Source: Escherichia coli (GTDB taxonomy: Bacteria; Pseudomonadota; Gammaproteobacteria; Enterobacterales; Enterobacteriaceae). From it: a DNA stretch of 64,000 nt. The notes under the pieces were generated by a model. That model saw only the letters and a list, made by a program, of their open reading frames with translations, searched no databases and was not told where the DNA came from. Made by a program: the position numbers and the translations under genes. The stretch is taken from NCBI RefSeq assembly GCF_044324875.1, contig NZ_CP172185.1, one strand, 5' to 3'. Below are positions 1 through 64,000 of this stretch, piece by piece (the first letter of the stretch is position 1; each line of letters begins with the position of its first letter).

Positions 1-144
1 TGTTTTACGCGAAATAACATCAATAATCAGGCTCATAATGGCATTCCTGATAAATGGCGCATATCCTTAGCGAGTCCATTTATCTAAATAAGACAAAGGT
101 AATCACTTAACAACGAGGCATACCTGATATTAATAATGGCAGGA

Positions 145-1500
145 TTATTTCAAGTCGGGTAAGTCGTTGTATAAGCCCTGTTTAATTCCCGCTAATGGAA
201 TAAGGTTATTCACCGCAGCGGCATAATTTACGGCGGCGACCCAGCCATCATAATTGGCATTTATTTCAGCCGATTGCGCCTGAAAGACATCTTGCTCGAC
301 GGTTAATAGATCATTCAGACTGCGTTTGCCCAATTTATATTCATTTTGGTACACATCTCGCGTTTTGTGCGCACTTTCGGATTGTGCTAAACCGGCTTCT
401 TCGCGACCCCGTGCGCCTGTCCAGTTGGCATATGCCACAGACGCTCGTTGCAGCACATCCAGTTTTGCCTGTTCGACCTGCGAGGCAGAGATTTTTTGTT
501 GCCCTTCGGCCTGTTGCACCTGGGCAGAAACCGCGCCGCCCTGATACAGCGGCGCGTTAACGTTCAGTTGTAACTGATCATCCCAATACGAGCGGTCGCT
601 GGTCTGGTAGCGCGTTTTACCCCCCTGAATACTGAGCGTTGGCCAGTATTGCGCTTTCGTTTTTTCCACGCCGTACTGTGCTGACTGGCGTAAGTTTTCT
701 GCCGCCAGCACCAGCGGGATGGACTGGTAATCAATATTTTTCAGCGATACCGACTGCTCGGCTAATTCAGCAGGTGGCGCGGCTATCGCCTCCGGCTGTA
801 CGCCAGTGAGCACCGCCAGTTGCGCTTTGGCGCTTGCCATCTGCGCCTGATATTGCTCCAGCGTTGAGCGCATTCCGGCAATGCGCGTCTGGGCCTGTAA
901 TTCATCCGACGATGAGTTCAGGCCAGCGTTAGCGCGCAATGCCGCCATGTTGTAGACGTTTTCCAGCGAGTGAATATTGCGTTGAGCCGCATCGCACAAA
1001 GCCTGATAACGACTGACTTCCATATAGGCAGTCGCCGTTTTCTCTGCAACATCGGTTAAGGTTGCCATCAATTTAAAGCGGTAGCTGTCACGGGCGGCAG
1101 TTTGCAGATTGATATCGTTGTTAGTTTTACCAAAGTCATACACCAGCTGTGTCAGGGTTATGCCATACGAAACGTTGTTATCAAGCCTGCCGCTGGAGTC
1201 CGTTTGTCGGGACGGCCCCGCGTTGCCGGTTAATCCAACGTGCGGATACCAGGCACTTTTGGCTTCATCAATTTGCGCTTCGCCAATACCTATCTGCGCC
1301 GCCTGTTGAGTGACGTCGGGATTTCGCGCAAAGGCGCGTAATATACTTTCCTGTAAAGATAATTGGGCAACTGGCGTTACCGCTGGGGCATTCGCCCATT
1401 GTGGCAGCGGTGCAGCAATTGCAGCTTCTCCCATCACCATAAAACTTATAAAAAAAATAAGTCCATTATTTTTACGGTTTTTAAACTGGAATCGCGCCAT
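145..1500 (-). CDS. TolC-family outer membrane channel protein (efflux / type I secretion outer membrane component), 451 aa with N-terminal signal peptide
   Basis: Translation has a hydrophobic signal-like N-terminus followed by a long region with TolC/OMF-type composition (Q/A/L-rich helical repeats, Y/N/G-rich strands). Not a gene I recall at this position in K-12. Confidence 0.75.
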   Translation of the reverse strand: MARFQFKNRKNNGLIFFISFMVMGEAAIAAPLPQWANAPAVTPVAQLSLQESILRAFARNPDVTQQAAQIGIGEAQIDEAKSAWYPHVGLTGNAGPSRQTDSSGRLDNNVSYGITLTQLVYDFGKTNNDINLQTAARDSYRFKLMATLTDVAEKTATAYMEVSRYQALCDAAQRNIHSLENVYNMAALRANAGLNSSSDELQAQTRIAGMRSTLEQYQAQMASAKAQLAVLTGVQPEAIAAPPAELAEQSVSLKNIDYQSIPLVLAAENLRQSAQYGVEKTKAQYWPTLSIQGGKTRYQTSDRSYWDDQLQLNVNAPLYQGGAVSAQVQQAEGQQKISASQVEQAKLDVLQRASVAYANWTGARGREEAGLAQSESAHKTRDVYQNEYKLGKRSLNDLLTVEQDVFQAQSAEINANYDGWVAAVNYAAAVNNLIPLAGIKQGLYNDLPDLK

Positions 1501-1803
1501 AGATAAGTCACTTCCTTCCAGGTCATTATTTTAACTGGTTTTTATAACCAGTCTCATTTTATTAAGAAGGGTAATAACTTGTGCATCTCTTTTGTCGATC
1601 TTTGATATGGGCAAAGAAATGCAGCTAAAAAGCTTATACGTTATTTATTTAGAATACACTACGACTTTTAGATTACCATCATACACATTAAGAATAATCC
1701 ACGGTAATAAGTGATTAGCATCACAGATTTATCGCGTATATATCATTTTTTTGTGACTTATTTATTAAAGGAATAAGAAAGGTAATTTGAATTAAAGACA
1801 AAG

Positions 1804-1826
1804 GCGCAGTACAGGCTGTACTGCGC
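1804..1826 (-). terminator. Perfect 10-bp stem / 3-nt loop hairpin just downstream of ybaT stop, U-rich tract on minus strand
   Basis: gcgcagtaca-ggc-tgtactgcgc palindrome read directly; located 12 nt 3' of the ybaT stop. Confidence 0.5.
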
Positions 1827-1837
1827 GCAGAGAGGTG

Positions 1838-3130
1838 TTATACGGTTTTATTGCGCTTCATGACCATTGCCACAATAAGGCTGAGTAAGATTGCACCAAT
1901 AATCCATATCAACGCACGGCTGCCCTGGGACCACAGGCTGTAGATAAAGCCAACGATCACCAACAACATCACCAACGTACCAACGATAAGAATCGGCAAC
2001 GAGGCGTGAATATCATGACGCAGGCGGATCGCCACCACAAACACCGCCAGATAGCAGATCAAAAAGGTGGCGCTGGCAACGCTGGCGAGTGAGCCTAAAT
2101 TCAGCGCCGCCGTCATCAGCATAATCAGCACCACGACAATGATGTTGCCCCAGGTACTCTGCCGCCACAGGGATTTATTCATTAGCTTCGGCAGTTCGCG
2201 TTCGCTGCCCATGTTGTCCATGATGTTAAACACGGCGAACAGGTTCGCGTTGATGGCTGAAGCCGTCGCCAGTAAAGCGCCGATGACGACGATCACATAA
2301 CCCACATGCCCGAGCAGCGGAGAAGCAGCCTGCGCTACGGCGGTATCGGCATATTTTTCTAACTCTAATGCCGATACATCGCTAAGCAAAACCAGCGCCA
2401 GCGAGATATAAAGCAACGTGGTAACGCCAATCGCCACCAGAAACGCCCGTGGCATAATGACCTGCGGATCTTTCACTTTATCCGCCGCGTTCGCCATCAT
2501 GCCAAAGCCCGCATAGGCAAGGAAGGTTATCCCGATACAGGAGAAGAACGCACCGGAGCTGGGGGGCGCAGAGACGGAAATATGCGCCGGTTGCAGCGAC
2601 CAGACACCGGCAATAATCAGCAATAACAGAATCATCATTTTAATGCCGACGAGGATCACTTCCAGCCGCCCTACCGCATGGTTGCTTAAGGAGTTGAAAA
2701 GCGTCATCACCGCAATGATTCCCAACGCGTAGAGCAAAATAAGGTGCTCCTCCTGGCTGCCTTCATGCAAAAACTGCACGGCATAAGCGCCAAAAGCACG
2801 GGCGACCATGGCGATGCTCACCGCCAGCGTCAACAGGTACAGTAACGAGAGCGCCAGCGAAAAGACGCCGTTGCCTAATCCGCGACGAAAGAAGTCGATA
2901 ATACCGCCATTGCTGGGATAGCTCGCCCCCAGGCGCGCATAGGCATAACCGGAAAACATCGCCACAATACCGCCAAAAGCAAAGGCGACCCAGGTCGAGG
3001 CTTCCATTAGCAACGCAGCCTGCCCCAGCAGCGCGAAGATCCCCGCCCCCACCATTGCCCCAATACCGATGGAAACGACGTTCCATAGACCGAGGGGTTT
3101 GTTATCGTTATTACCTTCCGTGTTCATCAT
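1838..3130 (-). CDS. ybaT: APC-family amino acid permease YbaT
   Basis: 430-aa polytopic membrane protein, synteny next to glsA as in E. coli. Confidence 0.9.
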   Translation of the reverse strand: MMNTEGNNDNKPLGLWNVVSIGIGAMVGAGIFALLGQAALLMEASTWVAFAFGGIVAMFSGYAYARLGASYPSNGGIIDFFRRGLGNGVFSLALSLLYLLTLAVSIAMVARAFGAYAVQFLHEGSQEEHLILLYALGIIAVMTLFNSLSNHAVGRLEVILVGIKMMILLLLIIAGVWSLQPAHISVSAPPSSGAFFSCIGITFLAYAGFGMMANAADKVKDPQVIMPRAFLVAIGVTTLLYISLALVLLSDVSALELEKYADTAVAQAASPLLGHVGYVIVVIGALLATASAINANLFAVFNIMDNMGSERELPKLMNKSLWRQSTWGNIIVVVLIMLMTAALNLGSLASVASATFLICYLAVFVVAIRLRHDIHASLPILIVGTLVMLLVIVGFIYSLWSQGSRALIWIIGAILLSLIVAMVMKRNKTV

Positions 3131-3132
3131 GA

Positions 3133-4065
3133 TCAGCCCTTAAACACGTTATAGCCGAGTTGCTTAGCGACCGATGCCACCATTTTTTGACCGCGAACAC
3201 TGTTGCCTTCTTCGTCCAGCGGTGGTGAGAACGCGGCAATTCCCATCACGCCAGGGACGACCGCCAGAATACCGCCACCTACACCGCTTTTGCCCGGTAA
3301 ACCAACGCGATACGCCCAGTCACCGGAGCGACCATACAGCCCTTCCATCATCATTTCAGCCAGAATGTACGGCACGTTGTCGGCCTGAAGAACGCGTTTA
3401 TGCGTCAGCGGATTCACACCACCCGCCGCCAGCGTCGCGCCAAGCGTTGCCAGTTCAACAGTATTGATGAGCGTGGAGCACTGACGGGTGTACACGTCAC
3501 AGGCTTCCATTGCATCACAATAGAGATATCCGGCGGAGTACAGCAGCCAGGCAATGGCCCGGTTATGGAAGTTGGTTGTTTGTTCCGACTGGTTTACTTC
3601 GTCAGAGAGCGCTACCTGCTCACCAGCCAGTTGTTGTTGGATATGTAAAATTCGCTGCCAGCGTTGTTCGGCATTTTCAGCGTTAATCAGGCTGGTGGTG
3701 GCAATAGCGCCAGCATTTACCAGTGGCGACAGCGGTTTGCCGCCATGCAACTCTAAGGCGATAACTGAGTTAAAGGGCAATCCGGTCGGGTCAGCGCCAA
3801 CTTTGTCCTGTACCGCCTGCGGGCCGACATCTTCTAACGCAAGGGCTAACGTACAGACTTTCGAGATGGATTCCAGCGCAAAGCGGTAATCACTCTCACC
3901 CGCGCGATAGATGTTGCCATCGCTGGTCACGATAGCCACTGCCGCCAGTTGACCAGGTACATTCGCCAGAAAGGGAATGTAGTCGGCATTTTGTCCGCCG
4001 TTAAGTGAGTGAAATTGGGTGTAAGCCTGATCCACTGCCTGCTGTAATTTGTTTGCATCTAACAT
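3133..4065 (-). CDS. glsA: Glutaminase 1
   Basis: 310-aa ORF; translation matches the glutaminase (YbaS/GlsA) family as recalled; synteny with ybaT. Confidence 0.92.
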   Translation of the reverse strand: MLDANKLQQAVDQAYTQFHSLNGGQNADYIPFLANVPGQLAAVAIVTSDGNIYRAGESDYRFALESISKVCTLALALEDVGPQAVQDKVGADPTGLPFNSVIALELHGGKPLSPLVNAGAIATTSLINAENAEQRWQRILHIQQQLAGEQVALSDEVNQSEQTTNFHNRAIAWLLYSAGYLYCDAMEACDVYTRQCSTLINTVELATLGATLAAGGVNPLTHKRVLQADNVPYILAEMMMEGLYGRSGDWAYRVGLPGKSGVGGGILAVVPGVMGIAAFSPPLDEEGNSVRGQKMVASVAKQLGYNVFKG

Positions 4066-4255
4066 CTTTTGTTAACTCCTTTTTATAGATGCGGGAGGTA
4101 ATTCCTCACCCCGGTGCCGATTTTCAGGCATCCTGATTTAACTTAGCACCCGCAACTTAACTACAGGAAAACAAAGAGATAAATGTCTAATCCTGATGCA
4201 AATCGAGCCGATTTTTTAATCTTTACGGACTTTTACCCGCCTGGTTTATTAATTT

Positions 4256-4275
4256 CTTGACCTTCCCCTTGCTGG
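4256..4275. repeat. attL core (direct repeat copy 1)
   Basis: 20/20 identity with 39269..39288; lies 70 bp downstream of the int stop. Confidence 0.8.
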
Positions 4276-4344
4276 GGACAAAGAACTGCGTGGTGTAAAA
4301 TAACACCACGCAATATCAATAAGTTACATAACCACTTTAACTCT

Positions 4345-5388
4345 CTACCTCCCTTTTTCCTCAAAATGTGGACACTCAATGGACATATCACATAGCGGAT
4401 TATGCATCACAGCATCGCTTAAATAATCCGGCGAAAAATGCGCATAAGTCATTGTCTGAGATATATCTGCATGACCGAGGATTTTTTGAAGAGAAATAAT
4501 ATTCCCCCCATTCATCATAAAATGGGTGGCAAATGTATGCCTCAATACATGAACCGCTTGACCGTCCGGCAAATTAGGCTTAGCCACCTTCAGTTTCAGC
4601 CTAAACCATTTATAACTCACCCGAAATAAACGCCCCTCCTTGCGATGTTTTACAAGCCTAACAACATCATCAGAAACAGGAACAACCCGACGCTTATTAT
4701 TTTTTGTGAAATTAAATACAACCTTATTACCGATAATATGTTCCCCCATTAGCTGATATGCTTCATTCCAGCGACAGCCTGTAGACAACAAAAGGACAGC
4801 CATTCGGTAATAATCTCCCGAACCCTTGCAGATAGAAAGAAACGCACCAATCTCTTCATGATTAAGATAAGCCATCTCTGGGGTTTTTTCCTTGAGGCGA
4901 GGAAGCGACAATACAGGGTTACTACCGTGATATTCACCAATCTCTGCCATAGCCTTTAACGCAGCGCTAAACGCAAAAAGATCATGGTTGATTGTAGATG
5001 CCTTAACCCCTTGATCGAGACGGCGCGATCTATATTCAGCAACCATGCGTTCATCAATCTCGTACATCATAGGGTCACCCATATCAAGACAAATACACTG
5101 GAGGTTATTCAGTCTACGATTCGCGTAATCCTTGTGACGACCTATCAGTAACCACCACGTCGCAATGAAATCGCTTAAATATCGCTTGTCCAGAAGATTA
5201 CCGAAAACATCAACAGAAGGGCGATCAGCAAGAACTTCGCGTTCAAATGCTACAGCCAGATTTTTTTTCTCAAACTTCCGACGAATGCGCCTTCCCTTAC
5301 TTCCGTCGGGTCGAATGTCCACAAAATAGCGACCATCTTCGAGCTTCTTAATTGACATAAGAAGACCCTCCAACAGTCCATTCTCCAT
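4345..5388 (-). CDS. int: Tyrosine integrase, P2 Int family
   Basis: 347 aa; N-terminus MSIKKLEDGRYFVDIRPDG...RRIRRKFEKK and C-terminal HxLRHTFATHF...GHADISQTMTYAHF catalytic region resemble P2 Int as recalled. Confidence 0.92.
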   Translation of the reverse strand: MENGLLEGLLMSIKKLEDGRYFVDIRPDGSKGRRIRRKFEKKNLAVAFEREVLADRPSVDVFGNLLDKRYLSDFIATWWLLIGRHKDYANRRLNNLQCICLDMGDPMMYEIDERMVAEYRSRRLDQGVKASTINHDLFAFSAALKAMAEIGEYHGSNPVLSLPRLKEKTPEMAYLNHEEIGAFLSICKGSGDYYRMAVLLLSTGCRWNEAYQLMGEHIIGNKVVFNFTKNNKRRVVPVSDDVVRLVKHRKEGRLFRVSYKWFRLKLKVAKPNLPDGQAVHVLRHTFATHFMMNGGNIISLQKILGHADISQTMTYAHFSPDYLSDAVMHNPLCDMSIECPHFEEKGR

Positions 5389-5427
5389 CTTGAAAACAGA
5401 TAGAGAAAACGTATTCCTTATAAAGAG

Positions 5428-5727
5428 TTAACCAGTCTGTTTCCCTGATTGGGGTGACGTTGTTTCGACGTGCCCACAGTGTGCGAGAGCCGGGGCTATT
5501 TGCCCGTGTTCTGGGTCGATGCGGTCATACATAAACCAATTCTGATACTTATGAAAACGGGGGTGACCAAATATCTTAATTGCAGATTCCAATGTCATCT
5601 TAGATTTGTCACGCTCATAGCCGTGATAGGTTGTGTAATTAAGCCCTACTAAATCAACAAATTGCTGTTTTGTTAGCCTTTCCGAATCTCGCATGATCGC
5701 TAACTTTTCACCTTGAGTATTTGACAT
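5428..5727 (-). CDS. C: Immunity repressor, P2 C family
   Basis: 99 aa, same length as P2 C; C-terminal QIAPALAH...ETTSP...G motif resembles P2 C as recalled; divergent from the cox-like gene. Confidence 0.85.
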   Translation of the reverse strand: MSNTQGEKLAIMRDSERLTKQQFVDLVGLNYTTYHGYERDKSKMTLESAIKIFGHPRFHKYQNWFMYDRIDPEHGQIAPALAHCGHVETTSPQSGKQTG

Positions 5728-5768
5728 ATTTACGAGTACTCCATATAGTTACGCAAAAACAACATTCC

Positions 5769-5810
5769 TAGCCTAAAACGGCAAAACACCGTCAAAGGCC
5801 GATTAGGCTA
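5769..5810. promoter_or_regulatory. Nested inverted repeat (tagcctaa ... ttaggcta) in the C / cox-like divergent promoter region; candidate repressor operator
   Basis: 8-bp perfect inverted arms at 5769..5776 and 5803..5810 with inner partial symmetry; sits in the lysogeny/lysis switch intergenic region. Confidence 0.4.
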
Positions 5811-5851
5811 AGCAAGCCTCAATCAATGGCAACCTTGGAGTGTATCAAAAA

Positions 5852-6340
5852 ATGGCAAAACAACGAGATTTTGAACAAATCACGACACATCAGCATTGCC
5901 GTCTCTATCCATTAGACGGCTACATCACGATGAACGTGTGCAAAATGAGTTCAACGCAGGCTGGACGCATACGTGATATGAGTCTGAGCGACTTACAACA
6001 ACAGGAGTTTGTTAGCCCAGAGGAGTTTGCATACATCACGGGGCGCACCTACAAAGCAGCCAAAAACATCATGGACCGAAACGAAAGCCTGCTTATTAAG
6101 GAATACGCCACGCCAGACGCAACACGACCTAAGCGATTTATCAGACTCCAGCACTACTGGGCCGCAATTATCAACAACAAAGCATCGCTGACACCACGCG
6201 AGCATCTATTTATCAATGAGATTCGAAACAACAAAACGCTTTACCGCGAGATGATGAAAATCAATCTCAAGATTCGCGAAGGGCGAGAAGTCTCGAAAAA
6301 AAAACCAAGATACTCCCATCAATCGCAATCAGCGGCATAA
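5852..6340 (+). CDS. Cox-like excisionase/regulator domain protein (162 aa from ATG at 5852; the ORF track opens at GTG 5840)
   Basis: Position equivalent to P2 cox; central region (EFAYITGRTYKAAKNIM...LQHYW) loosely resembles the Cox winged-helix; GGAG Shine-Dalgarno 11 nt upstream of ATG 5852. Confidence 0.5.
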   Translation: MAKQRDFEQITTHQHCRLYPLDGYITMNVCKMSSTQAGRIRDMSLSDLQQQEFVSPEEFAYITGRTYKAAKNIMDRNESLLIKEYATPDATRPKRFIRLQHYWAAIINNKASLTPREHLFINEIRNNKTLYREMMKINLKIREGREVSKKKPRYSHQSQSAA

Positions 6341-6500
6341 CACCAAAAGGAGTTTTCCCATGTGCGACCTGAGCAAAGCAGAGCTAATTGCAATCATATT
6401 GTTTGCCATAGATTTTGGTTTTCTTTTGAGCGGCGCAATTCTCCTTCCTGCAATTAACAGGAAAAATTAATCACCACTGCAAATAACAAGAGCCAACAAC

Positions 6501-6716
6501 ATGACCCCAAGACAAGTATTAATCTCCAAAAATGATGACATATTGCACTTTCAAGTAAAATACATAATAGCCACAACAAAGGTAGGAACATCAATCTATA
6601 TACACTATCAGAATTTCTATCTGGAGAGAGTCTTCGAAACGGAAGGAGAAGCCCAGAAGTTTTTGATACACATAAAAGATTGCATAGAAGGAAAAATAAG
6701 ACCAGGGGATCAATAA
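6501..6716 (+). CDS. Hypothetical early-region protein (71 aa)
   Basis: ORF in early operon orientation, abutting the next ORF; no recognisable motif. Confidence 0.4.
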   Translation: MTPRQVLISKNDDILHFQVKYIIATTKVGTSIYIHYQNFYLERVFETEGEAQKFLIHIKDCIEGKIRPGDQ

Positions 6717-7024
6717 TGCGAAAACATTATTCACAACCATATATCCGTAACAGTGCGCCACGCAGCAATAACCGCTGGAGCCTGCGCGAAACACACGCAA
6801 CACCAGGCGGTCACGTTGTAAAACAAACTGGGGAACACACCCGGCTGATTGAGCAGGCTGGACTCGTGATCCACAGATGCAACCGCAATCCGTTTACCGG
6901 AAACCGCATCTTTGCACTGAGCAGCGGCGACAACCAGTTCGGGCAGGATTTCACGCTACACGAAGCCCTGCGAACTGCCGACCGCTTAATCGCGGGGCGC
7001 AGCTTTCAGCACCCGGATTACTAA
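6716..7024 (+). CDS. Hypothetical early-region protein (102 aa from internal ATG)
   Basis: ORF 6680..7024 with likely start at ATG 6716 directly following the upstream stop. Confidence 0.4.
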   Translation: MRKHYSQPYIRNSAPRSNNRWSLRETHATPGGHVVKQTGEHTRLIEQAGLVIHRCNRNPFTGNRIFALSSGDNQFGQDFTLHEALRTADRLIAGRSFQHPDY

Positions 7025-7067
7025 AGAAAAGTCGGCTTAATAAGCCCTGAGCCAGTCTTAATAAGAC

Positions 7068-7325
7068 ATGAGAGGCGATAAGATGAAAAGAGCCTACAAA
7101 GAAATCGCTAACGACATACTTCAGAATTATCACCTAACCCTTGCGAGCAACGGTGTCGCCTATGATGAGCAATCGTTCCGCGCAATGCAGGGTGGGATTC
7201 TTGGGCTGTATATCGCCGCCACAGCCAGCGGCGACCTCGAAGCGCTGGCAGAATTAAAGGTTATCTATCCGAAAGAACTTGGCGAAGACCTGATTAAACC
7301 CTATCTCATTGAGGAGCTAGCATGA
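7068..7325 (+). CDS. Hypothetical early-region protein (85 aa)
   Basis: ORF in early operon orientation; its stop overlaps an unlisted 40-codon membrane-peptide ORF at 7322..7444. Confidence 0.4.
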   Translation: MRGDKMKRAYKEIANDILQNYHLTLASNGVAYDEQSFRAMQGGILGLYIAATASGDLEALAELKVIYPKELGEDLIKPYLIEELA

Positions 7326-7527
7326 ATATTCTTATCTCGTGGTTAATTCTCATCCTCGCCATTATTTGCGCGGTGGGAATCATGCGAATTATTAACGGCA
7401 TTAAAACCATCGAATCATTATTTACTGGCGACAAGCGCCATAAATAAATAACCGGAAATTACCAGAAAGCAAGAAAACATCCGCAACGGCGGAGGGATTC
7501 CCTTACGCCTGAAATAAGGAGCAGCGA

Positions 7528-7743
7528 ATGAGTAAACCACTAACCAGCATTGAGCGAAAAATTGTTTTTATGAATGTGGCAGGCGTGCAGTTCGAAGTGG
7601 ATAAGCAGGTCATCGTCTCCGAAACGAGATGCCCGGCAGCAGGTGAGCAATGCACCTACCTGACACTGGCAGACGGCACGCAAATAACCGCCGTCACCGA
7701 CACCATTCGCGAGCTTGTGATTATCAGAGGGGTTAAACGATGA
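7528..7743 (+). CDS. Hypothetical early-region protein (71 aa)
   Basis: ORF with AGGAG-type ribosome binding site; stop overlaps the next start (ATGA). Confidence 0.45.
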   Translation: MSKPLTSIERKIVFMNVAGVQFEVDKQVIVSETRCPAAGEQCTYLTLADGTQITAVTDTIRELVIIRGVKR

Positions 7744-7952
7744 CCAGCAAATACACCACCAACGCACGCAAGCCAGGCAAGGAGGCACGTCATCACATTG
7801 CCGTTCTGCGCAATCTCATCATGTGCGAAATCGACGACTTTGTGGCGGGACTGGGCCAGCCGGGCGAGCCAGCAACACCGGGCGAAATACACAAAGAACT
7901 ACGCCGCCGCATAGAAAGCGCGGTGGATTACGTCATGAACCCGAACGACTGA
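7740..7952 (+). CDS. Hypothetical early-region protein (70 aa)
   Basis: Translationally coupled to the preceding ORF. Confidence 0.45.
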   Translation: MTSKYTTNARKPGKEARHHIAVLRNLIMCEIDDFVAGLGQPGEPATPGEIHKELRRRIESAVDYVMNPND

Positions 7953-7992
7953 CCAGAACGCGAGCGCGCGCCGGATGACGCACGCATAACGC

Positions 7993-8478
7993 TTAGCGGG
8001 AAGCGCCAACCGTAAGGCTGGCAATGATTTTTTCGGAGAGTGAGAGAGATTCGCGATGATTAAGACCAAGAGCAGCACAAGCTTTATTGCGCGCCGGGTT
8101 GTCCATGCATTCAAGCACCGGAGAGTCCTGCTTCTCAATTTCCACCAGTCGCGCCAGCAACACCTCCGTGCTGAGACCGTCGCTTTCAGTAATCAGGACG
8201 TTATAGCGATGAGCCTGTTCTTTTGCAGCCTGAGCGCGTCGCCCAAATTTCCAGGCGATATTGCAGCCACTAAGCACAGCCACGATACCACCCAGCAACC
8301 AACTGAAATTGCTGCCTGCAAACACAGTAGCCCCAGACGTAAGGATGACAGCATTAATCACCGTATCCATACGGCGGTTAAACACCTCCGAAATATGTTC
8401 AATCCAGTAACTGTTCCAGAGACGAAACATGACCTCGTGTCGCCGTTCGGCATGATTTTCAGTTGGTTGTCTGTTCAT
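7993..8478 (-). CDS. Two-transmembrane-helix small membrane protein (161 aa), oriented against the early operon
   Basis: Two adjacent hydrophobic helices (VINAVILTSGATVFAG; FSWLLGGIVAVLSGCNIAW) followed by a charged helical tail; opposite strand to every neighbouring early gene; 243-bp upstream region of its own. Confidence 0.6.
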   Translation of the reverse strand: MNRQPTENHAERRHEVMFRLWNSYWIEHISEVFNRRMDTVINAVILTSGATVFAGSNFSWLLGGIVAVLSGCNIAWKFGRRAQAAKEQAHRYNVLITESDGLSTEVLLARLVEIEKQDSPVLECMDNPARNKACAALGLNHRESLSLSEKIIASLTVGASR

Positions 8479-8721
8479 TGCGGTTTAACCCTCCTCATCA
8501 TCTCGCCCCTGCCCTTTTTCAGGCGCGGGAGCCGGTTGCCGTGGCACATGAAATTTATCGCTATCAGACATTTATTTTTTCCCGTGTGTTGTTGAACAAA
8601 GTGCCCGCACAGTTTTGACGGAACGGCGGGCGCTTCAAGCGTAACACACCCTTCTTTTCCGGTTGAAGGCGAAAAAAACCGGACAGCTACCCGACACAAA
8701 CCAGACCAGCGGAGAACTGCC

Positions 8722-9276
8722 ATGTACGCACTTAAACCTATGGGGATACCAGGCAAAGCCCCGGCGCATGTGAAAGCCTGGACACAGCAGGAAGATGATT
8801 TGCTGATCACCCTGTACCCGCAGCACACAGCACGAGATATCGCCGGACGTCTGGGGCGCAGCTACGAAGGAGTTTGCGGCCGCATTTCTCGTCTGCGTGA
8901 ACAGGGCAGGATTGGCATCAAGCAGCAAAGACTAAGCGATGAGATGATCGCCACGCTCATCAGGAACCGCCACACCAGGTCCCTCAAGGAACTGGCACAC
9001 ATGGCGAAAGTTTCGACACGCACGGTAACCAACCGATTGAGGGCGCTGGGCTACAGCCTGATCAAATGCGGGGATCTGCATAAAAACACCGTCTACAGCG
9101 ACCGCATCGTTGAGATTATCAGACAGTTACACGACGAGGAGGGCCTGACGTTCAGGGAAATCGCACAGCGCCTTAGCCACGAACTACAGCCGAACCCTAC
9201 CCCGACACTGGCTCAACGTCTCTACTGGCGGTGCACAGCATCCGACGCCGTATTCCGTGAACTGTTACCAGATTGA
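8722..9276 (+). CDS. Putative DNA-binding protein with three tandem helix-turn-helix-like repeats (184 aa)
   Basis: Three ~40-aa segments each with a similar pattern (e.g. ...ARDIAGRLGRSYEGVCGRISRL / ...LKELAHMAKVSTRTVTNRLRALG / ...FREIAQRLSHE). Confidence 0.5.
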   Translation: MYALKPMGIPGKAPAHVKAWTQQEDDLLITLYPQHTARDIAGRLGRSYEGVCGRISRLREQGRIGIKQQRLSDEMIATLIRNRHTRSLKELAHMAKVSTRTVTNRLRALGYSLIKCGDLHKNTVYSDRIVEIIRQLHDEEGLTFREIAQRLSHELQPNPTPTLAQRLYWRCTASDAVFRELLPD

Positions 9277-9394
9277 GCAATCACCATGTACACACAAAAA
9301 AACCGCTTGCAACAACAAACCGGAACAGGGTACGCTTCCCCCGCACCTCATAAAGCGGGTGCCGGGTTTCGCAGCCTGCTGACTAGCAAAGCGC

Positions 9395-9417
9395 ACAACC
9401 GCGCCAGCGGTTTTTTT
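9395..9417 (+). terminator. Intrinsic terminator-like hairpin plus T7 within the 320-bp non-coding stretch after the 8722..9276 gene
   Basis: aaccgc-gcca-gcggtt followed by ttttttt. Confidence 0.45.
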
Positions 9418-9596
9418 GTGCGTACTGTATTGCCACGTCTTTTTCGCACACGAATTATGGCGGGGCGTACGGGGCCGACTTCGGTCGGGCCGGGTTCTTT
9501 GCTAGCCGGTACTGCGAACCTCGTACGTCTCGCCACCCACAGTTTCGCAGCTCTGGATGGTGAGTTTTTAAAACTTACTAGCAAAGAGGCCACACC

Positions 9597-9815
9597 ATGG
9601 CAAACCGCAAACAGCGCCGCGCTACTGCGGAGCATCACCACGTCCGCGCCCAAATCGACAAACGCCTTTTCCGCGCATCACGCGTTGCACGCATCATGCA
9701 CATCAACATGCTGCATGAACGCAGAGGGGCACTACCGAACACCTATATCGCCTCCGTTTTCAGCTATCTGGCGGACGATCTCGCCGAGCTGCAACGCCTC
9801 ATTAACCAGCACTGA
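9597..9815 (+). CDS. Hypothetical protein (72 aa)
   Basis: ORF preceded by an AAGAGG Shine-Dalgarno at 9584..9589. Confidence 0.45.
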   Translation: MANRKQRRATAEHHHVRAQIDKRLFRASRVARIMHINMLHERRGALPNTYIASVFSYLADDLAELQRLINQH

Positions 9816-9887
9816 TAAACATCCCGAAGCCATCCTGCGCCCGTTCGCGGGAGGCTTCCACACATCTGTAGTCGGGAGGATTGCGCC

Positions 9888-10256
9888 ATGATTCTGGCTG
9901 ACGATTTTCTGGAGTACCTGAACAACACCGAGCGCGACCTGTACGCGCGCGTTCTCACCCGTTACGAGAAATACAAACTTTCACTGCCAGAGCATCAACT
10001 CCGCGAAGGCGATATCGACATTGAAGGGCGCTACATCGTCAGGCGCCGCATAGCGGGCTACGGCATCTGGCGTGTCACCGGACGTGAGCATTCATTGCTG
10101 ACCATCTGCCAGAGTCCGTCCGGCGTGATAACGGAGATCGTCGCCGATAGTCTGCGACTCACCCATCACAGCGCCACCCCGGAAGAAACGCTGGCAGAAA
10201 CCCAGCGTCTGTGTCGCGTCATTGCCAACGCCGCCCTCCGCGCAGACAGGAGGTAA
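9888..10256 (+). CDS. Hypothetical protein (122 aa) immediately upstream of gene A
   Basis: ORF in early operon orientation, ends 4 nt before the A start. Confidence 0.5.
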   Translation: MILADDFLEYLNNTERDLYARVLTRYEKYKLSLPEHQLREGDIDIEGRYIVRRRIAGYGIWRVTGREHSLLTICQSPSGVITEIVADSLRLTHHSATPEETLAETQRLCRVIANAALRADRR

Positions 10257-10259
10257 GCG

Positions 10260-12749
10260 ATGGAGTTCGTCAGAGACTGGCAAAAACCGCGCCCCGCTAT
10301 CGGGCGCGAAGGCTTACCCGTACCTGAAACCGCACTGGATACCATCCTGAAGTGTTACCGCGCAGACGAAGAGCGCGCACTGCACGCTGAAGAGCAGGGT
10401 CATCCGCTTGCGGGCACAACCATCGGTAACGCGATCGACAAGTGGGAAGGCGCACAGGAGCGCCAGGAAGAGGCCATCACGCTCACACAGGAAGCGAGAA
10501 GACACCCGCCCACCCTTATTGAGGAAACCCTCAAAGAGCTGGACACCCTGCCCAAGTGGTTGAGGCTGCCGCTGATTAAGCACCTGAACTTTTTAAGGCG
10601 CAAACAGGAGGACGAACAGCAGAAAGGCAAGCGCGGCAAGGACACCCGCAAATATGAGCGCTTCCTGAAAAACGGCATCCCCGCACGTCTTCGCCGTATT
10701 CGTGAGATTAACGCTCGCTTTGCACCGTTAAGTTTTCAGGCCGCTGCCATGCGCGAGAGTCTGGAAGAACTGATCACACTGCCGAACCTGAGCCGTGAAC
10801 GCATCCAGAAAATAGCCGTACTGCTTGCCAGCGCCGTTAAAATGCATCTTGCCGACGCAATGGACAAGGCCCGCGAAATAACAGGGAACGACAAAGACGA
10901 CAACCTGAACAACTGGCTGATTGCCTACCAGTATATTGGTCGCCGTGTCCTGAAGCTGGGGATCACCCCACCATACTGGAGCGCCCTTGAACTCCGCCCC
11001 GACCGCAGAAGCCCCCCGGACGTGACACTGGTTCCGGGCGCTGTTTTGCGCCTGAACGACGCCGAATGGTGGAATAAAAAACTTCGCCAGATGCACGACG
11101 TCTGGCGTGAGGAACTTTTACGTGCAGCGGGCCTTGTATCCCGCCAGACCTCCGTTTATGTGAGCCGTGAAGCGCTGGCAGACTTCCGCGAAAAACAGGC
11201 CCGTACCCGCGATTTTCTCAAAGCGCACGACGTGGAGAACGAAGACGGCGAACGCATCAGTCTGGAAGATATCTACTACGCCAGTACATCCAACCCGCAT
11301 AACCGCCGCAACGAGATGATGGCGTGCGTTAAGGGAATGGAGCTTATCGCACAGGAACGCGGCGACGTGGCCTTCTTCGTCACGGTCACAGCCCCGTCTC
11401 GTTTTCACAGCGTCACCGACGCAGGCACGCTGAACCCGAAATACAAAGGCGCAACCGTAAAGGACGCCAGCGACTATCTGGTTTATAACTTCTTCGCCTC
11501 CGCCCGCAAACTCATCAAAAAAGAGAAGCGGGGCTGGTACGGCATTCGCACCGTGGAGCCTCACCACGACGGCACGCCCCACTGGCACATGCTGGTATTC
11601 ACAAGCCCTGAGAACGAAGAGCGCATCACGGAAATCATGTGCAATGCCGCCATTCGCGAAGACCGGGCAGAGCTGGGCGACGACATCACCCCGCGCTTCA
11701 AGTGCGAGAAGATAGATCCCGAAAAAGGCACGCCAACCAGCTACATCGCCACCTACATAGGCAAAGGCATTGACGCCGCTGCATTCGGCGACACGGATCC
11801 AAAAACAGGTAAACCGCCCGTTGACCACGAAAGCGGAAAACCTATGGCGGACACCGTGGAAAACGCCGTCGCCTGGGCGCGCCTGCATCGCATTCGCCAG
11901 TTCCAGTTCTTTGGCCTCCCTTCCCGTCAGGTGTGGCGTGAGTTCCGCCGCCTTGCCGGACAAATGGCACGCAACCCGAAGGGGCCGCAGGCACTGACCA
12001 ACCCCAAAGCCGACGCCCTCCTTGTTGCAGCCGATACGGGGTGTTTTGCCAGCTACATCATGCATCAGGGCGGTGTGCTCATTCCCCGTAGTGAATATCT
12101 GGCCCGCACAGCCTACGTCACCGCAGAAGAGCCGAACAATTACAGCGAATTCCCCGAGCGCATTTACGGTATCCGCATGCCGGAACTGGGGGAGGACTTC
12201 ACGTTATGCACCCACCCGGAAGAGTGGAAAATCGTCAGAAAGGAACCGGAACCAGACAACCGCACGGGCGAGGGTTTTGACCTTCAGGGCGGCCCCGCCG
12301 CCCCTTGGACTCGTGGCAATAACTGTCACCCTGACGAAAAAACAACCAACAACAGCACACAAACCGGACAGTCAGAGTGGGCAAAACTGCCCCCCTTACC
12401 CCCATCGTCGGACGGTTTTGTGAGCTGGTTTAAGTCGCTTAAGAGGCCGGACAGGAAAAAACTACAAAGATTGCTCAAAAAACGCACCGAAGAGAGTCGC
12501 CAGAACGCCAGCGGCGGCACCGACACACCCACCGACACCATTAACCTGGGCGTTGTGCTGCCGGAACTGCCGGAAATCGTGCAAGTCCGCCGCGATCTGG
12601 AAGCGCTGGGCGCGGACTTCCCCGAAGCAATGGCCCATTCCGTCTTTATGGGTGCCCGCGTTCGTCTGGGTAACGGTCGCACCGTTCACCGCGACGAGCA
12701 GACCGGGCGCATCACCGTCACCAGTCTGCAACCGGAGGCGAAACCATGA
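10260..12749 (+). CDS. A: Replication initiation protein, P2 gene A family (rolling-circle endonuclease)
   Basis: 829 aa; contains an HUH-type metal-binding motif (HDGTPHWHMLVF) and a downstream tyrosine motif (SYIATYIGKG), as in rolling-circle initiators; position as for P2 A. Confidence 0.85.
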   Translation: MEFVRDWQKPRPAIGREGLPVPETALDTILKCYRADEERALHAEEQGHPLAGTTIGNAIDKWEGAQERQEEAITLTQEARRHPPTLIEETLKELDTLPKWLRLPLIKHLNFLRRKQEDEQQKGKRGKDTRKYERFLKNGIPARLRRIREINARFAPLSFQAAAMRESLEELITLPNLSRERIQKIAVLLASAVKMHLADAMDKAREITGNDKDDNLNNWLIAYQYIGRRVLKLGITPPYWSALELRPDRRSPPDVTLVPGAVLRLNDAEWWNKKLRQMHDVWREELLRAAGLVSRQTSVYVSREALADFREKQARTRDFLKAHDVENEDGERISLEDIYYASTSNPHNRRNEMMACVKGMELIAQERGDVAFFVTVTAPSRFHSVTDAGTLNPKYKGATVKDASDYLVYNFFASARKLIKKEKRGWYGIRTVEPHHDGTPHWHMLVFTSPENEERITEIMCNAAIREDRAELGDDITPRFKCEKIDPEKGTPTSYIATYIGKGIDAAAFGDTDPKTGKPPVDHESGKPMADTVENAVAWARLHRIRQFQFFGLPSRQVWREFRRLAGQMARNPKGPQALTNPKADALLVAADTGCFASYIMHQGGVLIPRSEYLARTAYVTAEEPNNYSEFPERIYGIRMPELGEDFTLCTHPEEWKIVRKEPEPDNRTGEGFDLQGGPAAPWTRGNNCHPDEKTTNNSTQTGQSEWAKLPPLPPSSDGFVSWFKSLKRPDRKKLQRLLKKRTEESRQNASGGTDTPTDTINLGVVLPELPEIVQVRRDLEALGADFPEAMAHSVFMGARVRLGNGRTVHRDEQTGRITVTSLQPEAKP

Positions 12750-13156
12750 ACCGTTATCATTGTGTACTGCCGCGCCACTACTTCGGTCAGATTATGCGCT
12801 CGCGTATTCCGGCGGTCACGCTGCGAAACCTGAGCACGGTACCGCAGCCGGGCGATGAGCTGGAAATCGCCGTAGCAGGCCCTGACCGTTCAGCCAGCTG
12901 CGTGACCGCCGACGTGCTGAACGCCGTGCCCGTAGGTGGTGACTGGCTGGTTGCCATCCGCTTCCGCCAAGACCCGTTCGCACCTGAACCGCTCACCCCC
13001 GCAGGCCGCATCATGCAGAACTGGCGGGATGAAGGCGCGAAGGCGAACTGCGAAAAACTGATTAACAGGATTGCCACGACAAACCGACATGCCGCGCTGG
13101 CGCGCCGGATATACCCCGCAAAACCGACACAACCAACAGGAGTAAAACGCCCATGA
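12746..13156 (+). CDS. Hypothetical protein (136 aa), start overlaps the gene A stop
   Basis: ATGA overlap with A; unknown function. Confidence 0.5.
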   Translation: MNRYHCVLPRHYFGQIMRSRIPAVTLRNLSTVPQPGDELEIAVAGPDRSASCVTADVLNAVPVGGDWLVAIRFRQDPFAPEPLTPAGRIMQNWRDEGAKANCEKLINRIATTNRHAALARRIYPAKPTQPTGVKRP

Positions 13157-13292
13157 AAAGAATCGCCGGAACCCACAGAGACACAAAAAGACACCAAAAG
13201 CAGCAAAGACACATTGAATAAACGAAAACTGGTGATATGATTTGTTCAAAGATGTTATGATTTATTCATAAGTAACCTTTCAGGCTTAAGTT

Positions 13293-13667
13293 ATGAATAA
13301 ACAGGATTTTGGACTTGATACCCTTTTGAGTATGCATGGTTACCAGCATCACATGGATAACGGGTACTGGTGGAAAATTGAGGCTTACCGGGTAAGTCCA
13401 AGTCCGTTCAGACCTCACGGGATACGCTACAATCTGACGTTACATGACCGCTACAATTCGCGTGTGTTTGGTATGGACAACGCACATGGAATAAAACCGC
13501 CAAAGAAGGGAAGATTTACAGGAAAGTTAACTGTTTATGATCATGTGCACCGTACCCCGGTGGATAAAGGTTATCCCTATGAGTTTGTATCCGCAGAACA
13601 ATTGTTATCTGATTTCTTTGATAACGTTGATCGGCTCATTAACGAAGTTACAAAGGGGAAAGCATGA
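13293..13667 (+). CDS. Hypothetical small protein (124 aa), first gene of an overlapping two-gene module in the A-to-Q cargo region
   Basis: ORF with own upstream promoter-like region (direct repeats atgatttgtt / atgatttatt); stop overlaps the next start (ATGA). H/Y/W-rich; no motif I can assign with confidence. Confidence 0.6.
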   Translation: MNKQDFGLDTLLSMHGYQHHMDNGYWWKIEAYRVSPSPFRPHGIRYNLTLHDRYNSRVFGMDNAHGIKPPKKGRFTGKLTVYDHVHRTPVDKGYPYEFVSAEQLLSDFFDNVDRLINEVTKGKA

Positions 13668-14050
13668 AAGCCCGCATCGGGATCATCCCGGAAAAAGTCC
13701 TGCGTCAGCGCCTGATTGAAATTGCCAAGGGGGAGCGGAAACCACACCCCGACGAGCCAAGGGTATGGTTTTCATCCATCAATGCGGCGGGTCAGGCGCT
13801 GAGCAATGAAAATATCTCCCTTCTTCGTCTTATGGATGAGGAGAAACCGCAGACCATGACCGAACTTGCGGAGTTATCCGGCAGAAAACTGAGTAACCTG
13901 TCTGTAACCCTGAAAATGCTGAGCAGCTACGGTTTTGTCAGTCTGGAAAAGAAAGGAAATACCGTACACCCGAAGGCACTTTTTACCGATTTTGAAATCA
14001 TCGTTGATCCGTCCGTCGGTTCAGTACATCGCGCCACCGCCCGCCCCTGA
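13664..14050 (+). CDS. Putative winged-helix DNA-binding protein (128 aa), second gene of the two-gene module
   Basis: Central MarR/winged-helix-like segment (MTELAELSGRKLSNLSVTLKMLSSYGFVSLEKKG); translationally coupled to 13293..13667. Confidence 0.6.
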   Translation: MKARIGIIPEKVLRQRLIEIAKGERKPHPDEPRVWFSSINAAGQALSNENISLLRLMDEEKPQTMTELAELSGRKLSNLSVTLKMLSSYGFVSLEKKGNTVHPKALFTDFEIIVDPSVGSVHRATARP

Positions 14051-14063
14051 AGTGTGCAATAAA

Positions 14064-14090
14064 CAGCCCCGGTCGGGGCTGTTTTTTATT
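14064..14090. terminator. Bidirectional intrinsic terminator between the converging 13664..14050 and 14086..14460 genes
   Basis: cagcccc-ggtc-ggggctg hairpin followed by ttttttatt. Confidence 0.6.
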
Positions 14091-14460
14091 CCAGAATCAG
14101 CTGTTCAGGTGTGCAGCCGTACAGTCTGGCAAGGCGCTCAATATTTGCCCTGCGCGGGCGTTCTGTTCTTTCGAATTCGGACACGGTAGCCTGCCTGATA
14201 CCCAGCGCATCCGCCACCTGCTTTTGCGTCATTCCGCGATAGATTCGCCACGCCGCCTGCATGGTGCAGCCACGTTCCGAGAGGATGTTGACCACCTCGT
14301 TGGGATACAGCGTATCAGGCGATGCACTCGGTTCGTTCTGGACGTCCTCGTAGAGTTCGTCAAGGTCGCTGTCTCCTGCCAGTTTTTCAAACAACGCCAC
14401 TGGCAGAATGACGGATACCCTGTTACCCGCACCGTCAGTAATAAACTGAATCTGACTCAT
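14086..14460 (-). CDS. XRE-family helix-turn-helix protein (124 aa), candidate antitoxin
   Basis: C-terminal HTH_XRE-like segment (MTQKQVADALGIRQATVSEFERTERPRRANIERLARLYG); downstream of and co-oriented with a RelE/ParE-like ORF. Confidence 0.6.
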   Translation of the reverse strand: MSQIQFITDGAGNRVSVILPVALFEKLAGDSDLDELYEDVQNEPSASPDTLYPNEVVNILSERGCTMQAAWRIYRGMTQKQVADALGIRQATVSEFERTERPRRANIERLARLYGCTPEQLILE

Positions 14461-14533
14461 TTGCCCCTCCTGCTAAACATCGGTTTATTTTTTAATTTGC
14501 TGCCGGTGATAAAAAACGGCGGGTCGCCCCGCC

Positions 14534-14806
14534 TTAGTATGTTGTCGAGGTTCTCCGCTGAATACGGAGGATCCTGATAACCACTATCTGCCCTCCCTCA
14601 ATCGTGAACCTGACACGGTAATGATTTACCCTGAGTCTGTACTCCCCGCCCGAGTCAGTGAGCTTTTTAATATCCAGATTCTGGAACTTCGGATAGCCAT
14701 AAAGCGCGTTAACTTTCTCGCGTAAGGATTTCTGATCCCTCGCTGGCAAAACCCGTAAATCTTTGATTGCCCGAGGGGTCCACATGATTTCAGTCGTCAT
14801 AAACAC
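14534..14806 (-). CDS. RelE/ParE-superfamily toxin-like protein (about 88-90 aa; start GTG 14806 or ATG 14800)
   Basis: N-terminal ...WTPRAIKDLRVL... and C-terminal YRLRVNHYRVRF...IVVIRI segments resemble RelE/ParE/HigB-type toxins. Confidence 0.6.
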   Translation of the reverse strand: MFMTTEIMWTPRAIKDLRVLPARDQKSLREKVNALYGYPKFQNLDIKKLTDSGGEYRLRVNHYRVRFTIEGGQIVVIRILRIQRRTSTTY

Positions 14807-14851
14807 ACCGGAAGCAAATTATTAAAGAGCCGTGCCCGCTGGCACACCTTA

Positions 14852-14880
14852 AATATAGGTTTTAACCCCTATATTGTCAA
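14852..14880 (-). promoter_or_regulatory. Sigma70-like promoter (TTGACA-N17-TATATT on minus strand) with an embedded 7-bp inverted repeat operator, upstream of the RelE-like gene
   Basis: Minus-strand ttgaca / 17-bp spacer / tatatt; spacer contains atatagg...cctatat palindrome (plus 14853..14874). Confidence 0.55.
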
Positions 14881-15057
14881 ACAAAATCCCTATATCATGA
14901 AGTAAAAAAGCACCTCCCGCGACCTCCCTTTCCGGTGCACGAAAGTGCACAAATTTGCACAATTTTTTTGAACGACTTTTTGCCCTTCCGGCCCGTGTGG
15001 CGTCTGGATCCGTCGGGGATCCGTGCGTGCACGAAAAAAGGCCTTTTTCTGCGCGCA

Positions 15058-15076
15058 GGTGACGGGGGAACAGCCC
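15058..15076 (+). other. Candidate cos (cohesive end) 19-mer ggtgacgggggaacagccc
   Basis: GC-rich 19-mer in the non-coding region between early/cargo genes and the portal gene; matches 13 of 19 positions of the P2 cos sequence as I recall it (GGCGAGGCGGGGAAAGCAC). Tentative. Confidence 0.3.
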
Positions 15077-15389
15077 GCGTTTCAGGGGGTAAATAGCATT
15101 CCCTGAACGATGTTGCAGTGACACAACAGAATGGCTGTATTTCTCACGCTGAGCGTGAAAAAGACGTAAGGGCTTTTGATTTGATGGGGTGAAAGATAAG
15201 GCCGTCAAAATCGCACTGAGGCAGCGAGAATATGTCGTCAGAGTTGCGGGGTTGCGTAAGCATCCGCCCGGCGATGATGGCTACAGGGCTGGAGATGTTG
15301 TGAAATTATCTGAAGGAATAACCAGCTTGCAGGAGAACCCGGGCAAAGTCAGAATAGCGGCAGGCATCAACTCAAAAGAGGATAATGTC

Positions 15390-15893
15390 ATGAGCCACTT
15401 TAATGATTTATGCCAGATCAATCGTGAAGCTGAAGAAAAACGCGCTGAGGCAGCTCAAATTTTGCGGGATGAAGCGGCAAGGCTGATTGATTTCTATGAA
15501 GAATGGCTGGGGCTTCCATCCATGTACTGGGAAGACGATGATGGCGACCTGCACCGCTACGTGGAGACAGGCTTGCCATGTAAGACAGCGGCGGATTTTA
15601 GTCCTCTTTCAGTCCACAATATCGCATCTGCACCAGACAATATTTTCCGCATGGCCGTACGAACCTGGGTAAAGTCATCTGACAGCAGCTACCCGGTAAG
15701 CGTGGTTATTGCACTTGAATTATATTCAGTAGATGCGGAACGGGTGTCTCTGAGAGTCCGGGTGGAAGACGATATTTCTGTTCGCGTATTTATCAATAAA
15801 CCCAGCGAAGAAGCCTGGGGCGATGTTGTTATGCACATGAAAAAGCACATCGCTAATCACCTGAAAAAGCGAGCGCCATCAGCACTTCGTTAA
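15390..15893 (+). CDS. Hypothetical protein (167 aa from ATG 15390 with AAGAGG ribosome binding site), orphan gene next to the portal gene
   Basis: ORF 15189..15893 with best start at 15390; acidic, no recognisable motif; preceded by about 580 bp without credible coding potential. Confidence 0.55.
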   Translation: MSHFNDLCQINREAEEKRAEAAQILRDEAARLIDFYEEWLGLPSMYWEDDDGDLHRYVETGLPCKTAADFSPLSVHNIASAPDNIFRMAVRTWVKSSDSSYPVSVVIALELYSVDAERVSLRVRVEDDISVRVFINKPSEEAWGDVVMHMKKHIANHLKKRAPSALR

Positions 15894-15908
15894 GCAGAGC
15901 TGGAGAGT

Positions 15909-15933
15909 CGGGGCATAAATTTTTTATGCCCCG
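15909..15933. terminator. Bidirectional hairpin (11-bp stem cggggcataaa / tttatgccccg) between the orphan gene and Q
   Basis: Perfect 11-bp stem, 3-nt loop, A/T tracts on both sides. Confidence 0.6.
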
Positions 15934-15959
15934 GCGAAGCAGCAGACAAGCGAAGCGCG

Positions 15960-17015
15960 TCAGGATATGGGCCGGGTGTCTAACAGTGCGTAAGGGTTAA
16001 AACGGATCACCTCTTCGCCCAGCCAGTCGTTGACGTGTTTCATTGCTTCCATGACGGGCATCAGTTCGTTAATGGCAAACACACGGGCTGCCTTCTCCAC
16101 ATCCCCGAATGACCCCTTCTCACCCGGCATGGCCCCCATCAGCTGAGGTGGCACGCGGTGCACAGCCAGCACGTCATCACGCGATGCGGCCTTGACGTTC
16201 ATGAACTCATCCTTTGCGGTGATTTGCTGAAACGGCAAAATCTGTACGCCATCCTTACCACCTCCCGCCGCGTGGATGAGCAGATTTTTAAACGCCCCGC
16301 CACCACGCGCGCTTTGCAGCGTTTCCCGCAGTTTTTCCATGCTTTCACGGTCAACCTGCGCCGCACCGATGTAGACAATACAGCCCGCGTGTGAGCCGTT
16401 ATCGTAGTAGAGCTTGCGGAAGATATCGGCGGAATGTGACAGGCTGGCAGACAGCAGGCCGCCCAGGTAATCCGGCATCCCGTAAATCTCCTGGTTGATA
16501 TCAGGATTCATCAGGTGGCATATCGTCCCCTCACGAAAGCGGTACTCTTCCTGTCCTTCCTGTATATACCACCATGATTTCATATCGCTGCCACGTCGCA
16601 TGTATTTCGCCAGCGCCCGGCGCAGGGCCAGCGGTTCGCCAAGCATGTTGCGCCGCAGCTCAAGACAGGCATTACCGAACACAAACCAGTCCATCGCCAC
16701 CCCGGCGAACTCCTGGCGGGACAGCAGAGGATGTGGAATATAGCAGCCCAGCAGCACATTACGTTTGAAGCTGAGCGCCGACTGGTGCCAGGACGTCTGG
16801 CGGGCAGCCCGTGCCAGTCCGTACCAGTCAACGGGCGTTTCAAACCACCGCCCGTTGTCGGCGCAGTACATGCTGTCCAGCAGGTCGGCCCCTGACAGCC
16901 GGTAAGGTCCTTCAAACGTGAAGGCACTCAGTGTCGGGTCGCTTCGCAGGGAATCCGCAAGGCTGCCCTGCGCTGCGCGGGCGTTCGTACGTCGTTGTTT
17001 ATTTTTTCTGCTCAT
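15960..17015 (-). CDS. Q: Portal protein, P2 gpQ family
   Basis: 351 aa (P2 Q is about 344 aa as recalled); divergent from the O-N-M-L capsid operon and adjacent to P as in P2. Confidence 0.85.
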   Translation of the reverse strand: MSRKNKQRRTNARAAQGSLADSLRSDPTLSAFTFEGPYRLSGADLLDSMYCADNGRWFETPVDWYGLARAARQTSWHQSALSFKRNVLLGCYIPHPLLSRQEFAGVAMDWFVFGNACLELRRNMLGEPLALRRALAKYMRRGSDMKSWWYIQEGQEEYRFREGTICHLMNPDINQEIYGMPDYLGGLLSASLSHSADIFRKLYYDNGSHAGCIVYIGAAQVDRESMEKLRETLQSARGGGAFKNLLIHAAGGGKDGVQILPFQQITAKDEFMNVKAASRDDVLAVHRVPPQLMGAMPGEKGSFGDVEKAARVFAINELMPVMEAMKHVNDWLGEEVIRFNPYALLDTRPIS

Positions 17016-18766
17016 CAGAACTCCGTAACACTGAAGGGGGCGGCATCATGTTCACCGCCGACAGGTTCGTTGATAACGGCCAGCATGGTGGCCCATGCAA
17101 GATCGCCATGGCTTACGCCTCTTGCGCGATCTGTTTCGTAGGTGATAAATCCGGCCTGCGTTTTTGTTTTGCGTACCGCGTTAAAGGCGCTCACCAGTTC
17201 GCGCTCGCTGCGGTCGTACTCCCACCGCCCGGCGCGCATGAGCTGCAGCATCTTCAGAACCAGCGTGCGCTTTGATGACAGGGTGAAGGTGTAGGGAATG
17301 GCTGCCGGAAAAAAGCGCTTCACAATCTGATACACCGCATCCCCGTGACCGCCGGTTACGTCAATACCGATATGCTCAACGTTATAGCGAAAGGTGAACT
17401 CTTCAATGACCTTCGCCTGCGCCTCAAACTCCAGCCCCTGCACCCGCCGCGTCTCCACGGTGCGAAAACGCCCGCCCGGTACGGCTGGCGGCACCACCAC
17501 GACAACCGCCCCGCTGTCACCGTTCCCGCTACTGCCGTTGGCGTCGTACCCAATCCACACAGGGCGGTTCCCCATCGGACGCGGTGCAAACGGCTTCCAG
17601 TCCGGCCACTCGTCGTATCCGTCAACACCGCAGCCAATCAGGATATTCAGGTTAAATGCCGATTCCCCTTCGCGAGCAAATTCACACATGTAGAGATTGC
17701 GGAACTCGTCTTCAGTGTTATTGCGCCGGATTTTGTCAATGTTGGTTAACGTCCATCCCTGACTGACCACATCTTCCAGCGTCACAATTTGCCGCCAGAT
17801 ATAGTCAGGACAGATAAGGCCGTTATGAAGCGCATTCCAGCTCACATCAAAATGCTGACGTTTATGAGTACGAAGCCCTTCATTCCAGTGATCGCCGTTC
17901 CAGTATGCATACGCCTCATGTGTTTCACTTGATGGCGTGGAAAAATAGGTACACCGCAAACCATCCAGCGTTGCCATAGCAGCAGCCACCTTGCGCAGCT
18001 CTGCGAAACGCCCCGTCCAGAAAAACTCATCAAAATACAGATTCCCTGTGTACGCTTGCGCGGTGGCCGCAGAAGTGCCGAGAAAATGCAGCTCTGCACC
18101 GTTGGAGAGGATGACTTTATCGCCCCCTTTCAGTTCCACATCAACTTCAGATGCAGCCTTCTGAATAATGCTTTTAAACTGGAGCGCCTGACGACGAGAC
18201 GCAGACAAAAAAATCTGGTTACGCTGGTAAGGTTGTGCCACATCGTCACGCAGCGCCATCAGCAGCGCTTCCTGCGCAAAATACCAGGTCGCCCCAATCT
18301 GGCGGGATTTCAGGATCATCCTGTCAGTAATTCCGGCACGCTCACAGGCACCGATAGCATCAAGCCATTTGCGCTGGTGTCCGGCCAGCCTGTCGGTAAT
18401 TTTTTCCCGCAGCGCCGCGATCTGTTCCGGCGTGAAATGATTTTTGCGTTTTTTCGCCCGGCCTTTCTTTCCTGTTGCCGTCTCATCCGGCAGACCGTCA
18501 TGCAGCTTTTTAAGCTGACGGGTCAGCAAATCAATTTCCTTAAAGTCCCCGCCTGTTTTATTCTGTTTTTCCGTGAGCTGAATGAGTCGCGCATCCATGG
18601 ACTGCGTGACACGCTGAACCGGGGGCGTCTCATCCCACTGGTCGCGTTTTTTCCACGAATGGATCGTGTTCTGGTTGATACCCATAAGGCGGCAAATTTC
18701 CGCAACAGGGTAACCCTGCCAGTACAGCTGGCGTGCCCGCTGGCGAACAAATGTATCCTGAATCAT
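17015..18766 (-). CDS. P: Terminase large (ATPase) subunit, P2 gpP family
   Basis: 583 aa; N-terminal HTH-like segment and ATPase-sized body; Q-P pair on the strand opposite to the capsid operon. Confidence 0.85.
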   Translation of the reverse strand: MIQDTFVRQRARQLYWQGYPVAEICRLMGINQNTIHSWKKRDQWDETPPVQRVTQSMDARLIQLTEKQNKTGGDFKEIDLLTRQLKKLHDGLPDETATGKKGRAKKRKNHFTPEQIAALREKITDRLAGHQRKWLDAIGACERAGITDRMILKSRQIGATWYFAQEALLMALRDDVAQPYQRNQIFLSASRRQALQFKSIIQKAASEVDVELKGGDKVILSNGAELHFLGTSAATAQAYTGNLYFDEFFWTGRFAELRKVAAAMATLDGLRCTYFSTPSSETHEAYAYWNGDHWNEGLRTHKRQHFDVSWNALHNGLICPDYIWRQIVTLEDVVSQGWTLTNIDKIRRNNTEDEFRNLYMCEFAREGESAFNLNILIGCGVDGYDEWPDWKPFAPRPMGNRPVWIGYDANGSSGNGDSGAVVVVVPPAVPGGRFRTVETRRVQGLEFEAQAKVIEEFTFRYNVEHIGIDVTGGHGDAVYQIVKRFFPAAIPYTFTLSSKRTLVLKMLQLMRAGRWEYDRSERELVSAFNAVRKTKTQAGFITYETDRARGVSHGDLAWATMLAVINEPVGGEHDAAPFSVTEF

Positions 18767-18920
18767 TTCTCCCCCTCATGTGATTCAGGCAGTTTACTCA
18801 CCCCTTACAGGCCTCCTGCCATGCCCGGTGTTGTCGGCATTCGCTTACAACAAACGCACTTTGTCTGTCCCTGCCCCGTTTTGCCATCATGAGACAAACG
18901 ATCATCACGAGGGCCCGACA

Positions 18921-19757
18921 ATGCCTGAACAGAAAAAAACATCCCGTAAAACATTCCGCGTGGCCGTTTCCGGTCCCACCGCAGACGGTCGCGAAATCAG
19001 CGCCGCAGATTTGCGCGCGGCGGCCAGTAACTTCAACCCTGAGATTTACGGCGCACGCGTGAACGTGGAGCACTGGCTTTCACCGGTTCCGTCCAGTGAA
19101 TTTTCCGCCATGGGTGATGTGACGGCACTGAGCACAGAAGAAATCACCGAAGGTCCGCTGGCCGGTCGTACTGCGCTGTATGCGGAAATCGAACCCACCG
19201 ACCGCATGAAAAATCTGGTCTCCCGGGGTAAGAAAATTTACTCCAGTATTGAGCTGGCACGAAATTTCACCCCTACGGGCACCCCGTATCTTATTGGCCT
19301 TGCCATGACAGACACCCCGGCAAGCATCGGCACGGAGCGTCTTCAGTTCGCCCTGCAGCAGCGCCGTTCGGTCATGACCTTCAATAATCAGCAGACGGAA
19401 GCACCGATGTTCTCTGACGCCATTGAGGCTGAAGTGATCGAACTGACGGAGCGCCGCAGCGAGGAAGGTGCGCAGTGGTTTAACCGCGTGATGAACATGA
19501 TTGGGCGAGGACGCAGGGCTGACGACACCCGGTTCTCCCGCATTCATGACGCCGTTGAGGGGATAGCCTCATCGCATGCCGACCTTCTCGACCGCTTCAG
19601 TGCACTGGAATCGCGCCATCAGGCAGACAGACAGAAAGTCGCCACCCTGTCCACTGAGCTGGCAGAGCTGAAAAACAGACTGCGCGGACTGGACGCTGAT
19701 CAGCAAAGTCGTTTTACGGCAACCGGCGGGCAGTCCAGACAACTGGCTGACTACTGA
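18921..19757 (+). CDS. O: Capsid scaffolding protein, P2 gpO family (278 aa from ATG 18921)
   Basis: Position and size as P2 O; coiled-coil-rich C-terminus; ORF track start 18780 is a 5' over-extension. Confidence 0.8.
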   Translation: MPEQKKTSRKTFRVAVSGPTADGREISAADLRAAASNFNPEIYGARVNVEHWLSPVPSSEFSAMGDVTALSTEEITEGPLAGRTALYAEIEPTDRMKNLVSRGKKIYSSIELARNFTPTGTPYLIGLAMTDTPASIGTERLQFALQQRRSVMTFNNQQTEAPMFSDAIEAEVIELTERRSEEGAQWFNRVMNMIGRGRRADDTRFSRIHDAVEGIASSHADLLDRFSALESRHQADRQKVATLSTELAELKNRLRGLDADQQSRFTATGGQSRQLADY

Positions 19758-19785
19758 CAGAAATAACCACAAGAGGTGATAACCG

Positions 19786-20925
19786 ATGAATCTGATCATG
19801 AGCGATGCCGCGCGGGCCGAGCTTTTTGCTTACCAGGCACAACAGGCAGAGATGAATAACATCACGATATCTGCGCTCTCCTCCCGCTTTTCGGTACAAC
19901 CGGCAGTGCAGCAGAGATTTGAAAACGCATCAAAGGAAAGCCATGATTTTCTTCAGAAAGCCAACAGCATTGGTGTGACAGAGCAGAAAGGTGAAAAGGT
20001 ACTCCTGGACACCACCGGGCCGGTTGCGCGCACGAACAGCAGTTATGACGGTACAAATCGTCGTAACCCGCTGAATGTGGTGGACATGAAAGCGCGACGC
20101 TATGAGTGCGAGCAGGTGAACTACGACACCTTCATCTCCTACCCTCAGCTTGACATGTGGGCCGGACACCCTGACTTCCAGCTGCGTGTGAGTCGCCAGA
20201 TTGCCAGACAGGTGGCACTTGATCGCATCATGACAGGTTTTAACGGTACGCACCATGCGGAAGTCTCGGATATAAAAAAACACCCGCGACTTGAGGACGT
20301 CAATAAGGGGTGGCTGCAGGATATCAGGGACCAGGCCCCGCAACGCGTCATGAAAGACGTGATGCTGACTGCGCGCAATATGGACAATTCGGTGGCATAC
20401 ACCGGCAGATACGCCAATCCCGATGCACTGATCCAGGATGCACGCTCATCCCTGCTTGACGAATGGCACAAGGACGCAGACGACCTCGTTGTCATCATGG
20501 GGCGAAACCTCTTTAACTCCCTGCGCCTGCCGGTCCTGAACAGTATCAGCATGCAGAATGCGAATGCCGAACTGCTTGCCGGACAGCTCATTGTGTCAAC
20601 GCGGACCATTGGCGGCCTTGATGTGTACCTTGCGCCATTTTTCCCGGCTCAGTCAATGCTCATCACCTCATTCAGCAACCTGTCGGTTTACTGGCAGAAG
20701 GGGTCCATGCGTCGTCTCATGAAGGATGAGCCCGAATACAACCGTATCGCCATCTATCAGTCCGTTAACGACTGCTATGTGGTTGAGGACCATGGTAAGT
20801 GCGCACTGATTGAGAATATCAGCTTTGCCGAATATGACCATGACGCGCCGGACTGGTACCGGGACGCCACAAAAGCACTGTCAGCGCAGGCTGAAGACAG
20901 GGATGCAGGGGAAGAGGAGGATTAA
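19786..20925 (+). CDS. N: Major capsid protein, P2 gpN family
   Basis: Several collinear motifs shared with P2 N as recalled (YECEQVNYD, DFQLR, FNGT, LVVIMGR, PAQSMLIT, YVVEDH). Confidence 0.9.
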   Translation: MNLIMSDAARAELFAYQAQQAEMNNITISALSSRFSVQPAVQQRFENASKESHDFLQKANSIGVTEQKGEKVLLDTTGPVARTNSSYDGTNRRNPLNVVDMKARRYECEQVNYDTFISYPQLDMWAGHPDFQLRVSRQIARQVALDRIMTGFNGTHHAEVSDIKKHPRLEDVNKGWLQDIRDQAPQRVMKDVMLTARNMDNSVAYTGRYANPDALIQDARSSLLDEWHKDADDLVVIMGRNLFNSLRLPVLNSISMQNANAELLAGQLIVSTRTIGGLDVYLAPFFPAQSMLITSFSNLSVYWQKGSMRRLMKDEPEYNRIAIYQSVNDCYVVEDHGKCALIENISFAEYDHDAPDWYRDATKALSAQAEDRDAGEEED

Positions 20926-20927
20926 CC

Positions 20928-21710
20928 ATGCTGACACCGGCACAGGCTCATTTCCAGCGCGTGATGGCTTTACGGGCAGGAACGGCAGCAGAAAACGAGG
21001 ATATCGTGGCCCGCACGGCTCATGAGCAGGTCCTTCACCGTCTGCGCCTGGCACAGCAACGCATAAAGGGCGTCCAGGCAAAAGCGGCAAAGGCCGCGCT
21101 CAAGCGTGAAATGCTGCCGGGTTTTGCAGGCTGGATAGACGGCACGCTGGAAGCCGACGGCGGACAGCAGGATGAGGTGATAGCCACACTCATGGTGTGG
21201 GCCGTGGACTGTGGCGACCTGGCGCTTGCACTGCGCATCGGGGATTATGTGGTTCGCCACAACCTCACGATGCCTGACAACTTCGGGCGTACGGCAGCCA
21301 CGGTACTGACCGAGGAAATCTGCAACCCTGTTCTGACACAGGCCGGAACGGATGCACACGCCGATTTGTCCGGCTACATCGAACCGCTGGACACCCTCTG
21401 GCAAATTGTCGCGAACCGGGACATGCCCGATGAGGTCCGCGCCAAGCTGTGCAAGGCATGCGCCTTTGCCCGTCGTGGCCTGACCGATGCCGACAGCATG
21501 GCGGTGAGTCTGAAGCTGTTCCGTGAGGCAATGCACCTTAACCCGAATGCGGGGGTAAAACGTGAGATTGCCACGCTTTCACGGGCCCTGAAAAAGGCCG
21601 GACAGGATGAAGCCGCTGCCGCACAGGAGCCTGCGGCACAGAAAGATACAACCAGAGAACAGACCACGACGCCGAAGGCGAAAGCGAAAGCGAAGGCGAA
21701 ACGTGGTTAA
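20928..21710 (+). CDS. M: Terminase small (endonuclease) subunit, P2 gpM family
   Basis: 260 aa, position after N; Lys/Ala-rich C-terminal tail. Confidence 0.8.
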   Translation: MLTPAQAHFQRVMALRAGTAAENEDIVARTAHEQVLHRLRLAQQRIKGVQAKAAKAALKREMLPGFAGWIDGTLEADGGQQDEVIATLMVWAVDCGDLALALRIGDYVVRHNLTMPDNFGRTAATVLTEEICNPVLTQAGTDAHADLSGYIEPLDTLWQIVANRDMPDEVRAKLCKACAFARRGLTDADSMAVSLKLFREAMHLNPNAGVKREIATLSRALKKAGQDEAAAAQEPAAQKDTTREQTTTPKAKAKAKAKRG

Positions 21711-21812
21711 CGGCTGACCCCGTCAGAAGGCGGCGTGCCGGGCGTTCCGGTTACGGTTTTCCGTTCCCCTTACACCCGGCACCCACCGCTTTTTTTTCTG
21801 AAGGAGCGATTT

Positions 21813-22307
21813 ATGAGCATGGTCGCAAGACCGGAAGCCGCCCCTGCGCGGGACGACATCACCGACACCGACGACGGCGACGCCACCATCACCGCCGGGG
21901 CATTCTGGCCGGAGATTGTGCTGCGGGAGCTGCGCCTTGCAGTACGCCTGCCGGGCCGCATCACCTCCACACGTCTGGCGCACGTTGCCACGGGAGCCGT
22001 GGCTCACGTCACGCGGGAGCTGGAAGAGTGGCAGCAGGCGCAAATCGCCGCAGGATTCAGCACGCTGACAGACGTACCTGCCGCCACCATCAACGGTGAG
22101 AGCGTCAACGCCTGGCATTACCGGCACGCCGTCTACAGCGCCACCCGTGCCCTGATTCTGGAGCGCTGGCGGGATGTGGACACCACCGACAAGGGGGACC
22201 GCAGGGCTGACGCACTGGATGAGCAGGTGGAGGACCTGTGGCGCGACGTGCGCTGGGCGATTTCCGATATTCTCGGCTTTCCCCGTCTTTTTGTGGAGCT
22301 TGTGTGA
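21813..22307 (+). CDS. L: Capsid completion protein, P2 gpL family (164 aa from ATG 21813)
   Basis: Position after M, size as P2 L; stop overlaps the X start. Confidence 0.75.
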   Translation: MSMVARPEAAPARDDITDTDDGDATITAGAFWPEIVLRELRLAVRLPGRITSTRLAHVATGAVAHVTRELEEWQQAQIAAGFSTLTDVPAATINGESVNAWHYRHAVYSATRALILERWRDVDTTDKGDRRADALDEQVEDLWRDVRWAISDILGFPRLFVELV

Positions 22308-22504
22308 TGAAAGTGAGGGCACTTCAGGGGGACACCGTCGATTTACTCTGTTTCCGGCACTACGGCACCACGCAGGGGGTGACCGCACAGGTACTTGATG
22401 CCAATCCAGGGCTCTGCCGCCAGGTAATTCTGGAAGCGGGACAGGAGGTGGAGATGCCGGAGCCGGAAAGGAAACAGCAACGCGAAAAGGTAAAGCTATG
22501 GTGA
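22307..22504 (+). CDS. X: Tail protein X (65 aa)
   Basis: Small ORF MKVRALQGDTVDLLCFRHYG... at the position of P2 X. Confidence 0.7.
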   Translation: MKVRALQGDTVDLLCFRHYGTTQGVTAQVLDANPGLCRQVILEAGQEVEMPEPERKQQREKVKLW

Positions 22505-22788
22505 CGGGATTTTTTCAGCGCGTCAGTGACTGGATCACCTTCTGGGCGTCAGTGACGGCAACAACCATTGGTGTTATGACCATCAGCGAAAAAATTGCGC
22601 TGGCCGGGCTGCTTCTGGGGTCACTTTCCGCCATCCATGCCTGGTGCCACCGCAGGCGTACGGAGCAGGCAATGAAGCGCCGCAATGACCTTATCGCCCG
22701 CATCCTGGCACGTTCAGAAAACCGCGAGCTTCACGACGGTGAGAGACGGGCACTGGACAGCGTGAGACAGGACGGAGAAGAGCGGTGA
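22498..22788 (+). CDS. Putative holin (96 aa)
   Basis: Small protein with hydrophobic segment(s) immediately upstream of the endolysin. Confidence 0.5.
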   Translation: MVTGFFQRVSDWITFWASVTATTIGVMTISEKIALAGLLLGSLSAIHAWCHRRRTEQAMKRRNDLIARILARSENRELHDGERRALDSVRQDGEER

Positions 22789-23330
22789 AACTGCCGGTAA
22801 AACGTTATGCGGTGGCGGCCATTGTGGCGCTGGGCGTCTCCATGGCACCCGGTGAACTGAGAACCTCACGGGAAGCACAGATAAAAATCGCCACCCGGGA
22901 AGAGTGCCGGGCGACACCGTACCGGGATATTGCAGGAGTAATGACCGTGGGATGTGGTTCAACAGGGGGCGTGGAGAACCGGGTTTACGGAGAAAAGGAG
23001 GTGGCCCGCCGCTGGGTGAATGACCTGCGGCACGCGGAAAACTGTATCAACCAGAACTTCAGCGGTGCCGCCATGCCCCAGTCCGCCTTTGAGGCGATGA
23101 CCGACGCGGCGTTCAACGTCGGCTGTACCGGCCTGATGTGGTACCGGGACAGGAGCGGCAACCGGCAGCGCACCACCATCTGGAAGCACGCACAGGCGCA
23201 CCGCTGGGTGGCGATGTGCGGGAGACTGACCGATTTTGTCAACAGTGGCGGACGCCGCTCACAGGGGCTGGTTAACCGCCGGGAGGAGTTCAGACAGTGG
23301 TGTCTTCGCGACACGGGAGGCAGCACATGA
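22785..23330 (+). CDS. Endolysin (lysozyme-type), possibly a signal-anchor-release form
   Basis: 181 aa with hydrophobic N-terminal segment (YAVAAIVALGVSMAPG) followed by a lysozyme-like region (TPYRD...GVMTVGCGSTGGV). Confidence 0.7.
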   Translation: MKLPVKRYAVAAIVALGVSMAPGELRTSREAQIKIATREECRATPYRDIAGVMTVGCGSTGGVENRVYGEKEVARRWVNDLRHAENCINQNFSGAAMPQSAFEAMTDAAFNVGCTGLMWYRDRSGNRQRTTIWKHAQAHRWVAMCGRLTDFVNSGGRRSQGLVNRREEFRQWCLRDTGGST

Positions 23331-23734
23331 GACCGGTTTACGCCGTGATTGTTGCCCTCATGGTGACCACCCTGACGGCGGCGGCCATGTGGCAGTCATA
23401 CCGGCTGGGGCGTGCCGGTGAGGCACGTGACGCCGCAGAGCAGCAGCTGGGCGAATACAGCCGGGCGCTGCGTGAGTCCTCCGCCGTTATCAGCGATGCC
23501 TCCGCCGTACTGCATGAGGTGATGACGCAGCGACAGAAAAGGGCACAGGAAGGAGAAGTCAGACGTGAACAGCTTCGCGAAATTGCTGCGACGGATGAGT
23601 GCGCCGGCACTCTTCCTGACCACCGTTTTACTGACCGGCTGCGCGAACACACGGAACGCGCCACTGCCCGCGCCCTCCTTCCGGTTCATTCCGGCGGGAC
23701 TGACGACGGGAACACGGCCCCCGCCCTTCCCTGA
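23327..23734 (+). CDS. Spanin inner-membrane subunit (Rz/LysB-like)
   Basis: N-terminal transmembrane helix then coiled-coil-type charged region; contains the embedded lipoprotein ORF in another frame. Confidence 0.65.
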   Translation: MRPVYAVIVALMVTTLTAAAMWQSYRLGRAGEARDAAEQQLGEYSRALRESSAVISDASAVLHEVMTQRQKRAQEGEVRREQLREIAATDECAGTLPDHRFTDRLREHTERATARALLPVHSGGTDDGNTAPALP

Positions 23735-23879
23735 ACACCCCACATGGGGAAATATCGGGATATGGAGCGACAGCCTCCTGGATGCACTGGAAACCTGCAA
23801 CGCAGACAAACAGGCCATTGAGGCGCTGGAGCGCCGGAGACTCAACCGACAGAACGGAGGGGGACATGCTGAAAAGTAA
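23565..23879 (+). CDS. Spanin outer-membrane lipoprotein subunit (Rz1/LysC-like), embedded in and extending past the i-spanin gene
   Basis: Lipobox LLTGC after a signal-like N-terminus, Pro-rich mature region; out-of-frame overlap with 23327..23734. Confidence 0.65.
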   Translation: MNSFAKLLRRMSAPALFLTTVLLTGCANTRNAPLPAPSFRFIPAGLTTGTRPPPFPEHPTWGNIGIWSDSLLDALETCNADKQAIEALERRRLNRQNGGGHAEK

Positions 23880-24330
23880 ATCCCTGAGCACACACATGAG
23901 TACAGCGTGCCGGTGGTGCAGGGCCAACCCGGAAAAGTTCACCGTGTTCATTGAACGTGGCGGGATAGAGACCACCGGCGAGACGCCGACGTTCGTGTAC
24001 AACTACCGGCTCGTGATGTTCGTCATGGACTACACGGGCGACCTGGACGACCTGACGCTTCCACTGATTGTCTGGCTGGCAGAGAACCAGCCGCAGTTGC
24101 TGCTTAATCCTGAGCGCAACGGCGATATTCAGTTCACGGCGGCCATTAACGACGACGACAGTGCGGACGTGCTTTTTGAGCTGCCGCTGCGCGAGCGCGT
24201 GCGCGTCACCCGCAGGGATGACGGCACCCTCACAACGGAACATCTGCCGGAGCCGAAATCGCGCATCCCGCAGGACGGCGACTGGTCGCACATTCTGGAG
24301 GATGTGACGTGGGAGGTGACCGGTGACTGA
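23866..24330 (+). CDS. R: Tail completion protein, P2 gpR family (from ATG 23866)
   Basis: Position after the lysis genes as in P2; GGAGGGGG ribosome binding site before ATG 23866. Confidence 0.7.
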   Translation: MLKSKSLSTHMSTACRWCRANPEKFTVFIERGGIETTGETPTFVYNYRLVMFVMDYTGDLDDLTLPLIVWLAENQPQLLLNPERNGDIQFTAAINDDDSADVLFELPLRERVRVTRRDDGTLTTEHLPEPKSRIPQDGDWSHILEDVTWEVTGD

Positions 24331-24964
24331 CAGGGCTTTCACTGAACTGGACCGCACAATGCGGACCATCAGCAGCGGACTTTCCCCGCAGGCACTGAGC
24401 CGCATTGCCGGACAGCTTGCCAGAGAGGTTCGCCGCAGCCAGCAACAGCGTATGCGCGCACAGAAAGCGCCGGACGGTACACAGTGGGAGCCGCGCAGAC
24501 GGCGCATCAGCCGCCTGCAGCAGCGTATCCGCTTCATCCGGAACAACGAAACCCGCACGCTGAAAAACTGGCATCACGACGTGAGCAGACACGGACGCAC
24601 CATCACCGGCTGGGATGAGGATAAGGGAGGCCTGCGCACCTTCTACCGGGAGGATATCACCCGTTATCTTGAAATCAGCACCCGCCGCATCAGCCGCAAC
24701 GCCACAAAGACCGTACCGATGTTTGCGAAGCTGCGCACGGCACGCTACCTGAAAGCCAGAGGCGATGCGGGCGGTCTGACCGTCGGTTATGACGGCGTGG
24801 CGGCACGCATTGCCCGCGTTCACCAGTTCGGGGAGCGCGACCGGGTGGCCGCAGGGGTGTATACGGATTATCCGGCCCGTGAACTTCTTGGAATAACACC
24901 GGCAGATGAACGGCTGATTGCCGACAGGCTACTGAACCGCATTGCGGGAGAAATATCATCATGA
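24323..24964 (+). CDS. S: Tail completion / virion morphogenesis protein, P2 gpS family
   Basis: Position between R and V; overlapping starts and stops. Confidence 0.7.
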   Translation: MTDRAFTELDRTMRTISSGLSPQALSRIAGQLAREVRRSQQQRMRAQKAPDGTQWEPRRRRISRLQQRIRFIRNNETRTLKNWHHDVSRHGRTITGWDEDKGGLRTFYREDITRYLEISTRRISRNATKTVPMFAKLRTARYLKARGDAGGLTVGYDGVAARIARVHQFGERDRVAAGVYTDYPARELLGITPADERLIADRLLNRIAGEISS

Positions 24965-25542
24965 ACGCGGAGCTTATGCGCCTTATCAGCAACATTATCA
25001 GAACCGGCGTGATTTTCGACGTGAACCCGCAGACCTGGGAGGTCCGGGTGCGCAGTGGCGGACTGGAGACAGGGTGGCTTCGCTGGAGCACCGCGCGGGC
25101 GGGCGCGTTCAGTGTCTGGGTGCCGCCAGCCACCGGTGAACAGGTGGCGTTCGTCTGTATCGGTGGTAATCCCGAAACCGCGATAATCATCGGCAGCCTC
25201 TGGAGCGATGATATCCCGGCACCGGGCAGCACACTGAAGGAAATCATCATGACAGCACCGGACGGTGCGGTATTCCGCTACGATGCAGACGCCGGTGCAC
25301 TGGAGGTTAAGGGGATTAAAACAGCCAGCATTCAGGCCGACACGCGCATCACCCTGGACACGCCGGAGGTGGTGTGTACCCGCAAACTTATCACCGCCAC
25401 CCTGGAGGTGCAGAACGGCGGCGAGATGCGCGGCAGCATATCCCACAGCGGCGGCAGCCTGACATCCAACGGTATCACCGTTCATACGCACACCCACGGT
25501 GGCGTCAGGACGGGCCCGGGCACCACGGGAGGCCCGCAATGA
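24961..25542 (+). CDS. V: Baseplate spike protein, P2 gpV family
   Basis: 193 aa, position and size as P2 V; Gly-rich C-terminus. Confidence 0.8.
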   Translation: MNAELMRLISNIIRTGVIFDVNPQTWEVRVRSGGLETGWLRWSTARAGAFSVWVPPATGEQVAFVCIGGNPETAIIIGSLWSDDIPAPGSTLKEIIMTAPDGAVFRYDADAGALEVKGIKTASIQADTRITLDTPEVVCTRKLITATLEVQNGGEMRGSISHSGGSLTSNGITVHTHTHGGVRTGPGTTGGPQ

Positions 25543-25889
25543 CCGCTGTTTACAGGGGGATGAACCCGCAGGGAACCGGCACGCTGAGCGACAGCGAACA
25601 CCTGAAAAACAGCGTGCGGGATATCCTGACCACACCGCCAGGCAGCCGGGTGATGCGCCGCGAATACGGCAGCCTGTTACCGGACCTCATCGACGAGCCC
25701 ATGAACGACACCACGCGTTTACAGTGCATGAGCGCCACGGTGACTGCGCTGGCGCGCCATGAACCCCGTATAGCACTGCAGAACGTCGATGTGAACTGGC
25801 GGGCTGGCGGACGCGCCGTGGTGACGTTATCCGGCATCATCACCGAAACCATGCAGAACATCACATTCAGTATCACCCTGAGGGAGTAA
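25539..25889 (+). CDS. W: Baseplate protein, P2 gpW family (116 aa from ATG 25539)
   Basis: Position after V with ATGA overlap. Confidence 0.8.
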   Translation: MTAVYRGMNPQGTGTLSDSEHLKNSVRDILTTPPGSRVMRREYGSLLPDLIDEPMNDTTRLQCMSATVTALARHEPRIALQNVDVNWRAGGRAVVTLSGIITETMQNITFSITLRE

Positions 25890-25892
25890 ATC

Positions 25893-26789
25893 ATGCCTTC
25901 CGTTGACCTGTCACAGTTACCGGAACCGGCCATCATCGCGCAGCCGGATTTTGAGTCCATCCTGGCAGACATTAAAACCATGATGGTGAGCTCCTTCCCG
26001 GAAGAATACCGCGCCGCCGTCACCCGTGCCCTTACTCTGGAATCCGAGCCATTGAACATCATTTCCCAGGCCATGGCCTTTCGTGAAATGCTGCTTCGCC
26101 AGCGCATCAATGAAGCCGCCCGCGCCTGCATGCTCAGCCACAGCCGGGGCAGTGACCTGGACAATCTGGCCGCCAACAACAACACCCGCCGCCTGGTCAT
26201 TCATCCGGCCACTGATACCACGGAAGCAGTGATGGAAAGCGACACATCGCTGCGTCTGCGTGCCCAGTCAGCCTGGGACGGCCTGAGTGTGGCCGGACCG
26301 TCCGGCGCGTATGAGTATTTTGCCCGGAGCGCAAGCGGTCTTGTCCGTGATGCGCGCGCCATCAGCCCGTCACCGGCCACAGTCACCGTCTCCATCCTGT
26401 CAGCAGACGGTGACGGCACCGCCGGTGAGGCGTTACTGAACACGGTGCGGACCGCCCTGAATGCCGAGAACGTGCGCCCGGTTGCCGACCGCCTGACTGT
26501 GCAGAGTGCTACCATCGTGAACTGGGAAATGGAAGCGAAGCTGTATTTTTATCCAGGGCCGGAGTCTGAACCCATGCTTGCGGCCGCTGACGCCGCTTTC
26601 CGTGCATGGCTGGCAGACCAGGGCCGTATCGGTCAGGACGTGGCCCTGTCAGCCATCACTGCAGCGCTGCATGTTCACGGTGTCCAGCGCGTTGAGGTCA
26701 TAAAACCCACGCAGAACATCACCATCAGTGACACTCAGGCAGCCAGATGTACCACATTCAGCATCAGCGAAGGAGGACGCAATGAGTGA
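25893..26789 (+). CDS. J: Baseplate assembly protein, P2 gpJ family
   Basis: 298 aa (P2 J about 302 aa as recalled), position after W. Confidence 0.8.
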   Translation: MPSVDLSQLPEPAIIAQPDFESILADIKTMMVSSFPEEYRAAVTRALTLESEPLNIISQAMAFREMLLRQRINEAARACMLSHSRGSDLDNLAANNNTRRLVIHPATDTTEAVMESDTSLRLRAQSAWDGLSVAGPSGAYEYFARSASGLVRDARAISPSPATVTVSILSADGDGTAGEALLNTVRTALNAENVRPVADRLTVQSATIVNWEMEAKLYFYPGPESEPMLAAADAAFRAWLADQGRIGQDVALSAITAALHVHGVQRVEVIKPTQNITISDTQAARCTTFSISEGGRNE

Positions 26790-27345
26790 CAGGAAAAAAA
26801 CAGACAGCGCACAGCACAGTACATCACTGCTTCCACCGTCCGCAGGGCCATTCATGCGCGCCACAGAGGCGACAGGAGTACGCATCAGTGCCATACCGGT
26901 GGACGCCGACACCCTGTGGTCGCCGGACCGCTGCCCTGCTCACCTCCTGCCCTACCTTGCATGGGCATGTTCCGTTGACAGCTGGGACCGCAACTGGCCG
27001 GAAGAGACCAGGCGACAGGTGATTCGGGACGCATGGATGATACATCGCCACAAAGGGACCATCAGTGCACTCCGCCGCATCGTTGAACCACTGGGCTACC
27101 TCATCCGTGTATCAGAATGGTGGGAGTTTGACGGCTCGCCCGGGACCTTCACCATTGAGATTGGCACACTTGAAACCGGAGTAAGTGAAGAGGTGCATGA
27201 AGAAATGGAGCGTCTGATTGCCGATGCGCGCCCCGTCAGCCGCCACCTCGTGGGGCTTAGTATCATCCAGGAAATACACGGTGCCATTTACGCCGCTGCC
27301 GCAGGTTACGACGGCGACATCATCACCATTTACCCGGAAGACTGA
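26782..27345 (+). CDS. I: Baseplate protein, P2 gpI family (187 aa from ATG 26782)
   Basis: Position between J and the tail fibre gene. Confidence 0.8.
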   Translation: MSDRKKTDSAQHSTSLLPPSAGPFMRATEATGVRISAIPVDADTLWSPDRCPAHLLPYLAWACSVDSWDRNWPEETRRQVIRDAWMIHRHKGTISALRRIVEPLGYLIRVSEWWEFDGSPGTFTIEIGTLETGVSEEVHEEMERLIADARPVSRHLVGLSIIQEIHGAIYAAAAGYDGDIITIYPED

Positions 27346-27348
27346 ACC

Positions 27349-29229
27349 ATGAGCACGAGAAAATTCAGAACCCTTATCACCGACATCGGGCTGGCAAAGC
27401 TGGCCGCAACAACGGCGCCTGGCGGTAGACCTGTACGCCTTACGCACATGGCTGTAGGGGACGGCAATGGAGAGCTTCGTCAGCCGCAGAAAAACCAGAC
27501 ATCGCTTTACAATGAGGTTTGGCGCCAGTCTGTCAACCGCGTCTTCACCGACCCGGAGAACCCGAACCGCCTCATCGCCGAACTGGTCATTCCTCCTGAA
27601 ACCGGCGGATTCTGGGTGCGTGAAATTGGTGTGTTTGATGATACAGGTACAATGATTGCAGTAGGAAATACCGCTGAAAGTTACAAGCCCACCAGAGAGG
27701 AAGGTTCAGGGCGGGCGCAGATATTCCGTGCAGTAATCACCGTCACCTCCGACGCCGTGGTGGAACTGGTCATGGACACAACAACAATTCTGCCGACCAC
27801 GGACTACATTGATGAGAAAATAGCGGAACACGCACGTTCCCGTAACCACCCTGACGCGACACTGACAGAAAAAGGATTCACCCAACTGAGCAGCGATACA
27901 AACAGCAATTCCGAAACGCTGGCGGCCACACCAAGAGCCGTCAAGGCTGCATATGACCTTGCAGCCCGTAAAGCACCCGCCAGCCACACCCACCCGTGGA
28001 ATCAGATAACTGGTGTGCCATCAGCCTCGCTGACGGCAAAAGGCATCGTACAGCTGAGCAGCGATACAAACAGCAATTCCGAAACGCTGGCGGCCACACC
28101 AAGAGCCGTCAAGGCTGCATATGACCTTGCAGCCGGTAAAGCACCCGCCAGCCACACCCACCCGTGGAATCAGATAACAGGTGTGCCATCAGCCTCGCTG
28201 ACGGCAAAAGGCACCGTACAGCTGAGCAGCGCCACAAACAGTGAGTCAGAGACTGAGGCCGCCACCCCCAAAGCGGTTAAAGCCTTACACGATATGCTGA
28301 CGAGCAAGTATACAGGACAGGATGCAACCACCGGACGCAAAGGCATCGTACAGCTGAGCAGCGCCACAAACAGCAATTCCGAAACGCTGGCGGCCACACC
28401 AAGAGCCGTCAAGGCTGCATATGACCTTGCAGCCAGTAAAGCCTCTGCCAGCCACACCCATCCGTGGAATCAGATAACAGGTGTTCCATCAGCCTCGCTG
28501 ACGGCAAAAGGCATCGTACAGCTGAGCAGCGCCACAAACAGCAATTCCGAAACGCTGGCGGCCACACCAAGAGCTGTTAAAGCTGCGTATGACCTTGCCA
28601 ACAGCAAAGCCGCGGCAGCCCACACTCATCGCTGGGCTCAGATCACAGACGCCCCTGTTTTTTCGTCTGTTGCCCGCGTCATCATGGGTAAACAAAGCAT
28701 AAAAGATATTCTTGATTACCTTGGTTTAGGAGAAGGCTCGACGCTGCCAGTTGGCGTACCCGTTCCGTGGCCTTCGTCAAGACCACCTGAAGGGTGGTTA
28801 CAGTGCAATGGTGCCGCATTCACGCGTACAAAATACCCAAAACTGGCAGTGGCCTACCCTGACCTAAGGCTACCAGATTTGCGCGGGGAATTTATTCGTG
28901 GATGGGATGACCTGCGAATGATTGACAGGGGACGCTTATTGTTATCCACACAGGAAGCAACATATATTTGTACCGCCATACAGGCGTACCACGGCGTAGC
29001 GGGAGGTGCAGATATTCAGGCAGGGATTTCATTTGCATCACATGATAACGACATCATAAACATAACCCCTGATCAACCCAGAACCGGTAACGGCATCCTG
29101 TACGGCAGAAAACCAGTTGACAGATGGGCAATAGCCAGAGCCGGTAAGCTGGTGAGTAATGAAAAAGACAGATGGATAGCGATCAGACCGCGCAATATCG
29201 CTTTTAATTATATTGTGAGGGCAGTTTAA
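27349..29229 (+). CDS. H: Tail fibre protein (gpH-like) with internal 56-aa tandem repeats and C-terminal tail-collar-like domain
   Basis: 626 aa; about five repeats of G(I/T)VQLSS(A/D)TNSNSETLAATPRAVKAAYDLA...SHTHPWNQITGVPSASLTAK; position before the fibre assembly gene. Confidence 0.85.
   Translation: MSTRKFRTLITDIGLAKLAATTAPGGRPVRLTHMAVGDGNGELRQPQKNQTSLYNEVWRQSVNRVFTDPENPNRLIAELVIPPETGGFWVREIGVFDDTGTMIAVGNTAESYKPTREEGSGRAQIFRAVITVTSDAVVELVMDTTTILPTTDYIDEKIAEHARSRNHPDATLTEKGFTQLSSDTNSNSETLAATPRAVKAAYDLAARKAPASHTHPWNQITGVPSASLTAKGIVQLSSDTNSNSETLAATPRAVKAAYDLAAGKAPASHTHPWNQITGVPSASLTAKGTVQLSSATNSESETEAATPKAVKALHDMLTSKYTGQDATTGRKGIVQLSSATNSNSETLAATPRAVKAAYDLAASKASASHTHPWNQITGVPSASLTAKGIVQLSSATNSNSETLAATPRAVKAAYDLANSKAAAAHTHRWAQITDAPVFSSVARVIMGKQSIKDILDYLGLGEGSTLPVGVPVPWPSSRPPEGWLQCNGAAFTRTKYPKLAVAYPDLRLPDLRGEFIRGWDDLRMIDRGRLLLSTQEATYICTAIQAYHGVAGGADIQAGISFASHDNDIINITPDQPRTGNGILYGRKPVDRWAIARAGKLVSNEKDRWIAIRPRNIAFNYIVRAV
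27880..28640 (+). repeat. Tandem 168-bp (56-codon) direct repeats inside the tail fibre gene
   Basis: Repeat unit recurs at 28021, 28189, about 28357 and about 28486 at nucleotide level. Confidence 0.8.
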
Positions 29230-29840
29230 TGAGTAACACTGCAGTTCTGGATGAAAACGGTATCGCCACTTTCGCAGGCGATATCACTGTATATCACTAT
29301 GATGAGGAAACCCGGGAATACACCTCATCCTCTGTGGAGTATCTGGCCCTGGGGGTGGGTACCCCGGCACATTCATGCGCCGATGCCCCGCCAGAGGCAA
29401 TGCCGGGTTACGTGATTTGCCGGACGTCCACGCTGGACGGGTGGGAGTATGTCCCCGATCATCGTGGAGAGACGGTATACAGCACAGAGAACGGTAATCC
29501 GGTCCAGATTACCCAACCAGGTGACTACCCGGAAGGGACAACGACAAAACAGCCTGCCACACCATGGGATACCTGGAACGGTGAGGCGTGGGTAACCGAT
29601 ACAGAACGGCAGCAAGCCGAAGAGCTGGAGGTTGCCAGACAGCAACGCCAGGAACGGGTGGATCAGGCGATGAAGTCCATCGACCTCATCAACCTTAAGT
29701 TGCGGGCAGGTCGCAGTCTGACACCAGAAGAAACGGCAAAACTGAATGCCGTGCTGGATTATATCGACGAGCTGAACGCACTGGATATCAGCACGGGGCC
29801 TGAAATAACCTGGCCGGAAACACCACCAGGAATGGAATGA
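29229..29840 (+). CDS. G: Tail fibre assembly chaperone (gpG/Tfa-like)
   Basis: 203 aa directly after the tail fibre gene. Confidence 0.8.
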   Translation: MSNTAVLDENGIATFAGDITVYHYDEETREYTSSSVEYLALGVGTPAHSCADAPPEAMPGYVICRTSTLDGWEYVPDHRGETVYSTENGNPVQITQPGDYPEGTTTKQPATPWDTWNGEAWVTDTERQQAEELEVARQQRQERVDQAMKSIDLINLKLRAGRSLTPEETAKLNAVLDYIDELNALDISTGPEITWPETPPGME

Positions 29841-29883
29841 GCGGGGAAAAGGAACGGGCATTCATAAATAATTCATCATGCAG

Positions 29884-29903
29884 GTGCCGCAAGAATGCGG
29901 CAC
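29884..29903. terminator. Hairpin (gtgccgc-aagaat-gcggcac) between the converging G and U genes
   Basis: 7-bp perfect stem in the 70-bp gap between convergent gene ends. Confidence 0.45.
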
Positions 29904-29910
29904 ATTACCT

Positions 29911-30399
29911 TCACATCAGATCATTTACGCCGCTTACTGTGGTATTCCAGACCGAACTTAACTTCCCTTTCATTCCCGAAAGCATATCAGACACCGGCGA
30001 CGAGGCCATACTCTCCCGCAAATCCTCATCACAGCGTTCCAGACTGACAGTGAACTCAATTTTTTTGGCCTTACCGTGGCGGTCAAGTTCGCTTCGCGTT
30101 GTGCGGACAGCCGTTATCACATACATGCCGTATATCTGCCCCACACCGTCAATCAGCGGCCATGGGCGACCAGTGTAAGCCTGCGTCGTTAAAAGGCTGA
30201 GGGAAACCTCACCGCCGGTAATTTCGGGATAAAGCACACCGGACAACGTGATCTGGTCGTCACCCGCCCCGATATACTGCCAGCTGGCCGAACGATTGAT
30301 GCGTTCATTTTTAACGTGGCGCCAGGTTTTATTATGTTGCAGTTGTTGATGAGGCAGCGTACGCAACTCAAAAACAAACATGCCGTAAATCATCATCAT
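29911..30399 (-). CDS. U: Tail protein, P2 gpU family
   Basis: 162 aa (P2 U about 159 aa); N-terminus MMMIYGMFVFELRTLPHQ... resembles gpU as recalled. Confidence 0.8.
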   Translation of the reverse strand: MMMIYGMFVFELRTLPHQQLQHNKTWRHVKNERINRSASWQYIGAGDDQITLSGVLYPEITGGEVSLSLLTTQAYTGRPWPLIDGVGQIYGMYVITAVRTTRSELDRHGKAKKIEFTVSLERCDEDLRESMASSPVSDMLSGMKGKLSSVWNTTVSGVNDLM

Positions 30400-30410
30400 G
30401 CGAGGTACTC

Positions 30411-33400
30411 CTAATCTCTGTCACGGAAACTACCGACTGTCTGGCGGATACGGCGTTCCATTTCCGCACGGACGGCATCACCCACCATTTTTGCCAGTTC
30501 GCGCGGGTTTTGCGTGTGAACATCATGCAGGTGAATATGCAGTTCGCCAGTTAATCCCCATGGTGCCGGATCACTCTGACGCGGTCGGGGCGATGCGGGG
30601 GATATGGGCTGGCGTACAGCCTCAACCACCGGACGGGATGTTGCCGTTACGACGGGTGTCATTACCGGCGCAATATTGCCGGACACGACCGGTTTAATTA
30701 CCGGGGAGAGCGTCGGTATAACATCGCCAGCCATAACCGGTTTGATCGCTGGCGAAATAACCGGAGCAACAGACTCAGCCATGACGGAACTGACAGGCTG
30801 AGGCGCTCTCACTATGCCAGCATCGATAACCAGCATGAGCTCGCGTACTGCCTCAAGGACAGGACGGGATATTGCCGCCATCACTGGTGTCATTAGCGGG
30901 GAGAACGTCGGCATGACATCGTGAGTCATAACCGGTTTGATCACCGGCGAAACCACTGGCGTAATATTACCGGACAGTACCGGACGGACGACCGGAGGAA
31001 TAACCGGCACATTATTCACGGACACCACCGGCTTCACGACCGGCGACACGTTCGCCGTGGTGGATATCAGCGGCGAAACACTGACAGGCGGTGGCGCTGG
31101 CAGCGGTGGCAACGAAGGCACACTGACCGACGGCACCTGCGGCAGTCTGACAGGTGGCTCACTGACACTACCCGGTAACAGGGAAGCTGCGCGGTTAAAG
31201 CGTTCCTCCTTCCACTCACCACGAACGGCCAGCGCTTCCGGCAGGTTTTTAAAGATAATATCGCCGGGACCAGTGCGTTTTTTCGCCTGTTTCGCCTCAT
31301 CCAGCAGGCCACCGGTGTTATCGACGATTTTATTCAGGCGACGCATGGTGCCGGTATTCTCCCCCGTCAGCGGAGCAGTTGCTGCAGGTGCAGGTACTGG
31401 CGGCTTTTTGTCTTTGTCATTTTGCGGCGGATTAATGACATTAACATCCGCCAGGAGCATGGCGGCTTTCTCGTTCAGCAGCTCCTTCTGCTTCAGCTCT
31501 TCCGCCTTTTTCCGGGCGCGCTCAACCGCCGACGGAATCAGCCCGAGTTTTTCCAGCACCCGGGTTAACGAGTCAACCAGCAGCGTGACCGGACCGGTCA
31601 CCAGATTGCTGATAAACTCCCCGACCTTCTGCCCGAACGTCCGCCCGGCTTCCGTGCACTTGTCCAGCTCATCCTTTGTTGTGCTTACCGGCGCGAACAG
31701 GTCCACGAACCACTGCCACACACGCCCGATTGTCTGCCCGACGTACTCAAATATCGGTCCCAGCGGTGCCACAGCCTCGCGCAGTGGCGTAAGCCCCTGC
31801 CACAGGCCGGACAGATACCCACCCACGACAGCCTTCAGCTGGTCCCAGTGCCGCCAGATAAGCACTGCCGCACCGACCAGTGCCGCCACCACGAGGCCCA
31901 CCGGACTTAACAGAAAACCCAGCGCCCCGCCAAGTGCGCCCACCGCACCACTCACCATTCCCCACAGCGCAGGCAGACCTGACAGTCTGAGCGCCAGCAT
32001 ACCGATACCGCGCCCCAGAGAAAGCAGAGCACCGCCCGGGGAAGTGAACGCAGCCAGCAGACCACCACGCAGCGTACCGAGTAGTCCGCGCACGCCACGA
32101 AGCCGGACCGCAAGCCGTCCCGCACCGGTATCAAGACCGGCAAACAGCACACGCCAGCCGCCAATACCACTCATCGACCCACCGAGTACGCCGCGCAGCT
32201 GCGTCAGTAACGGCAGCGCACGACCGAGGCCGGATGTGCCGGTCAGCAGGGAAAAGCCAAGACGCAGTTTTGCCAGCGGCCCCAGCAACACGCCGGTAGC
32301 CAGTGACAGCGCCCCCGTGGCCGCAACCGCAGCCAGCAGTGCACCACCGGCAATCAGCAGTTGTTTTGTCAGTTCAGGGTGCGCCTGGGCCAGCGCGGTG
32401 ACTTTCGCAATAACCCGGGTGAACGACTGCGTGACAGAACGCAGCGGCCCGTCAACGAGGTCAGCGACACGGATACGCAGCCCTTCCCATGCGCTGTTCA
32501 GTGATTTCAGGTCGCCGTCCAGGTTGTCCGCCATGATTCTGGCGTTTTCTTCCAGTTCGCCGTTCGCTGCCTGAATCTCACGCGTCAGGCGCGGCAGGTT
32601 TTTTTCGCCTGCCTGTTCAACCAGGCTCATCAGGGAGACATACGCCTCCTGCCCGGCAATATCTGAAAAGAACGAGACTTTTGCCGCGTTACCGTATTTA
32701 CGGGTGGCCTGATACAGCTCATACAGGATATCTTCCATCGGGCGCATGTTCCCGTAAGCATCCTGCGTTTCCACGCCCAGCTGTTTCAGCGCCTTTGCTG
32801 CCGCTTTAGGCGGGTTCACAAGGCGGGACAGACTGGAGCGCAGCGCCGTACCAGCATCACTGCCACGTATCCCCATCGACCCAAGCAACCCGGTCATGGC
32901 TGCGGTCTGTTCAAGAGACAGACCGAGTGAGGCGGCGACCGGTCCCGTATATTTCATCGTCTCACCAAGCCCGCGCAGGTCGGTATTGGTGCGGGTGAAC
33001 GTTGCGGCCAGCGTGTCACCCACGCGGTTCATCTGGTCGGCAGACAACCCGAACTGCGTAAGGATATTTGAGCTGATATCGGCCGTCTGACCGAGGTCCA
33101 TGCCGCTGGCCGTTGCCAGATTCAGCACGCCGGGAAGAGCCGCCTGTATCGCCTGCGGCGTGAACCCCGCCATGGCAAGGAACGCCTGACCGCTGGCAGC
33201 ATCACCTGCGGTAAACTGCGTTTCGGAGCCGAGTTTAAGCGCCTGTTCGCGCAGCGCCTTAAACTGCGGACTGTTTTTGTCAATACGGGTCAGCGCCTGG
33301 ACGCGCGACATCTCCTTACCAAAACTGACCGCCGGTTGCAGGAAACGCCCGGCCGCATAGCCACCTGCCGCTGCCGTGCCGACTGCCGTAAATCCACCCG

Positions 33401-33932
33401 CTTTCAGTTTTCCCGCCATCTCCTGAGCGCGGAAATATTGCTGGCGTGCCTGCGTGACGCGTGCCAGAGTCTGCCGTTCACGTTCCAGCTGTTCGTTGTA
33501 TTGCTGTGTTCGCCGTATGGCCTGTTGAATGGTGTTGTCACTGCCGGAAAGCGCAATACCGTGACGCCGCAGCTCACCACCCAGTTCGCGCATTCGCTGA
33601 ACTTCACGCGCACGGACCTCATTGAGACGCTCAAGTTTGAGGCTCAAATCGTTCATCAGCTTTTTCTGTTTGTCAGACAGCACGGTTCCGGCGCGCTGAA
33701 TTTGCTGAAGTGCGCTTAACTGGCGTTGTGCCCGGGCAATGCCGTTTCCGGCCTTGTTTGCAGCCTCGCGGGCGCGATCAAATGAACGGGCGTGGCGTTC
33801 CAGGTTTTTGATCGCACCCTGCGTTCTCTGTATGGAGTCGCCAAGCTGGCCCATCATGCGACGGGCGTTTTCGGTGGGACGGGTCAGCCTGTCAACAGCG
33901 CTGAAGGCGACCCGTATATCAAGCGTTTTCAT
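30411..33932 (-). CDS. T: Tail tape measure protein (gpT-like), 1173 aa from the ATG overlapping the E' stop, with Pro/Val-rich repetitive C-terminus
   Basis: Very long Ala/Gly/Leu-rich ORF following the E/E' chaperone pair; the ORF track start at 33968 is an over-extension. Confidence 0.85.
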   Translation of the reverse strand: MKTLDIRVAFSAVDRLTRPTENARRMMGQLGDSIQRTQGAIKNLERHARSFDRAREAANKAGNGIARAQRQLSALQQIQRAGTVLSDKQKKLMNDLSLKLERLNEVRAREVQRMRELGGELRRHGIALSGSDNTIQQAIRRTQQYNEQLERERQTLARVTQARQQYFRAQEMAGKLKAGGFTAVGTAAAGGYAAGRFLQPAVSFGKEMSRVQALTRIDKNSPQFKALREQALKLGSETQFTAGDAASGQAFLAMAGFTPQAIQAALPGVLNLATASGMDLGQTADISSNILTQFGLSADQMNRVGDTLAATFTRTNTDLRGLGETMKYTGPVAASLGLSLEQTAAMTGLLGSMGIRGSDAGTALRSSLSRLVNPPKAAAKALKQLGVETQDAYGNMRPMEDILYELYQATRKYGNAAKVSFFSDIAGQEAYVSLMSLVEQAGEKNLPRLTREIQAANGELEENARIMADNLDGDLKSLNSAWEGLRIRVADLVDGPLRSVTQSFTRVIAKVTALAQAHPELTKQLLIAGGALLAAVAATGALSLATGVLLGPLAKLRLGFSLLTGTSGLGRALPLLTQLRGVLGGSMSGIGGWRVLFAGLDTGAGRLAVRLRGVRGLLGTLRGGLLAAFTSPGGALLSLGRGIGMLALRLSGLPALWGMVSGAVGALGGALGFLLSPVGLVVAALVGAAVLIWRHWDQLKAVVGGYLSGLWQGLTPLREAVAPLGPIFEYVGQTIGRVWQWFVDLFAPVSTTKDELDKCTEAGRTFGQKVGEFISNLVTGPVTLLVDSLTRVLEKLGLIPSAVERARKKAEELKQKELLNEKAAMLLADVNVINPPQNDKDKKPPVPAPAATAPLTGENTGTMRRLNKIVDNTGGLLDEAKQAKKRTGPGDIIFKNLPEALAVRGEWKEERFNRAASLLPGSVSEPPVRLPQVPSVSVPSLPPLPAPPPVSVSPLISTTANVSPVVKPVVSVNNVPVIPPVVRPVLSGNITPVVSPVIKPVMTHDVMPTFSPLMTPVMAAISRPVLEAVRELMLVIDAGIVRAPQPVSSVMAESVAPVISPAIKPVMAGDVIPTLSPVIKPVVSGNIAPVMTPVVTATSRPVVEAVRQPISPASPRPRQSDPAPWGLTGELHIHLHDVHTQNPRELAKMVGDAVRAEMERRIRQTVGSFRDRD

Positions 33933-34445
33933 GCTCTGCGTTCCCGCTGCGAAGGGCCGCCCGCTCACGCCAGGCGACCACCTCGCCGGGATCCATCAGG
34001 AAGATTTCAGCGGGAGACCAGTTGAAAATAACGGCGATATCCGCCACAAAGTCTTCAATATGCTCAAAGGGCACGACGGTTATCAGCCTGCCGTCGCCGC
34101 CACGCTCTTCCCGCCAGAGTCCTGACCGGCCAAAAAATTAACCGCCACCCCGCACAGCTGAATAAAATCAGCGGACCCCATGCGCTTAAGCATAACCTCG
34201 TCCAGTCGCGGCGAAGTGACGCGCGGGAGTAACTCAAACATCGCGTCCGTTTTCATGTTCAGCACGTCAAGCAGTGACAGCCCGCGCAGTGAACCGGCCT
34301 GCTGTACAGCAGGCGTGATTTCCACATACGTGATTTTTTTGTTACCGAGCACAAGGGGTGTTTTCAGTGTCACGCCGCGCTCACTGGTCACGTCAGCCAC
34401 ATCAGCACCGTCAGTAACAGGGGCAACAACCGGATTTTCTTTCAT
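33919..34445 (-). CDS. Tail assembly chaperone frameshift product E+E' (programmed -1 frameshift at 34131..34137)
   Basis: Manual translation in the -1 frame after T_TTT_TTG gives an extended product ending at TGA 33919..33921, overlapping the tape measure start. Confidence 0.7.
34083..34445 (-). CDS. E: Tail assembly chaperone, P2 gpE family (zero-frame product)
   Basis: 120-aa ORF upstream of the tape measure gene; carries the slippery heptamer near its 3' end. Confidence 0.8.
   Translation of the reverse strand: MKENPVVAPVTDGADVADVTSERGVTLKTPLVLGNKKITYVEITPAVQQAGSLRGLSLLDVLNMKTDAMFELLPRVTSPRLDEVMLKRMGSADFIQLCGVAVNFLAGQDSGGKSVAATAG
34131..34137 (-). promoter_or_regulatory. Programmed -1 ribosomal frameshift heptamer T TTT TTG (E to E')
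   Basis: Heptamer in frame as (AA)T TTT TTG in the last part of E; conserved mechanism in tail chaperone genes. Confidence 0.7.
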
Positions 34446-34494
34446 GAATAAAACCTCAAATCAGGGGCGACGCCACGCGCCGCCGTGGAAAACA

Positions 34495-35013
34495 TTAACC
34501 ACCAAGACCAATCGCCGAGCGCACGCGGTCCGGGAAGACGCTTTTGCCGTCCTTGCGTTCGATGTGGTTCAGTAAATCAATCTCCAGCACCGGACGGTCG
34601 TTAATGCTGAGTTTGTAGTAGGTACTTTTGACCGCATAGGTGTGAGACGTGACCTCACCCTGTTTGGCCTCCCCGGTATCAATTTCCGTCACGCGACCGC
34701 GAAGCTCAATCTCGTACAGGTCACTCTGTTCTTCATCGTTGTAGTACTCACCGACAAAGCGCAGCAGCGTACCGTCAATCGTGCCGCCGTACTTGAGGAA
34801 CAGTTCGCGGGTCGGCCCGCCCATGGTGAAACTCGCATCCAGCGCGCCGTCATCCAGGCCAAGGTCGATATTTACTGCACCGGCCATACCACCACCGCGA
34901 TAGGCTTCCGTTTTACGGGTCAGTTTGGGGGGCGTGAAGCCGGTCACCCTGCCAATCTGGTTCACCCCGTCAGTAAACAGCGTGAACACCCTGAGATTTT
35001 TTGGTACGGCCAT
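34495..35013 (-). CDS. FII: Tail tube protein, P2 gpFII family
   Basis: 172 aa between the sheath and E genes. Confidence 0.8.
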   Translation of the reverse strand: MAVPKNLRVFTLFTDGVNQIGRVTGFTPPKLTRKTEAYRGGGMAGAVNIDLGLDDGALDASFTMGGPTRELFLKYGGTIDGTLLRFVGEYYNDEEQSDLYEIELRGRVTEIDTGEAKQGEVTSHTYAVKSTYYKLSINDRPVLEIDLLNHIERKDGKSVFPDRVRSAIGLGG

Positions 35014-36296
35014 TAAGCACCTCCAAGCGTCGCAAATGCAGGACCAAAGAATTCATCAGTAAACGTCTGGTAAAGTTCCATATCCTCAAGCGGCGGAACG
35101 GGCGTGTACTTGTAGCGGATACGCACGCGTCCCTGACGAAGTTCCGTGGTGCTGTTATCCACCACGTCATACCAGCACTCCGCACCAACGAGACGTCCTG
35201 ACGTAACCAGCGCATCCAGTTTTGCGCGAATTGCGCTTAACACGTCTTTCACATTAGCAGGGGTCAGCGGGGCATCAATCGTTTCAAACTGCGCTTCCGC
35301 AACAGAATCAGCCAGCACCTGAGCGGTTCGCGTGTACACCTCAAAGATATACGCCTTCGTTTCCGGCGTACGGTTGCCCCAGAAGCGGAAACCGTTACGG
35401 CGAATGATGGTGGTGATTTCCTTGTTGTTGAGATTGTTGGCATCGCTGTCTTCGGACTGAAGGGACCAGAACACCCGGCTGGAAATACCCAGCACATTTC
35501 TTACCGGCACGTTGGACAGCGATTTATGCCAGCCCTGTTCGTGGTCAATACGTGCACGTAAACCGCAGGCGTACGCCGCAGCCGGGAAGACCTCATTAGC
35601 GCCGGATTTCGGGTTATAGGCGATGAAGTCAGGCCAGAGCAGCATAAGTTCGCGCTCGTTAAATCTGGCGCGGTAGCTGATTGCATCAGCGGGCTTCTTG
35701 CAGTTGTGACAGCCCGCGTAGACAAATGCGCGAAGTTTTTCTGCAATTACACACAGGGATTTTGTGACAGCTTCAGTATCCAGTCCGGGAGCTGCGATGA
35801 TGCGCGGACGGTAACCGATGGCATCATCCTGTTCAGCTATCAGAAGTGCATACATACCGGTATAATTACCGTCGCCATCCGTGCCACCAATGACATACTG
35901 GTCCTGCGTTTTGTGTGGGTATACAGGATGTGCATCTTCAGACTCATCAATACCAAAAAATGCCCTGTCTTCAGGATCCAGATGACCGAATGATGTAACT
36001 CCTGTATCCGGGGCGCCCTGAGAACTGGCATCAGGAACGCGCACCACAATCACCTTCGTGCTCACCTGGTCGGCGACAGCCTTAAGCGATTTGTAAAGCG
36101 TCCCCTTTGTGCCGGCCTTACCCAGCACATCACTGACGCGGGTCAGCAGTGTGGGTTTGTTCAGCGGGAACAGAGTTTCATCCGCGTCATCTGCCGTAGC
36201 CACAATACCAATAACACTGGAATCCACATCATTAATGGCGGTGGCAAGGCCGGTACTTTCCCTTACGCGCGCACCATGAAAGCGTGTTTCACTCAT
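35013..36296 (-). CDS. FI: Tail sheath protein, P2 gpFI family (427 aa from ATG 36296)
   Basis: Motifs collinear with P2 FI as recalled (LNKP, KGTLY, EQGWHK, GFRFWGNRT, NYTRTAQV, YTPVPPLE); the ORF track start at 36443 is an over-extension. Confidence 0.88.
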   Translation of the reverse strand: MSETRFHGARVRESTGLATAINDVDSSVIGIVATADDADETLFPLNKPTLLTRVSDVLGKAGTKGTLYKSLKAVADQVSTKVIVVRVPDASSQGAPDTGVTSFGHLDPEDRAFFGIDESEDAHPVYPHKTQDQYVIGGTDGDGNYTGMYALLIAEQDDAIGYRPRIIAAPGLDTEAVTKSLCVIAEKLRAFVYAGCHNCKKPADAISYRARFNERELMLLWPDFIAYNPKSGANEVFPAAAYACGLRARIDHEQGWHKSLSNVPVRNVLGISSRVFWSLQSEDSDANNLNNKEITTIIRRNGFRFWGNRTPETKAYIFEVYTRTAQVLADSVAEAQFETIDAPLTPANVKDVLSAIRAKLDALVTSGRLVGAECWYDVVDNSTTELRQGRVRIRYKYTPVPPLEDMELYQTFTDEFFGPAFATLGGA

Positions 36297-36369
36297 ATGT
36301 TTCACCCTTGTCTGGCTGGTTGATTTTGCGTAATCATTACCCACACACGCGGTAATCTCACCCCTTTGA

Positions 36370-36393
36370 TGTTGTCTCCTGACAGCGACAACA
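36370..36393. promoter_or_regulatory. Perfect dyad TGTTGTC-N10-GACAACA containing TGT-N12-ACA, candidate Ogr-dependent late promoter element shared by divergent FI and D
   Basis: Read directly; fits the TGT-N12-ACA dyad characteristic of P2 late promoters; lies in the 160-bp FI/D divergent region. Confidence 0.5.
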
Positions 36394-36457
36394 AAACAGC
36401 CATTCAACGCCGCTACGGTGCATGAAACCATTACAGAACGCACCAGGAGAGAACACC

Positions 36458-37549
36458 ATGAAAGAGCTGTCAGTTACCGTTCCGTCACCGGATATCGACA
36501 TCACCATCAACAACAACACACTGGCAAACCTCACAGAGCGACTCATGACGCTGACCCTGACGGATAACCGGGCCTTTGAGGCAGACCGCGTCACCCTCAC
36601 CCTTGACGATACGGACGGGCAGTTACAGTTGCCACCACGTGGCGCACGCCTGAGAGTGATGATTGGCTGGCGCGGGGAGGCGCTGGTTAACAAGGGTGTC
36701 TACATCGTTGATGAAGTGACGTGGGAAGGCCCGCCGGACAAACTGACCATCACCGCCAGCAGCGCCGATTTTCGCGAAGAGTTCAACGTGAAGCGTGAAG
36801 TCTCCTGGCACGACGTGACGGTAAAACAGGTTGTGTCAGCCATCGCGCACCGCTACGGCCTGAAAGCACAGATAAGCGATATCCTCATGGATATCGAAAT
36901 TGACCACGCAGACCAGACCGAAGAGAGTGATATATCCTTCCTGACCCGCATGGCTGAAATGCTGGGTGCGATTGCCACCGTAAAAAACGGCAGCCTGTTA
37001 TTCATTCTGCCGGGTGGCGGAACCGGGCCGGACGGAAAAGCCCTGCCTTCGTTCGCCATTACCCGCAGCAGCGGCGACAGTCACCGCTTTCGCATTGCTG
37101 ACCGTGATGCGTATACGGGGGTCCGGGCGCACTGGCTCGATCTGAAGTTCGGGCAAAAGAAAAAAGTGAACGTGAAGCGACGCAGGGAAGCCGGGAAACA
37201 GAAACAGGAGAAGAGCAGCAGCCGGGAAGGTGATTACATGGAAGGCGCGGAAGGTAACGTCTACGTTCTGCGCAGGACTTACCAGAATGAAGAAACCGCA
37301 CGACGTGCAGCAGCTGCAAAGTGGCAGGAACTACAGCGGGGCGCGGCATCATTCTCCATCACGCTGGCGCGCGGTCGTGCCGACCTGTACCCTGAAATGC
37401 ACGGCAGGGTAACAGGTTTTAAAAGCGAGGTGGACAATCAGGACTGGATTATTGCCAGGGTGGAGCACAGCATAGATGAAAGCGGCTTCACCACACAACT
37501 GGAGCTGGAAGCGAAAATCCCCGAATGGATAGCAGATTCAGGCGGATAA
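36458..37549 (+). CDS. D: Tail protein D (gpD-like), 363 aa from ATG 36458
   Basis: Size and position before ogr as P2 D; AGGAGA ribosome binding site upstream of ATG 36458. Confidence 0.8.
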   Translation: MKELSVTVPSPDIDITINNNTLANLTERLMTLTLTDNRAFEADRVTLTLDDTDGQLQLPPRGARLRVMIGWRGEALVNKGVYIVDEVTWEGPPDKLTITASSADFREEFNVKREVSWHDVTVKQVVSAIAHRYGLKAQISDILMDIEIDHADQTEESDISFLTRMAEMLGAIATVKNGSLLFILPGGGTGPDGKALPSFAITRSSGDSHRFRIADRDAYTGVRAHWLDLKFGQKKKVNVKRRREAGKQKQEKSSSREGDYMEGAEGNVYVLRRTYQNEETARRAAAAKWQELQRGAASFSITLARGRADLYPEMHGRVTGFKSEVDNQDWIIARVEHSIDESGFTTQLELEAKIPEWIADSGG

Positions 37550-37592
37550 AATTAAAATGAGCCATCTCCACTCAGCCAGATAAGGAGAAGCC

Positions 37593-37844
37593 ATGTTCCG
37601 TTGTCCCCTGTGCGGTGCATCCGCACGTATCCGCACCAGTCGCAATGAAAATGATTCAGGCACAGTTCGCCTGAAGTACTACCAGTGCAATAACCTCGAA
37701 TGCGGGATCGGCTTTACCACACTGGAGGGTTTTAACAAATTCACATCAAAACGCGCCCCGTCGCCGCAGGGTACAGAGCGGATACCGTGGGAAGATTTTC
37801 CGGGATCTCACAGGGGGAATGCTCAGATGAATCTTGATATTTAA
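37593..37844 (+). CDS. ogr: Zinc-finger late gene activator, Ogr/Delta family
   Basis: 83 aa with CPLC...C-x4-C zinc-finger spacing and N-terminus MFRCPLCG resembling P2 Ogr (MFHCPLC...). Confidence 0.88.
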   Translation: MFRCPLCGASARIRTSRNENDSGTVRLKYYQCNNLECGIGFTTLEGFNKFTSKRAPSPQGTERIPWEDFPGSHRGNAQMNLDI

Positions 37845-37962
37845 GAACAATAATCAGGTTGAGAGGACATCATAAGGCAAGTAGATTAACGGCAGATACT
37901 TTCCCGCAACCACGGGCAAGTATTTAATTATCCATGATGAAATATGACCTAAATTGTTTTTT

Positions 37963-37988
37963 GCCCGCCGGAAAGCGGGCATTTTTTT
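37963..37988 (+). terminator. Intrinsic terminator 1 of the ogr-attR array (gcccgc-cggaaa-gcgggc plus T8)
   Basis: Hairpin and T-run read directly. Confidence 0.75.
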
Positions 37989-38202
37989 ATTCTTTTGTGG
38001 TTATGGGGTCATCAGGAACCACGTGCAGATTATATTTTTGTTTTTTTGGCGTTCCTCCGGCAGCAACGAGTTCATCAATAAGACACTGACACGCCTGAAC
38101 ATCCCGGGCATGTCTTAGTTTCACCTTTATTGATTTAACCTTATCCTCACCGGAGGAGAAATGCAGTTCAATCTCAATATCGTTTCTTCGGAACAATCTC
38201 AT
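37987..38202 (-). CDS. Hypothetical small protein (71 aa) between ogr and attR
   Basis: ORF on the minus strand; no recognisable motif. Confidence 0.4.
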   Translation of the reverse strand: MRLFRRNDIEIELHFSSGEDKVKSIKVKLRHARDVQACQCLIDELVAAGGTPKKQKYNLHVVPDDPITTKE

Positions 38203-38429
38203 ACGCCCCCCTGAATATATCAGAAATGCTAGTATCGAAAAATGAGAAAACAGTTAGACAGGAGAAACATATTAACACAAATCATTTATACCTATAGATG
38301 AAATTATAATTTCATTCATGAATATGATAGATAACTATATTGTGAACAAAATGAAAAATGGCTAAATTAAAAATGGGCATGGAGGAATGCCTCGTAATCA
38401 GTAATACATGATCCATACTTCCTTGTTTT

Positions 38430-38455
38430 GCCCGCCGGAAAGCGGGCATTTTTTT
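38430..38455 (+). terminator. Intrinsic terminator 2 of the array (identical hairpin gcccgc-cggaaa-gcgggc plus T8)
   Basis: Identical stem-loop to terminator 1. Confidence 0.75.
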
Positions 38456-38631
38456 GGCGGTTACCATCGCCTCACCTTCCTGGTTCACACAAAGCAACCC
38501 TGATTTTCCATGAAAACTTCAGGGTTGAGCCAAAAGCACAAAGACAGTAGATTAACCAAGGGTACCCGCCACCTGCCAACAGGAACGGTATCCAGTACGT
38601 ATTAATGACTGACAATTCACATTGCTGTTTT

Positions 38632-38657
38632 GCCCGCCAGAAGGTGGGCATTTTTTT
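38632..38657 (+). terminator. Intrinsic terminator 3 of the array
   Basis: gcccgcc-agaa-ggtgggc hairpin plus T7. Confidence 0.7.
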
Positions 38658-38834
38658 GGCAGTTATCATGGACGCACCTTCATGACACATATTAAGCAGA
38701 CCTGATTTTTCCATGAAAAATTCATGGTTGAGACAAAAGCACAAAAACAGTAGATTAACCACGGGTGCCTGCCACCTGACAACAGGAAGGGGTGTCCATT
38801 ATCCATGATATACAAACGAAAAGTCTTGTCTTTT

Positions 38835-38861
38835 GCCCGCCGTTGCGCGGGCTTTTTTTTT
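38835..38861 (+). terminator. Intrinsic terminator 4 of the array
   Basis: gcccgc-cgttgc-gcgggc hairpin plus T9. Confidence 0.7.
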
Positions 38862-38890
38862 GCCACCCTCACCAGTGAGGGTACCATCAT

Positions 38891-39178
38891 TCAGAGGCGC
38901 GTAAGCCACCCGGCGTTAACATCCTGCCCGTCAACCCTGACCGCAGAGTCTGAACGGCAGGCACCGGAAGCAGTACCAAAAACACCTCTGACAAGTTCCG
39001 CCACCTTCCCGATATCATCAGGCGCCACATTCCTCACCTCGACAGTGATCCGTGGCGTACCATCATCGTTAACAAGCGTGGCTTTAAGGCTGGTACGACG
39101 GGCAAATAACATCAACACCCCCTCCCTTCGGTTCGTTGCACTGGCAGCACGATACCACCAGGAAAAAGAAAAGCCCAC
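38891..39178 (-). CDS. Hypothetical protein (up to 95 aa) adjacent to attR
   Basis: ORF on minus strand; several possible starts; no motif recognised. Confidence 0.35.
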   Translation of the reverse strand: MGFSFSWWYRAASATNRREGVLMLFARRTSLKATLVNDDGTPRITVEVRNVAPDDIGKVAELVRGVFGTASGACRSDSAVRVDGQDVNAGWLTRL

Positions 39179-39203
39179 AACGTCAGGATTGCGGGCTTTT
39201 TTT
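39172..39203 (+). terminator. Intrinsic terminator 5, last phage element before the copA promoter
   Basis: gcccacaa...ttgcgggc hairpin followed by ttttttt. Confidence 0.6.
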
Positions 39204-39268
39204 CTTCAAAAATGGACACTACGTGGACACTGATTAAATAATCCTTTCTTAATCAGACTGTTAAAATG

Positions 39269-39288
39269 CTTGACCTTCCCCTTGCTGG
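39269..39288. repeat. attR core (direct repeat copy 2)
   Basis: Identical to 4256..4275. Confidence 0.8.
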
Positions 39289-39300
39289 AAGGTTTAACCT
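39270..39300 (+). promoter_or_regulatory. copA promoter with CueR-type dyad (TTGACC -35 followed by CCTTCC-N7-GGAAGG)
   Basis: ccttccccttgctggaagg dyad read directly about 50 bp upstream of the copA ATG; matches the MerR-family copA operator as recalled. Confidence 0.75.
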
Positions 39301-39340
39301 TTATCACAGCCAGTCAAAACTGTCTTAAAAGGAGTGTTTT

Positions 39341-41845
39341 ATGTCACAAACTATCGACCTGACCCTGGACGGCCTGTCCTGCGGTCACTGCGTTAAACGC
39401 GTGAAAGAAAGTCTCGAACAGCGCCCGGATGTTGAGCAGGCGGATGTGTCTGTCACTGAAGCGCACGTTACCGGGACTGCCAGTGCAGAACAGCTGATCG
39501 AAACCATCAAACAAGCGGGTTATGACGCATCTGTAAGCCACCCAAAGGCTAAACCGCTGGCGGAGTCATCAATCCCGTCGGAAGCACTGACAGCGGTTTC
39601 TGAGGCGCTTCCGGCAGCGACCGCCGATGACGATGACAGCCAGCAGTTGCTGCTGAGCGGCATGAGCTGCGCCAGCTGTGTCACCCGCGTACAAAATGCG
39701 TTGCAAAGCGTACCGGGCGTCACTCAGGCACGGGTAAACCTGGCGGAGCGTACTGCGCTGGTGATGGGCAGTGCCTCCCCACAAGATTTAGTGCAGGCGG
39801 TGGAAAAAGCGGGCTACGGCGCGGAAGCGATTGAAGATGACGCTAAACGCCGCGAGCGCCAGCAGGAAACCGCCGTCGCTACGATGAAGCGCTTCCGCTG
39901 GCAGGCAATTGTCGCACTGGCGGTGGGTATCCCGGTGATGGTCTGGGGGATGATCGGCGATAACATGATGGTCACCGCTGACAACCGCAGCTTGTGGTTA
40001 GTTATCGGCCTGATAACCCTGGCAGTGATGGTTTTCGCCGGCGGCCATTTTTACCGTAGTGCATGGAAAAGCCTGCTGAACGGTGCAGCGACGATGGATA
40101 CGCTGGTGGCGCTGGGTACTGGCGTGGCGTGGCTCTATTCGATGAGCGTCAACCTGTGGCCGCAGTGGTTCCCGATGGAAGCGCGACATCTTTATTACGA
40201 AGCCAGCGCGATGATTATCGGTCTGATCAATCTCGGTCATATGCTGGAAGCGCGCGCACGTCAGCGTTCTTCAAAGGCGCTGGAGAAATTACTCGATTTA
40301 ACCCCACCGACGGCGCGCCTGGTCACCGACGAAGGTGAAAAAAGCGTGCCGCTGGCGGAAGTGCAGCCAGGTATGTTGCTGCGCCTGACGACCGGCGATC
40401 GCGTGCCGGTAGATGGCGAGATTACCCAGGGCGAAGCATGGCTGGATGAAGCGATGCTGACGGGCGAACCAATCCCGCAGCAAAAAGGCGAAGGCGATAG
40501 CGTCCATGCCGGGACAGTGGTACAGGACGGCAGTGTGCTGTTTCGTGCCAGTGCGGTCGGCAGCCATACTACGCTGTCACGAATCATTCGCATGGTGCGC
40601 CAGGCCCAGAGCAGCAAGCCTGAAATCGGCCAACTGGCGGATAAAATCTCCGCTGTGTTTGTGCCGGTGGTGGTAGTCATTGCGCTGATCAGTGCGGCAA
40701 TCTGGTATTTCTTTGGTCCGGCACCGCAGATTGTCTATACCCTGGTGATTGCCACCACGGTGCTGATTATCGCCTGTCCGTGTGCGCTGGGACTGGCGAC
40801 GCCGATGTCGATTATTTCGGGCGTCGGGCGGGCGGCTGAGTTTGGTGTGCTGGTGCGGGACGCCGACGCGCTGCAACGCGCCAGTACGCTCGACACCGTG
40901 GTGTTCGATAAAACCGGGACGCTGACCGAAGGGAAGCCGCAGGTTGTCGCAGTAAAAACATTTGCTGATGTTGATGAAGCGCAAGCATTGCGTCTGGCGG
41001 CGGCGCTGGAGCAAGGTTCCAGCCACCCGCTGGCACGGGCGATCCTCGATAAAGCAGGTGATATGCAGCTACCGCAGGTCAACGGTTTCCGCACATTGCG
41101 CGGGCTGGGTGTGAGCGGTGAAGCTGAAGGTCATGCGGTATTGCTGGGCAATCAGGCGCTGTTAAATGACCAGCAAGTTGATACTAAAGCGATTGAGGCA
41201 GATATTTCAGCTCAGGCATCGCAAGGTGCAACGCCTGTGCTGCTGGCGGTTGACGGGAAAGCGGTAGCCCTGCTGGCTGTACGCGATCCGTTGCGTAGTG
41301 ATAGCGTGGCGGCGCTGCAACGCCTGCATAAAGCGGGATATCGTCTGGTGATGTTGACCGGGGATAACCCAACCACCGCCAATGCGATCGCCAAAGAAGC
41401 AGGGATTGATGAGGTGATAGCCGGCGTGCTGCCGGACGGTAAAGCCGAAGCGATCAAACGTCTTCAAAGTGAAGGACGTCAGGTGGCAATGGTGGGCGAC
41501 GGCATTAACGATGCGCCAGCGCTGGCTCAGGCGGATGTCGGTATTGCGATGGGTGGCGGCAGTGATGTTGCCATTGAAACCGCGGCGATTACCCTGATGC
41601 GCCATAGCCTGATGGGTGTTGCAGATGCGCTCGCGATTTCCCGCGCAACGCTGCGCAATATGAAGCAGAACCTGCTCGGTGCGTTTATCTACAACAGCAT
41701 TGGTATTCCGGTCGCCGCCGGTATTTTGTGGCCGTTCACTGGAACACTGCTTAACCCGGTGGTTGCCGGAGCGGCAATGGCGCTCTCGTCGATTACCGTA
41801 GTGAGTAACGCCAACCGGTTACTGCGGTTTAAACCGAAAGAGTGA
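39341..41845 (+). CDS. copA: Copper-exporting P-type ATPase
   Basis: 834 aa; two N-terminal GxxCxxC metal-binding motifs, CPC, DKTGT and GDGINDAP motifs. Confidence 0.97.
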
Positions 41846-42273
41846 TTGGTATTTACTTAATGCGTTTGTGAGATCCAGTTCTTGTTGCGCTCCTTTTATG
41901 AGTCATGCCATATAAAGTGACTGGCGCAGGGAGCGCGCAGGGGGCGGCCAATCGCCGCCGCCCCCTGCCCCCCCGGGCTCTGGCGAACAAAATCGCCGCT
42001 GCGCGGTACCCTCAGCTTATCCCTTGCGGCTACCGGGTCGGGCGCGAGGTAACATCCCTGTAAAACGCGCCCTCAGCCCACATCCATGTGGGCTGCCCCG
42101 GCCTTCAGGGAACGCCTCGGCGATTTTGACGCCACCAACACCGGTGCAGTCTTTCGTTTCAAAGCAAAAACAATTTTTCGATCATATTTAAGCTACCACT
42201 GAACAAGCCTCATAACTCCATTTGCGCCATCCCTCCCCGCGCGCTAGCATGATATTTCACAAAGGGAGGTCGT

Positions 42274-43068
42274 ATGGATCTGTTGTACCGGGTAAAAACG
42301 CTTTGGGCCGCGCTGCGCGGTAATCATTACACCTGGCCTGCTATCGATATCTCTCTTCCCGGCAATCGCCATTTTCATCTGATTGGCAGTATTCATATGG
42401 GTAGCCACGATATGGCTCCCCTGCCCACCCGTTTGCTCAAAAAGCTCAAAAACGCCGATGCGCTGATCGTCGAGGCGGATGTTTCCACCAGCGATACGCC
42501 TTTTGCTAATTTGCCTGCCTGCGAGGCGCTGGAAGAGCGCATTAGCGAGGAGCAACTCCAAAATCTGCAGCACATTAGCCAGGAGATGGGCATTTCTACC
42601 TCACTCTTTTCTACCCAACCGCTGTGGCAAATCGCGATGGTTCTTCAGGCGACGCAGGCACAAAAACTGGGGCTGCGGGCAGAATACGGTATCGATTACC
42701 AGCTATTGCAGGCGGCGAAGCAACAACATAAACCCGTGATTGAACTGGAAGGGGCTGAAAACCAGATTGCCATGTTGCTCCAGCTCCCTGACAAAGGACT
42801 GGCGCTGCTGGACGATACGCTGACCCACTGGCACACCAATGCACGGTTGCTGCAACAAATGATGAGCTGGTGGCTGAATGCGCCGCCGCAAAATAATGAA
42901 ATAACGCTGCGTAATACGTTCAGTCAATCGCTGTACGATGTGCTGATGCATCAGCGAAATCTCGCCTGGCGGGACAAATTATGCGCCATGCCGCCGGGGC
43001 GCTATGTGGTCGCAGTCGGTGCACTACACCTGTATGGAGAAGGGAATTTGCCGCAGATGTTGCGCTAA
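42274..43068 (+). CDS. ybaP: TraB-family protein YbaP
   Basis: 264 aa, synteny between copA and ybaK. Confidence 0.85.
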   Translation: MDLLYRVKTLWAALRGNHYTWPAIDISLPGNRHFHLIGSIHMGSHDMAPLPTRLLKKLKNADALIVEADVSTSDTPFANLPACEALEERISEEQLQNLQHISQEMGISTSLFSTQPLWQIAMVLQATQAQKLGLRAEYGIDYQLLQAAKQQHKPVIELEGAENQIAMLLQLPDKGLALLDDTLTHWHTNARLLQQMMSWWLNAPPQNNEITLRNTFSQSLYDVLMHQRNLAWRDKLCAMPPGRYVVAVGALHLYGEGNLPQMLR

Positions 43069-43256
43069 AAAAATGGCCAATATCGCTATTGGCCCGTCAA
43101 AGAGGAATTTCATATTTTTATTATTATGCCGTCACTTTAAGCGACGGTGTAACTCGATTGTCGCTCAATCTCACCATCCTGCCAATACTCTTAGGCAAGA
43201 TGACTCTTTTTTTTGGACCGCCATCAGGCGTATGCTTGCTTCGTTTTTTTGTTTAA

Positions 43257-43751
<495 letters not shown>

Positions 43752-43787
43752 GCATTGTGCCGGATGCGAACATCCGGCACTTTCGGA

Positions 43788-45440
43788 TTACTGCCAGCTC
43801 ACCTCACCTTTCGGTTCATAGACACTCACATCCAGCGGCGAGCTCTTCTGGATATACGCTTTCAGCACTTCGGCATCAATAAAGCCGGTATTCACATAGC
43901 CCGGTTTGTTATCAAGGCGCGGATAGCCATCACCGCCGGTGGCATTGAAGTTTAATGTCGCCATACGGTAAGTTTTCGCTGGATCGACCGGTTCGCCTTT
44001 GATTTTAAGGTCGTTCAGTTTGCCGTCTTTCGCCACAAAGCTAACGTTGGCAAATTGCGGGTAGGCACCTGAATCTGGCTTCATTTGTGCGACGGCGGTC
44101 AGGTAATCAATCACCTCTTTACCGGTCATGTCGGCATACACCACCACATTGCCGAATGGCTGCACTTTCAGCACGTTTTTATAGCTGATATCGCCTGCTT
44201 CGATAGAATCACGAATTCCGCCTCCACTCATCACCGCAAAGTCAGCACCAGTGCGATCCATTTGTGCTGCCAGAATTAACCGCCCCATATTGGTCTGTAC
44301 AAAACGCACTTTGTCACGATCGCCTTCCAGACGACCATTGGTTTCGCCTATTTTCACGTCCAGCTGCGCTTTGCCTTTGTTCTGGAACGGCGATAACAGC
44401 GAGATCATTTGCTGGTTTTCAGCGATTTCAGGAGTGTAAAGCACGCGCTCGCTTTTCCCGTCTTCCCAGGTAACTTTCTTCTTCAGGTTCACCGGAATCA
44501 GCTGGTAGTTAACCATTTTCATTTCGCCATTACGAAACTCAAAATCAGCCCGTCCCACGTATTTGCCCCACTCATGCGCCTGCACAATCCAGATGCCGTT
44601 TTGTTGATCCGGTTTGCATGGCGTACCCGGCACGTAATCGACCTGTTTTTTGTTTTCTGCCGCCATGCAGACCGGATCTTGCGAGTGACCACCGACGATC
44701 ATCGCCAGCGATCCGGCAGGCAGCGCGCGCGCCATCTCCACATCGCCCGGTGCGTTAGAGCCGTGCTCACCATTGTCGTAATGCCCCATATGGGTCGCCG
44801 CGATAATAATGTCTGGCTTTTCTGTCTGTTGCAGCTCCTGAATCACCAGCTTCGCTTCATCGGCGGGCTTACGGAACTCAATATCGGTGAAGTTTTCTGG
44901 GTTGCCTAACTTCGCTGTGTCATCCGTCGTCAGGCCAATAACGGCAATTTTCAGATCCTGACGCTTAAACAGCGCCCATGGTTTAAACAGGCGCTCGCCG
45001 GTACTTTTCTGGTAGATATTGGCAGAAAGTAACGGGAACTTTGCCCACTTTTCCTGCTGGCGTAATACGGTGAGCGGGTTATCAAATTCATGATTACCGA
45101 TTGCCATCGCATCGTAACCCACCAGATTCATGCCGCGAAAATCAGGTTCGGCATCCTGTAAGTCAGACTCGGGCACGCCAGTGTTAATGTCGCCACCGGA
45201 AAGTAGCAGCACGCTACCGCCTTCAGCCGCAACCTCTTTGCGGATACCATCCACCAGCGTTTTTTGCGCCGCCAGACCATATTCGCCATATTCATTGCGC
45301 CAAAAATGCCCATGATGATCATTGGTGTGCAGAACTGTAATTTTGTAGGTTTTATCCTGCTCATACGCCAGAGCAGTTTCACTCGCCAGTGTAAATGTGG
45401 TTAACAGTGCTAACGCCACGCCCCGCTGCAATAATTTCAT
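43788..45440 (-). CDS. ushA: UDP-sugar hydrolase / 5'-nucleotidase (periplasmic)
   Basis: 550 aa with signal peptide and metallophosphoesterase motifs (DHHG, GNHEFD). Confidence 0.95.
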   Translation of the reverse strand: MKLLQRGVALALLTTFTLASETALAYEQDKTYKITVLHTNDHHGHFWRNEYGEYGLAAQKTLVDGIRKEVAAEGGSVLLLSGGDINTGVPESDLQDAEPDFRGMNLVGYDAMAIGNHEFDNPLTVLRQQEKWAKFPLLSANIYQKSTGERLFKPWALFKRQDLKIAVIGLTTDDTAKLGNPENFTDIEFRKPADEAKLVIQELQQTEKPDIIIAATHMGHYDNGEHGSNAPGDVEMARALPAGSLAMIVGGHSQDPVCMAAENKKQVDYVPGTPCKPDQQNGIWIVQAHEWGKYVGRADFEFRNGEMKMVNYQLIPVNLKKKVTWEDGKSERVLYTPEIAENQQMISLLSPFQNKGKAQLDVKIGETNGRLEGDRDKVRFVQTNMGRLILAAQMDRTGADFAVMSGGGIRDSIEAGDISYKNVLKVQPFGNVVVYADMTGKEVIDYLTAVAQMKPDSGAYPQFANVSFVAKDGKLNDLKIKGEPVDPAKTYRMATLNFNATGGDGYPRLDNKPGYVNTGFIDAEVLKAYIQKSSPLDVSVYEPKGEVSWQ

Positions 45441-45657
45441 ACTTCTCTCCCTGACCTGATTTCAACGTGTTGAAAAATAGTATGACGCGACATCATAGAC
45501 AAGTCTGCGTCCGGTGAAGATAAATCTGCATCCAGATTAGAAATTCTGTATTCAGCGTTGAGACTTCCTTCAGGCGACGCATACAGGTATGTTAGTCGGG
45601 TAATAATCACAAATAAGATCATTCTTTACATCGCAACCCTGAAAAAGTGACTTTCCT

Positions 45658-46878
45658 ATGGCAATGAGTGAACAAACCCAGCCTGTGGCGGGCGCGGCTG
45701 CGTCAACGACCAAGGCCCGAACATCGTTTGGTATTTTAGGTGCTATCAGCCTCTCACATCTGCTGAACGACATGATCCAATCGCTGATTCTGGCGATTTA
45801 TCCGCTGCTTCAGTCAGAATTTTCTCTGACATTTATGCAGATTGGCATGATAACCCTCACCTTCCAGCTCGCCTCTTCGCTACTGCAACCAGTGGTCGGC
45901 TACTGGACCGATAAATATCCGATGCCGTGGTCGTTGCCAATTGGCATGTGCTTTACCTTAAGTGGTCTGGTGCTGCTGGCGCTGGCGGGCAGTTTTGGCG
46001 CAGTTCTGCTGGCGGCGGCGCTGGTCGGTACCGGTTCATCGGTCTTTCATCCGGAATCTTCTCGCGTAGCCCGTATGGCTTCCGGCGGGCGGCATGGCCT
46101 GGCGCAATCTATCTTCCAGGTCGGCGGCAACTTTGGCAGTTCCCTGGGACCCTTGCTGGCGGCGGTGATTATCGCGCCTTATGGCAAAGGCAACGTTGCC
46201 TGGTTTGTGCTTGCGGCACTGCTGGCGATCGTGGTGTTGGCGCAAATCAGCCGTTGGTACTCGGCACAGCACCGAATGAATAAAGGAAAACCCAAAGCGA
46301 CGATTATCAATCCGCTGCCGCGCAACAAAGTGGTACTGGCGGTCAGCATTCTGTTAATCCTCATTTTCTCGAAATATTTCTATATGGCGAGCATCAGCAG
46401 CTATTACACCTTTTATCTGATGCAAAAATTCGGATTATCTATCCAGAATGCTCAGCTTCATCTGTTTGCCTTCCTGTTTGCCGTTGCGGCAGGTACGGTG
46501 ATCGGCGGGCCTGTAGGGGATAAAATTGGGCGAAAATATGTGATTTGGGGCTCTATCCTCGGCGTTGCGCCGTTTACGCTGATTTTACCCTACGCCAGCC
46601 TGCACTGGACGGGGGTTTTAACGGTGATTATTGGATTTATCCTCGCTTCGGCATTCTCTGCCATTCTGGTCTACGCTCAGGAGCTACTTCCGGGACGTAT
46701 CGGTATGGTTTCTGGACTCTTTTTCGGTTTTGCTTTTGGCATGGGAGGTCTGGGAGCGGCAGTTCTGGGGCTTATCGCCGATCACACCAGCATCGAGTTA
46801 GTCTATAAAATCTGTGCTTTCCTGCCACTATTGGGGATGTTGACCATATTCCTGCCTGATAACCGGCATAAAGACTGA
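45658..46878 (+). CDS. fsr: MFS transporter Fsr (fosmidomycin resistance)
   Basis: 406-aa polytopic MFS protein, synteny. Confidence 0.9.
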   Translation: MAMSEQTQPVAGAAASTTKARTSFGILGAISLSHLLNDMIQSLILAIYPLLQSEFSLTFMQIGMITLTFQLASSLLQPVVGYWTDKYPMPWSLPIGMCFTLSGLVLLALAGSFGAVLLAAALVGTGSSVFHPESSRVARMASGGRHGLAQSIFQVGGNFGSSLGPLLAAVIIAPYGKGNVAWFVLAALLAIVVLAQISRWYSAQHRMNKGKPKATIINPLPRNKVVLAVSILLILIFSKYFYMASISSYYTFYLMQKFGLSIQNAQLHLFAFLFAVAAGTVIGGPVGDKIGRKYVIWGSILGVAPFTLILPYASLHWTGVLTVIIGFILASAFSAILVYAQELLPGRIGMVSGLFFGFAFGMGGLGAAVLGLIADHTSIELVYKICAFLPLLGMLTIFLPDNRHKD

Positions 46879-47115
46879 TTTCATTGCAGCCAAAGGCAAA
46901 CTTTGGCTGCATCATTTTACAGTCGCCATAAGCCTTTCCTCTGTTAAACCGCCTTCAGTTTTCCGATCCGTGCTTTTTTTGCAGCTAATTCCATTTTTCT
47001 GCAAAATTCAACAATTATTCATAAACATCATCAATGAAATTGTCATAAACTATTACCTGTAATTTTGGTTTTCCCGGCCAAAAATGGACAATAACCACCA
47101 GGAAAAGGAGACGGA

Positions 47116-48792
47116 ATGCATCACGCCACCCCGCTTATCACCACCATTGTTGGCGGCCTTGTGCTCGCCTTTATCCTCGGCATGCTGGCCAATAAACTAC
47201 GTATTTCTCCTCTGGTGGGATATCTGTTAGCGGGTGTGCTGGCAGGACCATTCACTCCGGGCTTTGTTGCCGATACCAAGCTTGCGCCGGAACTGGCTGA
47301 ACTGGGCGTCATTCTGTTGATGTTTGGCGTGGGTCTGCACTTTTCGCTGAAGGATTTGATGGCGGTAAAGGCCATCGCCATTCCCGGCGCGATCGCCCAG
47401 ATAGCCGTGGCGACGCTGCTGGGTATGGCGCTCTCCGCCGTGCTGGGCTGGTCGTTAATGACCGGTATCGTGTTCGGCTTATGCCTTTCCACCGCCAGTA
47501 CCGTGGTGTTACTGCGCGCACTTGAAGAACGGCAATTAATAGACAGTCAGCGTGGGCAAATCGCCATCGGTTGGTTGATTGTGGAAGACCTGGTAATGGT
47601 TCTGACGCTGGTGTTGCTGCCCGCAGTTGCAGGAATGATGGAACAAGGCGATGTGGGCTTTGCCACTCTTGCTGTCGATATGGGGATCACCATCGGCAAG
47701 GTGATCGCATTTATCGCCATTATGATGCTGGTAGGTCGCCGTCTGGTGCCGTGGATTATGGCACGCAGCGCAGCAACCGGTTCCCGTGAGCTGTTTACCC
47801 TGTCGGTGCTGGCGCTGGCGTTAGGGATTGCCTTTGGTGCGGTGGAGCTGTTTGATGTCTCCTTTGCACTCGGTGCGTTCTTTGCCGGGATGGTACTGAA
47901 CGAGTCTGAACTGAGTCACCGTGCCGCCCACGATACGCTGCCATTGCGCGATGCGTTTGCGGTGCTGTTTTTTGTCTCCGTCGGGATGTTGTTTGATCCG
48001 TTAATTCTGATTCAGCAACCGCTGGCAGTGCTGGCGACGCTGGCGATTATTCTGTTTGGTAAGTCGTTAGCCGCTTTTTTCCTGGTGCGACTGTTTGGTC
48101 ACTCCCAACGTACGGCATTAACTATCGCCGCCAGCCTGGCGCAAATTGGTGAGTTCGCGTTTATCCTGGCGGGACTGGGCATGGCGCTGGATCTGTTGCC
48201 GCAAGCCGGGCAGAACCTGGTACTGGCAGGGGCGATTTTGTCGATTATGCTCAACCCGGTCCTGTTTGCGCTGCTGGAGAAATATCTGGCGAAGACCGAA
48301 ACGCTGGAAGAGCAGACGCTGGAAGAGGCTATCGAAGAAGAGAAGCAGATCCCAGTGGATATTTGCAACCATGCGCTACTGGTAGGTTACGGTCGTGTAG
48401 GCAGCCTGCTGGGGGAGAAATTGCTCGCCTCTGATATTCCGCTGGTGGTGATTGAGACGTCACGAACCCGTGTTGATGAACTGCGAGAGCGCGGGGTCCG
48501 CGCAGTATTGGGCAATGCAGCGAACGAAGAAATTATGCAACTGGCGCATCTGGAATGTGCTAAATGGCTGATCCTGACGATTCCCAACGGTTATGAAGCG
48601 GGCGAGATTGTGGCATCTGCCCGCGCGAAAAATCCGGATATTGAGATTATCGCCCGCGCCCATTATGACGATGAAGTGGCGTATATCACCGAACGTGGCG
48701 CGAATCAGGTAGTGATGGGTGAGCGTGAAATTGCTCGTACTATGCTAGAACTGCTGGAAACACCACCGGCGGGTGAAGTGGTGACGGGGTAA
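47116..48792 (+). CDS. ybaL: CPA2-family cation:proton antiporter YbaL with C-terminal TrkA-N domain
   Basis: 558 aa; membrane domain followed by a Rossmann-like GYGRVG segment. Confidence 0.92.
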   Translation: MHHATPLITTIVGGLVLAFILGMLANKLRISPLVGYLLAGVLAGPFTPGFVADTKLAPELAELGVILLMFGVGLHFSLKDLMAVKAIAIPGAIAQIAVATLLGMALSAVLGWSLMTGIVFGLCLSTASTVVLLRALEERQLIDSQRGQIAIGWLIVEDLVMVLTLVLLPAVAGMMEQGDVGFATLAVDMGITIGKVIAFIAIMMLVGRRLVPWIMARSAATGSRELFTLSVLALALGIAFGAVELFDVSFALGAFFAGMVLNESELSHRAAHDTLPLRDAFAVLFFVSVGMLFDPLILIQQPLAVLATLAIILFGKSLAAFFLVRLFGHSQRTALTIAASLAQIGEFAFILAGLGMALDLLPQAGQNLVLAGAILSIMLNPVLFALLEKYLAKTETLEEQTLEEAIEEEKQIPVDICNHALLVGYGRVGSLLGEKLLASDIPLVVIETSRTRVDELRERGVRAVLGNAANEEIMQLAHLECAKWLILTIPNGYEAGEIVASARAKNPDIEIIARAHYDDEVAYITERGANQVVMGEREIARTMLELLETPPAGEVVTG

Positions 48793-48826
48793 ACGGTGGT
48801 TGCCGGATGTAAAATATGAAAAATAT

Positions 48827-48910
48827 GTAGGCATGATAAGACGCGCCAGCGTCGCATCAGGCATTGAGAGCAAAATGCCAGATGCGGCGTGAACGCCTTA
48901 TCTGGCCTAC
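48827..48910. repeat. BIME / REP elements (two inverted REP units)
   Basis: gtaggcatgataagacgcgccagcgtcgcatcaggc and gccagatgcggcgtgaacgccttatctggcctac match REP consensus types. Confidence 0.8.
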
Positions 48911-48924
48911 GAACCGACGATAAC

Positions 48925-50229
48925 TTAACGATCCCAGTAAGACTCTTCCAGGCTGTCTTCACGCTCCGGCAAGCCGCGCGTTAAACGAGGTGAATGCTGG
49001 TTCAGTACCTGATAGCTCACACGGTTAGCATATTTACACACCTGCGCTAACGATGAATAAGTTAACCAGGTGAATTTATGTTTGCTGGAGTTTGGTACGT
49101 TGCTACGGTGGTAGCTGTTGGCGGTAATATCATGCAGCAACGCTGCCAATGCGCCATCCCCTGCTCCGTTAGTGTTCATGATTTTTTCCGGCCCGCCCAT
49201 GTACGGCGCAATGTGCGAATAGACACGCAGCGGATTCTGGCAATCCTTGTGGCGCATGGCGCGGCTAAACTCATACTGGTTAAATTCCGCTATAGCGCCC
49301 GGCAGCAGTGGATGCTGGGTTTTACGTTTCGCTTCGTCTTCAGTAAAGCCCGCCATATACAAGCCGATTGGCCCGGCGGTGCACAGCACCAGATCAACCC
49401 AGTCCAGCGCCTTGTCAGATGCCAACAACGGATCGCTTTCTCCGGTCAACGCTTCGGCCTCATCTTCGTTCATCGCAAGGATAGAGACGTGATCTTTGAG
49501 GAATTGCTGCCACCACTGCGGATTCTCGGCAATGACAAACTTGGTGCCCAGCGTCAGCACCACCGGTACGTTATATTTCTTCGCGTACTCAATGGCTTTC
49601 ATGGTTGCTTCCGGCATGGGTTCACCCGGCTTGCAACGCACCAGATAAGAAGTGAGAACCAGTGCCGAGGCTCCGGCAATCACATCTTCCGGAATACTTT
49701 CAGCCCGCAGCTGGTTCATGTGGCCAGGGCTGATAGCAAAGGTACGTTCCCCGGACTCGCCAATCAGCGTAAAGCAACGACCTATCGGGCCATCCACGCC
49801 TTGTAGATAGTTAAGATCGGTACGGCTGGAGGTGTTACACAGGTAACGATAGGCATAGCTGCCAATTTCAATATTGCTGCACATGACGCCCAGCAGCACC
49901 TAACGGTCGTCCGCGAGCACCGAGTAGTTGTGCATGGTGTTACCAATAGTGCCACCCGCAAACTGATGGGTAATCAGGTTTTTCTGTTTTAGTTCCTGAT
50001 AAAGCGCTTCGGCTACGTCATCCTCAATCACCAGTGAATGCCCGGCGCTTAATCCATAACGCTCAATGAATTCATCATCCACTTTCGCTTCAATATCGAC
50101 CAGCGTTTGATCGATACCCACTACCCAGGCGGCGCTGGTTTCGTTTTCTGGCTGGAACTGCTGAAGCAGCGGATCGCGTGCATTTACAGGGAAGTAATGT
50201 TTGGATTTACGTTTACCGGGAAATTTCAT
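48925..50229 (-). pseudogene. gsk: Inosine-guanosine kinase gene interrupted by an in-frame TAG at codon 110 (minus-strand stop = plus 49900..49902)
   Basis: Two adjacent same-frame ORFs (109 aa + 324 aa) separated by a single TAG; combined length 434 codons equals full-length Gsk. Confidence 0.8.
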
Positions 50230-50380
50230 GGTTGTTTTTACGGGTGGTTAACTGAGCGGCGAATGTTAACACAATCTGACGGGAGCGCGCGAGACGCAGC
50301 CAGTTTCAATATCAGCAGGCGGGATCGCATTTTCATGGCAGTGGTTCCTTACAATGACGTAATTTGAAAGGAGTTTTTGC

Positions 50381-51340
50381 ATGAAGCCGGAAAACCAATT
50401 ACCCGTTCTGGACCTTATTTCTGCTGAAATGAAGACCGTTGTGAATACTCTTCAGCCGGATTTACCGCCCTGGCCCGCTACGGGAACGATTGCTGAGCAA
50501 CGACTGTATTACGCGCTTGAGCGCCGATTCTGGAATGCGGGCGCTCCAGAAATGGCAACCAGAGCTTACATGGTTCCAACAAAATATGGGCAGGTGGAAA
50601 CACGTCTCTTTTGTCCGCAGCCAGATAGTCCGGCGACGCTATTTTATTTGCATGGCGGCGGTTTTATTCTCGGCAATCTCGATACCCACGATCGCATCAT
50701 GCGCCTGCTGGCAAGCTACAGCCAATGTACGGTGATTGGCATTGATTACACCCTTTCACCTGAAGCGCGTTTTCCGCAAGCAATAGAGGAAATTGTGGCT
50801 GCCTGTTGTTATTTCCACCAGCAGGCGGAAGATTATCAAATCAATATGTCCCGCATTGGCTTTGCCGGTGATTCCGCAGGTGCCATGTTGGCGCTCGCCA
50901 GTGCGTTGTGGTTGCGTGATAAACAGATCGATTGCGGTAAAGTTGCGGGCGTTTTGCTGTGGTATGGGCTTTACGGATTACGGGATTCCGTGACTCGTCG
51001 TCTGTTGGGCGGTGTCTGGGATGGCTTAACGCAACGGGATTTACAGATGTATGAAGAGGCGTATTTAAGCAACGACGCGGACCGCGAGTCGCCGTATTAC
51101 TGCCTGTTTAATAATGATCTCACTCGCGAAGTCCCGCCCTGTTTTATTGCCGGGGCGGAGTTCGATCCGCTGCTGGATGACAGCCGTCTGCTTTACCAGA
51201 CGTTAGCGGCGCATCAGCAGCCCTGTGAGTTCAAACTCTACCCAGGCACGCTGCACGCCTTTTTGCATTATTCACGGATGATGAAAACCGCCGACGAGGC
51301 TCTTCGCGACGGCGCTCAATTCTTTACCGCTCAGCTTTAG
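50381..51340 (+). CDS. aes: Acetyl esterase
   Basis: 319 aa with HGGG and GDSAG esterase motifs. Confidence 0.95.
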
Positions 51341-52299
51341 CGATACGCGGCAACAAGATTAGCCATCATTTCAATATGTTCCGGCGTGGCATTAAGCGCC
51401 GGAATATATTCGTATTTTTTCCCGCCCGCACCGAGGAAGACCTCACGGTTTTGCTCGGCAATCTCTTCCAGCGTCTCCAGACAATCCGCAGCAAAGCCCG
51501 GGCACATCACCTGAATATGACCTACGCCTTTTTCTCCGAGCATTTTCAGCGTTTCGTCGGTATAAGGCATCAGCCAGGGTTCCCGCCCAAAGCGCGACTG
51601 AAAGGTCATCATCACTTTTTCCGGTGCCATCCCCAGTGCGGAAGCCAGTTCGCGAGTCGTTGTGCGGCAACGCTGTGGGTAATCATCACCTTCATCTGCA
51701 TAACGTTGAGGAATGCCGTGATAAGAGAGCAGCAGCAGATCCGGCTCGCCATGTTTGGCAAAAGAAGCGCGTACGCTGTTCGCCAGTGCATTAATGTAAT
51801 CGTGGTTATCGGCGTAATCACGAATAAACGATATCCCCGGAATGCTACGTTTGCGCGCCAGAATGCGTGCCAGTTCATCCCATACCGCACCGACCGTTGA
51901 ACAGGAGTATTGCGGATAAAGCGGCAGCACCACAATATGATCTACATGCTCTGCCAGGAGTTCATCTACGGCGCTTTCCAGTGATGGCGAGCCGTAGCTC
52001 ATTCCCAGCGCTACGGGCGTCTCCGGTAAACGTTGTGCCAGCGCCTGCTGTTGCTGGCGGCTGTAAACCATCAGCGGCGAGCCACCTTCCATCCAGACAG
52101 AGGCATACAGCTTCGCCACACGCGGCGAGCGCAGCGGCAAAATCACGCCGCGCAGCAACGGCCACCATAACAACCGTGAGGTATCAACCACGCGTCTGTC
52201 GCTTAAAAATTGTTTCAGATAGCGTTTTACCGCTTCAGGTGTGGGGGCATCGGGCGTACCCAGGTTTGCCAGCAGGATACCGGTTTTAGTCTGACGCAT
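51337..52299 (-). CDS. hemH: Ferrochelatase
   Basis: 320 aa, synteny between aes and adk. Confidence 0.95.
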
Positions 52300-52430
52300 T
52301 ACCGCCTCTTATCGATTCAACTTGTTGATAATTGTAGCGGAAAAGTGAAGAAGAAGAACTAATTGCTGTGAGAGGTATTGCCTGAGGAGGATGAGCAGAC
52401 CTGCCCGAAAGCAGATCTGCTGCGGCTTGA

Positions 52431-53147
<717 letters not shown>

Positions 53148-53255
53148 TCAAGAAAGGCACCTGGGGCTGAAACGGTTAATGGCGAGATAATTTGCGGAAA
53201 GTGCAGATAATGAAAAGAAAAATGCCGGATGACACGAAGGTCATCCGGCATGACA

Positions 53256-55130
53256 TCAGGAAACCAGCAGCTGGTTCATACGACGAATAAACAGGTTCGG
53301 ATCTTCCAGCGTGCCGCGTTCTGCCAGCAGCGCCTGATCCAGCAGCAGTTCTACCCACTCGCTGAACTTCGCTTCATCTTCAGTATCTGCCGCACGTTTC
53401 ACCAGTACGTGATCCGGGTTCAGTTCGAAGATGTATTTCACTTCTGGCACTTTCTGGCCCGCCGCAGCGAACAGTTTCGCCATCTGAGTGCTCATTTCGT
53501 CCGCGTCGGTAGAGACAATCGCTGGCGTATCGGTCAGACGGTGAGTCAGACGGACATCTTTCACGCGCTCGCCGAGCAGGGCTTTCACACGGTCGATGAA
53601 CGGAGTCAGGGCTTTCTCCGCTTCTTTCGCGCTCTCATCAACTTCGTCAGCCAGTTTTTCCAGCGACTCGTCAACTTTAGACACAGACTGGAACGGTTTA
53701 CCGTCGAACTCAGTCAGATAGTTCATCATCCACTCATCGATGCGGTCGGAAAGCAGCAGAACTTCGATGCCTTTCTTACGCAGCAGTTCCAGGTGCGGGC
53801 TGCTCTTCGCTGCCGCATAGCTGTCTGCGGTGATGTAGTAAATTTTCTCCTGCCCTTCTTTCATGCGGGAAACGTAGTCTTCCAGAGACACGGTCTGCGC
53901 AGAAGAATCGGTATGAGTAGACGCAAAACGCAGCAGTTTGGCGATCGCTTCCTGGTTAGCGAAATCTTCCGCCGGACCTTCTTTCAGTACCAGGCCAAAC
54001 TGTTGCCAGAAGGTCTGGTATTTTTCCGCGTCGTCTTTCGCCAGTTTTTCCAGCATTTGCAGCACACGCTTGGTCAGCGCATTGCGCAGGTTACGCGTTA
54101 CCGTGCTGTCCTGGAGGATTTCACGGGAAACGTTCAGCGGCAGATCGCTGGAGTCAATCAGACCACGCACGAAGCGCAGATAGTTCGGCATGAACTGTTC
54201 TGCGTCGTCCATGATGAACACACGCTGGACGTACAGTTTCAGGCCATGTTTATGATCGCGGTTCCACATATCCCACGGAGCCTGGGACGGAATGTACAGC
54301 AGGCTGGTGTACTCCTGCTTACCTTCAACACGGTTGTGGCTCCAGGTCAGCGGATCGTTAAAGTCGTGGGCGATGTGTTTGTAGAACTCTTTGTACTCTT
54401 CATCGGTGATTTCCGACTTGTTACGGGTCCACAGCGCCTGCGCTTTGTTGATTTTCTCCCAGGAGATAACGGTTTCGCCGTCTTTCTCTTCGCGTTTTTC
54501 GATCTCTACCGGCAGCGCGATATGGTCGGAATATTTGCTGATGATGGAACGCACACGCCAGTCATCGAGGAACTCGTCTTCGCCTTCACGCAGATGCAGG
54601 GTGATTTCAGTACCACGATCTTCTTTAGTGATGTCGGCAACGGTGTATTCACCTTCGCCAGCCGATTCCCAGAAGACGCCGTTTTCTGGTTTTTCGCCTG
54701 CCGCGCGAGTACGCACGGTCACTTTGTCAGCCACGATAAAAGCAGAGTAGAAACCAACACCAAACTGACCGATCAGCTGGCTGTCTTTCGCCTGGTCAGA
54801 ACCCAGGGATTCGAGGAATGATTTGGTGCCGGATTTAGCGATAGTCCCCAGATGGTCAATCACTTCGTCGCGGGTCATCCCCACGCCGTTATCGGAGATG
54901 GTCAGCGTGCGCTTGTCTTTATCGAAAGAGACACGAACGCGCAGTTCGCCATCACCTTCGTACAGGTCCGGGTTAGAGAGCGCGCGGAAACGCAGCTTGT
55001 CCGCCGCATCGGAGGCGTTAGAGATAAGCTCACGCAGGAAGATTTCTTTATTGGAATAGAGAGAATGGATCATCAGGTGCAGAAGCTGTTTCACTTCTGA
55101 CTGAAAACCACGAGTTTCTTGTCCTTTCAT
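53256..55130 (-). CDS. htpG: Hsp90-family chaperone HtpG
   Basis: 624 aa; translation matches E. coli HtpG as recalled. Confidence 0.97.
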
Positions 55131-55181
55131 GTAGGTCTACCTCAATAATGCCATTTTAAGGTTAAAAACAGGATGTGGGAG

Positions 55182-55210
55182 AGATGGGGACAAGGGAGAA
55201 TAATTTCAAG
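55182..55210 (-). promoter_or_regulatory. Sigma32 heat-shock promoter of htpG (CTTGAAA-N14-CCCCATCT on minus strand)
   Basis: Minus-strand cttgaaattattctcccttgtccccatct about 50 nt upstream of the htpG ATG; matches the sigma32 consensus. Confidence 0.8.
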
Positions 55211-55239
55211 CGAGAGCAGGTGATCCTGCTCTCGTTTGC

Positions 55240-55844
55240 TTAAAAACGAATCTTATGACGCCCGGCAAGGGAGTGTGACAGCGTGGTGCCATCGACCATT
55301 TCCAGCTCGCCGCCAACCGGTACGCCATGAGCGATTCGGCTGGCTTCCACGTCATATTGCGCGCAAAGCTCGGCAATGTAGTTAGCGGTAGCTTCACCTT
55401 CAACCGTGGGGTTGGTGGCGAGGATCACTTCAGTGATTTTTTCCTCTGCCAGACGCTGTTCCAGACGATCAAGCCCGATATCATCCGGACCGATGCCGTC
55501 CAGCGGTGACAGGTGTCCCATCAACACAAAATAACGGCCTGAAAACTGCCCCGTCTGCTCAATGGCGTAGATGTCCGCCGGACTCTCCACCACGCAGATT
55601 TGACCGTTTTCCTGACGACGCGGATTCGAACAGATGTTACAGACTTCCTGTTCGGTGAAGGTGCGGCAATCGGCGCAGTGGCCGATTTCCGACATCGCCC
55701 GGGTGAGCGCCTGCGCCAGACGCATCCCGCCGCTACGATCGCGCTGAAGCAGCGTGAACGCCATACGCTGCGCCGACTTCGGGCCAACGCCCGGCAGACA
55801 GCGCAGTGCTTCCATAAGCTGTGTTAACAGCGGGCTGGTTTGCA

Positions 55845-55845
<1 letters not shown>
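55240..55845 (-). CDS. recR: Recombination protein RecR
   Basis: 201 aa with C4 zinc finger (CADCRTF...CNIC) and Toprim region. Confidence 0.97.
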
Positions 55846-56189
<344 letters not shown>

Positions 56190-56226
56190 TCACGTTAAGG
56201 ATGACGAACGTAAGCTGTGCTTACGA

Positions 56227-58158
56227 TCAAATGGGGCGGATACTTTCTTCATCCAGCTCCGCATCGAAGAATCGACGCAGGGTCTGAATATTATTATCCG
56301 CAATAATGGACTCGCGCGCCTGCGCAAGTTTTTCTTCGTATATCGCCTGACGCCATTCCAGCGGCGTACGCACCGCGGGATTATCATCTTCAACGATAGT
56401 CAGTTCAACCGTTGAACCTTTTAACGTGCTCAACGCTTCAGCCAGTTTTTGCTGTGCGCCGCGGTTGTTCAAATGCCGCTGAGAGGAGCGCAAATGCAGA
56501 CATACTGCGTTGTCGCTCTCCTCTTTCCAGGCATTTAACGCCACCTGTTCGACCAGTTTTGGTAGCGAAAGTTGACTCACCTGAGCCGCCCACGGGTCGC
56601 GCTCAATGGCTTCTGCCGCCAGCTTCGCCGCCAGTTCCGGCGTTTTTTCATGTTCCAGCGCTTTTTTTAGCGCCTTCGGCGTGGCGACCACTTCTTTTTG
56701 CTGCATCACTGGAGTGGTAGCCTTCCAGCGATACGCTTCTTTTTTGGCTGGCGCTTTTTCCAGCGCCGATGGCACCGGACGCGCCTGAACGCGATCGGTG
56801 ACCGAAGCCAGTCTTTCCAGCGCAGCGTTATTCACCGGCCGCGCGCGGGTAGCGGCTGCCGGTTCACTCTTTTTTGCTTTGGTTGCTCCCTGCACGCGCT
56901 GCAACTGCTGGCGCGCCGCCAGCACCTGGCTGGTGGTTTCCGGGAGCGGTACAGTCGGTGCCTGCTGCGGCGCTGATTGCGGTTGTGGCGGCACCTGGGT
57001 TGGCGTCATTACTGCCGTTGGCGCAACGAGCGCAAAGGACTGGCGTGGCACTTCTGGCTCAGGCAGAGGCATACGCGGATGGAACGCCAGCGCGCGCAGC
57101 AGCGTCATCTCAACACCCATACGGCGGTCTGGCGCATACGGTAATTCTTTGCGACCAATCAACAGCGTCTGATAGTAAAGCTGAATATCCGTCGGCGGTA
57201 TGGTGCGCGCCAGTTCACGCATCCGCAGCTCAATGGCGGCCATGTCGTTGCCAAGAGCAGCAGGCGAAAGTTGTACCATCGCAATACGATGCAACAGACC
57301 GAGCATTTCCACCAGCAACGCTTCCCACTCGATACCACGGGCAGCAGCTTCATTAATTAGCGCCATTACGCGCTCGCCGTTGGCCTCGACCATCGCTTCA
57401 ACCAGCGATAACGCCTGATCGTCGTCAAGCGTACCCAGCATCGCACTGACCGCCTGGGTTGAAACCTGGCCGTCACCGCTGGCAATCGCCTGGTCGGTCA
57501 GACTTAAGGCATCTCGCAGGCTGCCTTCAGCGGCGCGTGCCAACAATTGCAGCGCCCGCGGCTCGTGAGCGATATGTTCTTCGTTGAGGATGTGCTCAAG
57601 CTGATGGCGAATTTGCTCGACATCCAGCGCCTTGAGATGAAATTGCAGACAGCGTGACAAAATCGTCACCGGCAATTTCTGCGGATCGGTCGTCGCCAGC
57701 AAAAACTTAACGTGCTCTGGCGGCTCTTCAAGGGTTTTTAACAGTGCGTTAAAGCTGTGACGCGACAGCATATGCACTTCGTCGATGAGATAAACTTTGA
57801 AACGACCACGCGCCGGAGCGTACTGGACGTTATCCAGCAGGTCGCGAGTGTCTTCAACTTTAGTGCGCGAGGCGGCGTCGATTTCAATCAGATCGACAAA
57901 GCGCCCCTGCTCGATTTCACGACAATTATCGCACACGCCGCACGGCGTCGCGGTAATGCCGGTTTCGCAGTTTAGCCCCTTCGCCAGCAGTCGGGCGATA
58001 GAGGTTTTTCCGACGCCACGGGTACCGGAAAAAAGATAAGCATGATGAATACGCCCTAACGACAAGCCGTTCGCCAGTGCGGTCAGCACATGTTCCTGGC
58101 CGACGACGTCAGCAAAGGTTTGTGGGCGCCATTTTCGGGCTAAGACCTGATAACTCAT
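56227..58158 (-). CDS. dnaX: DNA polymerase III tau subunit (gamma produced by frameshifting)
   Basis: 643 aa with AAA+ motifs; contains the A AAA AAG slippery site. Confidence 0.97.
   Translation of the reverse strand: MSYQVLARKWRPQTFADVVGQEHVLTALANGLSLGRIHHAYLFSGTRGVGKTSIARLLAKGLNCETGITATPCGVCDNCREIEQGRFVDLIEIDAASRTKVEDTRDLLDNVQYAPARGRFKVYLIDEVHMLSRHSFNALLKTLEEPPEHVKFLLATTDPQKLPVTILSRCLQFHLKALDVEQIRHQLEHILNEEHIAHEPRALQLLARAAEGSLRDALSLTDQAIASGDGQVSTQAVSAMLGTLDDDQALSLVEAMVEANGERVMALINEAAARGIEWEALLVEMLGLLHRIAMVQLSPAALGNDMAAIELRMRELARTIPPTDIQLYYQTLLIGRKELPYAPDRRMGVEMTLLRALAFHPRMPLPEPEVPRQSFALVAPTAVMTPTQVPPQPQSAPQQAPTVPLPETTSQVLAARQQLQRVQGATKAKKSEPAAATRARPVNNAALERLASVTDRVQARPVPSALEKAPAKKEAYRWKATTPVMQQKEVVATPKALKKALEHEKTPELAAKLAAEAIERDPWAAQVSQLSLPKLVEQVALNAWKEESDNAVCLHLRSSQRHLNNRGAQQKLAEALSTLKGSTVELTIVEDDNPAVRTPLEWRQAIYEEKLAQARESIIADNNIQTLRRFFDAELDEESIRPI
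56869..56875 (-). promoter_or_regulatory. dnaX programmed -1 frameshift heptamer A AAA AAG (tau/gamma)
   Basis: Plus-strand ctttttt at 56869..56875 = minus aaaaaag within ...GCA AAA AAG AGU GAA..., encoding the ...AKKSE... region of tau. Confidence 0.85.
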
Positions 58159-58286
58159 TGGCAGGCTCTGAAACGCTGGAAGGTGGATTCACGAAGGGGT
58201 AATGCTAACACAGCCCCGTCAGAACGGCGAGGCTGAATGCACATCTTGTGCTGTCCGTAGCGTGGGCAGCACAAGACTGGCGATAA

Positions 58287-58838
58287 TTAATGGCCCGGGA
58301 ACGGGACAAGGCTGTAGCTGGTAATGCCCTGTTTTTCGAGACGCTGTTCGCCGCCGAGATCGAACAGGTTGATAATGAACGCAGCGTCAGCCACTTCACC
58401 ACCCAGACGACGGATCAGTTTAACGGTCGCTTCGATAGTGCCGCCGGTTGCCAGCAGATCGTCCACCACCAGAACTTTGTCGCCCGGTTTGATGGCATCA
58501 ACGTGGATTTCCAGCTGATCGGTGCCGTATTCCAGATCGTAAGTTTCACTGATGGTCTCACGCGGCAGTTTGCCCGGTTTACGGACCGGTACAAAGCCAA
58601 CGCCCAGACCCAGAGCTACCGGAGCGCCAAACAAGAAGCCACGCGCTTCGGTGCCGACAACTTTGGTAATGCCCGCATTTTTGTAACGCTCAACCAGCAA
58701 GTCGATGCTGAGAGCGTAAGCTTTCGGGTCTTCCAGTAAGCTGGTGACATCACGGAAAAGAATGCCGGGTTTTGGGTAGTCCTGAATGCTTTTGATGCTA
58801 TTTTTGAGATACTCAAGCTGCTGTGCAGTCGCGGTCAT
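58287..58838 (-). CDS. apt: Adenine phosphoribosyltransferase (183 aa from [11 protein letters not shown])
   Basis: PRTase motif [13 protein letters not shown]; ORF track start 58892 is an over-extension. Confidence 0.95.
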
Positions 58839-58990
58839 AAGTGTATGCCTGCTTGTTACGGTGGTACTCACGGCGCGTTTTAAACGTATCAAAAGTAACA
58901 GTTGTTTAACCTTTGACCGCCTGCGCCTGTGCTCGAAAACGCCAGAATGTACTGGCTGTACGCAATAATTGCAACTGCGATTGTTGTGCT

Positions 58991-59368
58991 TCAGTGCTTT
59001 TCTTGCTTTTCATCAATCACCGGAATTCGCCACATATAAAAAAGCAAACAGGCGAGAATTACCAGCAACATGATGCGCACCCATGGCATCTGGACGAACC
59101 ACAGAGAAATTGCAAACGTGAGCAAAATAAGCAAAATCGCCCGCGGTTTGACGCCGCGCGGCATCGCATGATGTTTCTGCCAGAAACGTAGATAGCTGCC
59201 AAACCATGAGCGGTACAGCAACCAGGCGTGAAAGCGCGGGGAAGAACGGGCAAAGCACCAGGCCGCCAGCAGGATAAACGGCGTCGTCGGTAATACCGGT
59301 AATACCACGCCCAGCGTACCCAGCACTACCGCCAGCCAGCCAATGATGATTAAAATGATTCGTTGCAT
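58991..59368 (-). CDS. ybaN: Inner membrane protein YbaN (DUF454 family)
   Basis: 125-aa membrane protein, synteny between apt and priC. Confidence 0.85.
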
Positions 59369-59437
59369 ATTGAGTGTTGTCAGCTTACAGAGTGGCTACC
59401 TTAGCATAACAATTATCATTTTCATTGAGGTCTTATC

Positions 59438-59965
59438 GTGAAAACCGCCCTGCTGCTGGAAAAACTGGAAGGACAGCTCGCCACGCTGCGCCAGCGTTGT
59501 GCCCCGGTAGCGCAATTTGCCACGCTAAGTGCGCGTTTTGACAGGCACCTTTTTCAAACCCGTGCGACAACACTACAGGCTTGTCTCGATGAGACGGGCG
59601 ATAATCTGGCTGCGCTTCGTCATGCCGTTGAGCAACAGCAACTGCCGCAAGTCGCCTGGCTGGCAGAACATCTGGCGGCGCAACTGGAAGCCATCGCGCG
59701 TGAAGCCACAGCCTGGTCGCTACGCGAGTGGGACAGCGCGCCACCAAAAATTGCCCGCTGGCAGCGTAAACGTATTCAGCATCAGGATTTTGAGCGGCGG
59801 CTACGTGAGATGGTAACCGAACGTCGAGCCCGCCTGGCGCGGGTGACCGATCTCGTGGAACAGCAAACGCTGCATCGTGAAGTGGAAGCCTATGAAGCGC
59901 GCCTGGCACGCTGCCGCCATGCGCTGGAAAAAATCGAAAACAGGTTAGCGCGTTTAACCCGCTAG
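59438..59965 (+). CDS. priC: Primosomal replication protein N'' (PriC)
   Basis: 175 aa, synteny. Confidence 0.9.
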
Positions 59966-59978
59966 CAATGGAGAGAGT

Positions 59979-60140
59979 ATGTCACTGGAAAATGCCCCTG
60001 ACGATGTCAAACTGGCTGTCGATTTGATTGTGCTGCTGGAAGAAAATCAGATCCCAGCGCGCACCGTGCTGCGCGCGCTGGATATTGTAAAACGCGATTA
60101 TGAAAAGAAATTAACGCGCGATGATGAGGCGGAAAAGTGA
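59979..60140 (+). CDS. ybaM: Small protein YbaM (53 aa; not in ORF track because under 60 aa)
   Basis: Manual translation [53 protein letters not shown] from ATG 59979 to TGA 60138..60140. Confidence 0.8.
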
Positions 60141-60193
60141 AAAATAAATGGGGCCGCTAAATGTCCCCTAAGATTGCGGGCAAACGCAAAACT

Positions 60194-60291
60194 GCCTGAT
60201 GCGCTACGCTTATCAGGCCTACACCGCTCCTGCAATATATTGAATTCTTGCGGTTTCGTAGGCCGGATAAGGCGGTCACGCCGCATCCGGC
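60194..60291. repeat. BIME / REP elements (two inverted REP units)
   Basis: gcctgatgcgctacgcttatcaggcctac and gtaggccggataaggcggtcacgccgcatccggc. Confidence 0.8.
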
Positions 60292-60351
60292 ATGAACAAC
60301 GCGCACTTTGTCAGTAATCTCGGGGCAACTAAATGTCGCCCCCTTTGGTTA

Positions 60352-63300
60352 TTACCCAACCGCTGGTGTCGGATCGTCGCCTTTGTAGTCGCGTTTTACT
60401 TCCGTCACCTCATCGCCCTTCTCGTTGTGCAGATGCACTTCAAGCTGGTTAAAGGCAATGTTGATGTCGTTTTCACGGCACAGCTGATCGATAGTACGGT
60501 TCAGCTCATCGACAGTACGACTACGGTCACGCAGTTCACGCACATACAGACGCAGCTCATGATCCAACGTGCTGGCACCAAACGCCGTAAAGAAGACTTC
60601 CGGCATTGGTTCGTGCATCACCCTTGGGTGCTCAGTCGCCGCCTTCAGTAACACTTTACGCACTTTTTCCAGATCGGAGCCATAGGCCACGCCGAGACGG
60701 ATCACCAGACGCGTAGTTGTGTCAGTCAACGACCAGTTGATCAGACGCTCGGTAACAAACGCTTTATTCGGGATGATCACTTCTTTGCGATCGAAATCGG
60801 TAATCGTTGTCGCACGAATACGGATCTTACTTACCGTCCCCGAGAAGCTACCAATGGTTACCGTATCACCAATGCGTACCGGACGTTCGAACAGAATGAT
60901 CAAACCGGAGACGAAGTTACCGAAGATCTCTTGTAAACCAAAACCAAGACCTACGGATAATGCTGCCGCCAGCCACTGGAGTTTATCCCACGAGACGCCC
61001 AGCGATCCGAACACCGTCATCGCACCAACGGCAATAATGATGTAGTTAAGGATGGTAGTAATGGCATACGACGCGCCCTGGCGCATGTTCAGGCGCGAGA
61101 GCACCAACACTTCCAGCAAACCAGGCAGGTTGCGAATCAACGCCCAGGCTACCATTGAGGCGATAATCGCAAACAACAGACTGCCCATGGTGACGTTTTT
61201 CACCACCGCAGCGCCAGCTTCAGTGCCGTTGTAATGCCAGAGCGTGATGCTGTCGAGATAGCTGAACACGGTGATCAAATCGGACCAAATTGCCCAGAAC
61301 ATGACACCGAACAGCGCAAACATCAGCAACATGGTAATACGCAGCGTCTGCTGGTTAACCTGCTCCAGTGCAATGGTGGGTTCTTCCGGCGGTTCAGCAC
61401 CTTCCGCGCCCTCTTTCACCAGATTCTGCCGACGCGCCAGCGCACGACGCCAGGCGATACGCCGCGCCGCTACGCTTAAGCCACGCAGTACTGTCTGGTA
61501 CAGCAGGTTCCAGATGATCACCAAATAAACGGTTTCAATCCAACGCCCGGAGAGACGCAGCGTGGTGTAGAAATAACCCGTGGCGGTCAGCACCATCAAC
61601 GCAATCGGGATAATCGACAGCACGGTAATGGTGACCAGTCGCATGGTGTGCGACTCTTTATCACGCCAGCTTTCGCGGCACATCGGCCATACCAGGAAGG
61701 CAATCAGCAGCAGGTTGAAGAAAATCATCGCCTGCCCCAGCACATCATCCATCAGATGCAGCGGGGAAAGTTCTGCCACCACAGACCAGAAATGGATAGG
61801 CAGCAACGCGAGACTGATGCGGACAATTTGCCGACGCCAGTGGCTGGTCTGCTGTTCCGGCATACCAAAGTGACGCACGGCAACGCCGTTTTTCTCCAGT
61901 ACCTTCCAGCACAGGCCAAACACCAGCCAGAAAATCGCCAGTTTTTTACTGAACGACCATAGCAGTTCGCTGATGTTGAGCTGCATGGTCAACAGAATCA
62001 GGCCAACCGCGAGAATAATCAGGCACACCGGCAGCGCACGGATCAGGTCGATAAGGATCGCTTTTGGTGTGTTGAGCTGGCTGTCGTTACGCAGGGAACC
62101 CACAGCGGAAGCCAGTTTTTGTTGATACGCTTTCAGCCAGCCCAGACGCCAGTGGATCAGCCCGGCAATCAACAGCAGCGGCAAACCGGCGAGGAAAGCG
62201 ATAAAAACGGCAGGCCAGGCTTTTTCCCAGTTCACCGTGATTTTCATCGACTTAAATTCATCTTTCAGGCTTTGCGGGAACGCTTTGATCCAGTCCCAGT
62301 CCATTGGACGGTTACTGTTCACCCAAAAGATTTGCTGAGTCAGGATGGATTTCAGGTTTTTCGACACACTCATTAACTGCTGCTGGTTGATTTGCAGGTT
62401 AATGGCCATCATCAGCTGGTTACCCAACTGTTTGTTAAGCTGATCCAGCAATTCGCGACGCATATCAACTACTTGCAATAACGCATCGTGAACTTCGCTG
62501 TTGACTTCGTTGGTGTGACCTTCTTCCAGTTTGTTGACGAACGCATCGCTCTGGAAGAGTGCATCACGCTGCTGGTTAACTTCAAACTGTTCGAGACGCA
62601 AATCCGCGATGCGGTTGGTCATGTTTTCCAGTTCATCCGCCGAGGGCAGCGTTTGTTGTTGCTGGTAAAGGATACGAGACAACAGCAGGCTGCCCTTCAG
62701 GACGGCAATCTGCTCTTTAATATTGCGTTCCGATTGCAGCGCCCGCTCCAGCCAGTTTTTGACTTTAATGTTTTGCTGCATCAACTGATTACCGTTTTCA
62801 GTCGCGGTAATCAGACGCTGACTTAACTGCTGGTTAATTTCCAGTTCCTGCTTCACCAGCGGATTAGCCTGAATACGCGCGGCTTCATCCGGGGAGACGG
62901 CCTCCTGCGCCGTTTTTTCGGTTAAAGTCAGGCGCTTGCTGTTTACCGCTTCTTGCAACAGCTGCAACTGGTGCTCCAGACGGGCGCTGTTCGCCGTCAC
63001 GTAATCCCGTTGCTTTTGCAAGGTATCCTGTAAGACTGTGTTCCCTTCCAGGCTTTTACGCTGCTGGTCAATCTCCGCATTCAGCAACGCCTGCTGGGCC
63101 TGCATTAACACTTTCTGGCTGGGACGTAAGGCAGTCTCGCCGACATCAGTCCCATCCAGACGACTGCGAATTTGTTGCAGCTGCTGCGAAGCGTTATACA
63201 TCGCATTTTGCACGCGTTCGGGCTGCGTCTGTAACGAAACCAGCTGGCTGTTATAAGACGCCAGATCGTTTTGTGCGTTTTGCAAATCGTCCAGCGCCTG

Positions 63301-63714
63301 GGCAACGCGAGTTTCCAGCTGGCGCAACGAAAGTGTGCTCAGAATTTTGCGCGTTTCTTCGTCATTATCGACATCGCTAAGTGCAGTTAACGCCGCGGTC
63401 GCCTGGCGCATTTTTTCCGGCGCTTCAGCGACTTTTTGCCGTAGCTGAACTGTCTCTTCTTTTACGCGATCGATTTTATCGAGGGTAGCTAATGTATCTG
63501 TCAGATCCTGCTGCACCAGTTTGTCCTGAGCAGAAAGATCTTTTTGTTTATTCAGTGAGTCAAGTTGTGCCTGCAGGTCCGCTTTTGTCGGCAGATCACC
63601 ATTCGATGACGCCCGCGCAAACGCCGTGTTCTGGCATAACAAGACAAAAACAAAAGCAATAAATGCTGAAAAAACAAAATGCCGTGATCGTTTGTAATAC
63701 TGGAACATAGTCAT
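60352..63714 (-). CDS. mscK: Potassium-dependent mechanosensitive channel MscK
   Basis: 1120 aa; signal peptide, long coiled-coil periplasmic domain, multi-TM region and MscS-like C-terminal domain. Confidence 0.95.
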   Translation of the reverse strand: MTMFQYYKRSRHFVFSAFIAFVFVLLCQNTAFARASSNGDLPTKADLQAQLDSLNKQKDLSAQDKLVQQDLTDTLATLDKIDRVKEETVQLRQKVAEAPEKMRQATAALTALSDVDNDEETRKILSTLSLRQLETRVAQALDDLQNAQNDLASYNSQLVSLQTQPERVQNAMYNASQQLQQIRSRLDGTDVGETALRPSQKVLMQAQQALLNAEIDQQRKSLEGNTVLQDTLQKQRDYVTANSARLEHQLQLLQEAVNSKRLTLTEKTAQEAVSPDEAARIQANPLVKQELEINQQLSQRLITATENGNQLMQQNIKVKNWLERALQSERNIKEQIAVLKGSLLLSRILYQQQQTLPSADELENMTNRIADLRLEQFEVNQQRDALFQSDAFVNKLEEGHTNEVNSEVHDALLQVVDMRRELLDQLNKQLGNQLMMAINLQINQQQLMSVSKNLKSILTQQIFWVNSNRPMDWDWIKAFPQSLKDEFKSMKITVNWEKAWPAVFIAFLAGLPLLLIAGLIHWRLGWLKAYQQKLASAVGSLRNDSQLNTPKAILIDLIRALPVCLIILAVGLILLTMQLNISELLWSFSKKLAIFWLVFGLCWKVLEKNGVAVRHFGMPEQQTSHWRRQIVRISLALLPIHFWSVVAELSPLHLMDDVLGQAMIFFNLLLIAFLVWPMCRESWRDKESHTMRLVTITVLSIIPIALMVLTATGYFYTTLRLSGRWIETVYLVIIWNLLYQTVLRGLSVAARRIAWRRALARRQNLVKEGAEGAEPPEEPTIALEQVNQQTLRITMLLMFALFGVMFWAIWSDLITVFSYLDSITLWHYNGTEAGAAVVKNVTMGSLLFAIIASMVAWALIRNLPGLLEVLVLSRLNMRQGASYAITTILNYIIIAVGAMTVFGSLGVSWDKLQWLAAALSVGLGFGLQEIFGNFVSGLIILFERPVRIGDTVTIGSFSGTVSKIRIRATTITDFDRKEVIIPNKAFVTERLINWSLTDTTTRLVIRLGVAYGSDLEKVRKVLLKAATEHPRVMHEPMPEVFFTAFGASTLDHELRLYVRELRDRSRTVDELNRTIDQLCRENDINIAFNQLEVHLHNEKGDEVTEVKRDYKGDDPTPAVG

Positions 63715-63841
63715 GATGAATGAAGGTTTCTGAACCTGAAGAACGACCTGAAAAAGTCAAACCGCAAGAATATCACGACGCAGTGAACCAGAATAGCAAC
63801 GACGAAAATGTCCAGGAAAAATCCTGGAGTCAGATTCAGGG

Positions 63842-64000
63842 TTATTCGGTAATGGCAGGGTTACGAAGCGTGGGACATAGGAGATACATCTCCAGTAAGA
63901 TGGCGACGTAATCGCGGGCTTCTTTTTTAAGATCAAAAGATTGCGGGGCAAAGAGCCAGTTTTCCATCAGGCCGGAAATATAGCCGCGCATAATAATTGC
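63842..64000 (-). CDS. acrR: TetR-family repressor AcrR, 3' portion only (gene continues past the window end)
   Basis: Manual minus-strand translation from the window edge gives [52 protein letters not shown]-stop, matching the AcrR C-terminus as recalled. Confidence 0.85.

What the first reader, a model, noticed from the sequence alone, without database searches (positions are those of the whole stretch)
7953..8721. Oppositely oriented two-TM membrane protein gene inserted in the early operon
Every other gene from cox-like to A is on the plus strand. This 161-aa gene is on the minus strand with a 243-bp upstream region of its own, the signature of an independently expressed moron. The two-helix membrane hairpin plus charged tail resembles small membrane effectors used in superinfection exclusion or abortive infection (it loosely recalls the SLATT-type 2TM fold, unverified).
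Basis: inference. Interest (0 to 1): 0.55.

Follow-up and report, generated by a model that had tools for sequence, protein, structure and literature searches.

The report
Two-gene membrane-protein cassette in prophage
A P2-like prophage carries an optional 770-base insert, transcribed against its early genes, that encodes a tiny proline-rich peptide and a SLATT-like two-helix membrane protein; it is probably an uncharacterised anti-phage or exclusion module, which makes it a good experimental lead rather than a surprise.

Summary
ORF 7993-8478 (-) is a real 161-aa gene, and codon-position statistics show the minus strand is the coding one. It is the only reverse gene between cox and A.

The "243-bp upstream region" is not empty. 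It holds an unannotated, conserved 28-aa ORF (8485-8571, -) that ends 6 nt before the 161-aa gene. It also holds an invariant extended -10 motif (TGnTAnnnT, 8638-8646), a covarying leader hairpin and an upstream terminator-like hairpin.

A related E. coli prophage has the two flanking genes 24 bp apart, so window ~7960-8729 is a discrete cassette. It occurs in 33 of 5426 complete E. coli genomes.

The same peptide-plus-2TM pair lies antisense in the early operons of other P2-like phages and of lambdoid phages, the position lambda sieB occupies. A distant homolog lies between a Type ISP restriction enzyme and a Lamassu LmuB.

The protein is an N-in/C-in helical hairpin. Foldseek matches SLATT-named proteins, and NCBIfam SLATT_4 hits are consistent but below threshold. 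There is no Pfam, PADLOC or PDB match.

Best reading: a lysogen-expressed SLATT-like abortive-infection or exclusion effector, silenced by antisense early transcription during the phage's own lytic growth. The function is inferred, not shown.

The parts
7960..8729 (-). Whole cassette: a segment present here but absent from a related P2-like prophage whose two flanking genes are 24 bp apart.
   Evidence: blastn: window 7740-7959 matches L029 5001-5220 and window 8730-8827 matches L029 5245-5342. A second homologous cassette in a different flank context matches window 8021-8683 only.
7993..8478 (-). 161-aa SLATT-like two-TM protein gene (PHROG 6315). It is predicted N-in/C-in, with a long cytoplasmic helical stalk and three short C-terminal helices.
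   Evidence: The family has 208 representatives at 50% identity.
8485..8571 (-). Unannotated 28-aa ORF, MSDSDKFHVPRQPAPAPEKGQGRDDEEG. Its stop lies 6 nt before the 161-aa gene's ATG, and its last codons (GAT GAG GAG G) form that gene's Shine-Dalgarno.
   Evidence: Orthologous small ORFs with a proline-rich core (F-H-V-P-R-x-P-x-P in the closest relatives) occur in L002, L003, L004, L005, L007-L011, L018, L019, L020, L021 and L031. The ORF is under purifying selection: 7 synonymous and 0 non-synonymous changes against L002, 9 and 3 against L007, and variable columns by codon position of 5/8/16. It matches no PHROG and is not annotated in RefSeq.
8599..8635 (-). Leader stem-loop at the predicted 5' end of the transcript (arms AAGCGCCCGC / GCGGGCACTT).
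   Evidence: RNAalifold on 13 loci predicts 6 pairs, 5 of them with compensatory double changes. The position is read.
8638..8646 (-). Extended -10 promoter-like element, TGT TACGCT (pattern TGnTAnnnT), about 75 nt upstream of the small ORF.
   Evidence: The pattern is found at -70 to -77 in 12 of the 13 loci with enough upstream sequence. Its background frequency is 6e-4 per nt. T1, G2, T4, A5 and T9 account for five of the six invariant columns of the 13-sequence alignment; the sixth, C18, lies in the leader stem. The stricter -35/-10 scan found nothing on this strand here.
8667..8695 (-). GC hairpin plus T-run (terminator-like) on the cassette's own strand, upstream of its promoter.
   Evidence: stem 8695-8678, tail TTTTTTTCGCC. 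A homologous GCCGGG..CCCGGC hairpin precedes the promoter in other loci. In L018 a second copy follows the 2TM gene and precedes another cargo gene.

Best explanation
Window ~7960-8729 is an accessory two-gene cassette (a moron) inserted antisense into the early lytic operon of a P2-like prophage.

Shown or directly read from sequence:
- It has its own extended -10 promoter-like element.
- It has a 5' leader hairpin.
- It has a 28-aa proline-rich acidic peptide gene.
- Six nucleotides after that gene's stop, sharing the Shine-Dalgarno, it has a 161-aa membrane protein gene.
- The membrane protein is a helical hairpin with both ends in the cytoplasm and is a remote relative of SLATT effectors.

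Inferred:
- In the lysogen the early promoter is repressed, so the cassette is transcribed unopposed and the 2TM protein sits in the inner membrane.
- On infection by another phage the protein oligomerises or opens, collapses membrane integrity or potential, and aborts the infection. This is the kind of role known for lambda/P22 SieB and proposed for SLATT effectors.
- The small peptide is a co-made regulator that sets the level or the gating of the 2TM protein. It could act as an inhibitor or partner, or as a coupling leader ORF.
- When the prophage itself is induced, the early transcript has to read through the whole cassette in antisense to reach the HTH gene and gene A. Convergent transcription and antisense RNA then shut the cassette off and spare the phage's own lytic cycle.
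For: - Real genes on the minus strand.
- Discrete indel against an empty site.
- Rare in E. coli (33 of 5426 genomes).
- Conserved TGnTAnnnT motif and covarying leader hairpin.
- No operator shared with the C/cox switch and no LexA box, so the promoter looks independent of the repressor.
- Orientation: in every P2-like locus examined the gene lies between C/cox and gpA and is co-oriented with C/int, that is, antisense to the early operon, although its position within the operon varies.
- The same peptide-plus-2TM pair lies antisense in early-left operons of lambdoid phages. Lambda sieB occupies the equivalent position.
- SieB is prophage-expressed and stops macromolecular synthesis of superinfecting phages but not of P22 itself (PMC10461980).
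- A distant homolog (A1 profile E 2.6e-7) lies between a Type ISP restriction enzyme and a LmuB-like ATPase.
- SLATT-like fold and topology. Recurrent sub-threshold SLATT_4 hits.
- SLATT proteins are predicted pore-forming effectors of defence systems (10.64898/2026.04.29.721553).
Against: - There is no experimental datum, and no expression data for lysogens.
- No PADLOC model matches, and no Pfam SLATT model matches.
- No sensor or nucleotide-generating partner is nearby, so the trigger is unknown.
- The TM segments are only moderately hydrophobic (Kyte-Doolittle 17-residue maximum about 1.6-1.7).
- The promoter is a motif match only. The standard -35/-10 scan found none on this strand.
- No clear intrinsic terminator follows the gene.
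- In the commonest E. coli variant (24 of 33 genomes) the small ORF is frameshifted and interrupted while the 2TM ORF stays open, so the peptide is dispensable at least there.
- One short contig shows a homolog co-oriented with a tail gene, not antisense.
- The AF2 peptide-linker-2TM fusion gave pLDDT above 50 only for peptide residues 11-18 (block mean 58) and below 50 for the rest of the peptide, so a physical complex is unproven.
Confidence: 0.5

Rival explanations
1. Entry-blocking superinfection exclusion. The small inner-membrane protein interferes with DNA ejection or translocation by incoming phages, as T4 Imm or P22 SieA do, without killing the cell.
For: It is an inner-membrane hairpin protein with a prophage-type promoter. 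Prophage-encoded inner-membrane exclusion proteins are well known (PMC10461980).
Against: The periplasmic loop is only about 3 residues. Conservation across the wide family lies in the cytoplasmic parts: Y92, A129, G157, the stretch after TM2 and the C-terminal helices. That leaves little surface to meet an incoming ejection apparatus. The fold neighbours are SLATT-type effectors.
Confidence: 0.15
2. Addiction (toxin-antitoxin-like) module. The 2TM protein is a membrane toxin and the labile small peptide is its antidote, which stabilises the prophage.
For: There is a small upstream ORF tightly coupled to a larger downstream gene, and the pair is conserved across distant homologs. SLATT proteins are predicted toxins.
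Against: A lineage present in 24 complete E. coli genomes has lost the peptide ORF but keeps an open 2TM gene and its promoter motif. An integrated prophage with its own repressor and integrase has little need for plasmid-style addiction. AF2 gives no confident docking.
Confidence: 0.12
3. A function in the phage's own life cycle. Either the antisense promoter acts as a brake on read-through of the early operon into the replication genes, stabilising lysogeny by transcriptional interference, or the membrane protein modulates the phage's own induction or lysis.
For: The antisense orientation is invariant in P2-like and lambdoid early operons. The early transcript must cross the cassette to reach the HTH gene and gene A, because in the empty-site phage those genes are contiguous.
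Against: The cassette is absent from most P2-like prophages of E. coli and from close relatives. It moves between unrelated phage backbones and also occurs in a chromosomal defence island. Both ORFs are under protein-level purifying selection, which interference alone would not need.
Confidence: 0.1

Closest known systems
SLATT superfamily (SMODS- and SLOG-associating 2TM effectors; closest model NCBIfam NF033632 SLATT_4; includes DUF4231)
   Same: It is a two-TM helical hairpin with cytoplasmic N- and C-terminal helices, about 150-170 aa long. SLATT_4 is the recurrent HMM hit, in the same register over the hairpin. Many Foldseek neighbours with TM-score 0.75-0.87 are named SLATT or DUF4231.
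   Different: Scores reach 12-24 bits against a curated cut-off of 55, and no Pfam SLATT model matches. There is no linked CD-NTase/SMODS, SLOG, TIR or reverse-transcriptase gene. Instead the constant partner is a 27-53-aa proline-rich peptide gene.
Lambda/P22 SieB (superinfection exclusion B, an abortive-infection membrane protein)
   Same: It is a gene of about 160-190 codons with N-terminal hydrophobic segments and a soluble C-terminal part. It is placed antisense inside an early lytic operon; lambda sieB (34482-35036, +) lies between ral/orf28 and N, which are both on the - strand. In lambdoid phages the cassette studied here occupies the equivalent region. SieB is prophage-expressed and spares its own phage. 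From my own knowledge, and from the title of Ranade and Poteete 1993 cited there, self-immunity in P22 involves an antisense RNA derived from the early transcript.
   Different: There is no detectable homology (hhalign probability 0.2%), and no Pfam SieB hit. SieB has no upstream peptide gene; its modulator Esc is an in-frame internal product.
P2 lysogenic-conversion and defence genes (old, tin, fun/Z) and the P2 defence hotspot next to cos (Rousset et al. 2022, PMC9122126)
   Same: It is accessory cargo of P2-like prophages that is plausibly directed against other phages.
   Different: The location is different. It sits inside the early operon between cox and A, not in the hotspot next to cos. 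It matches no PADLOC model, and PADLOC-DB v2.0.0 dates from 2023, after that 2022 paper.
Small membrane toxins with a co-encoded partner (toxin-antitoxin-like pairs)
   Same: It is a compact bicistronic unit with a tiny upstream ORF coupled to a membrane protein gene.
   Different: The peptide is lost in a common natural variant whose 2TM gene stays intact. No known antitoxin family matches.

Membership tests
SLATT superfamily | Two transmembrane helices forming a hairpin, with N- and C-termini on the cytoplasmic side and flanking cytoplasmic helices. | tested here: met
   Hydropathy shows segments at about 38-56 and 60-78 with a 3-residue turn, and basic residues (NRR, KFGRR) on both cytoplasmic flanks. 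AF2 predicts helices 7-53 and 59-101 at pLDDT 81; the fusion model gives 88-93 over the same part.
SLATT superfamily | A match to a curated SLATT profile at or above its threshold (NCBIfam NF033632/NF033634; Pfam SLATT_1-6, SLATT_fungal, DUF4231). | tested here: not met
   The query scores 12.2 bits (E 0.12) on SLATT_4 against a cut-off of 55. Of 30 relatives tested, 12 score 14.8-24.4 bits and none passes. For Pfam, 0 of 80 members reach E<=0.001 for any SLATT model.
SLATT superfamily | Fold-level similarity to proteins annotated as SLATT. | tested here: met
   Foldseek against AFDB50 gives 69 hits at E<=0.001. Many of the top 50 are named SLATT or DUF4231, at TM-score 0.72-0.87 and down to 18-25% identity. 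Caveat: some of these are members of this same family that were named automatically. No solved structure matches.
SLATT superfamily | Genomic linkage to a signal-generating or sensing partner (SMODS/CD-NTase, SLOG, TIR, reverse transcriptase). | tested here: not met
   None is present in the window or in about 25 homologous loci. The constant neighbour is the small peptide ORF.
SLATT superfamily | Membrane permeabilisation or cell-suicide activity. | not testable with these tools
   This needs expression, membrane-potential and viability assays.
SieB (lambda/P22) | Sequence or profile homology to SieB. | tested here: not met
   hhalign of the 80-sequence family profile against lambda SieB gives probability 0.2% and E 0.25. 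There is no Pfam SieB hit.
SieB (lambda/P22) | A gene placed antisense within an early lytic operon. | tested here: met
   Lambda sieB is on the + strand between ral/orf28 and N, both on the - strand. The cassette is antisense to the early operon in all P2-like loci examined and in lambdoid loci. Whether either gene has its own promoter was not read from these records; for the cassette a promoter-like motif is conserved.
Moron (independently transcribed accessory gene of a prophage) | Present or absent between otherwise syntenic related phages. | tested here: met
   Empty site in E. coli JNEC-KY172: the flanking genes are 24 bp apart there and 770 bp apart here. The cassette is in 33 of 5426 complete E. 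coli genomes.
Moron (independently transcribed accessory gene of a prophage) | Its own promoter and terminator. | tested here: inconclusive
   The extended -10 motif is invariant across loci, but there is no mapping of the transcription start. A terminator-like hairpin lies upstream, not downstream. Downstream hairpins lack T-runs.
Moron (independently transcribed accessory gene of a prophage) | Expression from the repressed prophage. | not testable with these tools
   This needs RNA-seq or 5' RACE on a lysogen. The only supporting observation is that no operator is shared with the C/cox switch and there is no LexA box.
Toxin-antitoxin pair | The antitoxin gene is retained wherever the toxin gene is intact. 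| tested here: not met
   In the variant found in 24 complete E. coli genomes the small ORF has lost its start by a frameshift and carries a premature TAG, while the 160-aa 2TM ORF and the promoter motif are intact.
Known defence systems in PADLOC-DB v2 | A profile match to any component. | tested here: not met
   0 families at E<=1 for the 161-aa protein.

The most novel reading that the evidence does not exclude
The 28-aa proline-rich peptide and the SLATT-like protein together form a minimal, self-contained abortive-infection system. The peptide would be the gate or sensor of the pore: titrated, degraded or no longer made on infection. The phage's own early transcript, running antisense across both genes, would provide self-immunity, as the sas/Esc arrangement does for P22 sieB. 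This would be the simplest known setting in which SLATT gating could be dissected, with no nucleotide signal or reverse transcriptase involved.
Probability: 0.2. Interest if true: 0.7.

Novelty: new variant of a known kind. Interest (0 to 1): 0.5.

Why it matters
SLATT-type 2TM proteins are the presumed killing effectors of several defence systems, including CBASS-like systems, DRT3 and DRT10. How they are activated is still described as a central open question (10.64898/2026.04.29.721553). A stand-alone SLATT-like protein whose only constant partner is a 27-53-residue peptide, carried on a 0.77-kb cassette, would be a very small and tractable model.

The finding also shows three further things:
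- P2-like prophages carry cargo inside the early operon, outside the published hotspot next to cos.
- A conserved small gene is missing from RefSeq and PHROG annotation.
- The antisense-in-early-operon arrangement of lambda sieB recurs with an unrelated protein in two phage families, which suggests a general way of making a prophage weapon safe for its owner.

Tried and rejected
- Pfam on the protein and on 80 relatives found nothing meaningful. The best hit was ATP-synt_I at E 0.012, a TM-region artefact.
- PADLOC found nothing for the 161-aa protein.
- PDB searches by sequence profile and by Foldseek found nothing.
- megablast of the region against phage genomes found no match.
- The search for related loci with the broad alignment A2 failed for lack of a conserved stretch. 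I used A1 instead.
- A second word-indexed protein search with A2 added almost nothing and no Pfam-annotated relatives.
- hhalign against lambda SieB showed no homology.
- The small peptides have no PHROG family.
- The AF2 model of a peptide-(GGGGS)6-2TM fusion with a paired alignment gave pLDDT above 50 only for peptide residues 11-18 (block mean 58) and below 50 elsewhere. No coordinates were available to inspect contacts, so this was inconclusive.
- I searched for an operator shared with the C/cox switch region and for a LexA box and found none.
- Rfam at permissive E-values over 7900-8800 found nothing.
- The global fold of the predicted 5' part of the mRNA was no better than shuffles (z 0.10), so there is no evidence that structure masks the 2TM gene's ribosome-binding site.
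- I rejected the idea that the + strand ORF 8056-8595 is the real gene, although it is annotated as CDS vBYenM4218_008 in Yersinia phage vB_YenM_42.18. Its substitution pattern is 8 synonymous to 69 non-synonymous changes.
- I rejected stop-codon read-through fusing the two ORFs. The spacer is in frame in the close relatives, but it is 0, 4, 5, 8 or 22 nt in others.

Full report
**1. The observation**

The window carries a complete P2-like prophage.
- Integrase is at 4345-5388 (-), a C-type repressor at 5428-5727 (-), a cox-like gene at 5840-6340 (+) and the replication endonuclease gpA at 10260-12749 (+). The late genes follow.
- The prophage lies between glsA and copA in near-identical E. 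coli genomes.
- ORF 7993-8478 (-) encodes 161 aa. In the RefSeq annotation of a 98-100% identical prophage it is the only minus-strand CDS between cox and gpA.

Both strands are open here, because a 179-aa ORF at 8056-8595 runs on the + strand. Annotators of Yersinia phage vB_YenM_42.18 called that antisense ORF as a CDS. I therefore tested which strand is selected, using an 80%-identical homolog.
- In the minus frame, differences by codon position are 30/21/68, with 49 synonymous and 41 non-synonymous codon changes.
- In the plus frame there are 8 synonymous and 69 non-synonymous changes.

The minus-strand gene is the real one. AT skew also flips locally.

**2. A second gene in the "upstream region"**

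The 243 bp upstream are not empty. Six nucleotides before the ATG of the 161-aa gene, a 28-codon ORF ends on the same strand (8485-8571, -). It reads MSDSDKFHVPRQPAPAPEKGQGRDDEEG, and its last codons (GAT GAG GAG G) are the Shine-Dalgarno of the downstream gene.

Orthologous small ORFs precede every reasonably complete homolog I could inspect.
- They are 27-53 aa long.
- They share a proline-rich core. In the closest relatives it reads F-H-V-P-R-x-P-x-P.
- P2-type versions have an acidic tail and lambdoid versions a basic one.
- They include proteins only 23-40% identical to the query.

The small ORF is under protein-level selection.
- Over 19 alignable codons there are 7 synonymous and 0 non-synonymous changes against L002, and 9 and 3 against L007.
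- Variable columns by codon position are 5/8/16.

The ORF is not annotated in RefSeq and has no PHROG family. The unit is therefore a bicistron.

**3. Its own regulatory region**

Upstream of the small ORF, 13 diverse loci share one architecture.
- First comes a GC hairpin. In the window it is followed by a T7 run (8667-8695, -), which the scan flagged as terminator-like.
- Next comes a nonamer, TGnTAnnnT. Its five specified positions account for five of the six invariant columns of the alignment, while the inner hexamer bases vary (TACGCT, TATTTT, TAATTT, TATATT, TACAAT and others). That is the signature of an extended -10 promoter. In the window it is at 8638-8646.
- Then comes a leader stem-loop in which 5 of 6 predicted pairs show compensatory double changes. 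In the window it spans 8599-8635.
- Last comes an AAGGAG-type ribosome-binding site.

I found no operator shared with the C/cox switch and no LexA box, no Rfam family and no significant global mRNA structure. The stricter -35/-10 scan found no promoter on this strand, so the promoter is a conserved-motif inference, not a mapped start.

In locus L018 a second copy of the hairpin-promoter module follows the 2TM gene and precedes another co-oriented cargo gene, phrog_9021. The module therefore looks portable.

**4. It is a discrete, optional cassette**

In E. coli JNEC-KY172 the homologs of the two flanking genes are 24 bp apart. These are the 70-aa gene at 7740-7952 and the 184-aa Myb/SANT-like HTH gene at 8722-9276. 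Window 7740-7959 aligns to L029 5001-5220, and window 8730-8827 aligns to L029 5245-5342.

A second E. coli prophage shares only window 8021-8683, at 80% identity, between different neighbours.

The cassette is found in 33 of 5426 complete E. coli genomes. Its GC content is slightly below that of its flanks. It is accessory cargo, not a core P2 early gene.

**5. Where else it occurs**

- **P2-like loci.** I examined E. coli, Yersinia phage vB_YenM_42.18, 13 IMG/VR contigs, and metagenome and genome contigs. In all of them the gene lies between C/cox and gpA. It is always co-oriented with C and int, that is, antisense to the early lytic operon. Its position varies: directly after cox in L007-L009 and further along elsewhere.
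- **Lambdoid phages.** The same peptide-plus-2TM pair also sits antisense in the early-left (exo/bet-type) operon. Examples are a genome contig (L020), metagenome contigs and the isolated Providencia phage PSTNGR2lys, where the small ORF is annotated and a perfect TATAAT precedes it.
- **A defence island.** A distant homolog (E 2.6e-7 with the close-family profile) lies between a 1669-aa Type ISP restriction-modification enzyme and a gene pair whose second member is a Lamassu LmuB-type ATPase (PADLOC E 1.7e-37).
- **An exception.** One short contig has a homolog co-oriented with a tail gene.

**6. The protein**

- **Topology.** Hydropathy gives two moderately hydrophobic segments rich in Gly, Ser and Thr (about 38-56 and 60-78). 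They are joined by a three-residue turn, with basic residues on both cytoplasmic flanks.
- **Model.** AF2 reaches mean pLDDT 81 (88-93 over this part in a second run). It predicts one long helical hairpin (7-53 and 59-101) whose cytoplasmic halves form a stalk, plus three short C-terminal helices.
- **Family.** An exhaustive profile search finds 208 representatives at 50% identity, nearly all stand-alone proteins of 150-170 aa. Across 80 of them, the conserved positions lie in the cytoplasmic parts: YSYxLE before TM1, PGxxAxxAxxQxxxY after TM2, DS, AxxRAxIxLG and the C-terminal GG-P.
- **Library matches.** PHROG 6315 (function unknown) matches at 1e-49. Pfam, PADLOC and PDB give nothing.
- **SLATT evidence.** NCBIfam SLATT_4 is the recurrent hit, in the same register, in the query and in 12 of 30 relatives tested. 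Scores are only 12-24 bits against a cut-off of 55. Foldseek against AFDB50 returns 69 hits at E<=0.001, many named SLATT or DUF4231, with TM-scores of 0.72-0.87.

I conclude that the protein is a remote, separately evolving branch of the SLATT-like 2TM fold. It is not a member of any curated SLATT family, and it lacks the nucleotide-signalling or reverse-transcriptase partners that define the classical SLATT systems.

**7. How it most likely works**

Shown: there is a bicistronic accessory cassette with its own conserved promoter-like element. It encodes a small peptide and an N-in/C-in helical-hairpin membrane protein, and it is placed antisense to early lytic operons in two phage families.

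Inferred:
- Expression occurs in the lysogen, when the early promoter is repressed and nothing collides with the cassette's transcription.
- The protein acts as a membrane-perturbing abortive-infection or exclusion effector against other phages.
- The cassette is silenced by convergent transcription or antisense RNA when the prophage's own early transcript reads through. It must read through, because in the empty-site phage the flanking genes are contiguous.

The closest functional precedent is sieB.
- Lambda sieB lies antisense between ral/orf28 and N.
- SieB is prophage-expressed and stops macromolecular synthesis of superinfecting relatives but not of P22 itself (PMC10461980).
[quoted passage not shown] From my own knowledge, the paper describes an antisense RNA from the early transcript that gives P22 its self-immunity.
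- There is no sequence relationship between SieB and this family, so the resemblance is one of arrangement.

The role of the small peptide is open.
- Tight coupling and family-wide conservation argue for a functional partner or regulator.
- However, in the variant carried by 24 of the 33 E. coli genomes the peptide ORF is frameshifted and interrupted, while the 2TM ORF and promoter motif survive. This argues against an obligatory antitoxin.
- An AF2 fusion model did not give confident docking.

**8. Rivals**

- **Entry-blocking exclusion.** This is less likely given the 3-residue periplasmic loop and the cytoplasmic conservation.
- **Addiction module.** The natural variant that has lost the peptide weakens this.
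- **Life-cycle or transcriptional-interference role.** The patchy distribution, the transfer between backbones, the defence-island homolog and the protein-level selection all weaken this.

**9. Novelty and verdict**

I found no description of this cassette.
- Rousset et al. 2022 place the P2 defence hotspot next to cos, not in the early operon (PMC9122126).
- Literature searches on SLATT or DUF4231 with prophage or phage, and on P2-like early-operon morons, returned nothing specific.

It is best filed as a new variant of a known kind: a SLATT-like membrane effector carried as a prophage moron, with a new constant partner (a micro-peptide) and a sieB-like antisense placement. Interest is moderate. 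It is a clean, small and testable candidate defence or exclusion module, and a possible minimal model for SLATT gating. Its function is entirely inferred, and prophage-encoded membrane exclusion proteins are not in themselves surprising.

Noticed in passing
window 9343-9417 (+) and 9453-9540 (+): Rfam finds an IsrK Hfq-binding RNA (64.7 bits) and a C4 antisense RNA (82.8 bits, P1/P7 immI type) side by side. They lie in the gap between the HTH gene (8722-9276) and the 72-aa 'derepression protein' ORF (9597-9815), just upstream of gpA. The 201-aa ORF 9286-9891 (+) that covers them is therefore spurious. A promoter-like site at 9430-9458 (+) precedes C4. This looks like a second, RNA-based immunity or anti-repressor module inside the P2-like early operon.
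   Followed up: partly
window 8056-8595 (+); L003 5812-6477 (-): The antisense frame of the 2TM gene stays open in all homologs inspected. It was annotated as a 221-aa CDS (vBYenM4218_008) in Yersinia phage vB_YenM_42.18, while the true gene on the other strand is unannotated there. Substitution patterns show the antisense ORF is not selected.
   Followed up: yes
window 13293-14806: The region between gpA and the portal gene, which is the classical P2 cargo hotspot, holds two more small modules. One is a DUF6516 plus HVO_A0114-family DNA-binding pair (13293-13667 and 13664-14050, +). The other is an HTH plus RelE-family toxin pair (14086-14460 and 14534-14806, -). Annotation is taken from the near-identical RefSeq prophage.
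   Followed up: no
L018 8563-9171: The hairpin, TGnTAnnnT and leader-hairpin module found upstream of the cassette is duplicated immediately after the 2TM gene. There it precedes a different co-oriented 164-aa gene (phrog_9021, function unknown). The module may be a portable terminator-promoter unit for prophage cargo.
   Followed up: partly
L026 6940-7023: In the defence-island homolog, the C-terminal tail of the 1669-aa Type ISP enzyme reads MHMPAYPIPQPEQDRGDQSGSQTKK and overlaps the start of the 2TM gene. It resembles the small-peptide motif (HVPRQPAPAPEKGQGRD). The small ORF may lie in frame with, or have been merged into, the upstream gene call.
   Followed up: no
L030 3090-3216 and L012 7750-7970: In the commonest E. 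coli variant of the cassette the small ORF is recognisably decayed. The KFHEPGYPA motif is now out of frame with the ATG and is followed by a TAG. In L012 the 2TM protein also differs at otherwise conserved positions (NPAR to NVTY; L030 has NVAY). This may be coupled decay or co-evolution of the two genes.
   Followed up: partly
window 43067-43150 (-), 48830-48907 (-), 56830-56894 (-): Host chromosome features lie to the right of the prophage: sroB sRNA, naRNA4 and the dnaX frameshift element. They are ordinary E. coli features.
   Followed up: no

What the first reader, a model, noticed from the sequence alone, without database searches (positions are those of the whole stretch)
8722..9276. 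Early-region protein with three tandem HTH-like repeats
Three about 40-aa repeats each resembling a sigma-region-4 or Myb-like helix-turn-helix is unusual for a P2-type early gene and sits beside the moron above; could be a regulator of cargo or host genes.
Basis: seen in the sequence. Interest (0 to 1): 0.35.

Follow-up and report, generated by a model that had tools for sequence, protein, structure and literature searches.

The report
Prophage early protein, three HTH modules
The gene is real and encodes a small basic protein made of three consecutive helix-turn-helix DNA-binding modules. It belongs to an uncharacterised accessory early-gene family of temperate phages, so it is fairly ordinary, apart from diverging far faster than its neighbours.

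Summary
The ORF at 8722-9276 (+), 184 aa, is a real gene in a P88-like (Xuanwuvirus, P2-type) E. coli prophage. RefSeq calls it "DNA-binding protein".

**The three repeats hold.**
- They are not detectable by pairwise alignment of the single sequence.
- They are clear in profile-profile comparison: E 5.5e-16, 1e-7 and 7e-6, against 0.03-0.8 for controls.
- AlphaFold2 (pLDDT 92) gives three 3-helix bundles plus a C-terminal helix.
- Unit 1 resembles Myb repeats and the GcrA DNA-binding domain. Unit 3 resembles sigma region 4.

**Family and position.** It belongs to a roughly 180-aa family with conserved N- and C-terminal motifs, found in early operons of P2-like, Mu-like and a CI-repressor-type prophage. 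In P88-like phages it occupies a variable slot just 5' of the isrK/C4 RNA module.

**Not the moron's regulator.** All four presence/absence combinations with the neighbouring 161-aa ORF occur.

**Most likely function.** A monomeric multi-HTH double-stranded-DNA-binding accessory early protein; its target is unknown.

**Unusual features.**
- It is a divergence hot-spot with mosaic alleles inside near-identical prophages.
- In other phages it sits beside DNA methylases and an anti-Thoeris sponge.

Interest is low to moderate.

The parts
8711..8714 (+). Shine-Dalgarno-like GGAG, 7 nt upstream of the ATG
   Evidence: Read directly from the sequence. The same GGAG-spacer-ATG arrangement is seen in the L005 allele.
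8722..9276 (+). CDS of the 184-aa tandem-HTH protein (pI 9.8), including the stop codon
   Evidence: ORF list. RefSeq CDS in the L001 relative. phrog_323 E 1.6e-28. Family of about 180-aa orthologues. pI.
8722..8778 (+). Conserved N-terminal peptide, aa 1-19 (L-x-P-M-G-x-P-G-x-x-P-x-H-V-K/R-x-W follows). It is the most conserved segment of the family.
   Evidence: Invariant in the 8 E. coli alleles. Mean majority fraction 0.88 in close alleles and 0.64 in the broad family. Moderate model confidence, pLDDT 68-77.
8770..8919 (+). HTH unit 1 (aa 17-66): Myb/SANT- and GcrA-DBD-like tri-helical module, helices 22-31, 37-44, 48-60
8923..9072 (+). HTH unit 2 (aa 68-117): very basic (pI 11.3) tri-helical module, helices 73-82, 88-95, 99-108
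   Evidence: Pfam HTH_11 best stretch at aa 75-109. Mos1 transposase HTH and Cbp2 matches. hhalign. pI.
9046..9099 (+). Conserved inter-unit linker, aa 109-126 (G-x-x-L-x-K-C-G-D/E-x-H ... Y-S-D)
   Evidence: K115, G117 and D127 are invariant across the 26-member family. Conservation profile.
9085..9237 (+). HTH unit 3 (aa 122-172): acidic (pI 5.2), sigma-region-4 / resolvase-HTH-like module, helices 127-138, 144-152, 161-168. It is the site of the divergence patch relative to L001.
   Evidence: Sigma70_r4, HTH_38 and HTH_24 at aa 131-152. hhalign U2 vs U3 E 1e-7. 20 of 21 nucleotide differences from L001 lie at 9072-9258.
9238..9273 (+). C-terminal helix and conserved tail (aa 173-184, ...A-x-D-x-V-x-x-E-L-L-P-D)
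   Evidence: AF2 helix 173-181. E-L-L-P is invariant in the E. coli alleles and conserved in the broad family.
8720..8736 (.). Left copy of an imperfect 17-nt direct repeat (CCATGTACGCACTTAAA) that brackets the gene
   Evidence: Repeat family D2, 82% identity, spacing 564 nt. A prophage without the gene (L015) carries a single hybrid copy at the junction.
9284..9300 (.). Right copy of the direct repeat (CCATGTACACACAAAAA). DNA homology to all P88-like phages resumes here.
   Evidence: D2. Megablast homology to P88-type phages starts at window 9286. Alignment of junctions.

Best explanation
The gene encodes an accessory early protein of a P88-like (P2-type) prophage.

**Shown.**
- The protein is a basic 184-aa polypeptide built from three consecutive tri-helical helix-turn-helix modules.
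- Units 1 and 2 are Myb/SANT- and GcrA-DBD-like. Unit 3 is sigma-region-4-like.
- These sit between a conserved N-terminal peptide and a conserved C-terminal helix.
- The gene lies in the rightward early gene string, on the same strand as the replication gene A, in a variable cargo slot immediately 5' of the isrK promoter.
- No terminator lies between it and isrK.

**Inferred.**
- It binds double-stranded DNA as a single chain.
- It places the third helix of at least units 1 and 2 in adjacent major grooves, so it reads a long asymmetric site, as c-Myb R2R3, Cbp1/Cbp2 and Tc3/Mos1/Pax bipartite domains do.
- It is made early after induction or infection from the early promoter.
- It acts as a dispensable regulator or DNA-handling factor rather than a core function.
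- The structural cores and termini are conserved while the recognition helices vary between alleles. Different alleles therefore probably recognise different DNA sequences.

The target sites and the biological role are not established.
For: **Real, structured protein.**
- The family has more than 25 full-length members at 31-54% identity.
- The AF2 model has pLDDT 92.1.

**Three homologous HTH units.** Profile-profile E-values with clean controls.

**DNA-binding character.**
- Overall pI 9.8 and unit 2 pI 11.3.
- c-Myb repeats E 2e-7 and Cbp2 CRISPR-repeat-binding protein E 9e-6.
- Pax, Tc3 and Mos1 bipartite HTH domains appear in the Foldseek list.

**The repeat is used as a DNA-targeting module elsewhere.** The same repeat type is fused to enzymes that act on DNA: HNH nuclease (P0140), a Mom-family modification enzyme (P0154) and a ResIII/Helicase_C helicase (P0012).

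**Conservation pattern.** R54 aligns with GcrA K39, a phosphate contact (own alignment against PMC5887438), and is nearly invariant. The third helices are the least conserved helices.

**Early-operon position.**
- Codirectional, with gaps of about 14-26 bp to the preceding early gene in L007, L017 and phage Shae_phiSM.
- The only terminator-like site between the stop codon and the C4 RNA gene is the isrK terminator at 9397-9412.

**Accessory status.** Absent from P88 and L015, and present in about 1% of complete E. coli genomes.
Against: - No DNA target was identified. Short repeats around the gene are at chance level.
- No promoter-like site lies upstream in the 243-bp intergenic region.
- Unit 3, the unit best conserved across the family, is acidic (pI 5.2). 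It may bind protein rather than DNA.
- The invariant N- and C-terminal motifs suggest a conserved protein partner.
- pTM 0.67 suggests a fairly fixed, possibly compact arrangement. This may not allow all three recognition helices to reach one DNA duplex; the coordinates could not be inspected.
- Variable 'recognition' helices are equally compatible with relaxed constraint.
Confidence: 0.6

Rival explanations
1. Partner or counter-defence factor of the phage DNA-modification cluster. The protein would work with or alongside DNA-modifying or anti-defence genes: as a DNA-targeting subunit, a reader of methylated DNA, an Aca-like regulator of counter-defence genes, or an anti-defence protein itself. 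The window copy would then be an orphan that relies on host Dam or acts alone.
For: **Linkage to methylases in other P2-like prophages.**
- In five divergent P2-like prophage types the gene lies directly downstream of a Dam-like D12 methylase.
- Either the stop and start codons overlap (ATGA), or only DUF4406 lies between them (L008-10, L016, L019, L020, L021).
- The gene following it is a PAPS-reductase-like protein (L008, L010) or a C5 methylase (L021).

**Other supporting points.**
- In L013 the next gene carries a Sequestin domain, an anti-Thoeris sponge family (bioRxiv 10.1101/2025.07.12.664507).
- Repeat arrays are fused to a Mom-family enzyme.
- The GcrA DBD, an m6A reader, is the top structural match.
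- The gene shows arms-race-like hyper-divergence relative to its neighbours.
Against: - The window prophage's near-identical relative has no methylase or other modification gene annotated.
- P88-like and Mu-like contexts lack them too.
- GcrA's methyl-pocket residues R33/N34/I37/G38 correspond to Y48/E49/C52/G53 here, and those columns vary across the family (own alignment).
- No methylase fusion was found among the 158 retrieved relatives.
- Adjacency may only reflect the few accessory slots available upstream of gene A.
Confidence: 0.2
2. Protein-binding adaptor acting on RNA polymerase or another host protein. The HTH-like folds, especially acidic unit 3 and the invariant termini, would serve as protein-interaction surfaces. 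Parallels are GcrA pre-recruitment to sigma-70 and the tandem-HTH exclusion protein Ltp. DNA contact would be secondary or absent.
For: - Unit 3 is acidic.
- Unit 3 and the two termini are the best-conserved parts.
- Sigma70_r4 and r4_2 profiles match unit 3.
- Ltp, a non-DNA-binding tandem-HTH phage protein, appears weakly in Foldseek (E 1.3).
Against: - Units 1 and 2 are basic and match bona fide DNA-binding repeats.
- There is no GcrA sigma-interaction domain (no Pfam GcrA match).
- The sigma matches are below Pfam thresholds for this protein.
- The Ltp match is not significant.
Confidence: 0.12
3. One reading: a dedicated transcriptional regulator of the adjacent minus-strand 161-aa cargo gene (7993-8478), forming a divergent regulator-cargo pair.
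For: - The two genes are divergent neighbours separated by 243 bp in the window.
- They also lie together in L005.
Against: - All four presence/absence combinations exist among P88-like prophages.
- L005 pairs the 161-aa ORF with an HTH allele that is only 51% identical.
- The shared intergenic sequence follows the 161-aa ORF, not the HTH gene: L015 has it without the HTH gene.
- The family also occurs in Mu-like and other phages that lack this ORF.
Confidence: 0.04

Closest known systems
c-Myb DNA-binding domain (R1R2R3) and SANT/Myb repeats (Pfam PF00249 / PF13921)
   Same: - Three consecutive tri-helical repeats of about 50 aa in one chain.
- The W-T-x-E-E-D ... L ... G-R-T/S signature in unit 1.
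- The family profile matches all three Myb repeats (E 2e-7).
- RefSeq names sister alleles 'SANT/Myb-like DNA-binding domain-containing protein'.
   Different: - A bacteriophage protein.
- Only unit 1 scores as Myb, and the query alone is below Pfam's threshold (16.2 vs 22.9 bits).
- The regularly spaced tryptophans are mostly absent.
- Unit 3 is sigma-4-like and acidic.
- It has extra conserved N- and C-terminal motifs.
GcrA DNA-binding domain (Caulobacter cell-cycle regulator, PDB 5yiu/5yiv)
   Same: - Relatives with repeat arrays pass the Pfam GcrA model.
- Several relatives sit next to an adenine methylase, as GcrA works with CcrM.
   Different: - No sigma-70-interacting C-terminal domain or zinc motif.
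- The methyl-pocket and base-contact residues are not conserved.
- It has three DNA-binding-type modules instead of one.
Cbp1/Cbp2, archaeal CRISPR-repeat-binding proteins (PDB 2lvs)
   Same: - Small basic proteins made only of two (Cbp2) or three (Cbp1; from my own knowledge) tandem HTH modules joined by short linkers.
   Different: - Archaeal and CRISPR-associated, whereas no CRISPR array is involved here.
- They lack the conserved terminal motifs of this family.
Bipartite HTH DNA-binding domains of Tc1/mariner/IS630 transposases and Pax paired domains
   Same: - Two HTH sub-domains joined by a short linker that read adjacent major grooves as a monomer.
- Mos1 matches unit 2 (E 4e-4).
- Pax6, Pax5, Tc3 and Mos1 appear in the Foldseek list.
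   Different: - No DDE catalytic domain.
- It has three units.
- The matches are weak (Foldseek E at least 0.02).
HTH arrays of phage homing endonucleases and PHROG 323 ('transcriptional regulator, D5-like')
   Same: - phrog_323 matches aa 5-151 (E 1.6e-28).
- Several HNH-endonuclease PHROGs match weakly.
- Viral structure hits include endonucleases with tandem HTH arrays.
- One relative carries an HNH domain.
   Different: - Free-standing, with no nuclease domain.
- The function of PHROG 323 is itself untested.

Membership tests
Myb/SANT-like HTH repeat (Pfam PF00249, PF13921) | The sequence matches the family profile at or above the curated threshold | tested here: inconclusive
   - Query alone: PF13921 16.2 bits (cut-off 22.9) and PF00249 15.6 bits (cut-off 24.4), covering only aa 19-35.
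- Family level: 14 of 26 members match PF13921 at E up to 0.01, best 2.9e-9.
- The family profile hits c-Myb at E 2e-7.
Myb/SANT-like HTH repeat (Pfam PF00249, PF13921) | Tandem tri-helical repeats of about 50 aa, with the third helix as the recognition helix | tested here: met
   The AF2 model gives three 3-helix units with a period of 51-54 aa. Profile-profile homology between the units is significant.
GcrA family (Pfam PF07750) | N-terminal DNA-binding-domain fold | tested here: met
   [not shown]
GcrA family (Pfam PF07750) | C-terminal sigma-70 region-2-interacting domain with a CCCH zinc motif | tested here: not met
   No Pfam GcrA match for the query. The rest of the chain is two further HTH bundles. 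The feature definition comes from PMC5887438.
GcrA family (Pfam PF07750) | m6A pockets and base contacts (R33, N34, I37, G38, R42) | tested here: not met
   By manual alignment these positions are Y48, E49, C52, G53 and R57 in the query. The columns vary among alleles (residues).
Sigma-70 family (region 4, PF04545 / PF08281) | Region-4 profile match above threshold, together with regions 2 and 3 | tested here: not met
   22.1 bits (cut-off 24.1) and 18.7 bits (cut-off 25.7), over aa 131-151 only. No region 2 or 3. NCBIfam sigma models score 12-15 bits against cut-offs of 43-206.
PHROG 323 (phage 'transcriptional regulator, D5-like') | Significant match to the family profile | tested here: met
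   E 1.6e-28, 101 bits, aa 5-151 on profile positions 82-230 of 319. The match is partial because family members are longer arrays. The functional label is an annotation, not a tested function.
Known anti-phage defence proteins (PADLOC-DB) | Match to a defence-system protein model | tested here: not met
   Only weak matches of generic HTH type to CARF/CasR/WYL regulators (E at least 3e-5, no stretch passing on its own). The neighbouring 161-aa ORF has no match.
Anti-CRISPR-associated (Aca)-type regulators | An HTH gene adjacent to counter-defence genes that represses their promoter through inverted-repeat operators | not tested
   - Adjacency to counter-defence-type genes is seen only in relatives.
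- No own promoter or operator was identified in the window.
- Repression cannot be tested with these tools.
Canonical P2 early genes (cox, B, orf78-83) | Homologue present in P2, 186 and other isolated P2-like phages | tested here: not met
   tblastn against 50,697 phage records found 5 records: one Xuanwuvirus, two Stx-phage records carrying a Mu-like insert, and two records of phage Goslar. No other phage record matched.

The most novel reading that the evidence does not exclude
The gene is a fast-evolving, cassette-like specificity determinant caught in an arms race. It would be a tandem-HTH early protein whose recognition surfaces are shuffled between alleles because it either neutralises, or is sensed by, a host or rival-phage defence. 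Its conserved termini would dock on a constant partner.

Several observations hint at this but none was tested:
- Its recurrent placement among methylases.
- An anti-Thoeris sponge next to it in one phage.
- Its position, in P88-like phages, directly in front of the isrK/C4-derepression switch.
Probability: 0.12. Interest if true: 0.6.

Novelty: new member of a known kind. Interest (0 to 1): 0.3.

Why it matters
As it stands, this is one more uncharacterised phage DNA-binding protein.

**What the work adds.**
- It defines a coherent family of about 180 aa: three HTH modules plus conserved terminal motifs.
- The family is shared by the early operons of P2-like, Mu-like and a CI-repressor-type prophage of enterobacteria.
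- Its neighbours in other phages are DNA methylases, other modification-type enzymes and a known anti-defence sponge.
- It behaves as a local hot-spot of divergence and recombination.

Together these make it a reasonable, cheap candidate for counter-defence or regulator screens.

**By-product.** The work delimits a variable cargo slot of Xuanwuvirus prophages just 5' of the isrK/C4 RNA module.

Tried and rejected
1. **Pairwise alignment of the three segments of the single sequence.** Not significant. Replaced by profile-profile comparison.
2. **NCBIfam and PADLOC.** No family or defence assignment.
3. **Whole-chain fold search in PDB.**
   - Foldseek was run on the first, shallow model (pLDDT 77.7).
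   - It gave no match with E below 0.01.
   - The afdb50 library was not available.
4. **Binding sites and promoter.**
   - Only short two-copy repeats at chance level were found.
   - No promoter-like site lies in 8479-8721.
5. **GcrA-type m6A reader.** The fold matches, but the pocket residues are not conserved and the sigma-interaction domain is missing. Rejected as membership and kept only as a lead.
6. **Methylase fusion (Rosetta stone).**
   - An HMM of the linked Dam-like methylases was searched against the 158 retrieved relatives.
   - It found none.
7. **Link to AnrP of the Gifsy-1 isrK locus.** Rejected. AnrP lies downstream of isrK (PMC4825925), where this prophage has a 72-aa 'derepression' protein.
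8. **Literature searches.** Searches on Myb-like phage proteins, Xuanwuvirus/P88, GcrA-like phage proteins and PAPS reductase/Dam found no study of this family.
9. **dN/dS between distant alleles.** Not attempted beyond the close pair, because synonymous sites are saturated at about 50% amino-acid identity.

Full report
**1. Where the finding sits**

The window contains a P2-type prophage of the P88 / Xuanwuvirus lineage.
- It is inserted next to glsA-ybaT in an E. coli chromosome. A 98.8%-identical copy is annotated in strain 24A16CRGN010.
- The annotated gene order is integrase, a C-type repressor and a rightward string of small early genes.
- Then come a minus-strand 161-aa ORF (7993-8478) and the finding's ORF (8722-9276, +).
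- Next come two Rfam-confirmed RNA genes: isrK at 9343-9417 (64.7 bits) and C4 antisense RNA at 9453-9540 (82.8 bits).
- These are followed by a 72-aa 'derepression' protein (9597-9815), a 122-aa ORF and the replication endonuclease gpA (10260-12749).

The ORF is exactly as described. It has a GGAG 7 nt before the ATG, and RefSeq annotates it as 'DNA-binding protein'.

Within this one sequence the three segments are not significantly similar to each other (z 0.5-1.4). I therefore built the family:
- Eight close alleles (alignment A1).
- A profile search of 1.84 billion representatives returned 3,778 hits at E up to 0.001.
- About 25 of the 150 best hits listed are full-length proteins of about 180 aa (alignments).

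Slices of that alignment compared with hhalign give:

| Comparison | Probability | E-value | Columns |
|---|---|---|---|
| Unit 1 vs unit 2 | 98.6% | 5.5e-16 | 41, in register |
| Unit 2 vs unit 3 | 94.2% | 1e-7 | 35 |
| Unit 1 vs unit 3 | 84.3% | 7e-6 | 21 |

Reversed or column-shuffled profiles never did better than E 0.028.

AlphaFold2 improved with alignment depth. With 8 sequences it gave pLDDT 77.7. With 26 sequences it gave pLDDT 92.1 and pTM 0.67. The model shows three 3-helix bundles (22-60, 73-108, 127-168) and a terminal helix (173-181).

**3. What kind of modules are they?**

- *Unit 2.* It matches HTH_11 and MarR-type profiles and the second HTH of Mos1 transposase.
- *Unit 3.* It matches sigma-70 region 4, HTH_38 and HTH_24.

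None of these amounts to membership of the GcrA or sigma families; the membership table gives the tests. The protein is basic overall (pI 9.8), with unit 1 at 9.2, unit 2 at 11.3 and unit 3 at 5.2.

Among the more distant relatives, the same repeat occurs in arrays of 4-12 copies. Such arrays are fused to an HNH nuclease, a Mom-family modification enzyme or a ResIII/Helicase_C helicase. This is independent support that the repeat is a DNA-targeting module.

**4. The family and its contexts**

The roughly 180-aa family has features that generic repeat arrays lack:
- A nearly invariant N-terminal L-x-P-M-G-x-P-G-x-x-P-x-H-V-K/R-x-W.
- A conserved K-C-G-D-x-H ... Y-S-D linker.
- A C-terminal T-A-x-D ... 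E-L-L-P tail.

Contexts observed:
1. **P88-like prophages and phage Shae_phiSM.** The gene occupies the same slot, just 5' of isrK/C4.
2. **Other P2-like prophages.**
   - The gene lies directly after a Dam-like D12 methylase.
   - Either the stop and start codons overlap, or only DUF4406 lies between them.
   - It comes before a PAPS-reductase-like gene, a C5 methylase, a derepression gene or gpA.
3. **Mu-like prophages.** Between gp12 and GemA/Mor.
4. **A prophage with a CI-type repressor.** Immediately before a Sequestin-domain gene. [quoted passage not shown]

The gene is rare in isolated phages, with 5 of 50,697 records. It is present in 53 of 5,426 complete E. coli genomes, and 9 of them carry this allele.

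**5. Relation to the 'moron'**

The 161-aa minus-strand ORF has only PHROG matches of unknown function (best phrog_6315) and no Pfam or PADLOC assignment. It and the HTH gene occur in all four combinations among P88-like prophages.

The intergenic DNA upstream of the HTH gene travels with the 161-aa ORF (L015).

The HTH gene itself is bracketed by an imperfect 17-nt direct repeat (8720-8736 and 9284-9300). L015 has a single hybrid copy at the empty site. This indicates clean gain or loss of a one-gene cassette. A dedicated regulator-cargo pair is therefore not supported.

**6. Evolutionary behaviour**

The gene is a divergence hot-spot.
- **Against L001:**
  - The flanking genes are 99.5-100% identical; gpA has 4 differences in 2,490 nt.
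  - The HTH gene has 21 differences in 555 nt.
  - Twenty of those lie in unit 3, and dN/dS is about 0.7.
- **Against L005:** the first 100 nt or so are 84-100% identical and the last 45 nt or so are identical, but the middle is only 32-54% identical.
- **L008 vs L019:** the upstream methylase is 93% identical and the HTH protein 54%.

The third helices of the three units are the least conserved helices. The N-terminus, the first helices of units 1 and 3 and the C-terminus are the most conserved. I read this as intragenic mosaicism with either diversifying or relaxed selection on the putative recognition surfaces. I could not distinguish between the two.

**7. Most likely mechanism**

*Shown:* a folded, basic, three-HTH protein encoded in the early gene string. 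No terminator lies before isrK.

*Inferred:*
- It binds double-stranded DNA as a single chain through at least units 1 and 2.
- It is expressed early.
- It is dispensable.
- It has allele-specific targets.

Confidence is about 0.6 for this general statement and much lower for any specific role.

*Rivals:*
- A role tied to DNA modification or counter-defence (about 0.2).
- A protein-binding adaptor role (about 0.12).

**8. Comparison with what is known, and novelty**

It works like Myb R2R3, Cbp1/Cbp2 and bipartite transposase or Pax domains. It is not a member of the GcrA, sigma-factor or transposase families.

RefSeq already labels alleles 'DNA-binding' or 'SANT/Myb-like'. I found no study of the family.

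I file it as a new member of a known kind, with low-to-moderate interest. The hyper-divergence and the counter-defence neighbourhoods are the only features that could raise it.

Noticed in passing
window 9288-9310 and 9403-9425 (around isrK, 9343-9417): A 23-nt inverted repeat (91% complementary) encloses the whole isrK gene.
- RNA that starts upstream, as read-through from the HTH gene, folds at -56.2 kcal/mol (z -4.0). Its long-range helix replaces the isrK terminator hairpin.
- RNA that starts at the isrK 5' end forms the terminator.
- Both arms are invariant in 8 loci, including phages that lack the HTH gene, so no covariation is available.
- This may be promoter-dependent antitermination: early-operon transcripts read through, while PisrK transcripts stop.
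   Followed up: partly
window 9343-9417, 9453-9540, 9597-9815: An isrK sRNA gene, a C4/CI-type antisense RNA gene and a 72-aa 'derepression' protein (Pfam PF25738) lie in tandem inside the early operon, just before gpA.
- The layout resembles isrK-orf45-anrP of Gifsy-1. From my own knowledge it also resembles the P1 and P4 immunity RNA modules.
- The module is conserved at 80-90% DNA identity in most of the 1,148 complete E. coli genomes that match this stretch.
   Followed up: partly
window 7993-8478 (-): A 161-aa minus-strand ORF is inserted antisense in the early gene string.
- Its best match is phrog_6315, of unknown function.
- It has a weak membrane-protein-like Pfam hit and no PADLOC hit.
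- It is gained and lost independently of the HTH gene.
   Followed up: partly
window 9286-9891 (+): A 201-aa ORF overlaps isrK, C4 and the derepression gene. Its composition is odd, and it covers two confirmed RNA genes. It is almost certainly not a gene. Some records annotate 'ash family protein' over this stretch.
   Followed up: no
slot between the last conserved early gene and window 9284; compare L002 4084-4914: The position just 5' of the isrK promoter is a variable cargo slot of P88-like prophages. Its contents differ by phage:
- A lipoprotein/serine-protease gene in P88.
- The 161-aa ORF alone in L015.
- The HTH gene alone in L007, L017 and Shae_phiSM.
- Both in the window.
- Methylase-DUF4406-HTH in L016.
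   Followed up: partly
L008 5045-7547; L019 3045-4561; L020 3033-4549; L021 2719-5469; L016 3734-5549: There is conserved synteny between a Dam-like D12 methylase and the HTH gene in divergent P2-like prophages.
- The order is methylase, optionally DUF4406, then the HTH gene.
- The HTH gene overlaps the stop of the preceding gene by 4 nt in L008 and L019 and by 1 nt in L020.
- A PAPS-reductase-like gene or a C5 methylase sometimes follows.
- The methylases are far better conserved than the HTH partner: 93% vs 54% in one pair.
   Followed up: partly
L001 15515-16229 (corresponds to window about 14514-15228): A RelE-family toxin with an HTH antitoxin pair and an HVO_A0114-family DNA-binding gene lie between gpA and the portal gene. 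This is the classical P2 cargo region.
   Followed up: no
window 43067-43150 (-), 48830-48907 (-), 56830-56894 (-): Host chromosome features outside the prophage: sroB sRNA, naRNA4 and the dnaX frameshift element. In the relative, glsA next to the integrase is a pseudogene with an internal stop.
   Followed up: no

What the first reader, a model, noticed from the sequence alone, without database searches (positions are those of the whole stretch)
9277..9596. 320-bp ORF-poor structured segment inside the early operon
The listed 201-aa ORF here has implausible composition and no ribosome binding site. The segment instead contains an intrinsic terminator (9395..9417), a hairpin with a TTCG tetraloop (about 9463..9490) and a 9-bp long-range inverted repeat (ctagcaaag at 9383..9391 versus ctttgctag at 9497..9505). 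Consistent with a small RNA or a regulated attenuator upstream of the replication genes.
Basis: seen in the sequence. Interest (0 to 1): 0.4.

Follow-up and report, generated by a model that had tools for sequence, protein, structure and literature searches.

The report
Phage antisense-RNA immunity module (isrK + C4)
The "ORF-poor structured segment" is a well-known phage regulatory cassette of two small RNAs (isrK/seqA and C4/CI). Here it sits in a P2-like E. coli prophage, where the antisense RNA is predicted to mask the ribosome-binding site of an anti-repressor-like gene just upstream of the replication gene.

Summary
The thing itself is already a known kind.

- **Identity:** C4 antisense RNA (RF01695) is at 9453-9540 and contains the TTCG hairpin.
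- **The 9-nt inverted repeat:** it is the C4 loop (a') against its upstream target in isrK. A second 7-nt element (b') also has two targets.
- **Co-variation:** the recognition sequences differ across the modules compared (P88-type prophages, P4, lambdoid phages, Gifsy-1), and both targets co-vary with them.
- **Layout:** this is the P4 seqA/CI/seqC and P1 a1b1/c4/a2b2 arrangement, placed before epsilon-like, ORF122 and gpA in a P88-type (Xuanwuvirus) prophage.
- **Mechanism (inferred):** constitutive C4 blocks translation of ORF72 and, by polarity, expression of the downstream replication genes.
- **Open point:** the "Ash" reading frame running through the RNAs stays open in most homologues and ends at the ATGA start of ORF122. 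This resembles the translated orf45 of Gifsy-1.

The parts
9307..9336 (+). Candidate promoter of the module (P_isrK, aligned with the presumed P4 PLE hexamers): -35 TTGCAA 9307-9312, 18-nt spacer, -10 TACGCT 9331-9336, predicted start near 9343
   Evidence: The block GCTTGCC...GGTTACATT / TATAGT is conserved in 9 aligned modules including P4. Read from the sequence. The simple sigma-70 scan did not call it. Inferred, not shown.
9343..9417 (+). isrK / seqA-like / a1b1 small RNA: hairpin 1 (9343-9362); hairpin 2 with b1 TTCGCAG (9368-9374) in its loop; single-stranded a1 CTAGCAAAG (9383-9391); intrinsic terminator (stem 9397-9412, T-run to 9417)
   Evidence: Rfam RF01394 at 64.7 bits, gathering score 50. 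Terminator scan. RF03163 c4-a1b1 gives a weak match at 9330-9382 (23.3 bits, below its gathering score).
9453..9540 (+). C4 / CI-type antisense RNA (predicted mature RNA about 9459-9537): outer stem 9458-9474/9519-9535; UUCG hairpin 9475-9488; hairpin 2 9489-9510 with a' UCUUUGCUAG (9496-9505) in its loop; single-stranded b' CUGCGAA (9512-9518)
   Evidence: Rfam RF01695 at 82.8 bits, gathering score 45. z = -4.35. 99.5% of cells paired and 11 of 27 pairs with compensatory changes in 8 sequences.
9544..9550 (+). b2 target (TTCGCAG), complementary to b'
   Evidence: Co-varies with b' in all modules.
9578..9589 (+). a2 target CTAGCAAAGA (9578-9587) overlapping the Shine-Dalgarno AAGAGG (9584-9589) of ORF72
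   Evidence: 10 Watson-Crick pairs with a'. The same position relative to SD and ATG is seen in the P88-type, P4 and lambdoid modules, and by eye in Gifsy-1.
9597..9815 (+). ORF72, the predicted regulated gene: homologue of the P4 epsilon (helper derepression) protein
   Evidence: BLASTP against P4 epsilon: 30% identity, E 1e-8. Pfam PF25738 Derepression at 26.8 bits, gathering score 27. P88 orthologue annotated 'derepression protein'. Third-codon-position excess of substitutions.
9457..9891 (+). Leader ('Ash'/orf45-type) reading frame starting at the AUG in the 5' base of C4. It runs +1 over ORF72 and stops at the TGA of the ATGA start of ORF122. Status uncertain.
   Evidence: The equivalent Gifsy-1 orf45 has the same AUG and an ATGA junction and is reported as translated and coupled (PMC4825925).
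9888..12749 (+). Downstream genes presumably subject to polarity: ORF122 (9888-10256) and the P2 gpA-type replication endonuclease (10260-12749)
   Evidence: Pfam PF05840 Phage_GPA, E 4.9e-102. PGAP annotation of the identical E. coli Ch1 prophage.

Best explanation
The segment is an RNA-based immunity and attenuation cassette of the P4 (seqA-CI-seqC) and P1/P7 immI (a1b1-c4-a2b2) type. It is carried inside the early operon of a P88-type P2-like prophage.

The proposed sequence of events is as follows.
- A promoter at about 9307-9336 starts a transcript near 9343.
- Many transcripts stop at the intrinsic terminator (to 9417), which gives the roughly 75-nt isrK/seqA-like RNA.
- Read-through transcripts carry the C4 RNA. 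This RNA is probably cut out by RNase P and trimmed at the 3' end, as in P1 and P4, to about 79 nt (9459-9537).
- The C4 loop a' and the single-stranded b' pair with b2/a2 (9544-9550 and 9578-9588) on nascent or unprocessed leaders, covering the Shine-Dalgarno of ORF72.
- This blocks translation of the epsilon-like anti-repressor candidate. By loss of translation-transcription coupling (Rho-dependent polarity in P1 and P4), it also limits expression of ORF122 and the replication gene gpA.
- The upstream b1/a1 pair in isrK is a second target or decoy for the same RNA.
- The variable a'/b' sequences set the specificity (heteroimmunity) of each phage.

Shown here: family membership, RNA structure, three-way co-variation, the position of a2 on the SD, and gene content. 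Inferred by homology: promoter activity, processing, translational block, polarity, and the anti-repressor activity of ORF72.
For: - Both Rfam matches are well above their gathering scores.
- The same isrK+C4 pair is found in P88, P4 (where the C4 match is the CI RNA and the isrK match is seqA), mEp460 and ST64B, and in Gifsy-1.
- C4 structure: 99.5% of cells paired, 11 of 27 pairs with double changes, slid controls 34-44%; z = -4.35.
- Intermolecular co-variation: 14 P88-type modules carry 9 a' and 6 b' alleles. In each, both upstream and downstream sites stay complementary, and the same holds in P4, mEp460 and ST64B.
- In the 12 modules with the standard 12-nt loop, own-allele matches are 30-32 of 32. 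Cross-allele matches average 21.1, with a maximum of 26 (n=168).
- a2 abuts or overlaps the SD in the modules, and by eye in Gifsy-1.
- A conserved promoter block aligns with the P4 leader promoter region.
- ORF72 is homologous to P4 epsilon.
- Literature: IsrK is called a structural homologue of P4 SeqA, and CI RNA acts on seqA/seqC to terminate transcription (PMC4825925). IsrK and C4 are equated with seqA and CI (PMC3632133). c4 blocks the ant RBS (PMC12197685). IsrK and STnc1160 are highly expressed in lysogens (10.1101/787010).
Against: - There are no expression data for this prophage.
- The -10 hexamer here (TACGCT) is weaker than in relatives (TACATT), and the simple promoter scan did not call it.
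- In Gifsy-1 the experimentally shown role of short IsrK is activation, not repression, of the downstream gene, so the sign of isrK's contribution is uncertain.
- ORF72 falls 0.2 bits below the Pfam gathering score, and its target repressor is unknown.
- Rho dependence cannot be read from the sequence.
- The module lies inside an operon also fed by the upstream early promoter, so its role during lytic growth is not defined.
Confidence: 0.85

Rival explanations
1. Gifsy-1-type positive switch. The read-through leader folds into a translationally silent structure. [quoted passage not shown] This allows translation of the leader ORF that starts at the AUG in C4 (9457), and that ORF is translationally coupled through its ATGA stop-start to ORF122 and gpA. 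On this reading the cassette is mainly an inducer of lytic functions. It can coexist with C4-mediated repression.
For: - The Gifsy-1 locus has the same anatomy. orf45 starts at the AUG at C4 position 5 and ends in an ATGA with anrP.
- Activation and coupling were shown experimentally there (PMC4825925).
- In the window the same frame is open from 9457 to the ATGA of ORF122 (9888-9891), and this holds in 12 of 14 P88-type modules.
- The chance of an open +1 frame over ORF72 is 0.05-0.3 per sequence.
Against: - The frame is broken in the UTI89 and E. albertii modules, whose RNA features are intact.
- There is no SD before 9457.
- P4 and P1 genetics assign repression to the C4/CI RNA (own knowledge of Citron & Schuster 1990 and Sabbattini et al. 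1995).
- The lineages compared are not independent.
Confidence: 0.3
2. The segment encodes a real protein, the 'Ash family protein' (ORF201 at 9286-9891, or a shorter version), and the RNA-like features are incidental.
For: - The frame is open in all 8 modules first examined and in 12 of 14 P88-type modules.
- PGAP annotates 'ash family protein' over the module in some genomes.
- Pfam PF10554 gives a weak match at 23.4 bits, gathering score 26.
Against: - PF10554 matches exactly the translation of isrK+C4+a2 in P4 and mEp460, so the family itself looks like a conceptual translation of the RNA genes.
- Compensatory stem changes and freely varying a'/b' segments change the 'protein'.
- Over ORF72 the most variable position is the third codon position of the epsilon frame, which is the second position of the ORF201 frame.
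- The frame is interrupted in two intact modules.
- There is no SD at 9286.
- For orf45, Hershko-Shalev et al. (as summarised in PMC12197685) report conserved nucleotides but variable amino acids.
Confidence: 0.05
3. A plain intrinsic terminator plus fortuitous hairpins that merely separates two blocks of early genes, with no trans-acting RNA.
For: A canonical terminator is present, and the segment lies between gene blocks that recombine as mosaics.
Against: - Two curated RNA families score far above threshold.
- The three-way co-variation of recognition sequences cannot be explained by a terminator.
- The module is conserved as a unit with its promoter in 1738 of 5426 complete E. coli genomes and in unrelated phage types.
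Confidence: 0.03
4. The cassette serves mainly in inter-element conflict. The helper-type prophage makes a P4-type immunity RNA to silence P4-like satellites, or competing phages, that carry matching seqA/seqC sites. This is the idea raised by Barquist et al. 2013 for lambdoid prophages.
For: - The helper-family phage and its satellite P4 share the cassette and an epsilon homologue.
- The hypothesis is stated in PMC3632133.
- High allele diversity is consistent with an arms race or heteroimmunity.
Against: - None of the 9 P88-type a' alleles equals that of P4.
- Every module carries perfectly matched targets in its own leader, so self-regulation suffices.
- No satellite with the window's allele was looked for or found.
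Confidence: 0.1

Closest known systems
Satellite phage P4 immunity region (PLE - seqA - CI RNA/seqB - seqC - kil/eta - epsilon - orf151 - alpha)
   Same: - Same two RNA families in the same order: Rfam isrK matches seqA at L003 8615-8692, and C4 matches the CI RNA at 8420-8507.
- An aligned leader promoter block.
- Two targets flanking the RNA, with the downstream one on the SD of the first ORF.
- An epsilon homologue and then the replication gene downstream.
   Different: - Here epsilon-like is the first gene after the RNA; there is no kil/eta.
- The replication protein is a P2 gpA-type HUH endonuclease, not the alpha primase-helicase.
- The isrK-to-C4 spacer is 35 nt here against 107 nt in P4.
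- The host element is a complete P2-like phage that also has a protein C repressor. In P4, by contrast, the RNA is the only immunity factor (own knowledge).
P1/P7 immI: a1b1 - c4 antisense RNA - a2b2 - icd - ant
   Same: - Member of the same Rfam family (RF01695), which P1 and P7 c4 define.
- Loop and linker recognition elements a'/b' with an upstream and a downstream target pair.
- The downstream pair covers the RBS of the first ORF.
- It controls an anti-repressor-type function alongside a protein repressor.
   Different: - The regulated gene is epsilon-like rather than icd/ant, and replication genes follow it.
- The upstream target region scores as isrK (with its own terminator) rather than as c4-a1b1, which reaches only 23.3 bits against a gathering score of 46.7.
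- The P1 locus was not fetched here; the comparison of anatomy rests on the literature and on Rfam.
Salmonella Gifsy-1 isrK - orf45/STnc1160 - anrP locus (Hershko-Shalev et al. 2016)
   Same: isrK with promoter and terminator, a C4-like RNA directly downstream (60 bits with my model), a2 on the SD of an anti-repressor-like gene, and a leader ORF from the AUG in C4 that ends in an ATGA junction.
   Different: - Gifsy-1 is lambdoid and the module lies downstream of antQ, not before replication genes.
- The Gifsy-1 leader ORF has 45 codons and couples to the first gene. Here it has 144 codons, overlaps ORF72 out of frame and meets the second gene.
- The Gifsy-1 a' loop is shorter.
Lambdoid isrK-C4-Rha/anti-repressor modules (mEp460, ST64B, Stx2 phages)
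   Same: About 70-73% nucleotide identity over isrK+C4, with the same architecture and offsets.
   Different: - The downstream gene is a Rha-family regulator fused in frame to the leader frame.
- The position is between cro/cII-like genes and the replication genes of a lambdoid phage.

Membership tests
Rfam RF01695 C4 antisense RNA (P1 c4 / P4 CI) | Covariance-model score above the curated gathering score over the full model | tested here: met
   82.8 bits against 45, model positions 1-87 of 87, E 9e-15
Rfam RF01695 C4 antisense RNA (P1 c4 / P4 CI) | Long closing stem enclosing two hairpins, supported by compensatory changes | tested here: met
   27 pairs, 99.5% of cells paired, 11 pairs with double changes, slid controls 34-44%. 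MFE equals this structure, z = -4.35. The alignment was fitted to the model, which favours the structure.
Rfam RF01695 C4 antisense RNA (P1 c4 / P4 CI) | Two exposed recognition elements (a' in the loop, b' in the linker), each complementary to a site upstream and a site downstream in the same transcript | tested here: met
   a' 9496-9505 against 9383-9391 and 9578-9587; b' 9512-9518 against 9368-9374 and 9544-9550. These co-vary in the 14 P88-type, P4 and two lambdoid modules tested; the Gifsy-1 sites were checked by eye and are only partly matched.
Rfam RF01695 C4 antisense RNA (P1 c4 / P4 CI) | Downstream target overlaps the ribosome-binding site of the first ORF | tested here: met
   a2 at 9578-9587 overlaps SD AAGAGG at 9584-9589; ATG at 9597
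Rfam RF01695 C4 antisense RNA (P1 c4 / P4 CI) | Excised from a longer precursor by RNase P (5' end) with 3' trimming; acts in trans as a repressor | not testable with these tools
   Only the tRNA-like closing stem followed by ACC (9536-9538) is visible. The processing claim rests on the P1 and P4 literature (own knowledge; PMC3632133).
Rfam RF01394 isrK (= P4 seqA region) | Covariance-model score above the gathering score; two 5' hairpins plus a Rho-independent terminator | tested here: met
   64.7 bits against 50, model positions 1-77 of 77. Terminator stem at 9397-9412 plus T7. Thermodynamic z-score alone is not significant, at -0.18.
Rfam RF01394 isrK (= P4 seqA region) | Own promoter immediately upstream | tested here: inconclusive
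   A conserved -35/-10 block aligns with the P4 leader promoter region, but the -10 here is TACGCT and the simple scan did not report it.
Rfam RF01394 isrK (= P4 seqA region) | Hfq binding; trans-activation of the leader (Gifsy-1) | not testable with these tools
   Experimental properties reported in PMC4825925
P4-type RNA immunity controlling the replication operon | Order promoter - seqA - CI - seqC - early genes - replication gene on one strand | tested here: met
   9307-9336, 9343-9417, 9453-9540, 9544-9588, ORF72, ORF122, gpA at 10260-12749. The same order holds in P88, Shae_phiSM and 6 E. coli prophages.
P4-type RNA immunity controlling the replication operon | CI-dependent premature (Rho-dependent) transcription termination | not testable with these tools
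   Needs in vivo transcripts with and without C4 and with and without bicyclomycin.
Pfam PF25738 Derepression protein (P4 epsilon) for ORF72 | Profile score at or above the gathering score; pairwise homology to P4 epsilon | tested here: inconclusive
   26.8 bits against gathering score 27, while BLASTP against P4 epsilon gives 30% identity over 66 aa, E 1e-8. No NCBIfam hit.
Pfam PF10554 Phage_ASH for ORF201 | Profile score at or above the gathering score and evidence of protein-level selection | tested here: not met
   23.4 bits against 26. The family maps onto the RNA genes in P4 and mEp460. The substitution pattern and two broken frames argue against coding.

The most novel reading that the evidence does not exclude
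In P88-type P2-like phages, the conserved AUG at the 5' base of C4 may open a long leader ORF of 144-149 codons. This ORF runs out of frame across the epsilon-like gene and stops exactly on the ATGA start of the next gene. Translating it, on unprocessed leaders or on lytic transcripts coming from the early promoter, would melt C4 and bypass the antisense block. It would also deliver ribosomes directly to ORF122 and gpA. One RNA cassette would then give two separately gated outputs: the anti-repressor through the a2/SD block, and replication through leader-ORF coupling. This would extend the Gifsy-1 orf45-anrP coupling mechanism to an overlapping-gene arrangement in helper-type phages.
Probability: 0.2. 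Interest if true: 0.5.

Novelty: new member of a known kind. Interest (0 to 1): 0.25.

Why it matters
It matters mainly for annotation and for phage biology housekeeping.
- The cassette is present in about a third of complete E. coli genomes (1738 of 5426).
- In RefSeq it is left unannotated or is called an 'ash family protein' or part of a 'Rha' gene.
- P88-type P2-like prophages carry, next to their protein C repressor, a P4/P1-type RNA immunity module in front of an epsilon-like gene and the replication gene. This points to a two-layer immunity like that of P1.
- It also gives a concrete evolutionary link between satellite P4 and its helper family.
- The many a'/b' alleles predict a heteroimmunity system that can be tested.

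None of this changes current concepts, because the mechanism class has been known since the early 1990s.

Tried and rejected
- **tRNA or tmRNA:** ARAGORN found none in the window.
- **Minus-strand gene:** the 101-aa ORF at 9348-9653(-) has no family hit. The minus strand of C4 folds much worse, and the terminator and Rfam matches are all on the plus strand.
- **Promoter-like site at 9430-9458 as a C4 promoter:** this is TTGCCA-17-AATTAT, the only hit of the scan. I do not favour it, because a start 5-9 nt downstream would remove the 5' strand of the C4 stem. The block is conserved in P88-type modules and remains unexplained.
- **LexA box:** I looked by eye near 9277-9343 and 9418-9452. Only a half-site (TACTGTAT at 9420-9427) is present, so this was not pursued.
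- **Collecting more modules from IMG/VR by DNA pattern:** 51 loci were returned and only one (L059) contains a C4-like RNA. The rest are chance matches.
- **Peptide-based scans:** Diversity was therefore taken from E. coli RefSeq genomes and phage records instead.
- **NCBIfam:** no names for ORF72, ORF122, ORF184 or ORF201.
- **Sabbattini et al. 1995 (P4 target sites):** this paper is not held. P4 and P1 mechanistic details therefore rest on secondary citations and on my own knowledge.
- the automatic extraction of a' failed for P4, so the P4 values come.

Full report
**1. What is in the sequence**

The segment 9277-9596 lies between a 184-aa multi-HTH ORF (8722-9276) and a 72-aa ORF (9597-9815). 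A 122-aa ORF and an 829-aa P2 gpA-type replication endonuclease follow.

The window is identical here to the chromosome of E. coli strain Ch1. There the region belongs to a prophage inserted next to glsA, with the layout integrase, HTH repressor, early genes, replication endonuclease. The nearest named phages are P88 and other Xuanwuvirus (Peduoviridae, P2-like) phages, which share the block 9285-9811 at 83-86% identity.

- The terminator has its stem at 9397-9412 and a T-run to 9417.
- The TTCG hairpin is at 9475-9488.
- The exact 9-nt inverted repeat is at 9383-9391 and 9497-9505.

**2. Identity**

A scan of the whole window against Rfam at curated thresholds gives two adjacent plus-strand matches inside the segment (alignments).
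- isrK (RF01394) at 9343-9417: 64.7 bits against a gathering score of 50.
- C4 antisense RNA (RF01695) at 9453-9540: 82.8 bits against 45, full length.

The TTCG hairpin is the first inner hairpin of C4. The inverted repeat is the loop of the second C4 hairpin against a single-stranded stretch of isrK.

C4 folds into the Rfam structure as its minimum-energy structure (-47.2 kcal/mol, z = -4.35, 0 of 200 shuffles). The opposite strand folds far worse.

On eight homologues the 27 pairs are 99.5% paired, and 11 pairs show changes on both sides. Slid controls are 34-44% paired. That alignment was fitted to the model, which favours the structure.

**3. The pairing scheme and its co-variation**

It lies on the Shine-Dalgarno AAGAGG (9584-9589) of the ATG at 9597.

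There is also a second element. CUGCGAA in the single-stranded linker of C4 (9512-9518) is complementary to TTCGCAG at 9368-9374, in the loop of isrK hairpin 2, and at 9544-9550.

The layout is therefore b1-a1 / a'-b' / b2-a2. This is the a1b1-c4-a2b2 scheme of P1/P7 and the seqA-seqB(CI)-seqC scheme of P4.

I tested it by comparison.
- The same isrK+C4 pair is found by Rfam in P88, P4, mEp460 and ST64B. In P4 the C4 match is the CI RNA and the isrK match is the seqA region.
- My own model finds it in Gifsy-1 and in 12 further P88-type loci.
- The recognition sequences differ between elements: 9 a' and 6 b' alleles among the 14 P88-type modules alone.
- In every element both the upstream and the downstream sites have changed in step.
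- In the 12 modules with the standard loop, own-allele matches are 30-32 of 32 positions. Combinations of one element's RNA with another element's targets average 21.1, with a maximum of 26 (n=168).
- a2 abuts the SD in the P88-type, P4 and lambdoid modules analysed, and by eye in Gifsy-1.

This is strong comparative evidence for RNA-RNA recognition, and it excludes chance.

**4. Surroundings**

A conserved block upstream of isrK (GCTTGCC... 17-18 nt ...TACATT) aligns with a -35/-10-like block (CTTGCC / TATAGT) upstream of seqA in P4, which I take to be PLE. In the window it reads TTGCAA (9307-9312) and TACGCT (9331-9336), which places a start near the first base of the isrK match. This is inferred, and the simple promoter scan did not call it.

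ORF72 is a homologue of P4 epsilon, the protein with which P4 derepresses its P2 helper.
- BLASTP gives 30% identity, E 1e-8.
- Pfam Derepression gives 26.8 bits against a gathering score of 27.
- The P88 orthologue is annotated 'derepression protein'.

The order isrK - C4 - epsilon-like - small ORF - gpA is conserved in P88, the Citrobacter phage Shae_phiSM and six E. coli prophages. One of those six has a truncated gpA and no annotated small ORF.

**5. How it most likely works**

The following is by homology with P4 and P1. I could read the primary papers only through secondary citations, and the rest is my own knowledge of Citron & Schuster 1990, Biere et al. 1992, Sabbattini et al. 1995 and Forti et al. 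1995-2002.

The module promoter is active in the lysogen. Most transcripts end at the isrK terminator. Read-through transcripts yield C4 after RNase P cleavage and 3' trimming.

C4 pairs through a' and b' with b2/a2. This occludes the SD of ORF72. The untranslated leader is then prone to premature, Rho-dependent termination, which keeps epsilon-like, ORF122 and gpA silent.

The upstream pair in isrK is a second target or decoy. In homologous Salmonella prophages, IsrK and the downstream STnc1160 RNA are abundant in lysogens under all conditions tested.

- **Shown here:** family membership, structure, co-varying complementarity, SD overlap, and gene content.
- **Inferred:** promoter activity, processing, repression, polarity, and the activity of ORF72.

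**6. The rival that matters**

In Gifsy-1 the short IsrK RNA activates the downstream genes. It opens a silent leader and allows translation of 'orf45', which is coupled to the anti-repressor-like anrP.

I mapped that locus. orf45 starts at the AUG at position 5 of the C4-like RNA and ends in an ATGA with the anrP start.

The window has the same AUG at 9457.
- The frame is open in all 8 modules first examined.
- It is fused in frame to the downstream gene in P4, mEp460 and ST64B.
- In 12 of 14 P88-type modules it runs +1 across the epsilon-like gene and the 63-72-nt spacer, whose length is always a multiple of three. It stops exactly on the ATGA start of the next gene (9888-9891 here).
- The chance of an open +1 frame over ORF72 is 0.05-0.3 per sequence under three null models. 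The lineages are related, so I do not claim significance.

Several points argue against a real 'Ash' protein.
- The frame is interrupted in the UTI89 and E. albertii modules, whose RNA features are intact.
- Over ORF72 the substitutions concentrate on the third position of the epsilon frame: 34 variable columns against 21 and 21.
- Pfam Phage_ASH maps precisely onto isrK+C4+a2 in P4 and mEp460.

I therefore treat the frame as, at most, a translated leader of the orf45 type and not as a protein gene. I leave it as the main unexplained point.

**7. Comparison with what is known, and novelty**

The equivalence of IsrK with seqA and of C4 with CI is already stated in the literature, as is the presence of such modules in P4-like, P1, P7, N15 and lambdoid prophages (PMC3632133; PMC4825925).

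I found no paper describing the module in P88-type or other P2-like phages.

RefSeq leaves the module unannotated or calls it 'ash family protein'. In lambdoid records it is swallowed by a long 'Rha' CDS.

It is very common. The 320-bp segment itself occurs in 1124 of 5426 complete E. coli genomes at 80% identity or more. A module of some type occurs in 1738 genomes, upstream of derepression-protein, Rha-family or Icd-like genes.

The finding is thus a new, unannotated member of a well-known kind. Its moderately interesting features are its placement in a helper-type phage, directly before an epsilon homologue and gpA, and the long out-of-frame leader ORF.

**8. Verdict**

- **Observation:** confirmed.
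supported.
- **Identity:** isrK/seqA plus a C4/CI antisense-RNA immunity cassette, confidence about 0.85.
- **Novelty:** new member of a known kind.
- **Interest:** 0.25.

Noticed in passing
window 9286-9891; L003 (P4) 8168-8584(-); L004 (mEp460) 2141-3292; L067 1451-2068: Pfam PF10554 'Ash protein family' matches the conceptual translation of exactly the isrK+C4+a2 stretch: P4 old 'cI' ORF 59.7 bits, mEp460 'Rha' residues 117-213 57.4 bits, window ORF201 23.4 bits. The family, and the PGAP name 'ash family protein', therefore seem to describe translated RNA genes or at most a leader peptide.
   Followed up: yes
window 9457-9891, and the same frame in L002, L045-L047, L060-L068, L003-L005, L069: The frame of the AUG at C4 position 5 stays open in most modules. 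In P88-type phages it ends on the ATGA start of the gene after epsilon-like. In Gifsy-1 (orf45) it ends on the ATGA of anrP. In P4 and the lambdoids it is fused in frame to the next gene. It is broken in 2 of 14 P88-type modules.
   Followed up: partly
window 9816-9887 (hairpin 9826-9858): The 72-nt spacer between ORF72 and ORF122 is highly conserved. Its length is always a multiple of 3 (63 or 72). It holds a stable hairpin (GAAGCC...GGCUUC around a CCCG-UUCG-CGGG core; z = -2.47) whose outer stem differs between homologues while remaining paired by eye. A second small hairpin holds the SD of ORF122. Function unknown.
   Followed up: partly
window 8722-9286: The upstream 184-aa ORF, with three weak HTH-like repeats by Pfam, is in the same reading frame as ORF201. 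They are separated by a single TGA (9274-9276) and three codons. This ORF is not part of the block shared with P88, and PGAP splits it into two small ORFs in strain Ch1.
   Followed up: no
window 9418-9458: The 35-nt spacer between the isrK terminator and C4 is conserved in P88-type modules. It contains the only sigma-70-like match of the region (TTGCCA-17-AATTAT), whose predicted start would fall inside the C4 stem. It also contains a LexA half-site-like TACTGTAT (9420-9427).
   Followed up: no
window 56830-56894(-), 43067-43150(-), 48830-48907(-): Other Rfam matches at curated thresholds: the dnaX frameshift element, sroB sRNA and naRNA4. These are ordinary E. coli chromosomal features outside the prophage.
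   Followed up: no
window about 13290-14810 (L001 9542-11034): Directly after gpA the prophage carries cargo annotated by PGAP as a DUF6516 protein plus transcriptional regulator, and an HTH protein plus RelE-family toxin on the opposite strand. P88 has parM/partition genes at this position instead, so this is a mosaic cargo slot.
   Followed up: no
L060 (contig JAIJJM010000372.1): A 3.2-kb contig labelled as a Collinsella sp. MAG carries a typical E. coli-type P88 module (C4 at 848-935, epsilon-like 70% identical). This is probably a binning contaminant.
   Followed up: no

Follow-up and report, generated by a model that had tools for sequence, protein, structure and literature searches.

Putative toxin-antitoxin cassettes at a cos-proximal hotspot in a P88-like Escherichia coli prophage

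The site between gpA and gpQ of P2-like prophages is an established hotspot, for which Rousset et al. (2022, PMC9122126) counted 1,650 arrangements across 18,150 E. coli loci. When systems from this hotspot were cloned, old-tin and three of eight others gave anti-phage activity, and some toxin-antitoxin (TA)-like systems in P4/P2 cos-adjacent hotspots protect against other phages (PMC9122126). The TumE-TumA system was defined in 2023 (Durairaj et al. 2023, PMC10584680). Experiments on six TumE family members other than the one described here showed that they are toxic, that they inhibit translation, and that TumA neutralises them (PMC10584680). In the validated pairs (subcluster 1a), which originate from gammaproteobacteria that oxidise sulfur and methane, a small antitoxin gene precedes the toxin gene; their TumA constructs, 289-388 bp including flanks, carry the accession of the preceding gene (PMC10584680). 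One family of TumE partners was described as RelB-like, a remote homologue of RelB, and 'diverse unrelated antitoxins' were allowed for in the other TumE subclusters (PMC10584680).

The interval analyzed here lies in a stretch of 64,000 nucleotides of E. coli DNA (GCF_044324875.1, NZ_CP172185.1), referred to as the window. According to an earlier note, it belongs to a P2-like prophage, is bounded by gene A and the portal gene, and holds five to six genes, and these statements agreed with our results: the flanking products matched phrog_91, described as 'nicking at origin of replication', and TIGR01540, respectively, and the 3.2 kb between them (12746-15959) contained six credible genes (Table 1). 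The genes were also correctly regarded as unrelated to tin or old, as no P2 tin/old lookalike was detected in any search of the interval proteins, and there was no OLD-family or DUF3850 match in PADLOC, Pfam, NCBIfam, or PHROG. The claim that none of the proteins could be assigned had to be abandoned: RefSeq/PGAP already labels four of the six genes as TA or HTH components, and the Pfam and PHROG searches and the PF20126 matches of homologues concurred, leaving ORF1 and ORF6 as the exceptions. In profile searches of the kind that the note had proposed, no PADLOC defense model matched the interval proteins beyond generic HTH matches of ORF3 and ORF4, and there were matches to TA families (ParE_toxin, HTH_3, and the RelE-like phrog_1213). 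With four of its six genes recognisable as two candidate TA pairs, the locus is a fairly typical example of an already known hotspot and not an unassignable block.

Table 1. Features of the interval and its flanks, in window coordinates
Feature	Position	Strand	Basis
gpA replication endonuclease (left flank), 829 aa	10260..12749	+	phrog_91, 1.9e-221; PGAP 'replication endonuclease'
ORF1, 136 aa	12746..13156	+	phrog_14984, 3.9e-40
Putative tumEA promoter and possible TumA operator	13214..13268	+	promoter scan, repeat search
tumE (ORF2), TumE/DUF6516-family toxin, 124 aa	13293..13667	+	PGAP, PF20126 of homologues, fold
tumA-like partner (ORF3), HVO_A0114 winged-helix DNA-binding protein, 128 aa	13664..14050	+	Pfam HVO_A0114, 3.8e-16
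Predicted hairpin terminator common to the convergent tumEA and relE-xre operons	14061..14084		10-bp stem with 6 GC pairs, then T-run
XRE-type HTH antitoxin candidate (ORF4), 124 aa	14086..14460	-	Pfam HTH_3, 8.6e-11
GC-rich hairpin and T-run in the 73-nt relE-xre spacer	14518..14533	-	terminator scan
RelE/ParE-superfamily toxin (ORF5), 83-90 aa by start codon chosen	14534..14806	-	Pfam ParE_toxin (PF05016), 4.7e-9
Predicted relE-xre promoter, TTGACA-17-TATATT	14852..14880	-	11/12 consensus positions; promoter scan, repeat search
Conserved non-coding block, probably cos/packaging region	14935..15330		alignment with P88, P884B11, Chuche
ORF6, 167 aa, uncharacterised family phrog_5091	15390..15893	+	ATG start at 15390
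Perfect hairpin GGGGCATAAATTTTTTATGCCCC, predicted bidirectional terminator for ORF6 and the portal/terminase operon	15910..15932		fold
Right flank, portal protein gpQ, 351 aa	15960..17015	-	TIGR01540, 3.3e-62; phrog_68, 1.5e-146

The interval occupies the accessory site near cos in a P88-like (Xuanwuvirus, P2-family) prophage, and we consider it likely to be a mosaic of pieces acquired separately: ORF1, a tumE-tumA TA cassette, a relE-xre TA cassette, the cos block, and ORF6 as a moron. It shares its flanks with P2 orf91-tin-old (NC_001895): replication gene A at one end, and at the other end cos together with the portal gene. As in P2, the minus-strand operon would be driven from a promoter adjoining cos, and the content is highly variable among relatives. 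In contrast to P2, the cargo here would comprise two TA cassettes, and an extra gene, ORF6, lies between cos and the portal gene, a place taken in P2 by a terminator alone. P4 gop-beta-cII and other cos-adjacent systems of P4/P2 are likewise TA-like cargo beside cos, in elements that P2-type capsids package, but their protein families are unrelated to those found here. The GC content was 0.58-0.61 in gene A and ORF1 and 0.35-0.55 over 13157-15893. Promoter-like sites in the interval numbered 7 (2.9 ± 1.6 expected) in the promoter scan and terminator-like sites 9 (4.1 ± 1.9 expected) in the terminator scan. The proposal of three separately transcribed blocks, each with its own promoter and terminator, was roughly right for tumEA, relE-xre, and ORF6 and failed for ORF1, which is coupled to gene A.

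Comparison with related prophages confirmed that the site is a variable one, as had been suggested. P88, P884B11, and Chuche differ from the present prophage and have ParM/ParR and other genes at the gene A-portal site; among the 5426 complete E. coli genomes, no more than nine had the segment 13160-14900, and 30 had ORF6. Table S5A of PMC9122126 includes a sibling arrangement containing the identical ORF3 and ORF4 proteins (WP_029400441 and WP_029400439). Approximately 11 loci with divergent backbones (34-55% identity in gpA and 30-70% in the portal protein) carried the tumEA pair in their gene A-portal interval, and relE-xre occupied the gpA-portal site in nine of ten viral loci. Gene content differed among the relatives, with each cassette pair staying together while tumEA, relE-xre, and ORF6 assorted independently. 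Salmonella and other P2-like phages had tumEA without relE-xre or ORF6, relE-xre also occurred without tumEA, and ORF6 was also found alongside ParMR or other cargo. Both cassettes appeared as two-gene units in many unrelated mobile contexts, namely beside integrases, at the moron sites of tail modules, and in P2 hotspots. The note had overlooked the conserved non-coding block, probably cos, which divides the island into two independent cargo sites.

The products of the two cassettes are predicted to include toxins, neutralising partners, and autoregulators, and their biological role may be of more than one kind. We see about an even chance that the cassettes mainly stabilise the prophage or its cargo by addiction. 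Only a little below this we place the stricter possibility that they are purely selfish modules, acting by post-segregational killing with no anti-phage benefit to the host, which is compatible with our preferred reading and differs from it in biological role only. The movement of both cassettes as two-gene units into many unrelated contexts and the rarity of the arrangement point in this direction, as do the ParM/ParR stability genes at the equivalent site in related P88-like phages, which suggest that the site gathers maintenance functions. However, repeated capture in the defense hotspot of divergent P2-like phages would also be expected from selection for defense. That at least one cassette also gives abortive-infection protection against other phages is possible, if rather less likely than not. 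We regard it as unlikely that the genes jointly form one host-protective island of the old/tin kind, a single novel defense system. TA modules can act as abortive-infection systems, and in location relE-xre corresponds to the old-tin operon of P2, promoter included. The site itself is a documented defense hotspot, with the activities of old-tin and three of eight other systems noted above (PMC9122126). Against this, the three units assort independently, the PADLOC matches were to generic HTH only, and each pair would be self-sufficient as a TA module.

The membership of ORF2 in the TumE family rests on its homologues, PGAP naming, and fold, since the protein had no direct profile match: direct Pfam hmmscan returned nothing even at E ≤ 10, and there was no match in NCBIfam or PADLOC. 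PGAP names the identical protein WP_029490435 a 'toxin-antitoxin system TumE family protein'. Precomputed PF20126 (PF20126.5) was present on 117 of 120 homologues with 43-87% identity, the match being graded 'weak' for the closest of them (P0001). The AF2 model (pLDDT 88.8) had two helices packed against some seven strands in an antiparallel sheet, without a confident PDB match, in keeping with the two-helix, roughly seven-strand alpha+beta fold described for the family, and invariant His, Asp, and Arg residues were present. ORF3 also matched the MarR profile of Pfam (3.8e-4), as well as ArsR and TrmB profiles. The start of tumA overlapped the stop of tumE (ATGA), and tumA was directly downstream of tumE on the same strand in all 45 of the other loci, which came from Enterobacterales, Legionella, Shewanella, and IMG/VR phages; the identities of the two proteins co-varied across loci (Spearman rho 0.83). 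In three of the nine E. coli genomes with the segment, tumE was replaced, leaving a 65-nt 3' remnant and an intact tumA, and no locus was found with tumE but without tumA. This natural experiment fits toxin and antitoxin roles for the two products.

The ORF2/ORF3 pair resembles TumE-TumA (PF20126) in that its homologues carry this domain and in forming a two-gene operon with a DNA-binding partner. It differs from the validated pairs in that the toxin gene comes first and the partner, encoded downstream, is a 128-aa HVO_A0114/MarR winged-helix protein. This partner class and gene order, the lack of a direct Pfam or NCBIfam match for ORF2, and the additional matches of ORF3 would also suit an ordinary MarR/ArsR-like regulator controlling a non-toxic enzyme. 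We consider such an arrangement improbable in view of PF20126 on both close and distant homologues of ORF2, the strict pairing with the ATGA overlap, the variants that drop tumE yet keep tumA and never the reverse, and the behavior of the cassette as mobile cargo. Judged from its sequence, the pair is a phage-borne, toxin-first TA subtype, for which no experiment was found in the literature searched. In the proposed type II mechanism, TumE would arrest translation, as its homology to the tested family members suggests, and may do so as an RNase; the downstream HVO_A0114 protein would bind and neutralise it. The same protein would also repress the operon, and its probable site of action is a pair of 16-nt direct repeats, TGATATGATTTGTTCA and TGTTATGATTTATTCA, which lie 20 nt apart over two TATGAT -10 boxes and are a possible operator for TumA. 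It is conceivable, but rather unlikely, that the toxin-first TumE/HVO_A0114 pair is an abortive-infection or superinfection-exclusion module, with ORF6 (phrog_5091) perhaps a new defense or counter-defense factor; if true, this would be the first biological role for the 'dark' TumE toxin family. The TumE/HVO_A0114 cassette is a recurrent occupant of the P2 cos hotspot and of moron sites in many phages.

In the second cassette, ORF5 matched phrog_1213 'RelE-like toxin' (1.2e-14) and is named 'RelE family toxin' by PGAP. Its score against TIGR02385 (RelE/StbE; 22.6 bits, E = 1.1e-4) was under the curated cut-off of 27.9, and ORF5 was therefore filed at the level of the RelE/ParE superfamily only. 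It had no close solved homologue, the best PDB sequence match being Methanocaldococcus jannaschii RelE3 (3bpq, 3.7e-4). ORF4 matched phrog_7241, a transcriptional regulator (1.3e-29), and weakly the HipB, MqsA, and RelB antitoxin families; its HTH was at the C-terminus (HTH_3 over residues 72-121), following an N-terminal extension of approximately 60 aa. A RelE homologue adjoined the ORF4 homologue in ten of ten viral loci, upstream on the same strand in nine and downstream in one. The pair resembles the HigBA/RelBE type II systems in having the gene of a RelE/ParE-like toxin of about 90 aa upstream of an XRE-HTH antitoxin gene and a promoter overlapping an inverted repeat, and differs from them in the hairpin-bearing spacer between the genes and in the N-terminal extension of the antitoxin. 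The promoter match was the strongest in the interval and overlapped the inverted repeat AATATAGG-N8-CCTATATT, a putative operator; we infer both functions from these motifs. The pair would be a HigBA-like TA cassette convergent to tumEA, and its strong promoter adjoins cos in the place that the old/tin promoter has in P2. Its RelE-like toxin would cleave ribosome-bound mRNA, and the XRE protein would neutralise this toxin with the N-terminal extension and regulate its own expression at the inverted repeat.

With an ATG that overlaps the stop codon of gene A (ATGA) and with no promoter of its own, ORF1 is translationally coupled to that gene, and the two would be co-translated. The GC content (0.608) and GC3 (0.650) were backbone-like. 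ORF1 occupies the position of P2 orf91, which overlaps the gene A stop in the same way, but it showed no similarity to P2 orf91 (BLASTP E = 1.4) or to the Salmonella gene at the equivalent position. There was no match in Pfam or NCBIfam, and only eight clusters of homologues were found.

The conserved non-coding block aligned with P88, P884B11, and Chuche, and the flanks differed on both sides of it. The linear P884B11 record begins at the base matching window position 14981, and most of the 1,141 matched E. coli genomes matched in this block, not in the cargo. No similarity to the 19-nt cos of P2 was detected in the block, which is probably the cos region. Beyond it, ORF6 is a separate insertion of approximately 580 bp between the block and the portal terminator and would be a single-gene moron, that is, an independently expressed accessory gene. 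Longer ORF6 starts at 15189 and 15252 were not supported. Its predicted fold had no annotated relatives, and tblastn against 50,697 phage records gave no match. A packaging or cos-associated accessory factor of the phage lineage, which would suit the immediate neighbours of ORF6 (the cos block on one side, the portal/terminase operon on the other) and the terminator that it has in common with this operon, is scarcely credible for ORF6, given this lack of phage matches, its presence in only the 30 E. coli genomes, its absence from P88, P884B11, and Chuche despite their equivalent cos block and terminator, and the phrog_5091 member that a lambdoid prophage carries at its Q-holin moron site. The terminator hairpin GGGGCATAAATTTTTTATGCCCC had a free energy of -32.6 kcal/mol (z-score -5.7); P88, P884B11, and Chuche have this hairpin too, 3' of their portal genes, and it is the analogue of P2 tQ.

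The window contains a P2-family prophage, and the interval between its gene A (gpA) and portal gene (gpQ) very probably consists of two type II toxin-antitoxin (TA) cassettes, a conserved non-coding segment (the cos block) and two unassigned accessory genes. The placement of the island between these two genes in the earlier note was correct, both flanks being identified by profile. Megablast of 12000–17000 against phage records indicated that the P88-like phages (genus Xuanwuvirus, Peduoviridae) were the nearest relatives, with matches confined to the two flanking genes and a short non-coding block. The variable content proposed for the site was also found: P88, P884B11 and Chuche carried ParM/ParR and other genes there, further E. 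coli prophages whose portal gene was almost the same carried small hypothetical genes, or ParMR with a DUF4760 gene, and P2 carries orf91, tin and old. The statement that no protein was assignable was wrong, since four of the genes were already named by RefSeq/PGAP: ORF2 (tumE) as "toxin-antitoxin system TumE family protein" or "DUF6516", ORF3 (the tumA-like partner) as "HVO_A0114 family putative DNA-binding protein", ORF4 (xre) as "helix-turn-helix domain-containing protein" and ORF5 (relE) as "type II toxin-antitoxin system RelE family toxin".

Table. Genes of the interval and its flanks, and the replaced tumE segment of a related prophage
Feature	Coordinates	Strand	Remarks
gene A	10260-12749	+	phrog_91, 1.9e-221; left flank
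ORF1	12746-13156	+	
ORF2	13293-13667	+	
ORF3	13664-14050	+	
ORF4	14086-14460	-	
ORF5	14534-14806	-	
ORF6	15390-15893	+	
portal gene	15960-17015	-	TIGR01540, 3.3e-62; right flank
tumE replacement	Br_112_kylling (L002) 1954-2798		junctions at window 13153-13175 and 13603-13667

The gpA–gpQ, cos-adjacent site has been described as a hotspot with 1,650 arrangements in 18,150 loci (Rousset et al. 2022, PMC9122126), and Table S5A of that study lists an arrangement with identical ORF3 and ORF4 proteins and an 88-aa RelE toxin. When cloned in that study, old-tin and three of eight other P2-hotspot systems gave defence. The same site was the main P2 defence hotspot in a 2026 preprint. The interval is therefore another instance of a known hotspot, and the "dark" island was largely accounted for by two known TA families. 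Gene A and ORF1 had a GC content of 0.58–0.61, the spacer that follows ORF1 one of 0.35, ORF2–ORF6 0.43–0.55 and the portal gene 0.58; thus, by composition, the foreign segment begins near 13157 and not at 12746. ORF1, which overlapped the gene A stop codon, had the composition of the backbone, its sole match was phrog_14984, and its homologues formed eight clusters. It occupied the same position as P2 orf91 without detectable similarity, and no homology was found with orf91 or with a Salmonella gene at the same position. We treated ORF1 as a gene A-linked accessory gene outside the swapped cargo. No tRNA genes were found, and the sole Rfam match was a sub-threshold gyrA-RNA on a terminator hairpin.

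Direct scanning of ORF2 gave nothing in Pfam, even at E ≤ 10, and no match in NCBIfam or PADLOC; ORF1 and ORF6 were likewise without a match in these three databases. A homologue search yielded 169 relatives of ORF2, and precomputed PF20126 (TumE/DUF6516) was present on 117 of the 120 listed, so that the null direct scans were overturned by the homologue annotations. The PF20126 match was only "weak" for the closest homologue, which may explain the failed direct scan and places the ORF2 clade at the edge of the Pfam model. In an alignment of 126 sequences, W26, P41, H42, Y46, T49, H51, R57, G60, D83, H86, Y96, and F108 were invariant and D62, N63, H65, H84, and D91 near-invariant, a pattern that suggests an active site. 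In the AlphaFold model (pLDDT 88.8, pTM 0.82), a sheet of about seven strands was preceded by an N-terminal helix and followed by a long C-terminal one, in agreement with the fold described for the TumE family (Durairaj et al. 2023, PMC10584680).

ORF3 matched Pfam HVO_A0114 (3.8e-16) and also MarR, and its ATG overlapped the ORF2 stop codon. An ORF3 homologue lay directly downstream on the same strand in all 45 other loci with a TumE relative (8 genomic or metagenomic and 37 IMG/VR viral loci), and the identities of TumE and its partner co-varied (Spearman rho 0.83). Approximately 11 tumEA loci occupied the gpA–gpQ interval of P2-like phages whose backbones had diverged (gpA 34–55% and portal 30–70% identical). 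Others were located beside integrases in Legionella and Shewanella, in the space that separates tail genes from the tape-measure gene or, in other phages, within groups of replication and ParB-methylase genes. These scattered locations indicated that the cassette moves as a two-gene unit and inserts repeatedly at accessory sites of phages. The six TumE-TumA pairs tested previously (from Thioploca, Thiothrix, Crenothrix, Methylotuvimicrobium, an Ectothiorhodospiraceae bacterium, and Allochromatium; PMC10584680) each have a small antitoxin upstream of the toxin, whereas the pair here had the opposite order and a partner of another class; "diverse unrelated antitoxins" were anticipated for TumE in that study. 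We found no experiment in the literature on the toxin-first TumE/HVO_A0114 subtype. This subtype was consistently present on phages or prophages and repeatedly in the P2 defence hotspot, which makes it an inexpensive candidate to test for a role in phage defence or prophage stabilisation. To our knowledge, no biological role has been assigned to the TumE toxins, which were first defined in 2023.

Of 5,426 complete E. coli genomes, only 9 contained the segment 13160–14900, and most of these were from poultry. In three of the nine, two unrelated genes (88 and 193 aa) stood in place of tumE, 65 nt of its 3' end persisted as a remnant, and tumA was intact at 99% identity. Both replacement genes were unannotated: PHROG gave them no function, and neither NCBIfam nor PADLOC a match. 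The window itself retained approximately the first 22 nt of the 88-aa gene directly 3' of ORF1. The remnants at the junctions indicated that recombination shapes the site and exchanges its cassettes. The reverse case, in which tumE was kept and tumA lost, was never seen at any locus; a TA pair would be expected to show just this asymmetry, with the toxin lost and the antitoxin retained.

ORF5 matched Pfam ParE_toxin (4.7e-9), phrog_1213 "RelE-like toxin" (1.2e-14) and Methanocaldococcus jannaschii RelE3 (3bpq, 3.7e-4), and scored 22.6 bits against the curated RelE/StbE model, under its cut-off of 27.9. By these matches, ORF5 is assigned to the RelE/ParE superfamily, at superfamily level only. 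Several basic residues and a C-terminal Tyr coincided with those of E. coli RelE in a low-scoring alignment, which is weak evidence for mRNA-interferase chemistry. ORF4 had a C-terminal XRE helix-turn-helix (HTH_3, 8.6e-11, residues 72–121), preceded by an N-terminal extension of some 60 aa. Its resemblance to RelB was faint, and it matched the HipB and MqsA antitoxins weakly. The toxin-first order of relE-xre is shared with HigBA. A RelE homologue (50–63%) adjoined an ORF4 homologue (66–69% identical) in all ten viral loci, nine of which were in the portal–gene A interval of P2-like phages in the same orientation. The 73-nt spacer that parts relE and xre (14461–14533), within the expected single operon, contained a GC-rich hairpin followed by a T-run, which could attenuate transcription of the antitoxin or mark a processing site.

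Of the promoter matches in the interval, TTGACA-17-TATATT (11 of 12 positions, 14880–14852, minus strand) was the strongest. The predicted relE-xre promoter directs transcription away from cos, as does the old-tin promoter of P2, and was overlapped by the inverted repeat AATATAGG-N8-CCTATATT. Two TATGAT boxes upstream of tumE were overlapped by a pair of 16-nt direct repeats spaced 20 nt apart, and a predicted hairpin terminator (14061–14084) was common to the converging tumEA and relE-xre operons. From family membership and gene arrangement, we infer toxicity, neutralisation and autoregulation of the cassettes. The chances are about even that their role is mainly addiction or stabilisation. 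Protection by abortive infection from at least one cassette as well is a more tentative proposal.

The non-coding block 14935–15330 aligned with P88, P884B11, and Chuche, and the sequences on both sides differed. Because of this conservation and because the linear P884B11 record starts at the base equivalent to 14981, the block is probably the cos/packaging region; a similarity search with the 19-nt cohesive end of P2 and its flanks gave no significant alignment. A probable cos block inside the interval implies that cargo occupies two independent sites, one to either side of cos. In the relatives, the cos block passes directly into the hairpin GGGGCATAAATTTTTTATGCCCC after the portal gene, whereas in the window an insert of about 580 bp with ORF6 lay between them. 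ParM/ParR-type plasmid partition genes were common in the gpA-cos site of P88-like phages (P88, L011 2396–3671; Chuche, L013 2528–3803; P884B11, L014 3088–4363; and L058 3386–4661), which hints that maintenance functions gather there or that some of these phages can persist as plasmids.

ORF6 starts at ATG 15390; the phrog_5091 match spanned residues 67–233 of the long ORF, homologues were 167–175 aa, and the longer PGAP and JGI models extended into the conserved non-coding block. An apparently wide distribution (1,141 genomes matched) was rejected, as the wide match was to the cos block; a targeted search found ORF6 in only 30 of the 5,426 E. coli genomes, paired with differing cargo across cos. 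No match was found by tblastn against 50,697 phage records. A profile search recovered about 40 remote relatives of equal length, one of which a lambdoid prophage carries in its Q-holin moron site. ORF6/phrog_5091 is, as modelled, a confidently folded, wholly unannotated family and a modest lead, being located in moron sites of two unrelated phage types. In E. coli NZ_LT599825, the cos block together with the 5' portion of ORF6 (3384750–3385305) and the 3' portion (3387886–3388293) matched about 2.6 kb apart, suggesting interruption by an insertion.

The interval was 100% identical to a prophage segment in E. coli TUM9803 (NZ_CP135671). The prophage in the window, about 35 kb, lay between a glutaminase gene (glsA/ybaS-like, 3133–4065, minus strand) and copA (39341–41845, plus strand), with the integrase at 4345–5388 (minus strand) and an ogr-like gene at 37593–37844 (plus strand), whereas that of TUM9803 was flanked by ihfA and btuC; related prophages thus carry the same cargo at different chromosomal sites. 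The ogr-proximal end of the TUM9803 prophage had a HicA/HicB pair (2637895–2638495; locus L069 7896–8496), which would make three TA modules in that prophage. A corresponding pair in the window, assumed from collinearity, was rejected, copA occupying that place. The tape-measure gene was an intact ORF of 1185 aa in the window (30411–33968, minus strand), and in TUM9803 (L069 13422–16954) its annotation was that of a truncated pseudogene, with the next 1.7 kb or so unannotated.
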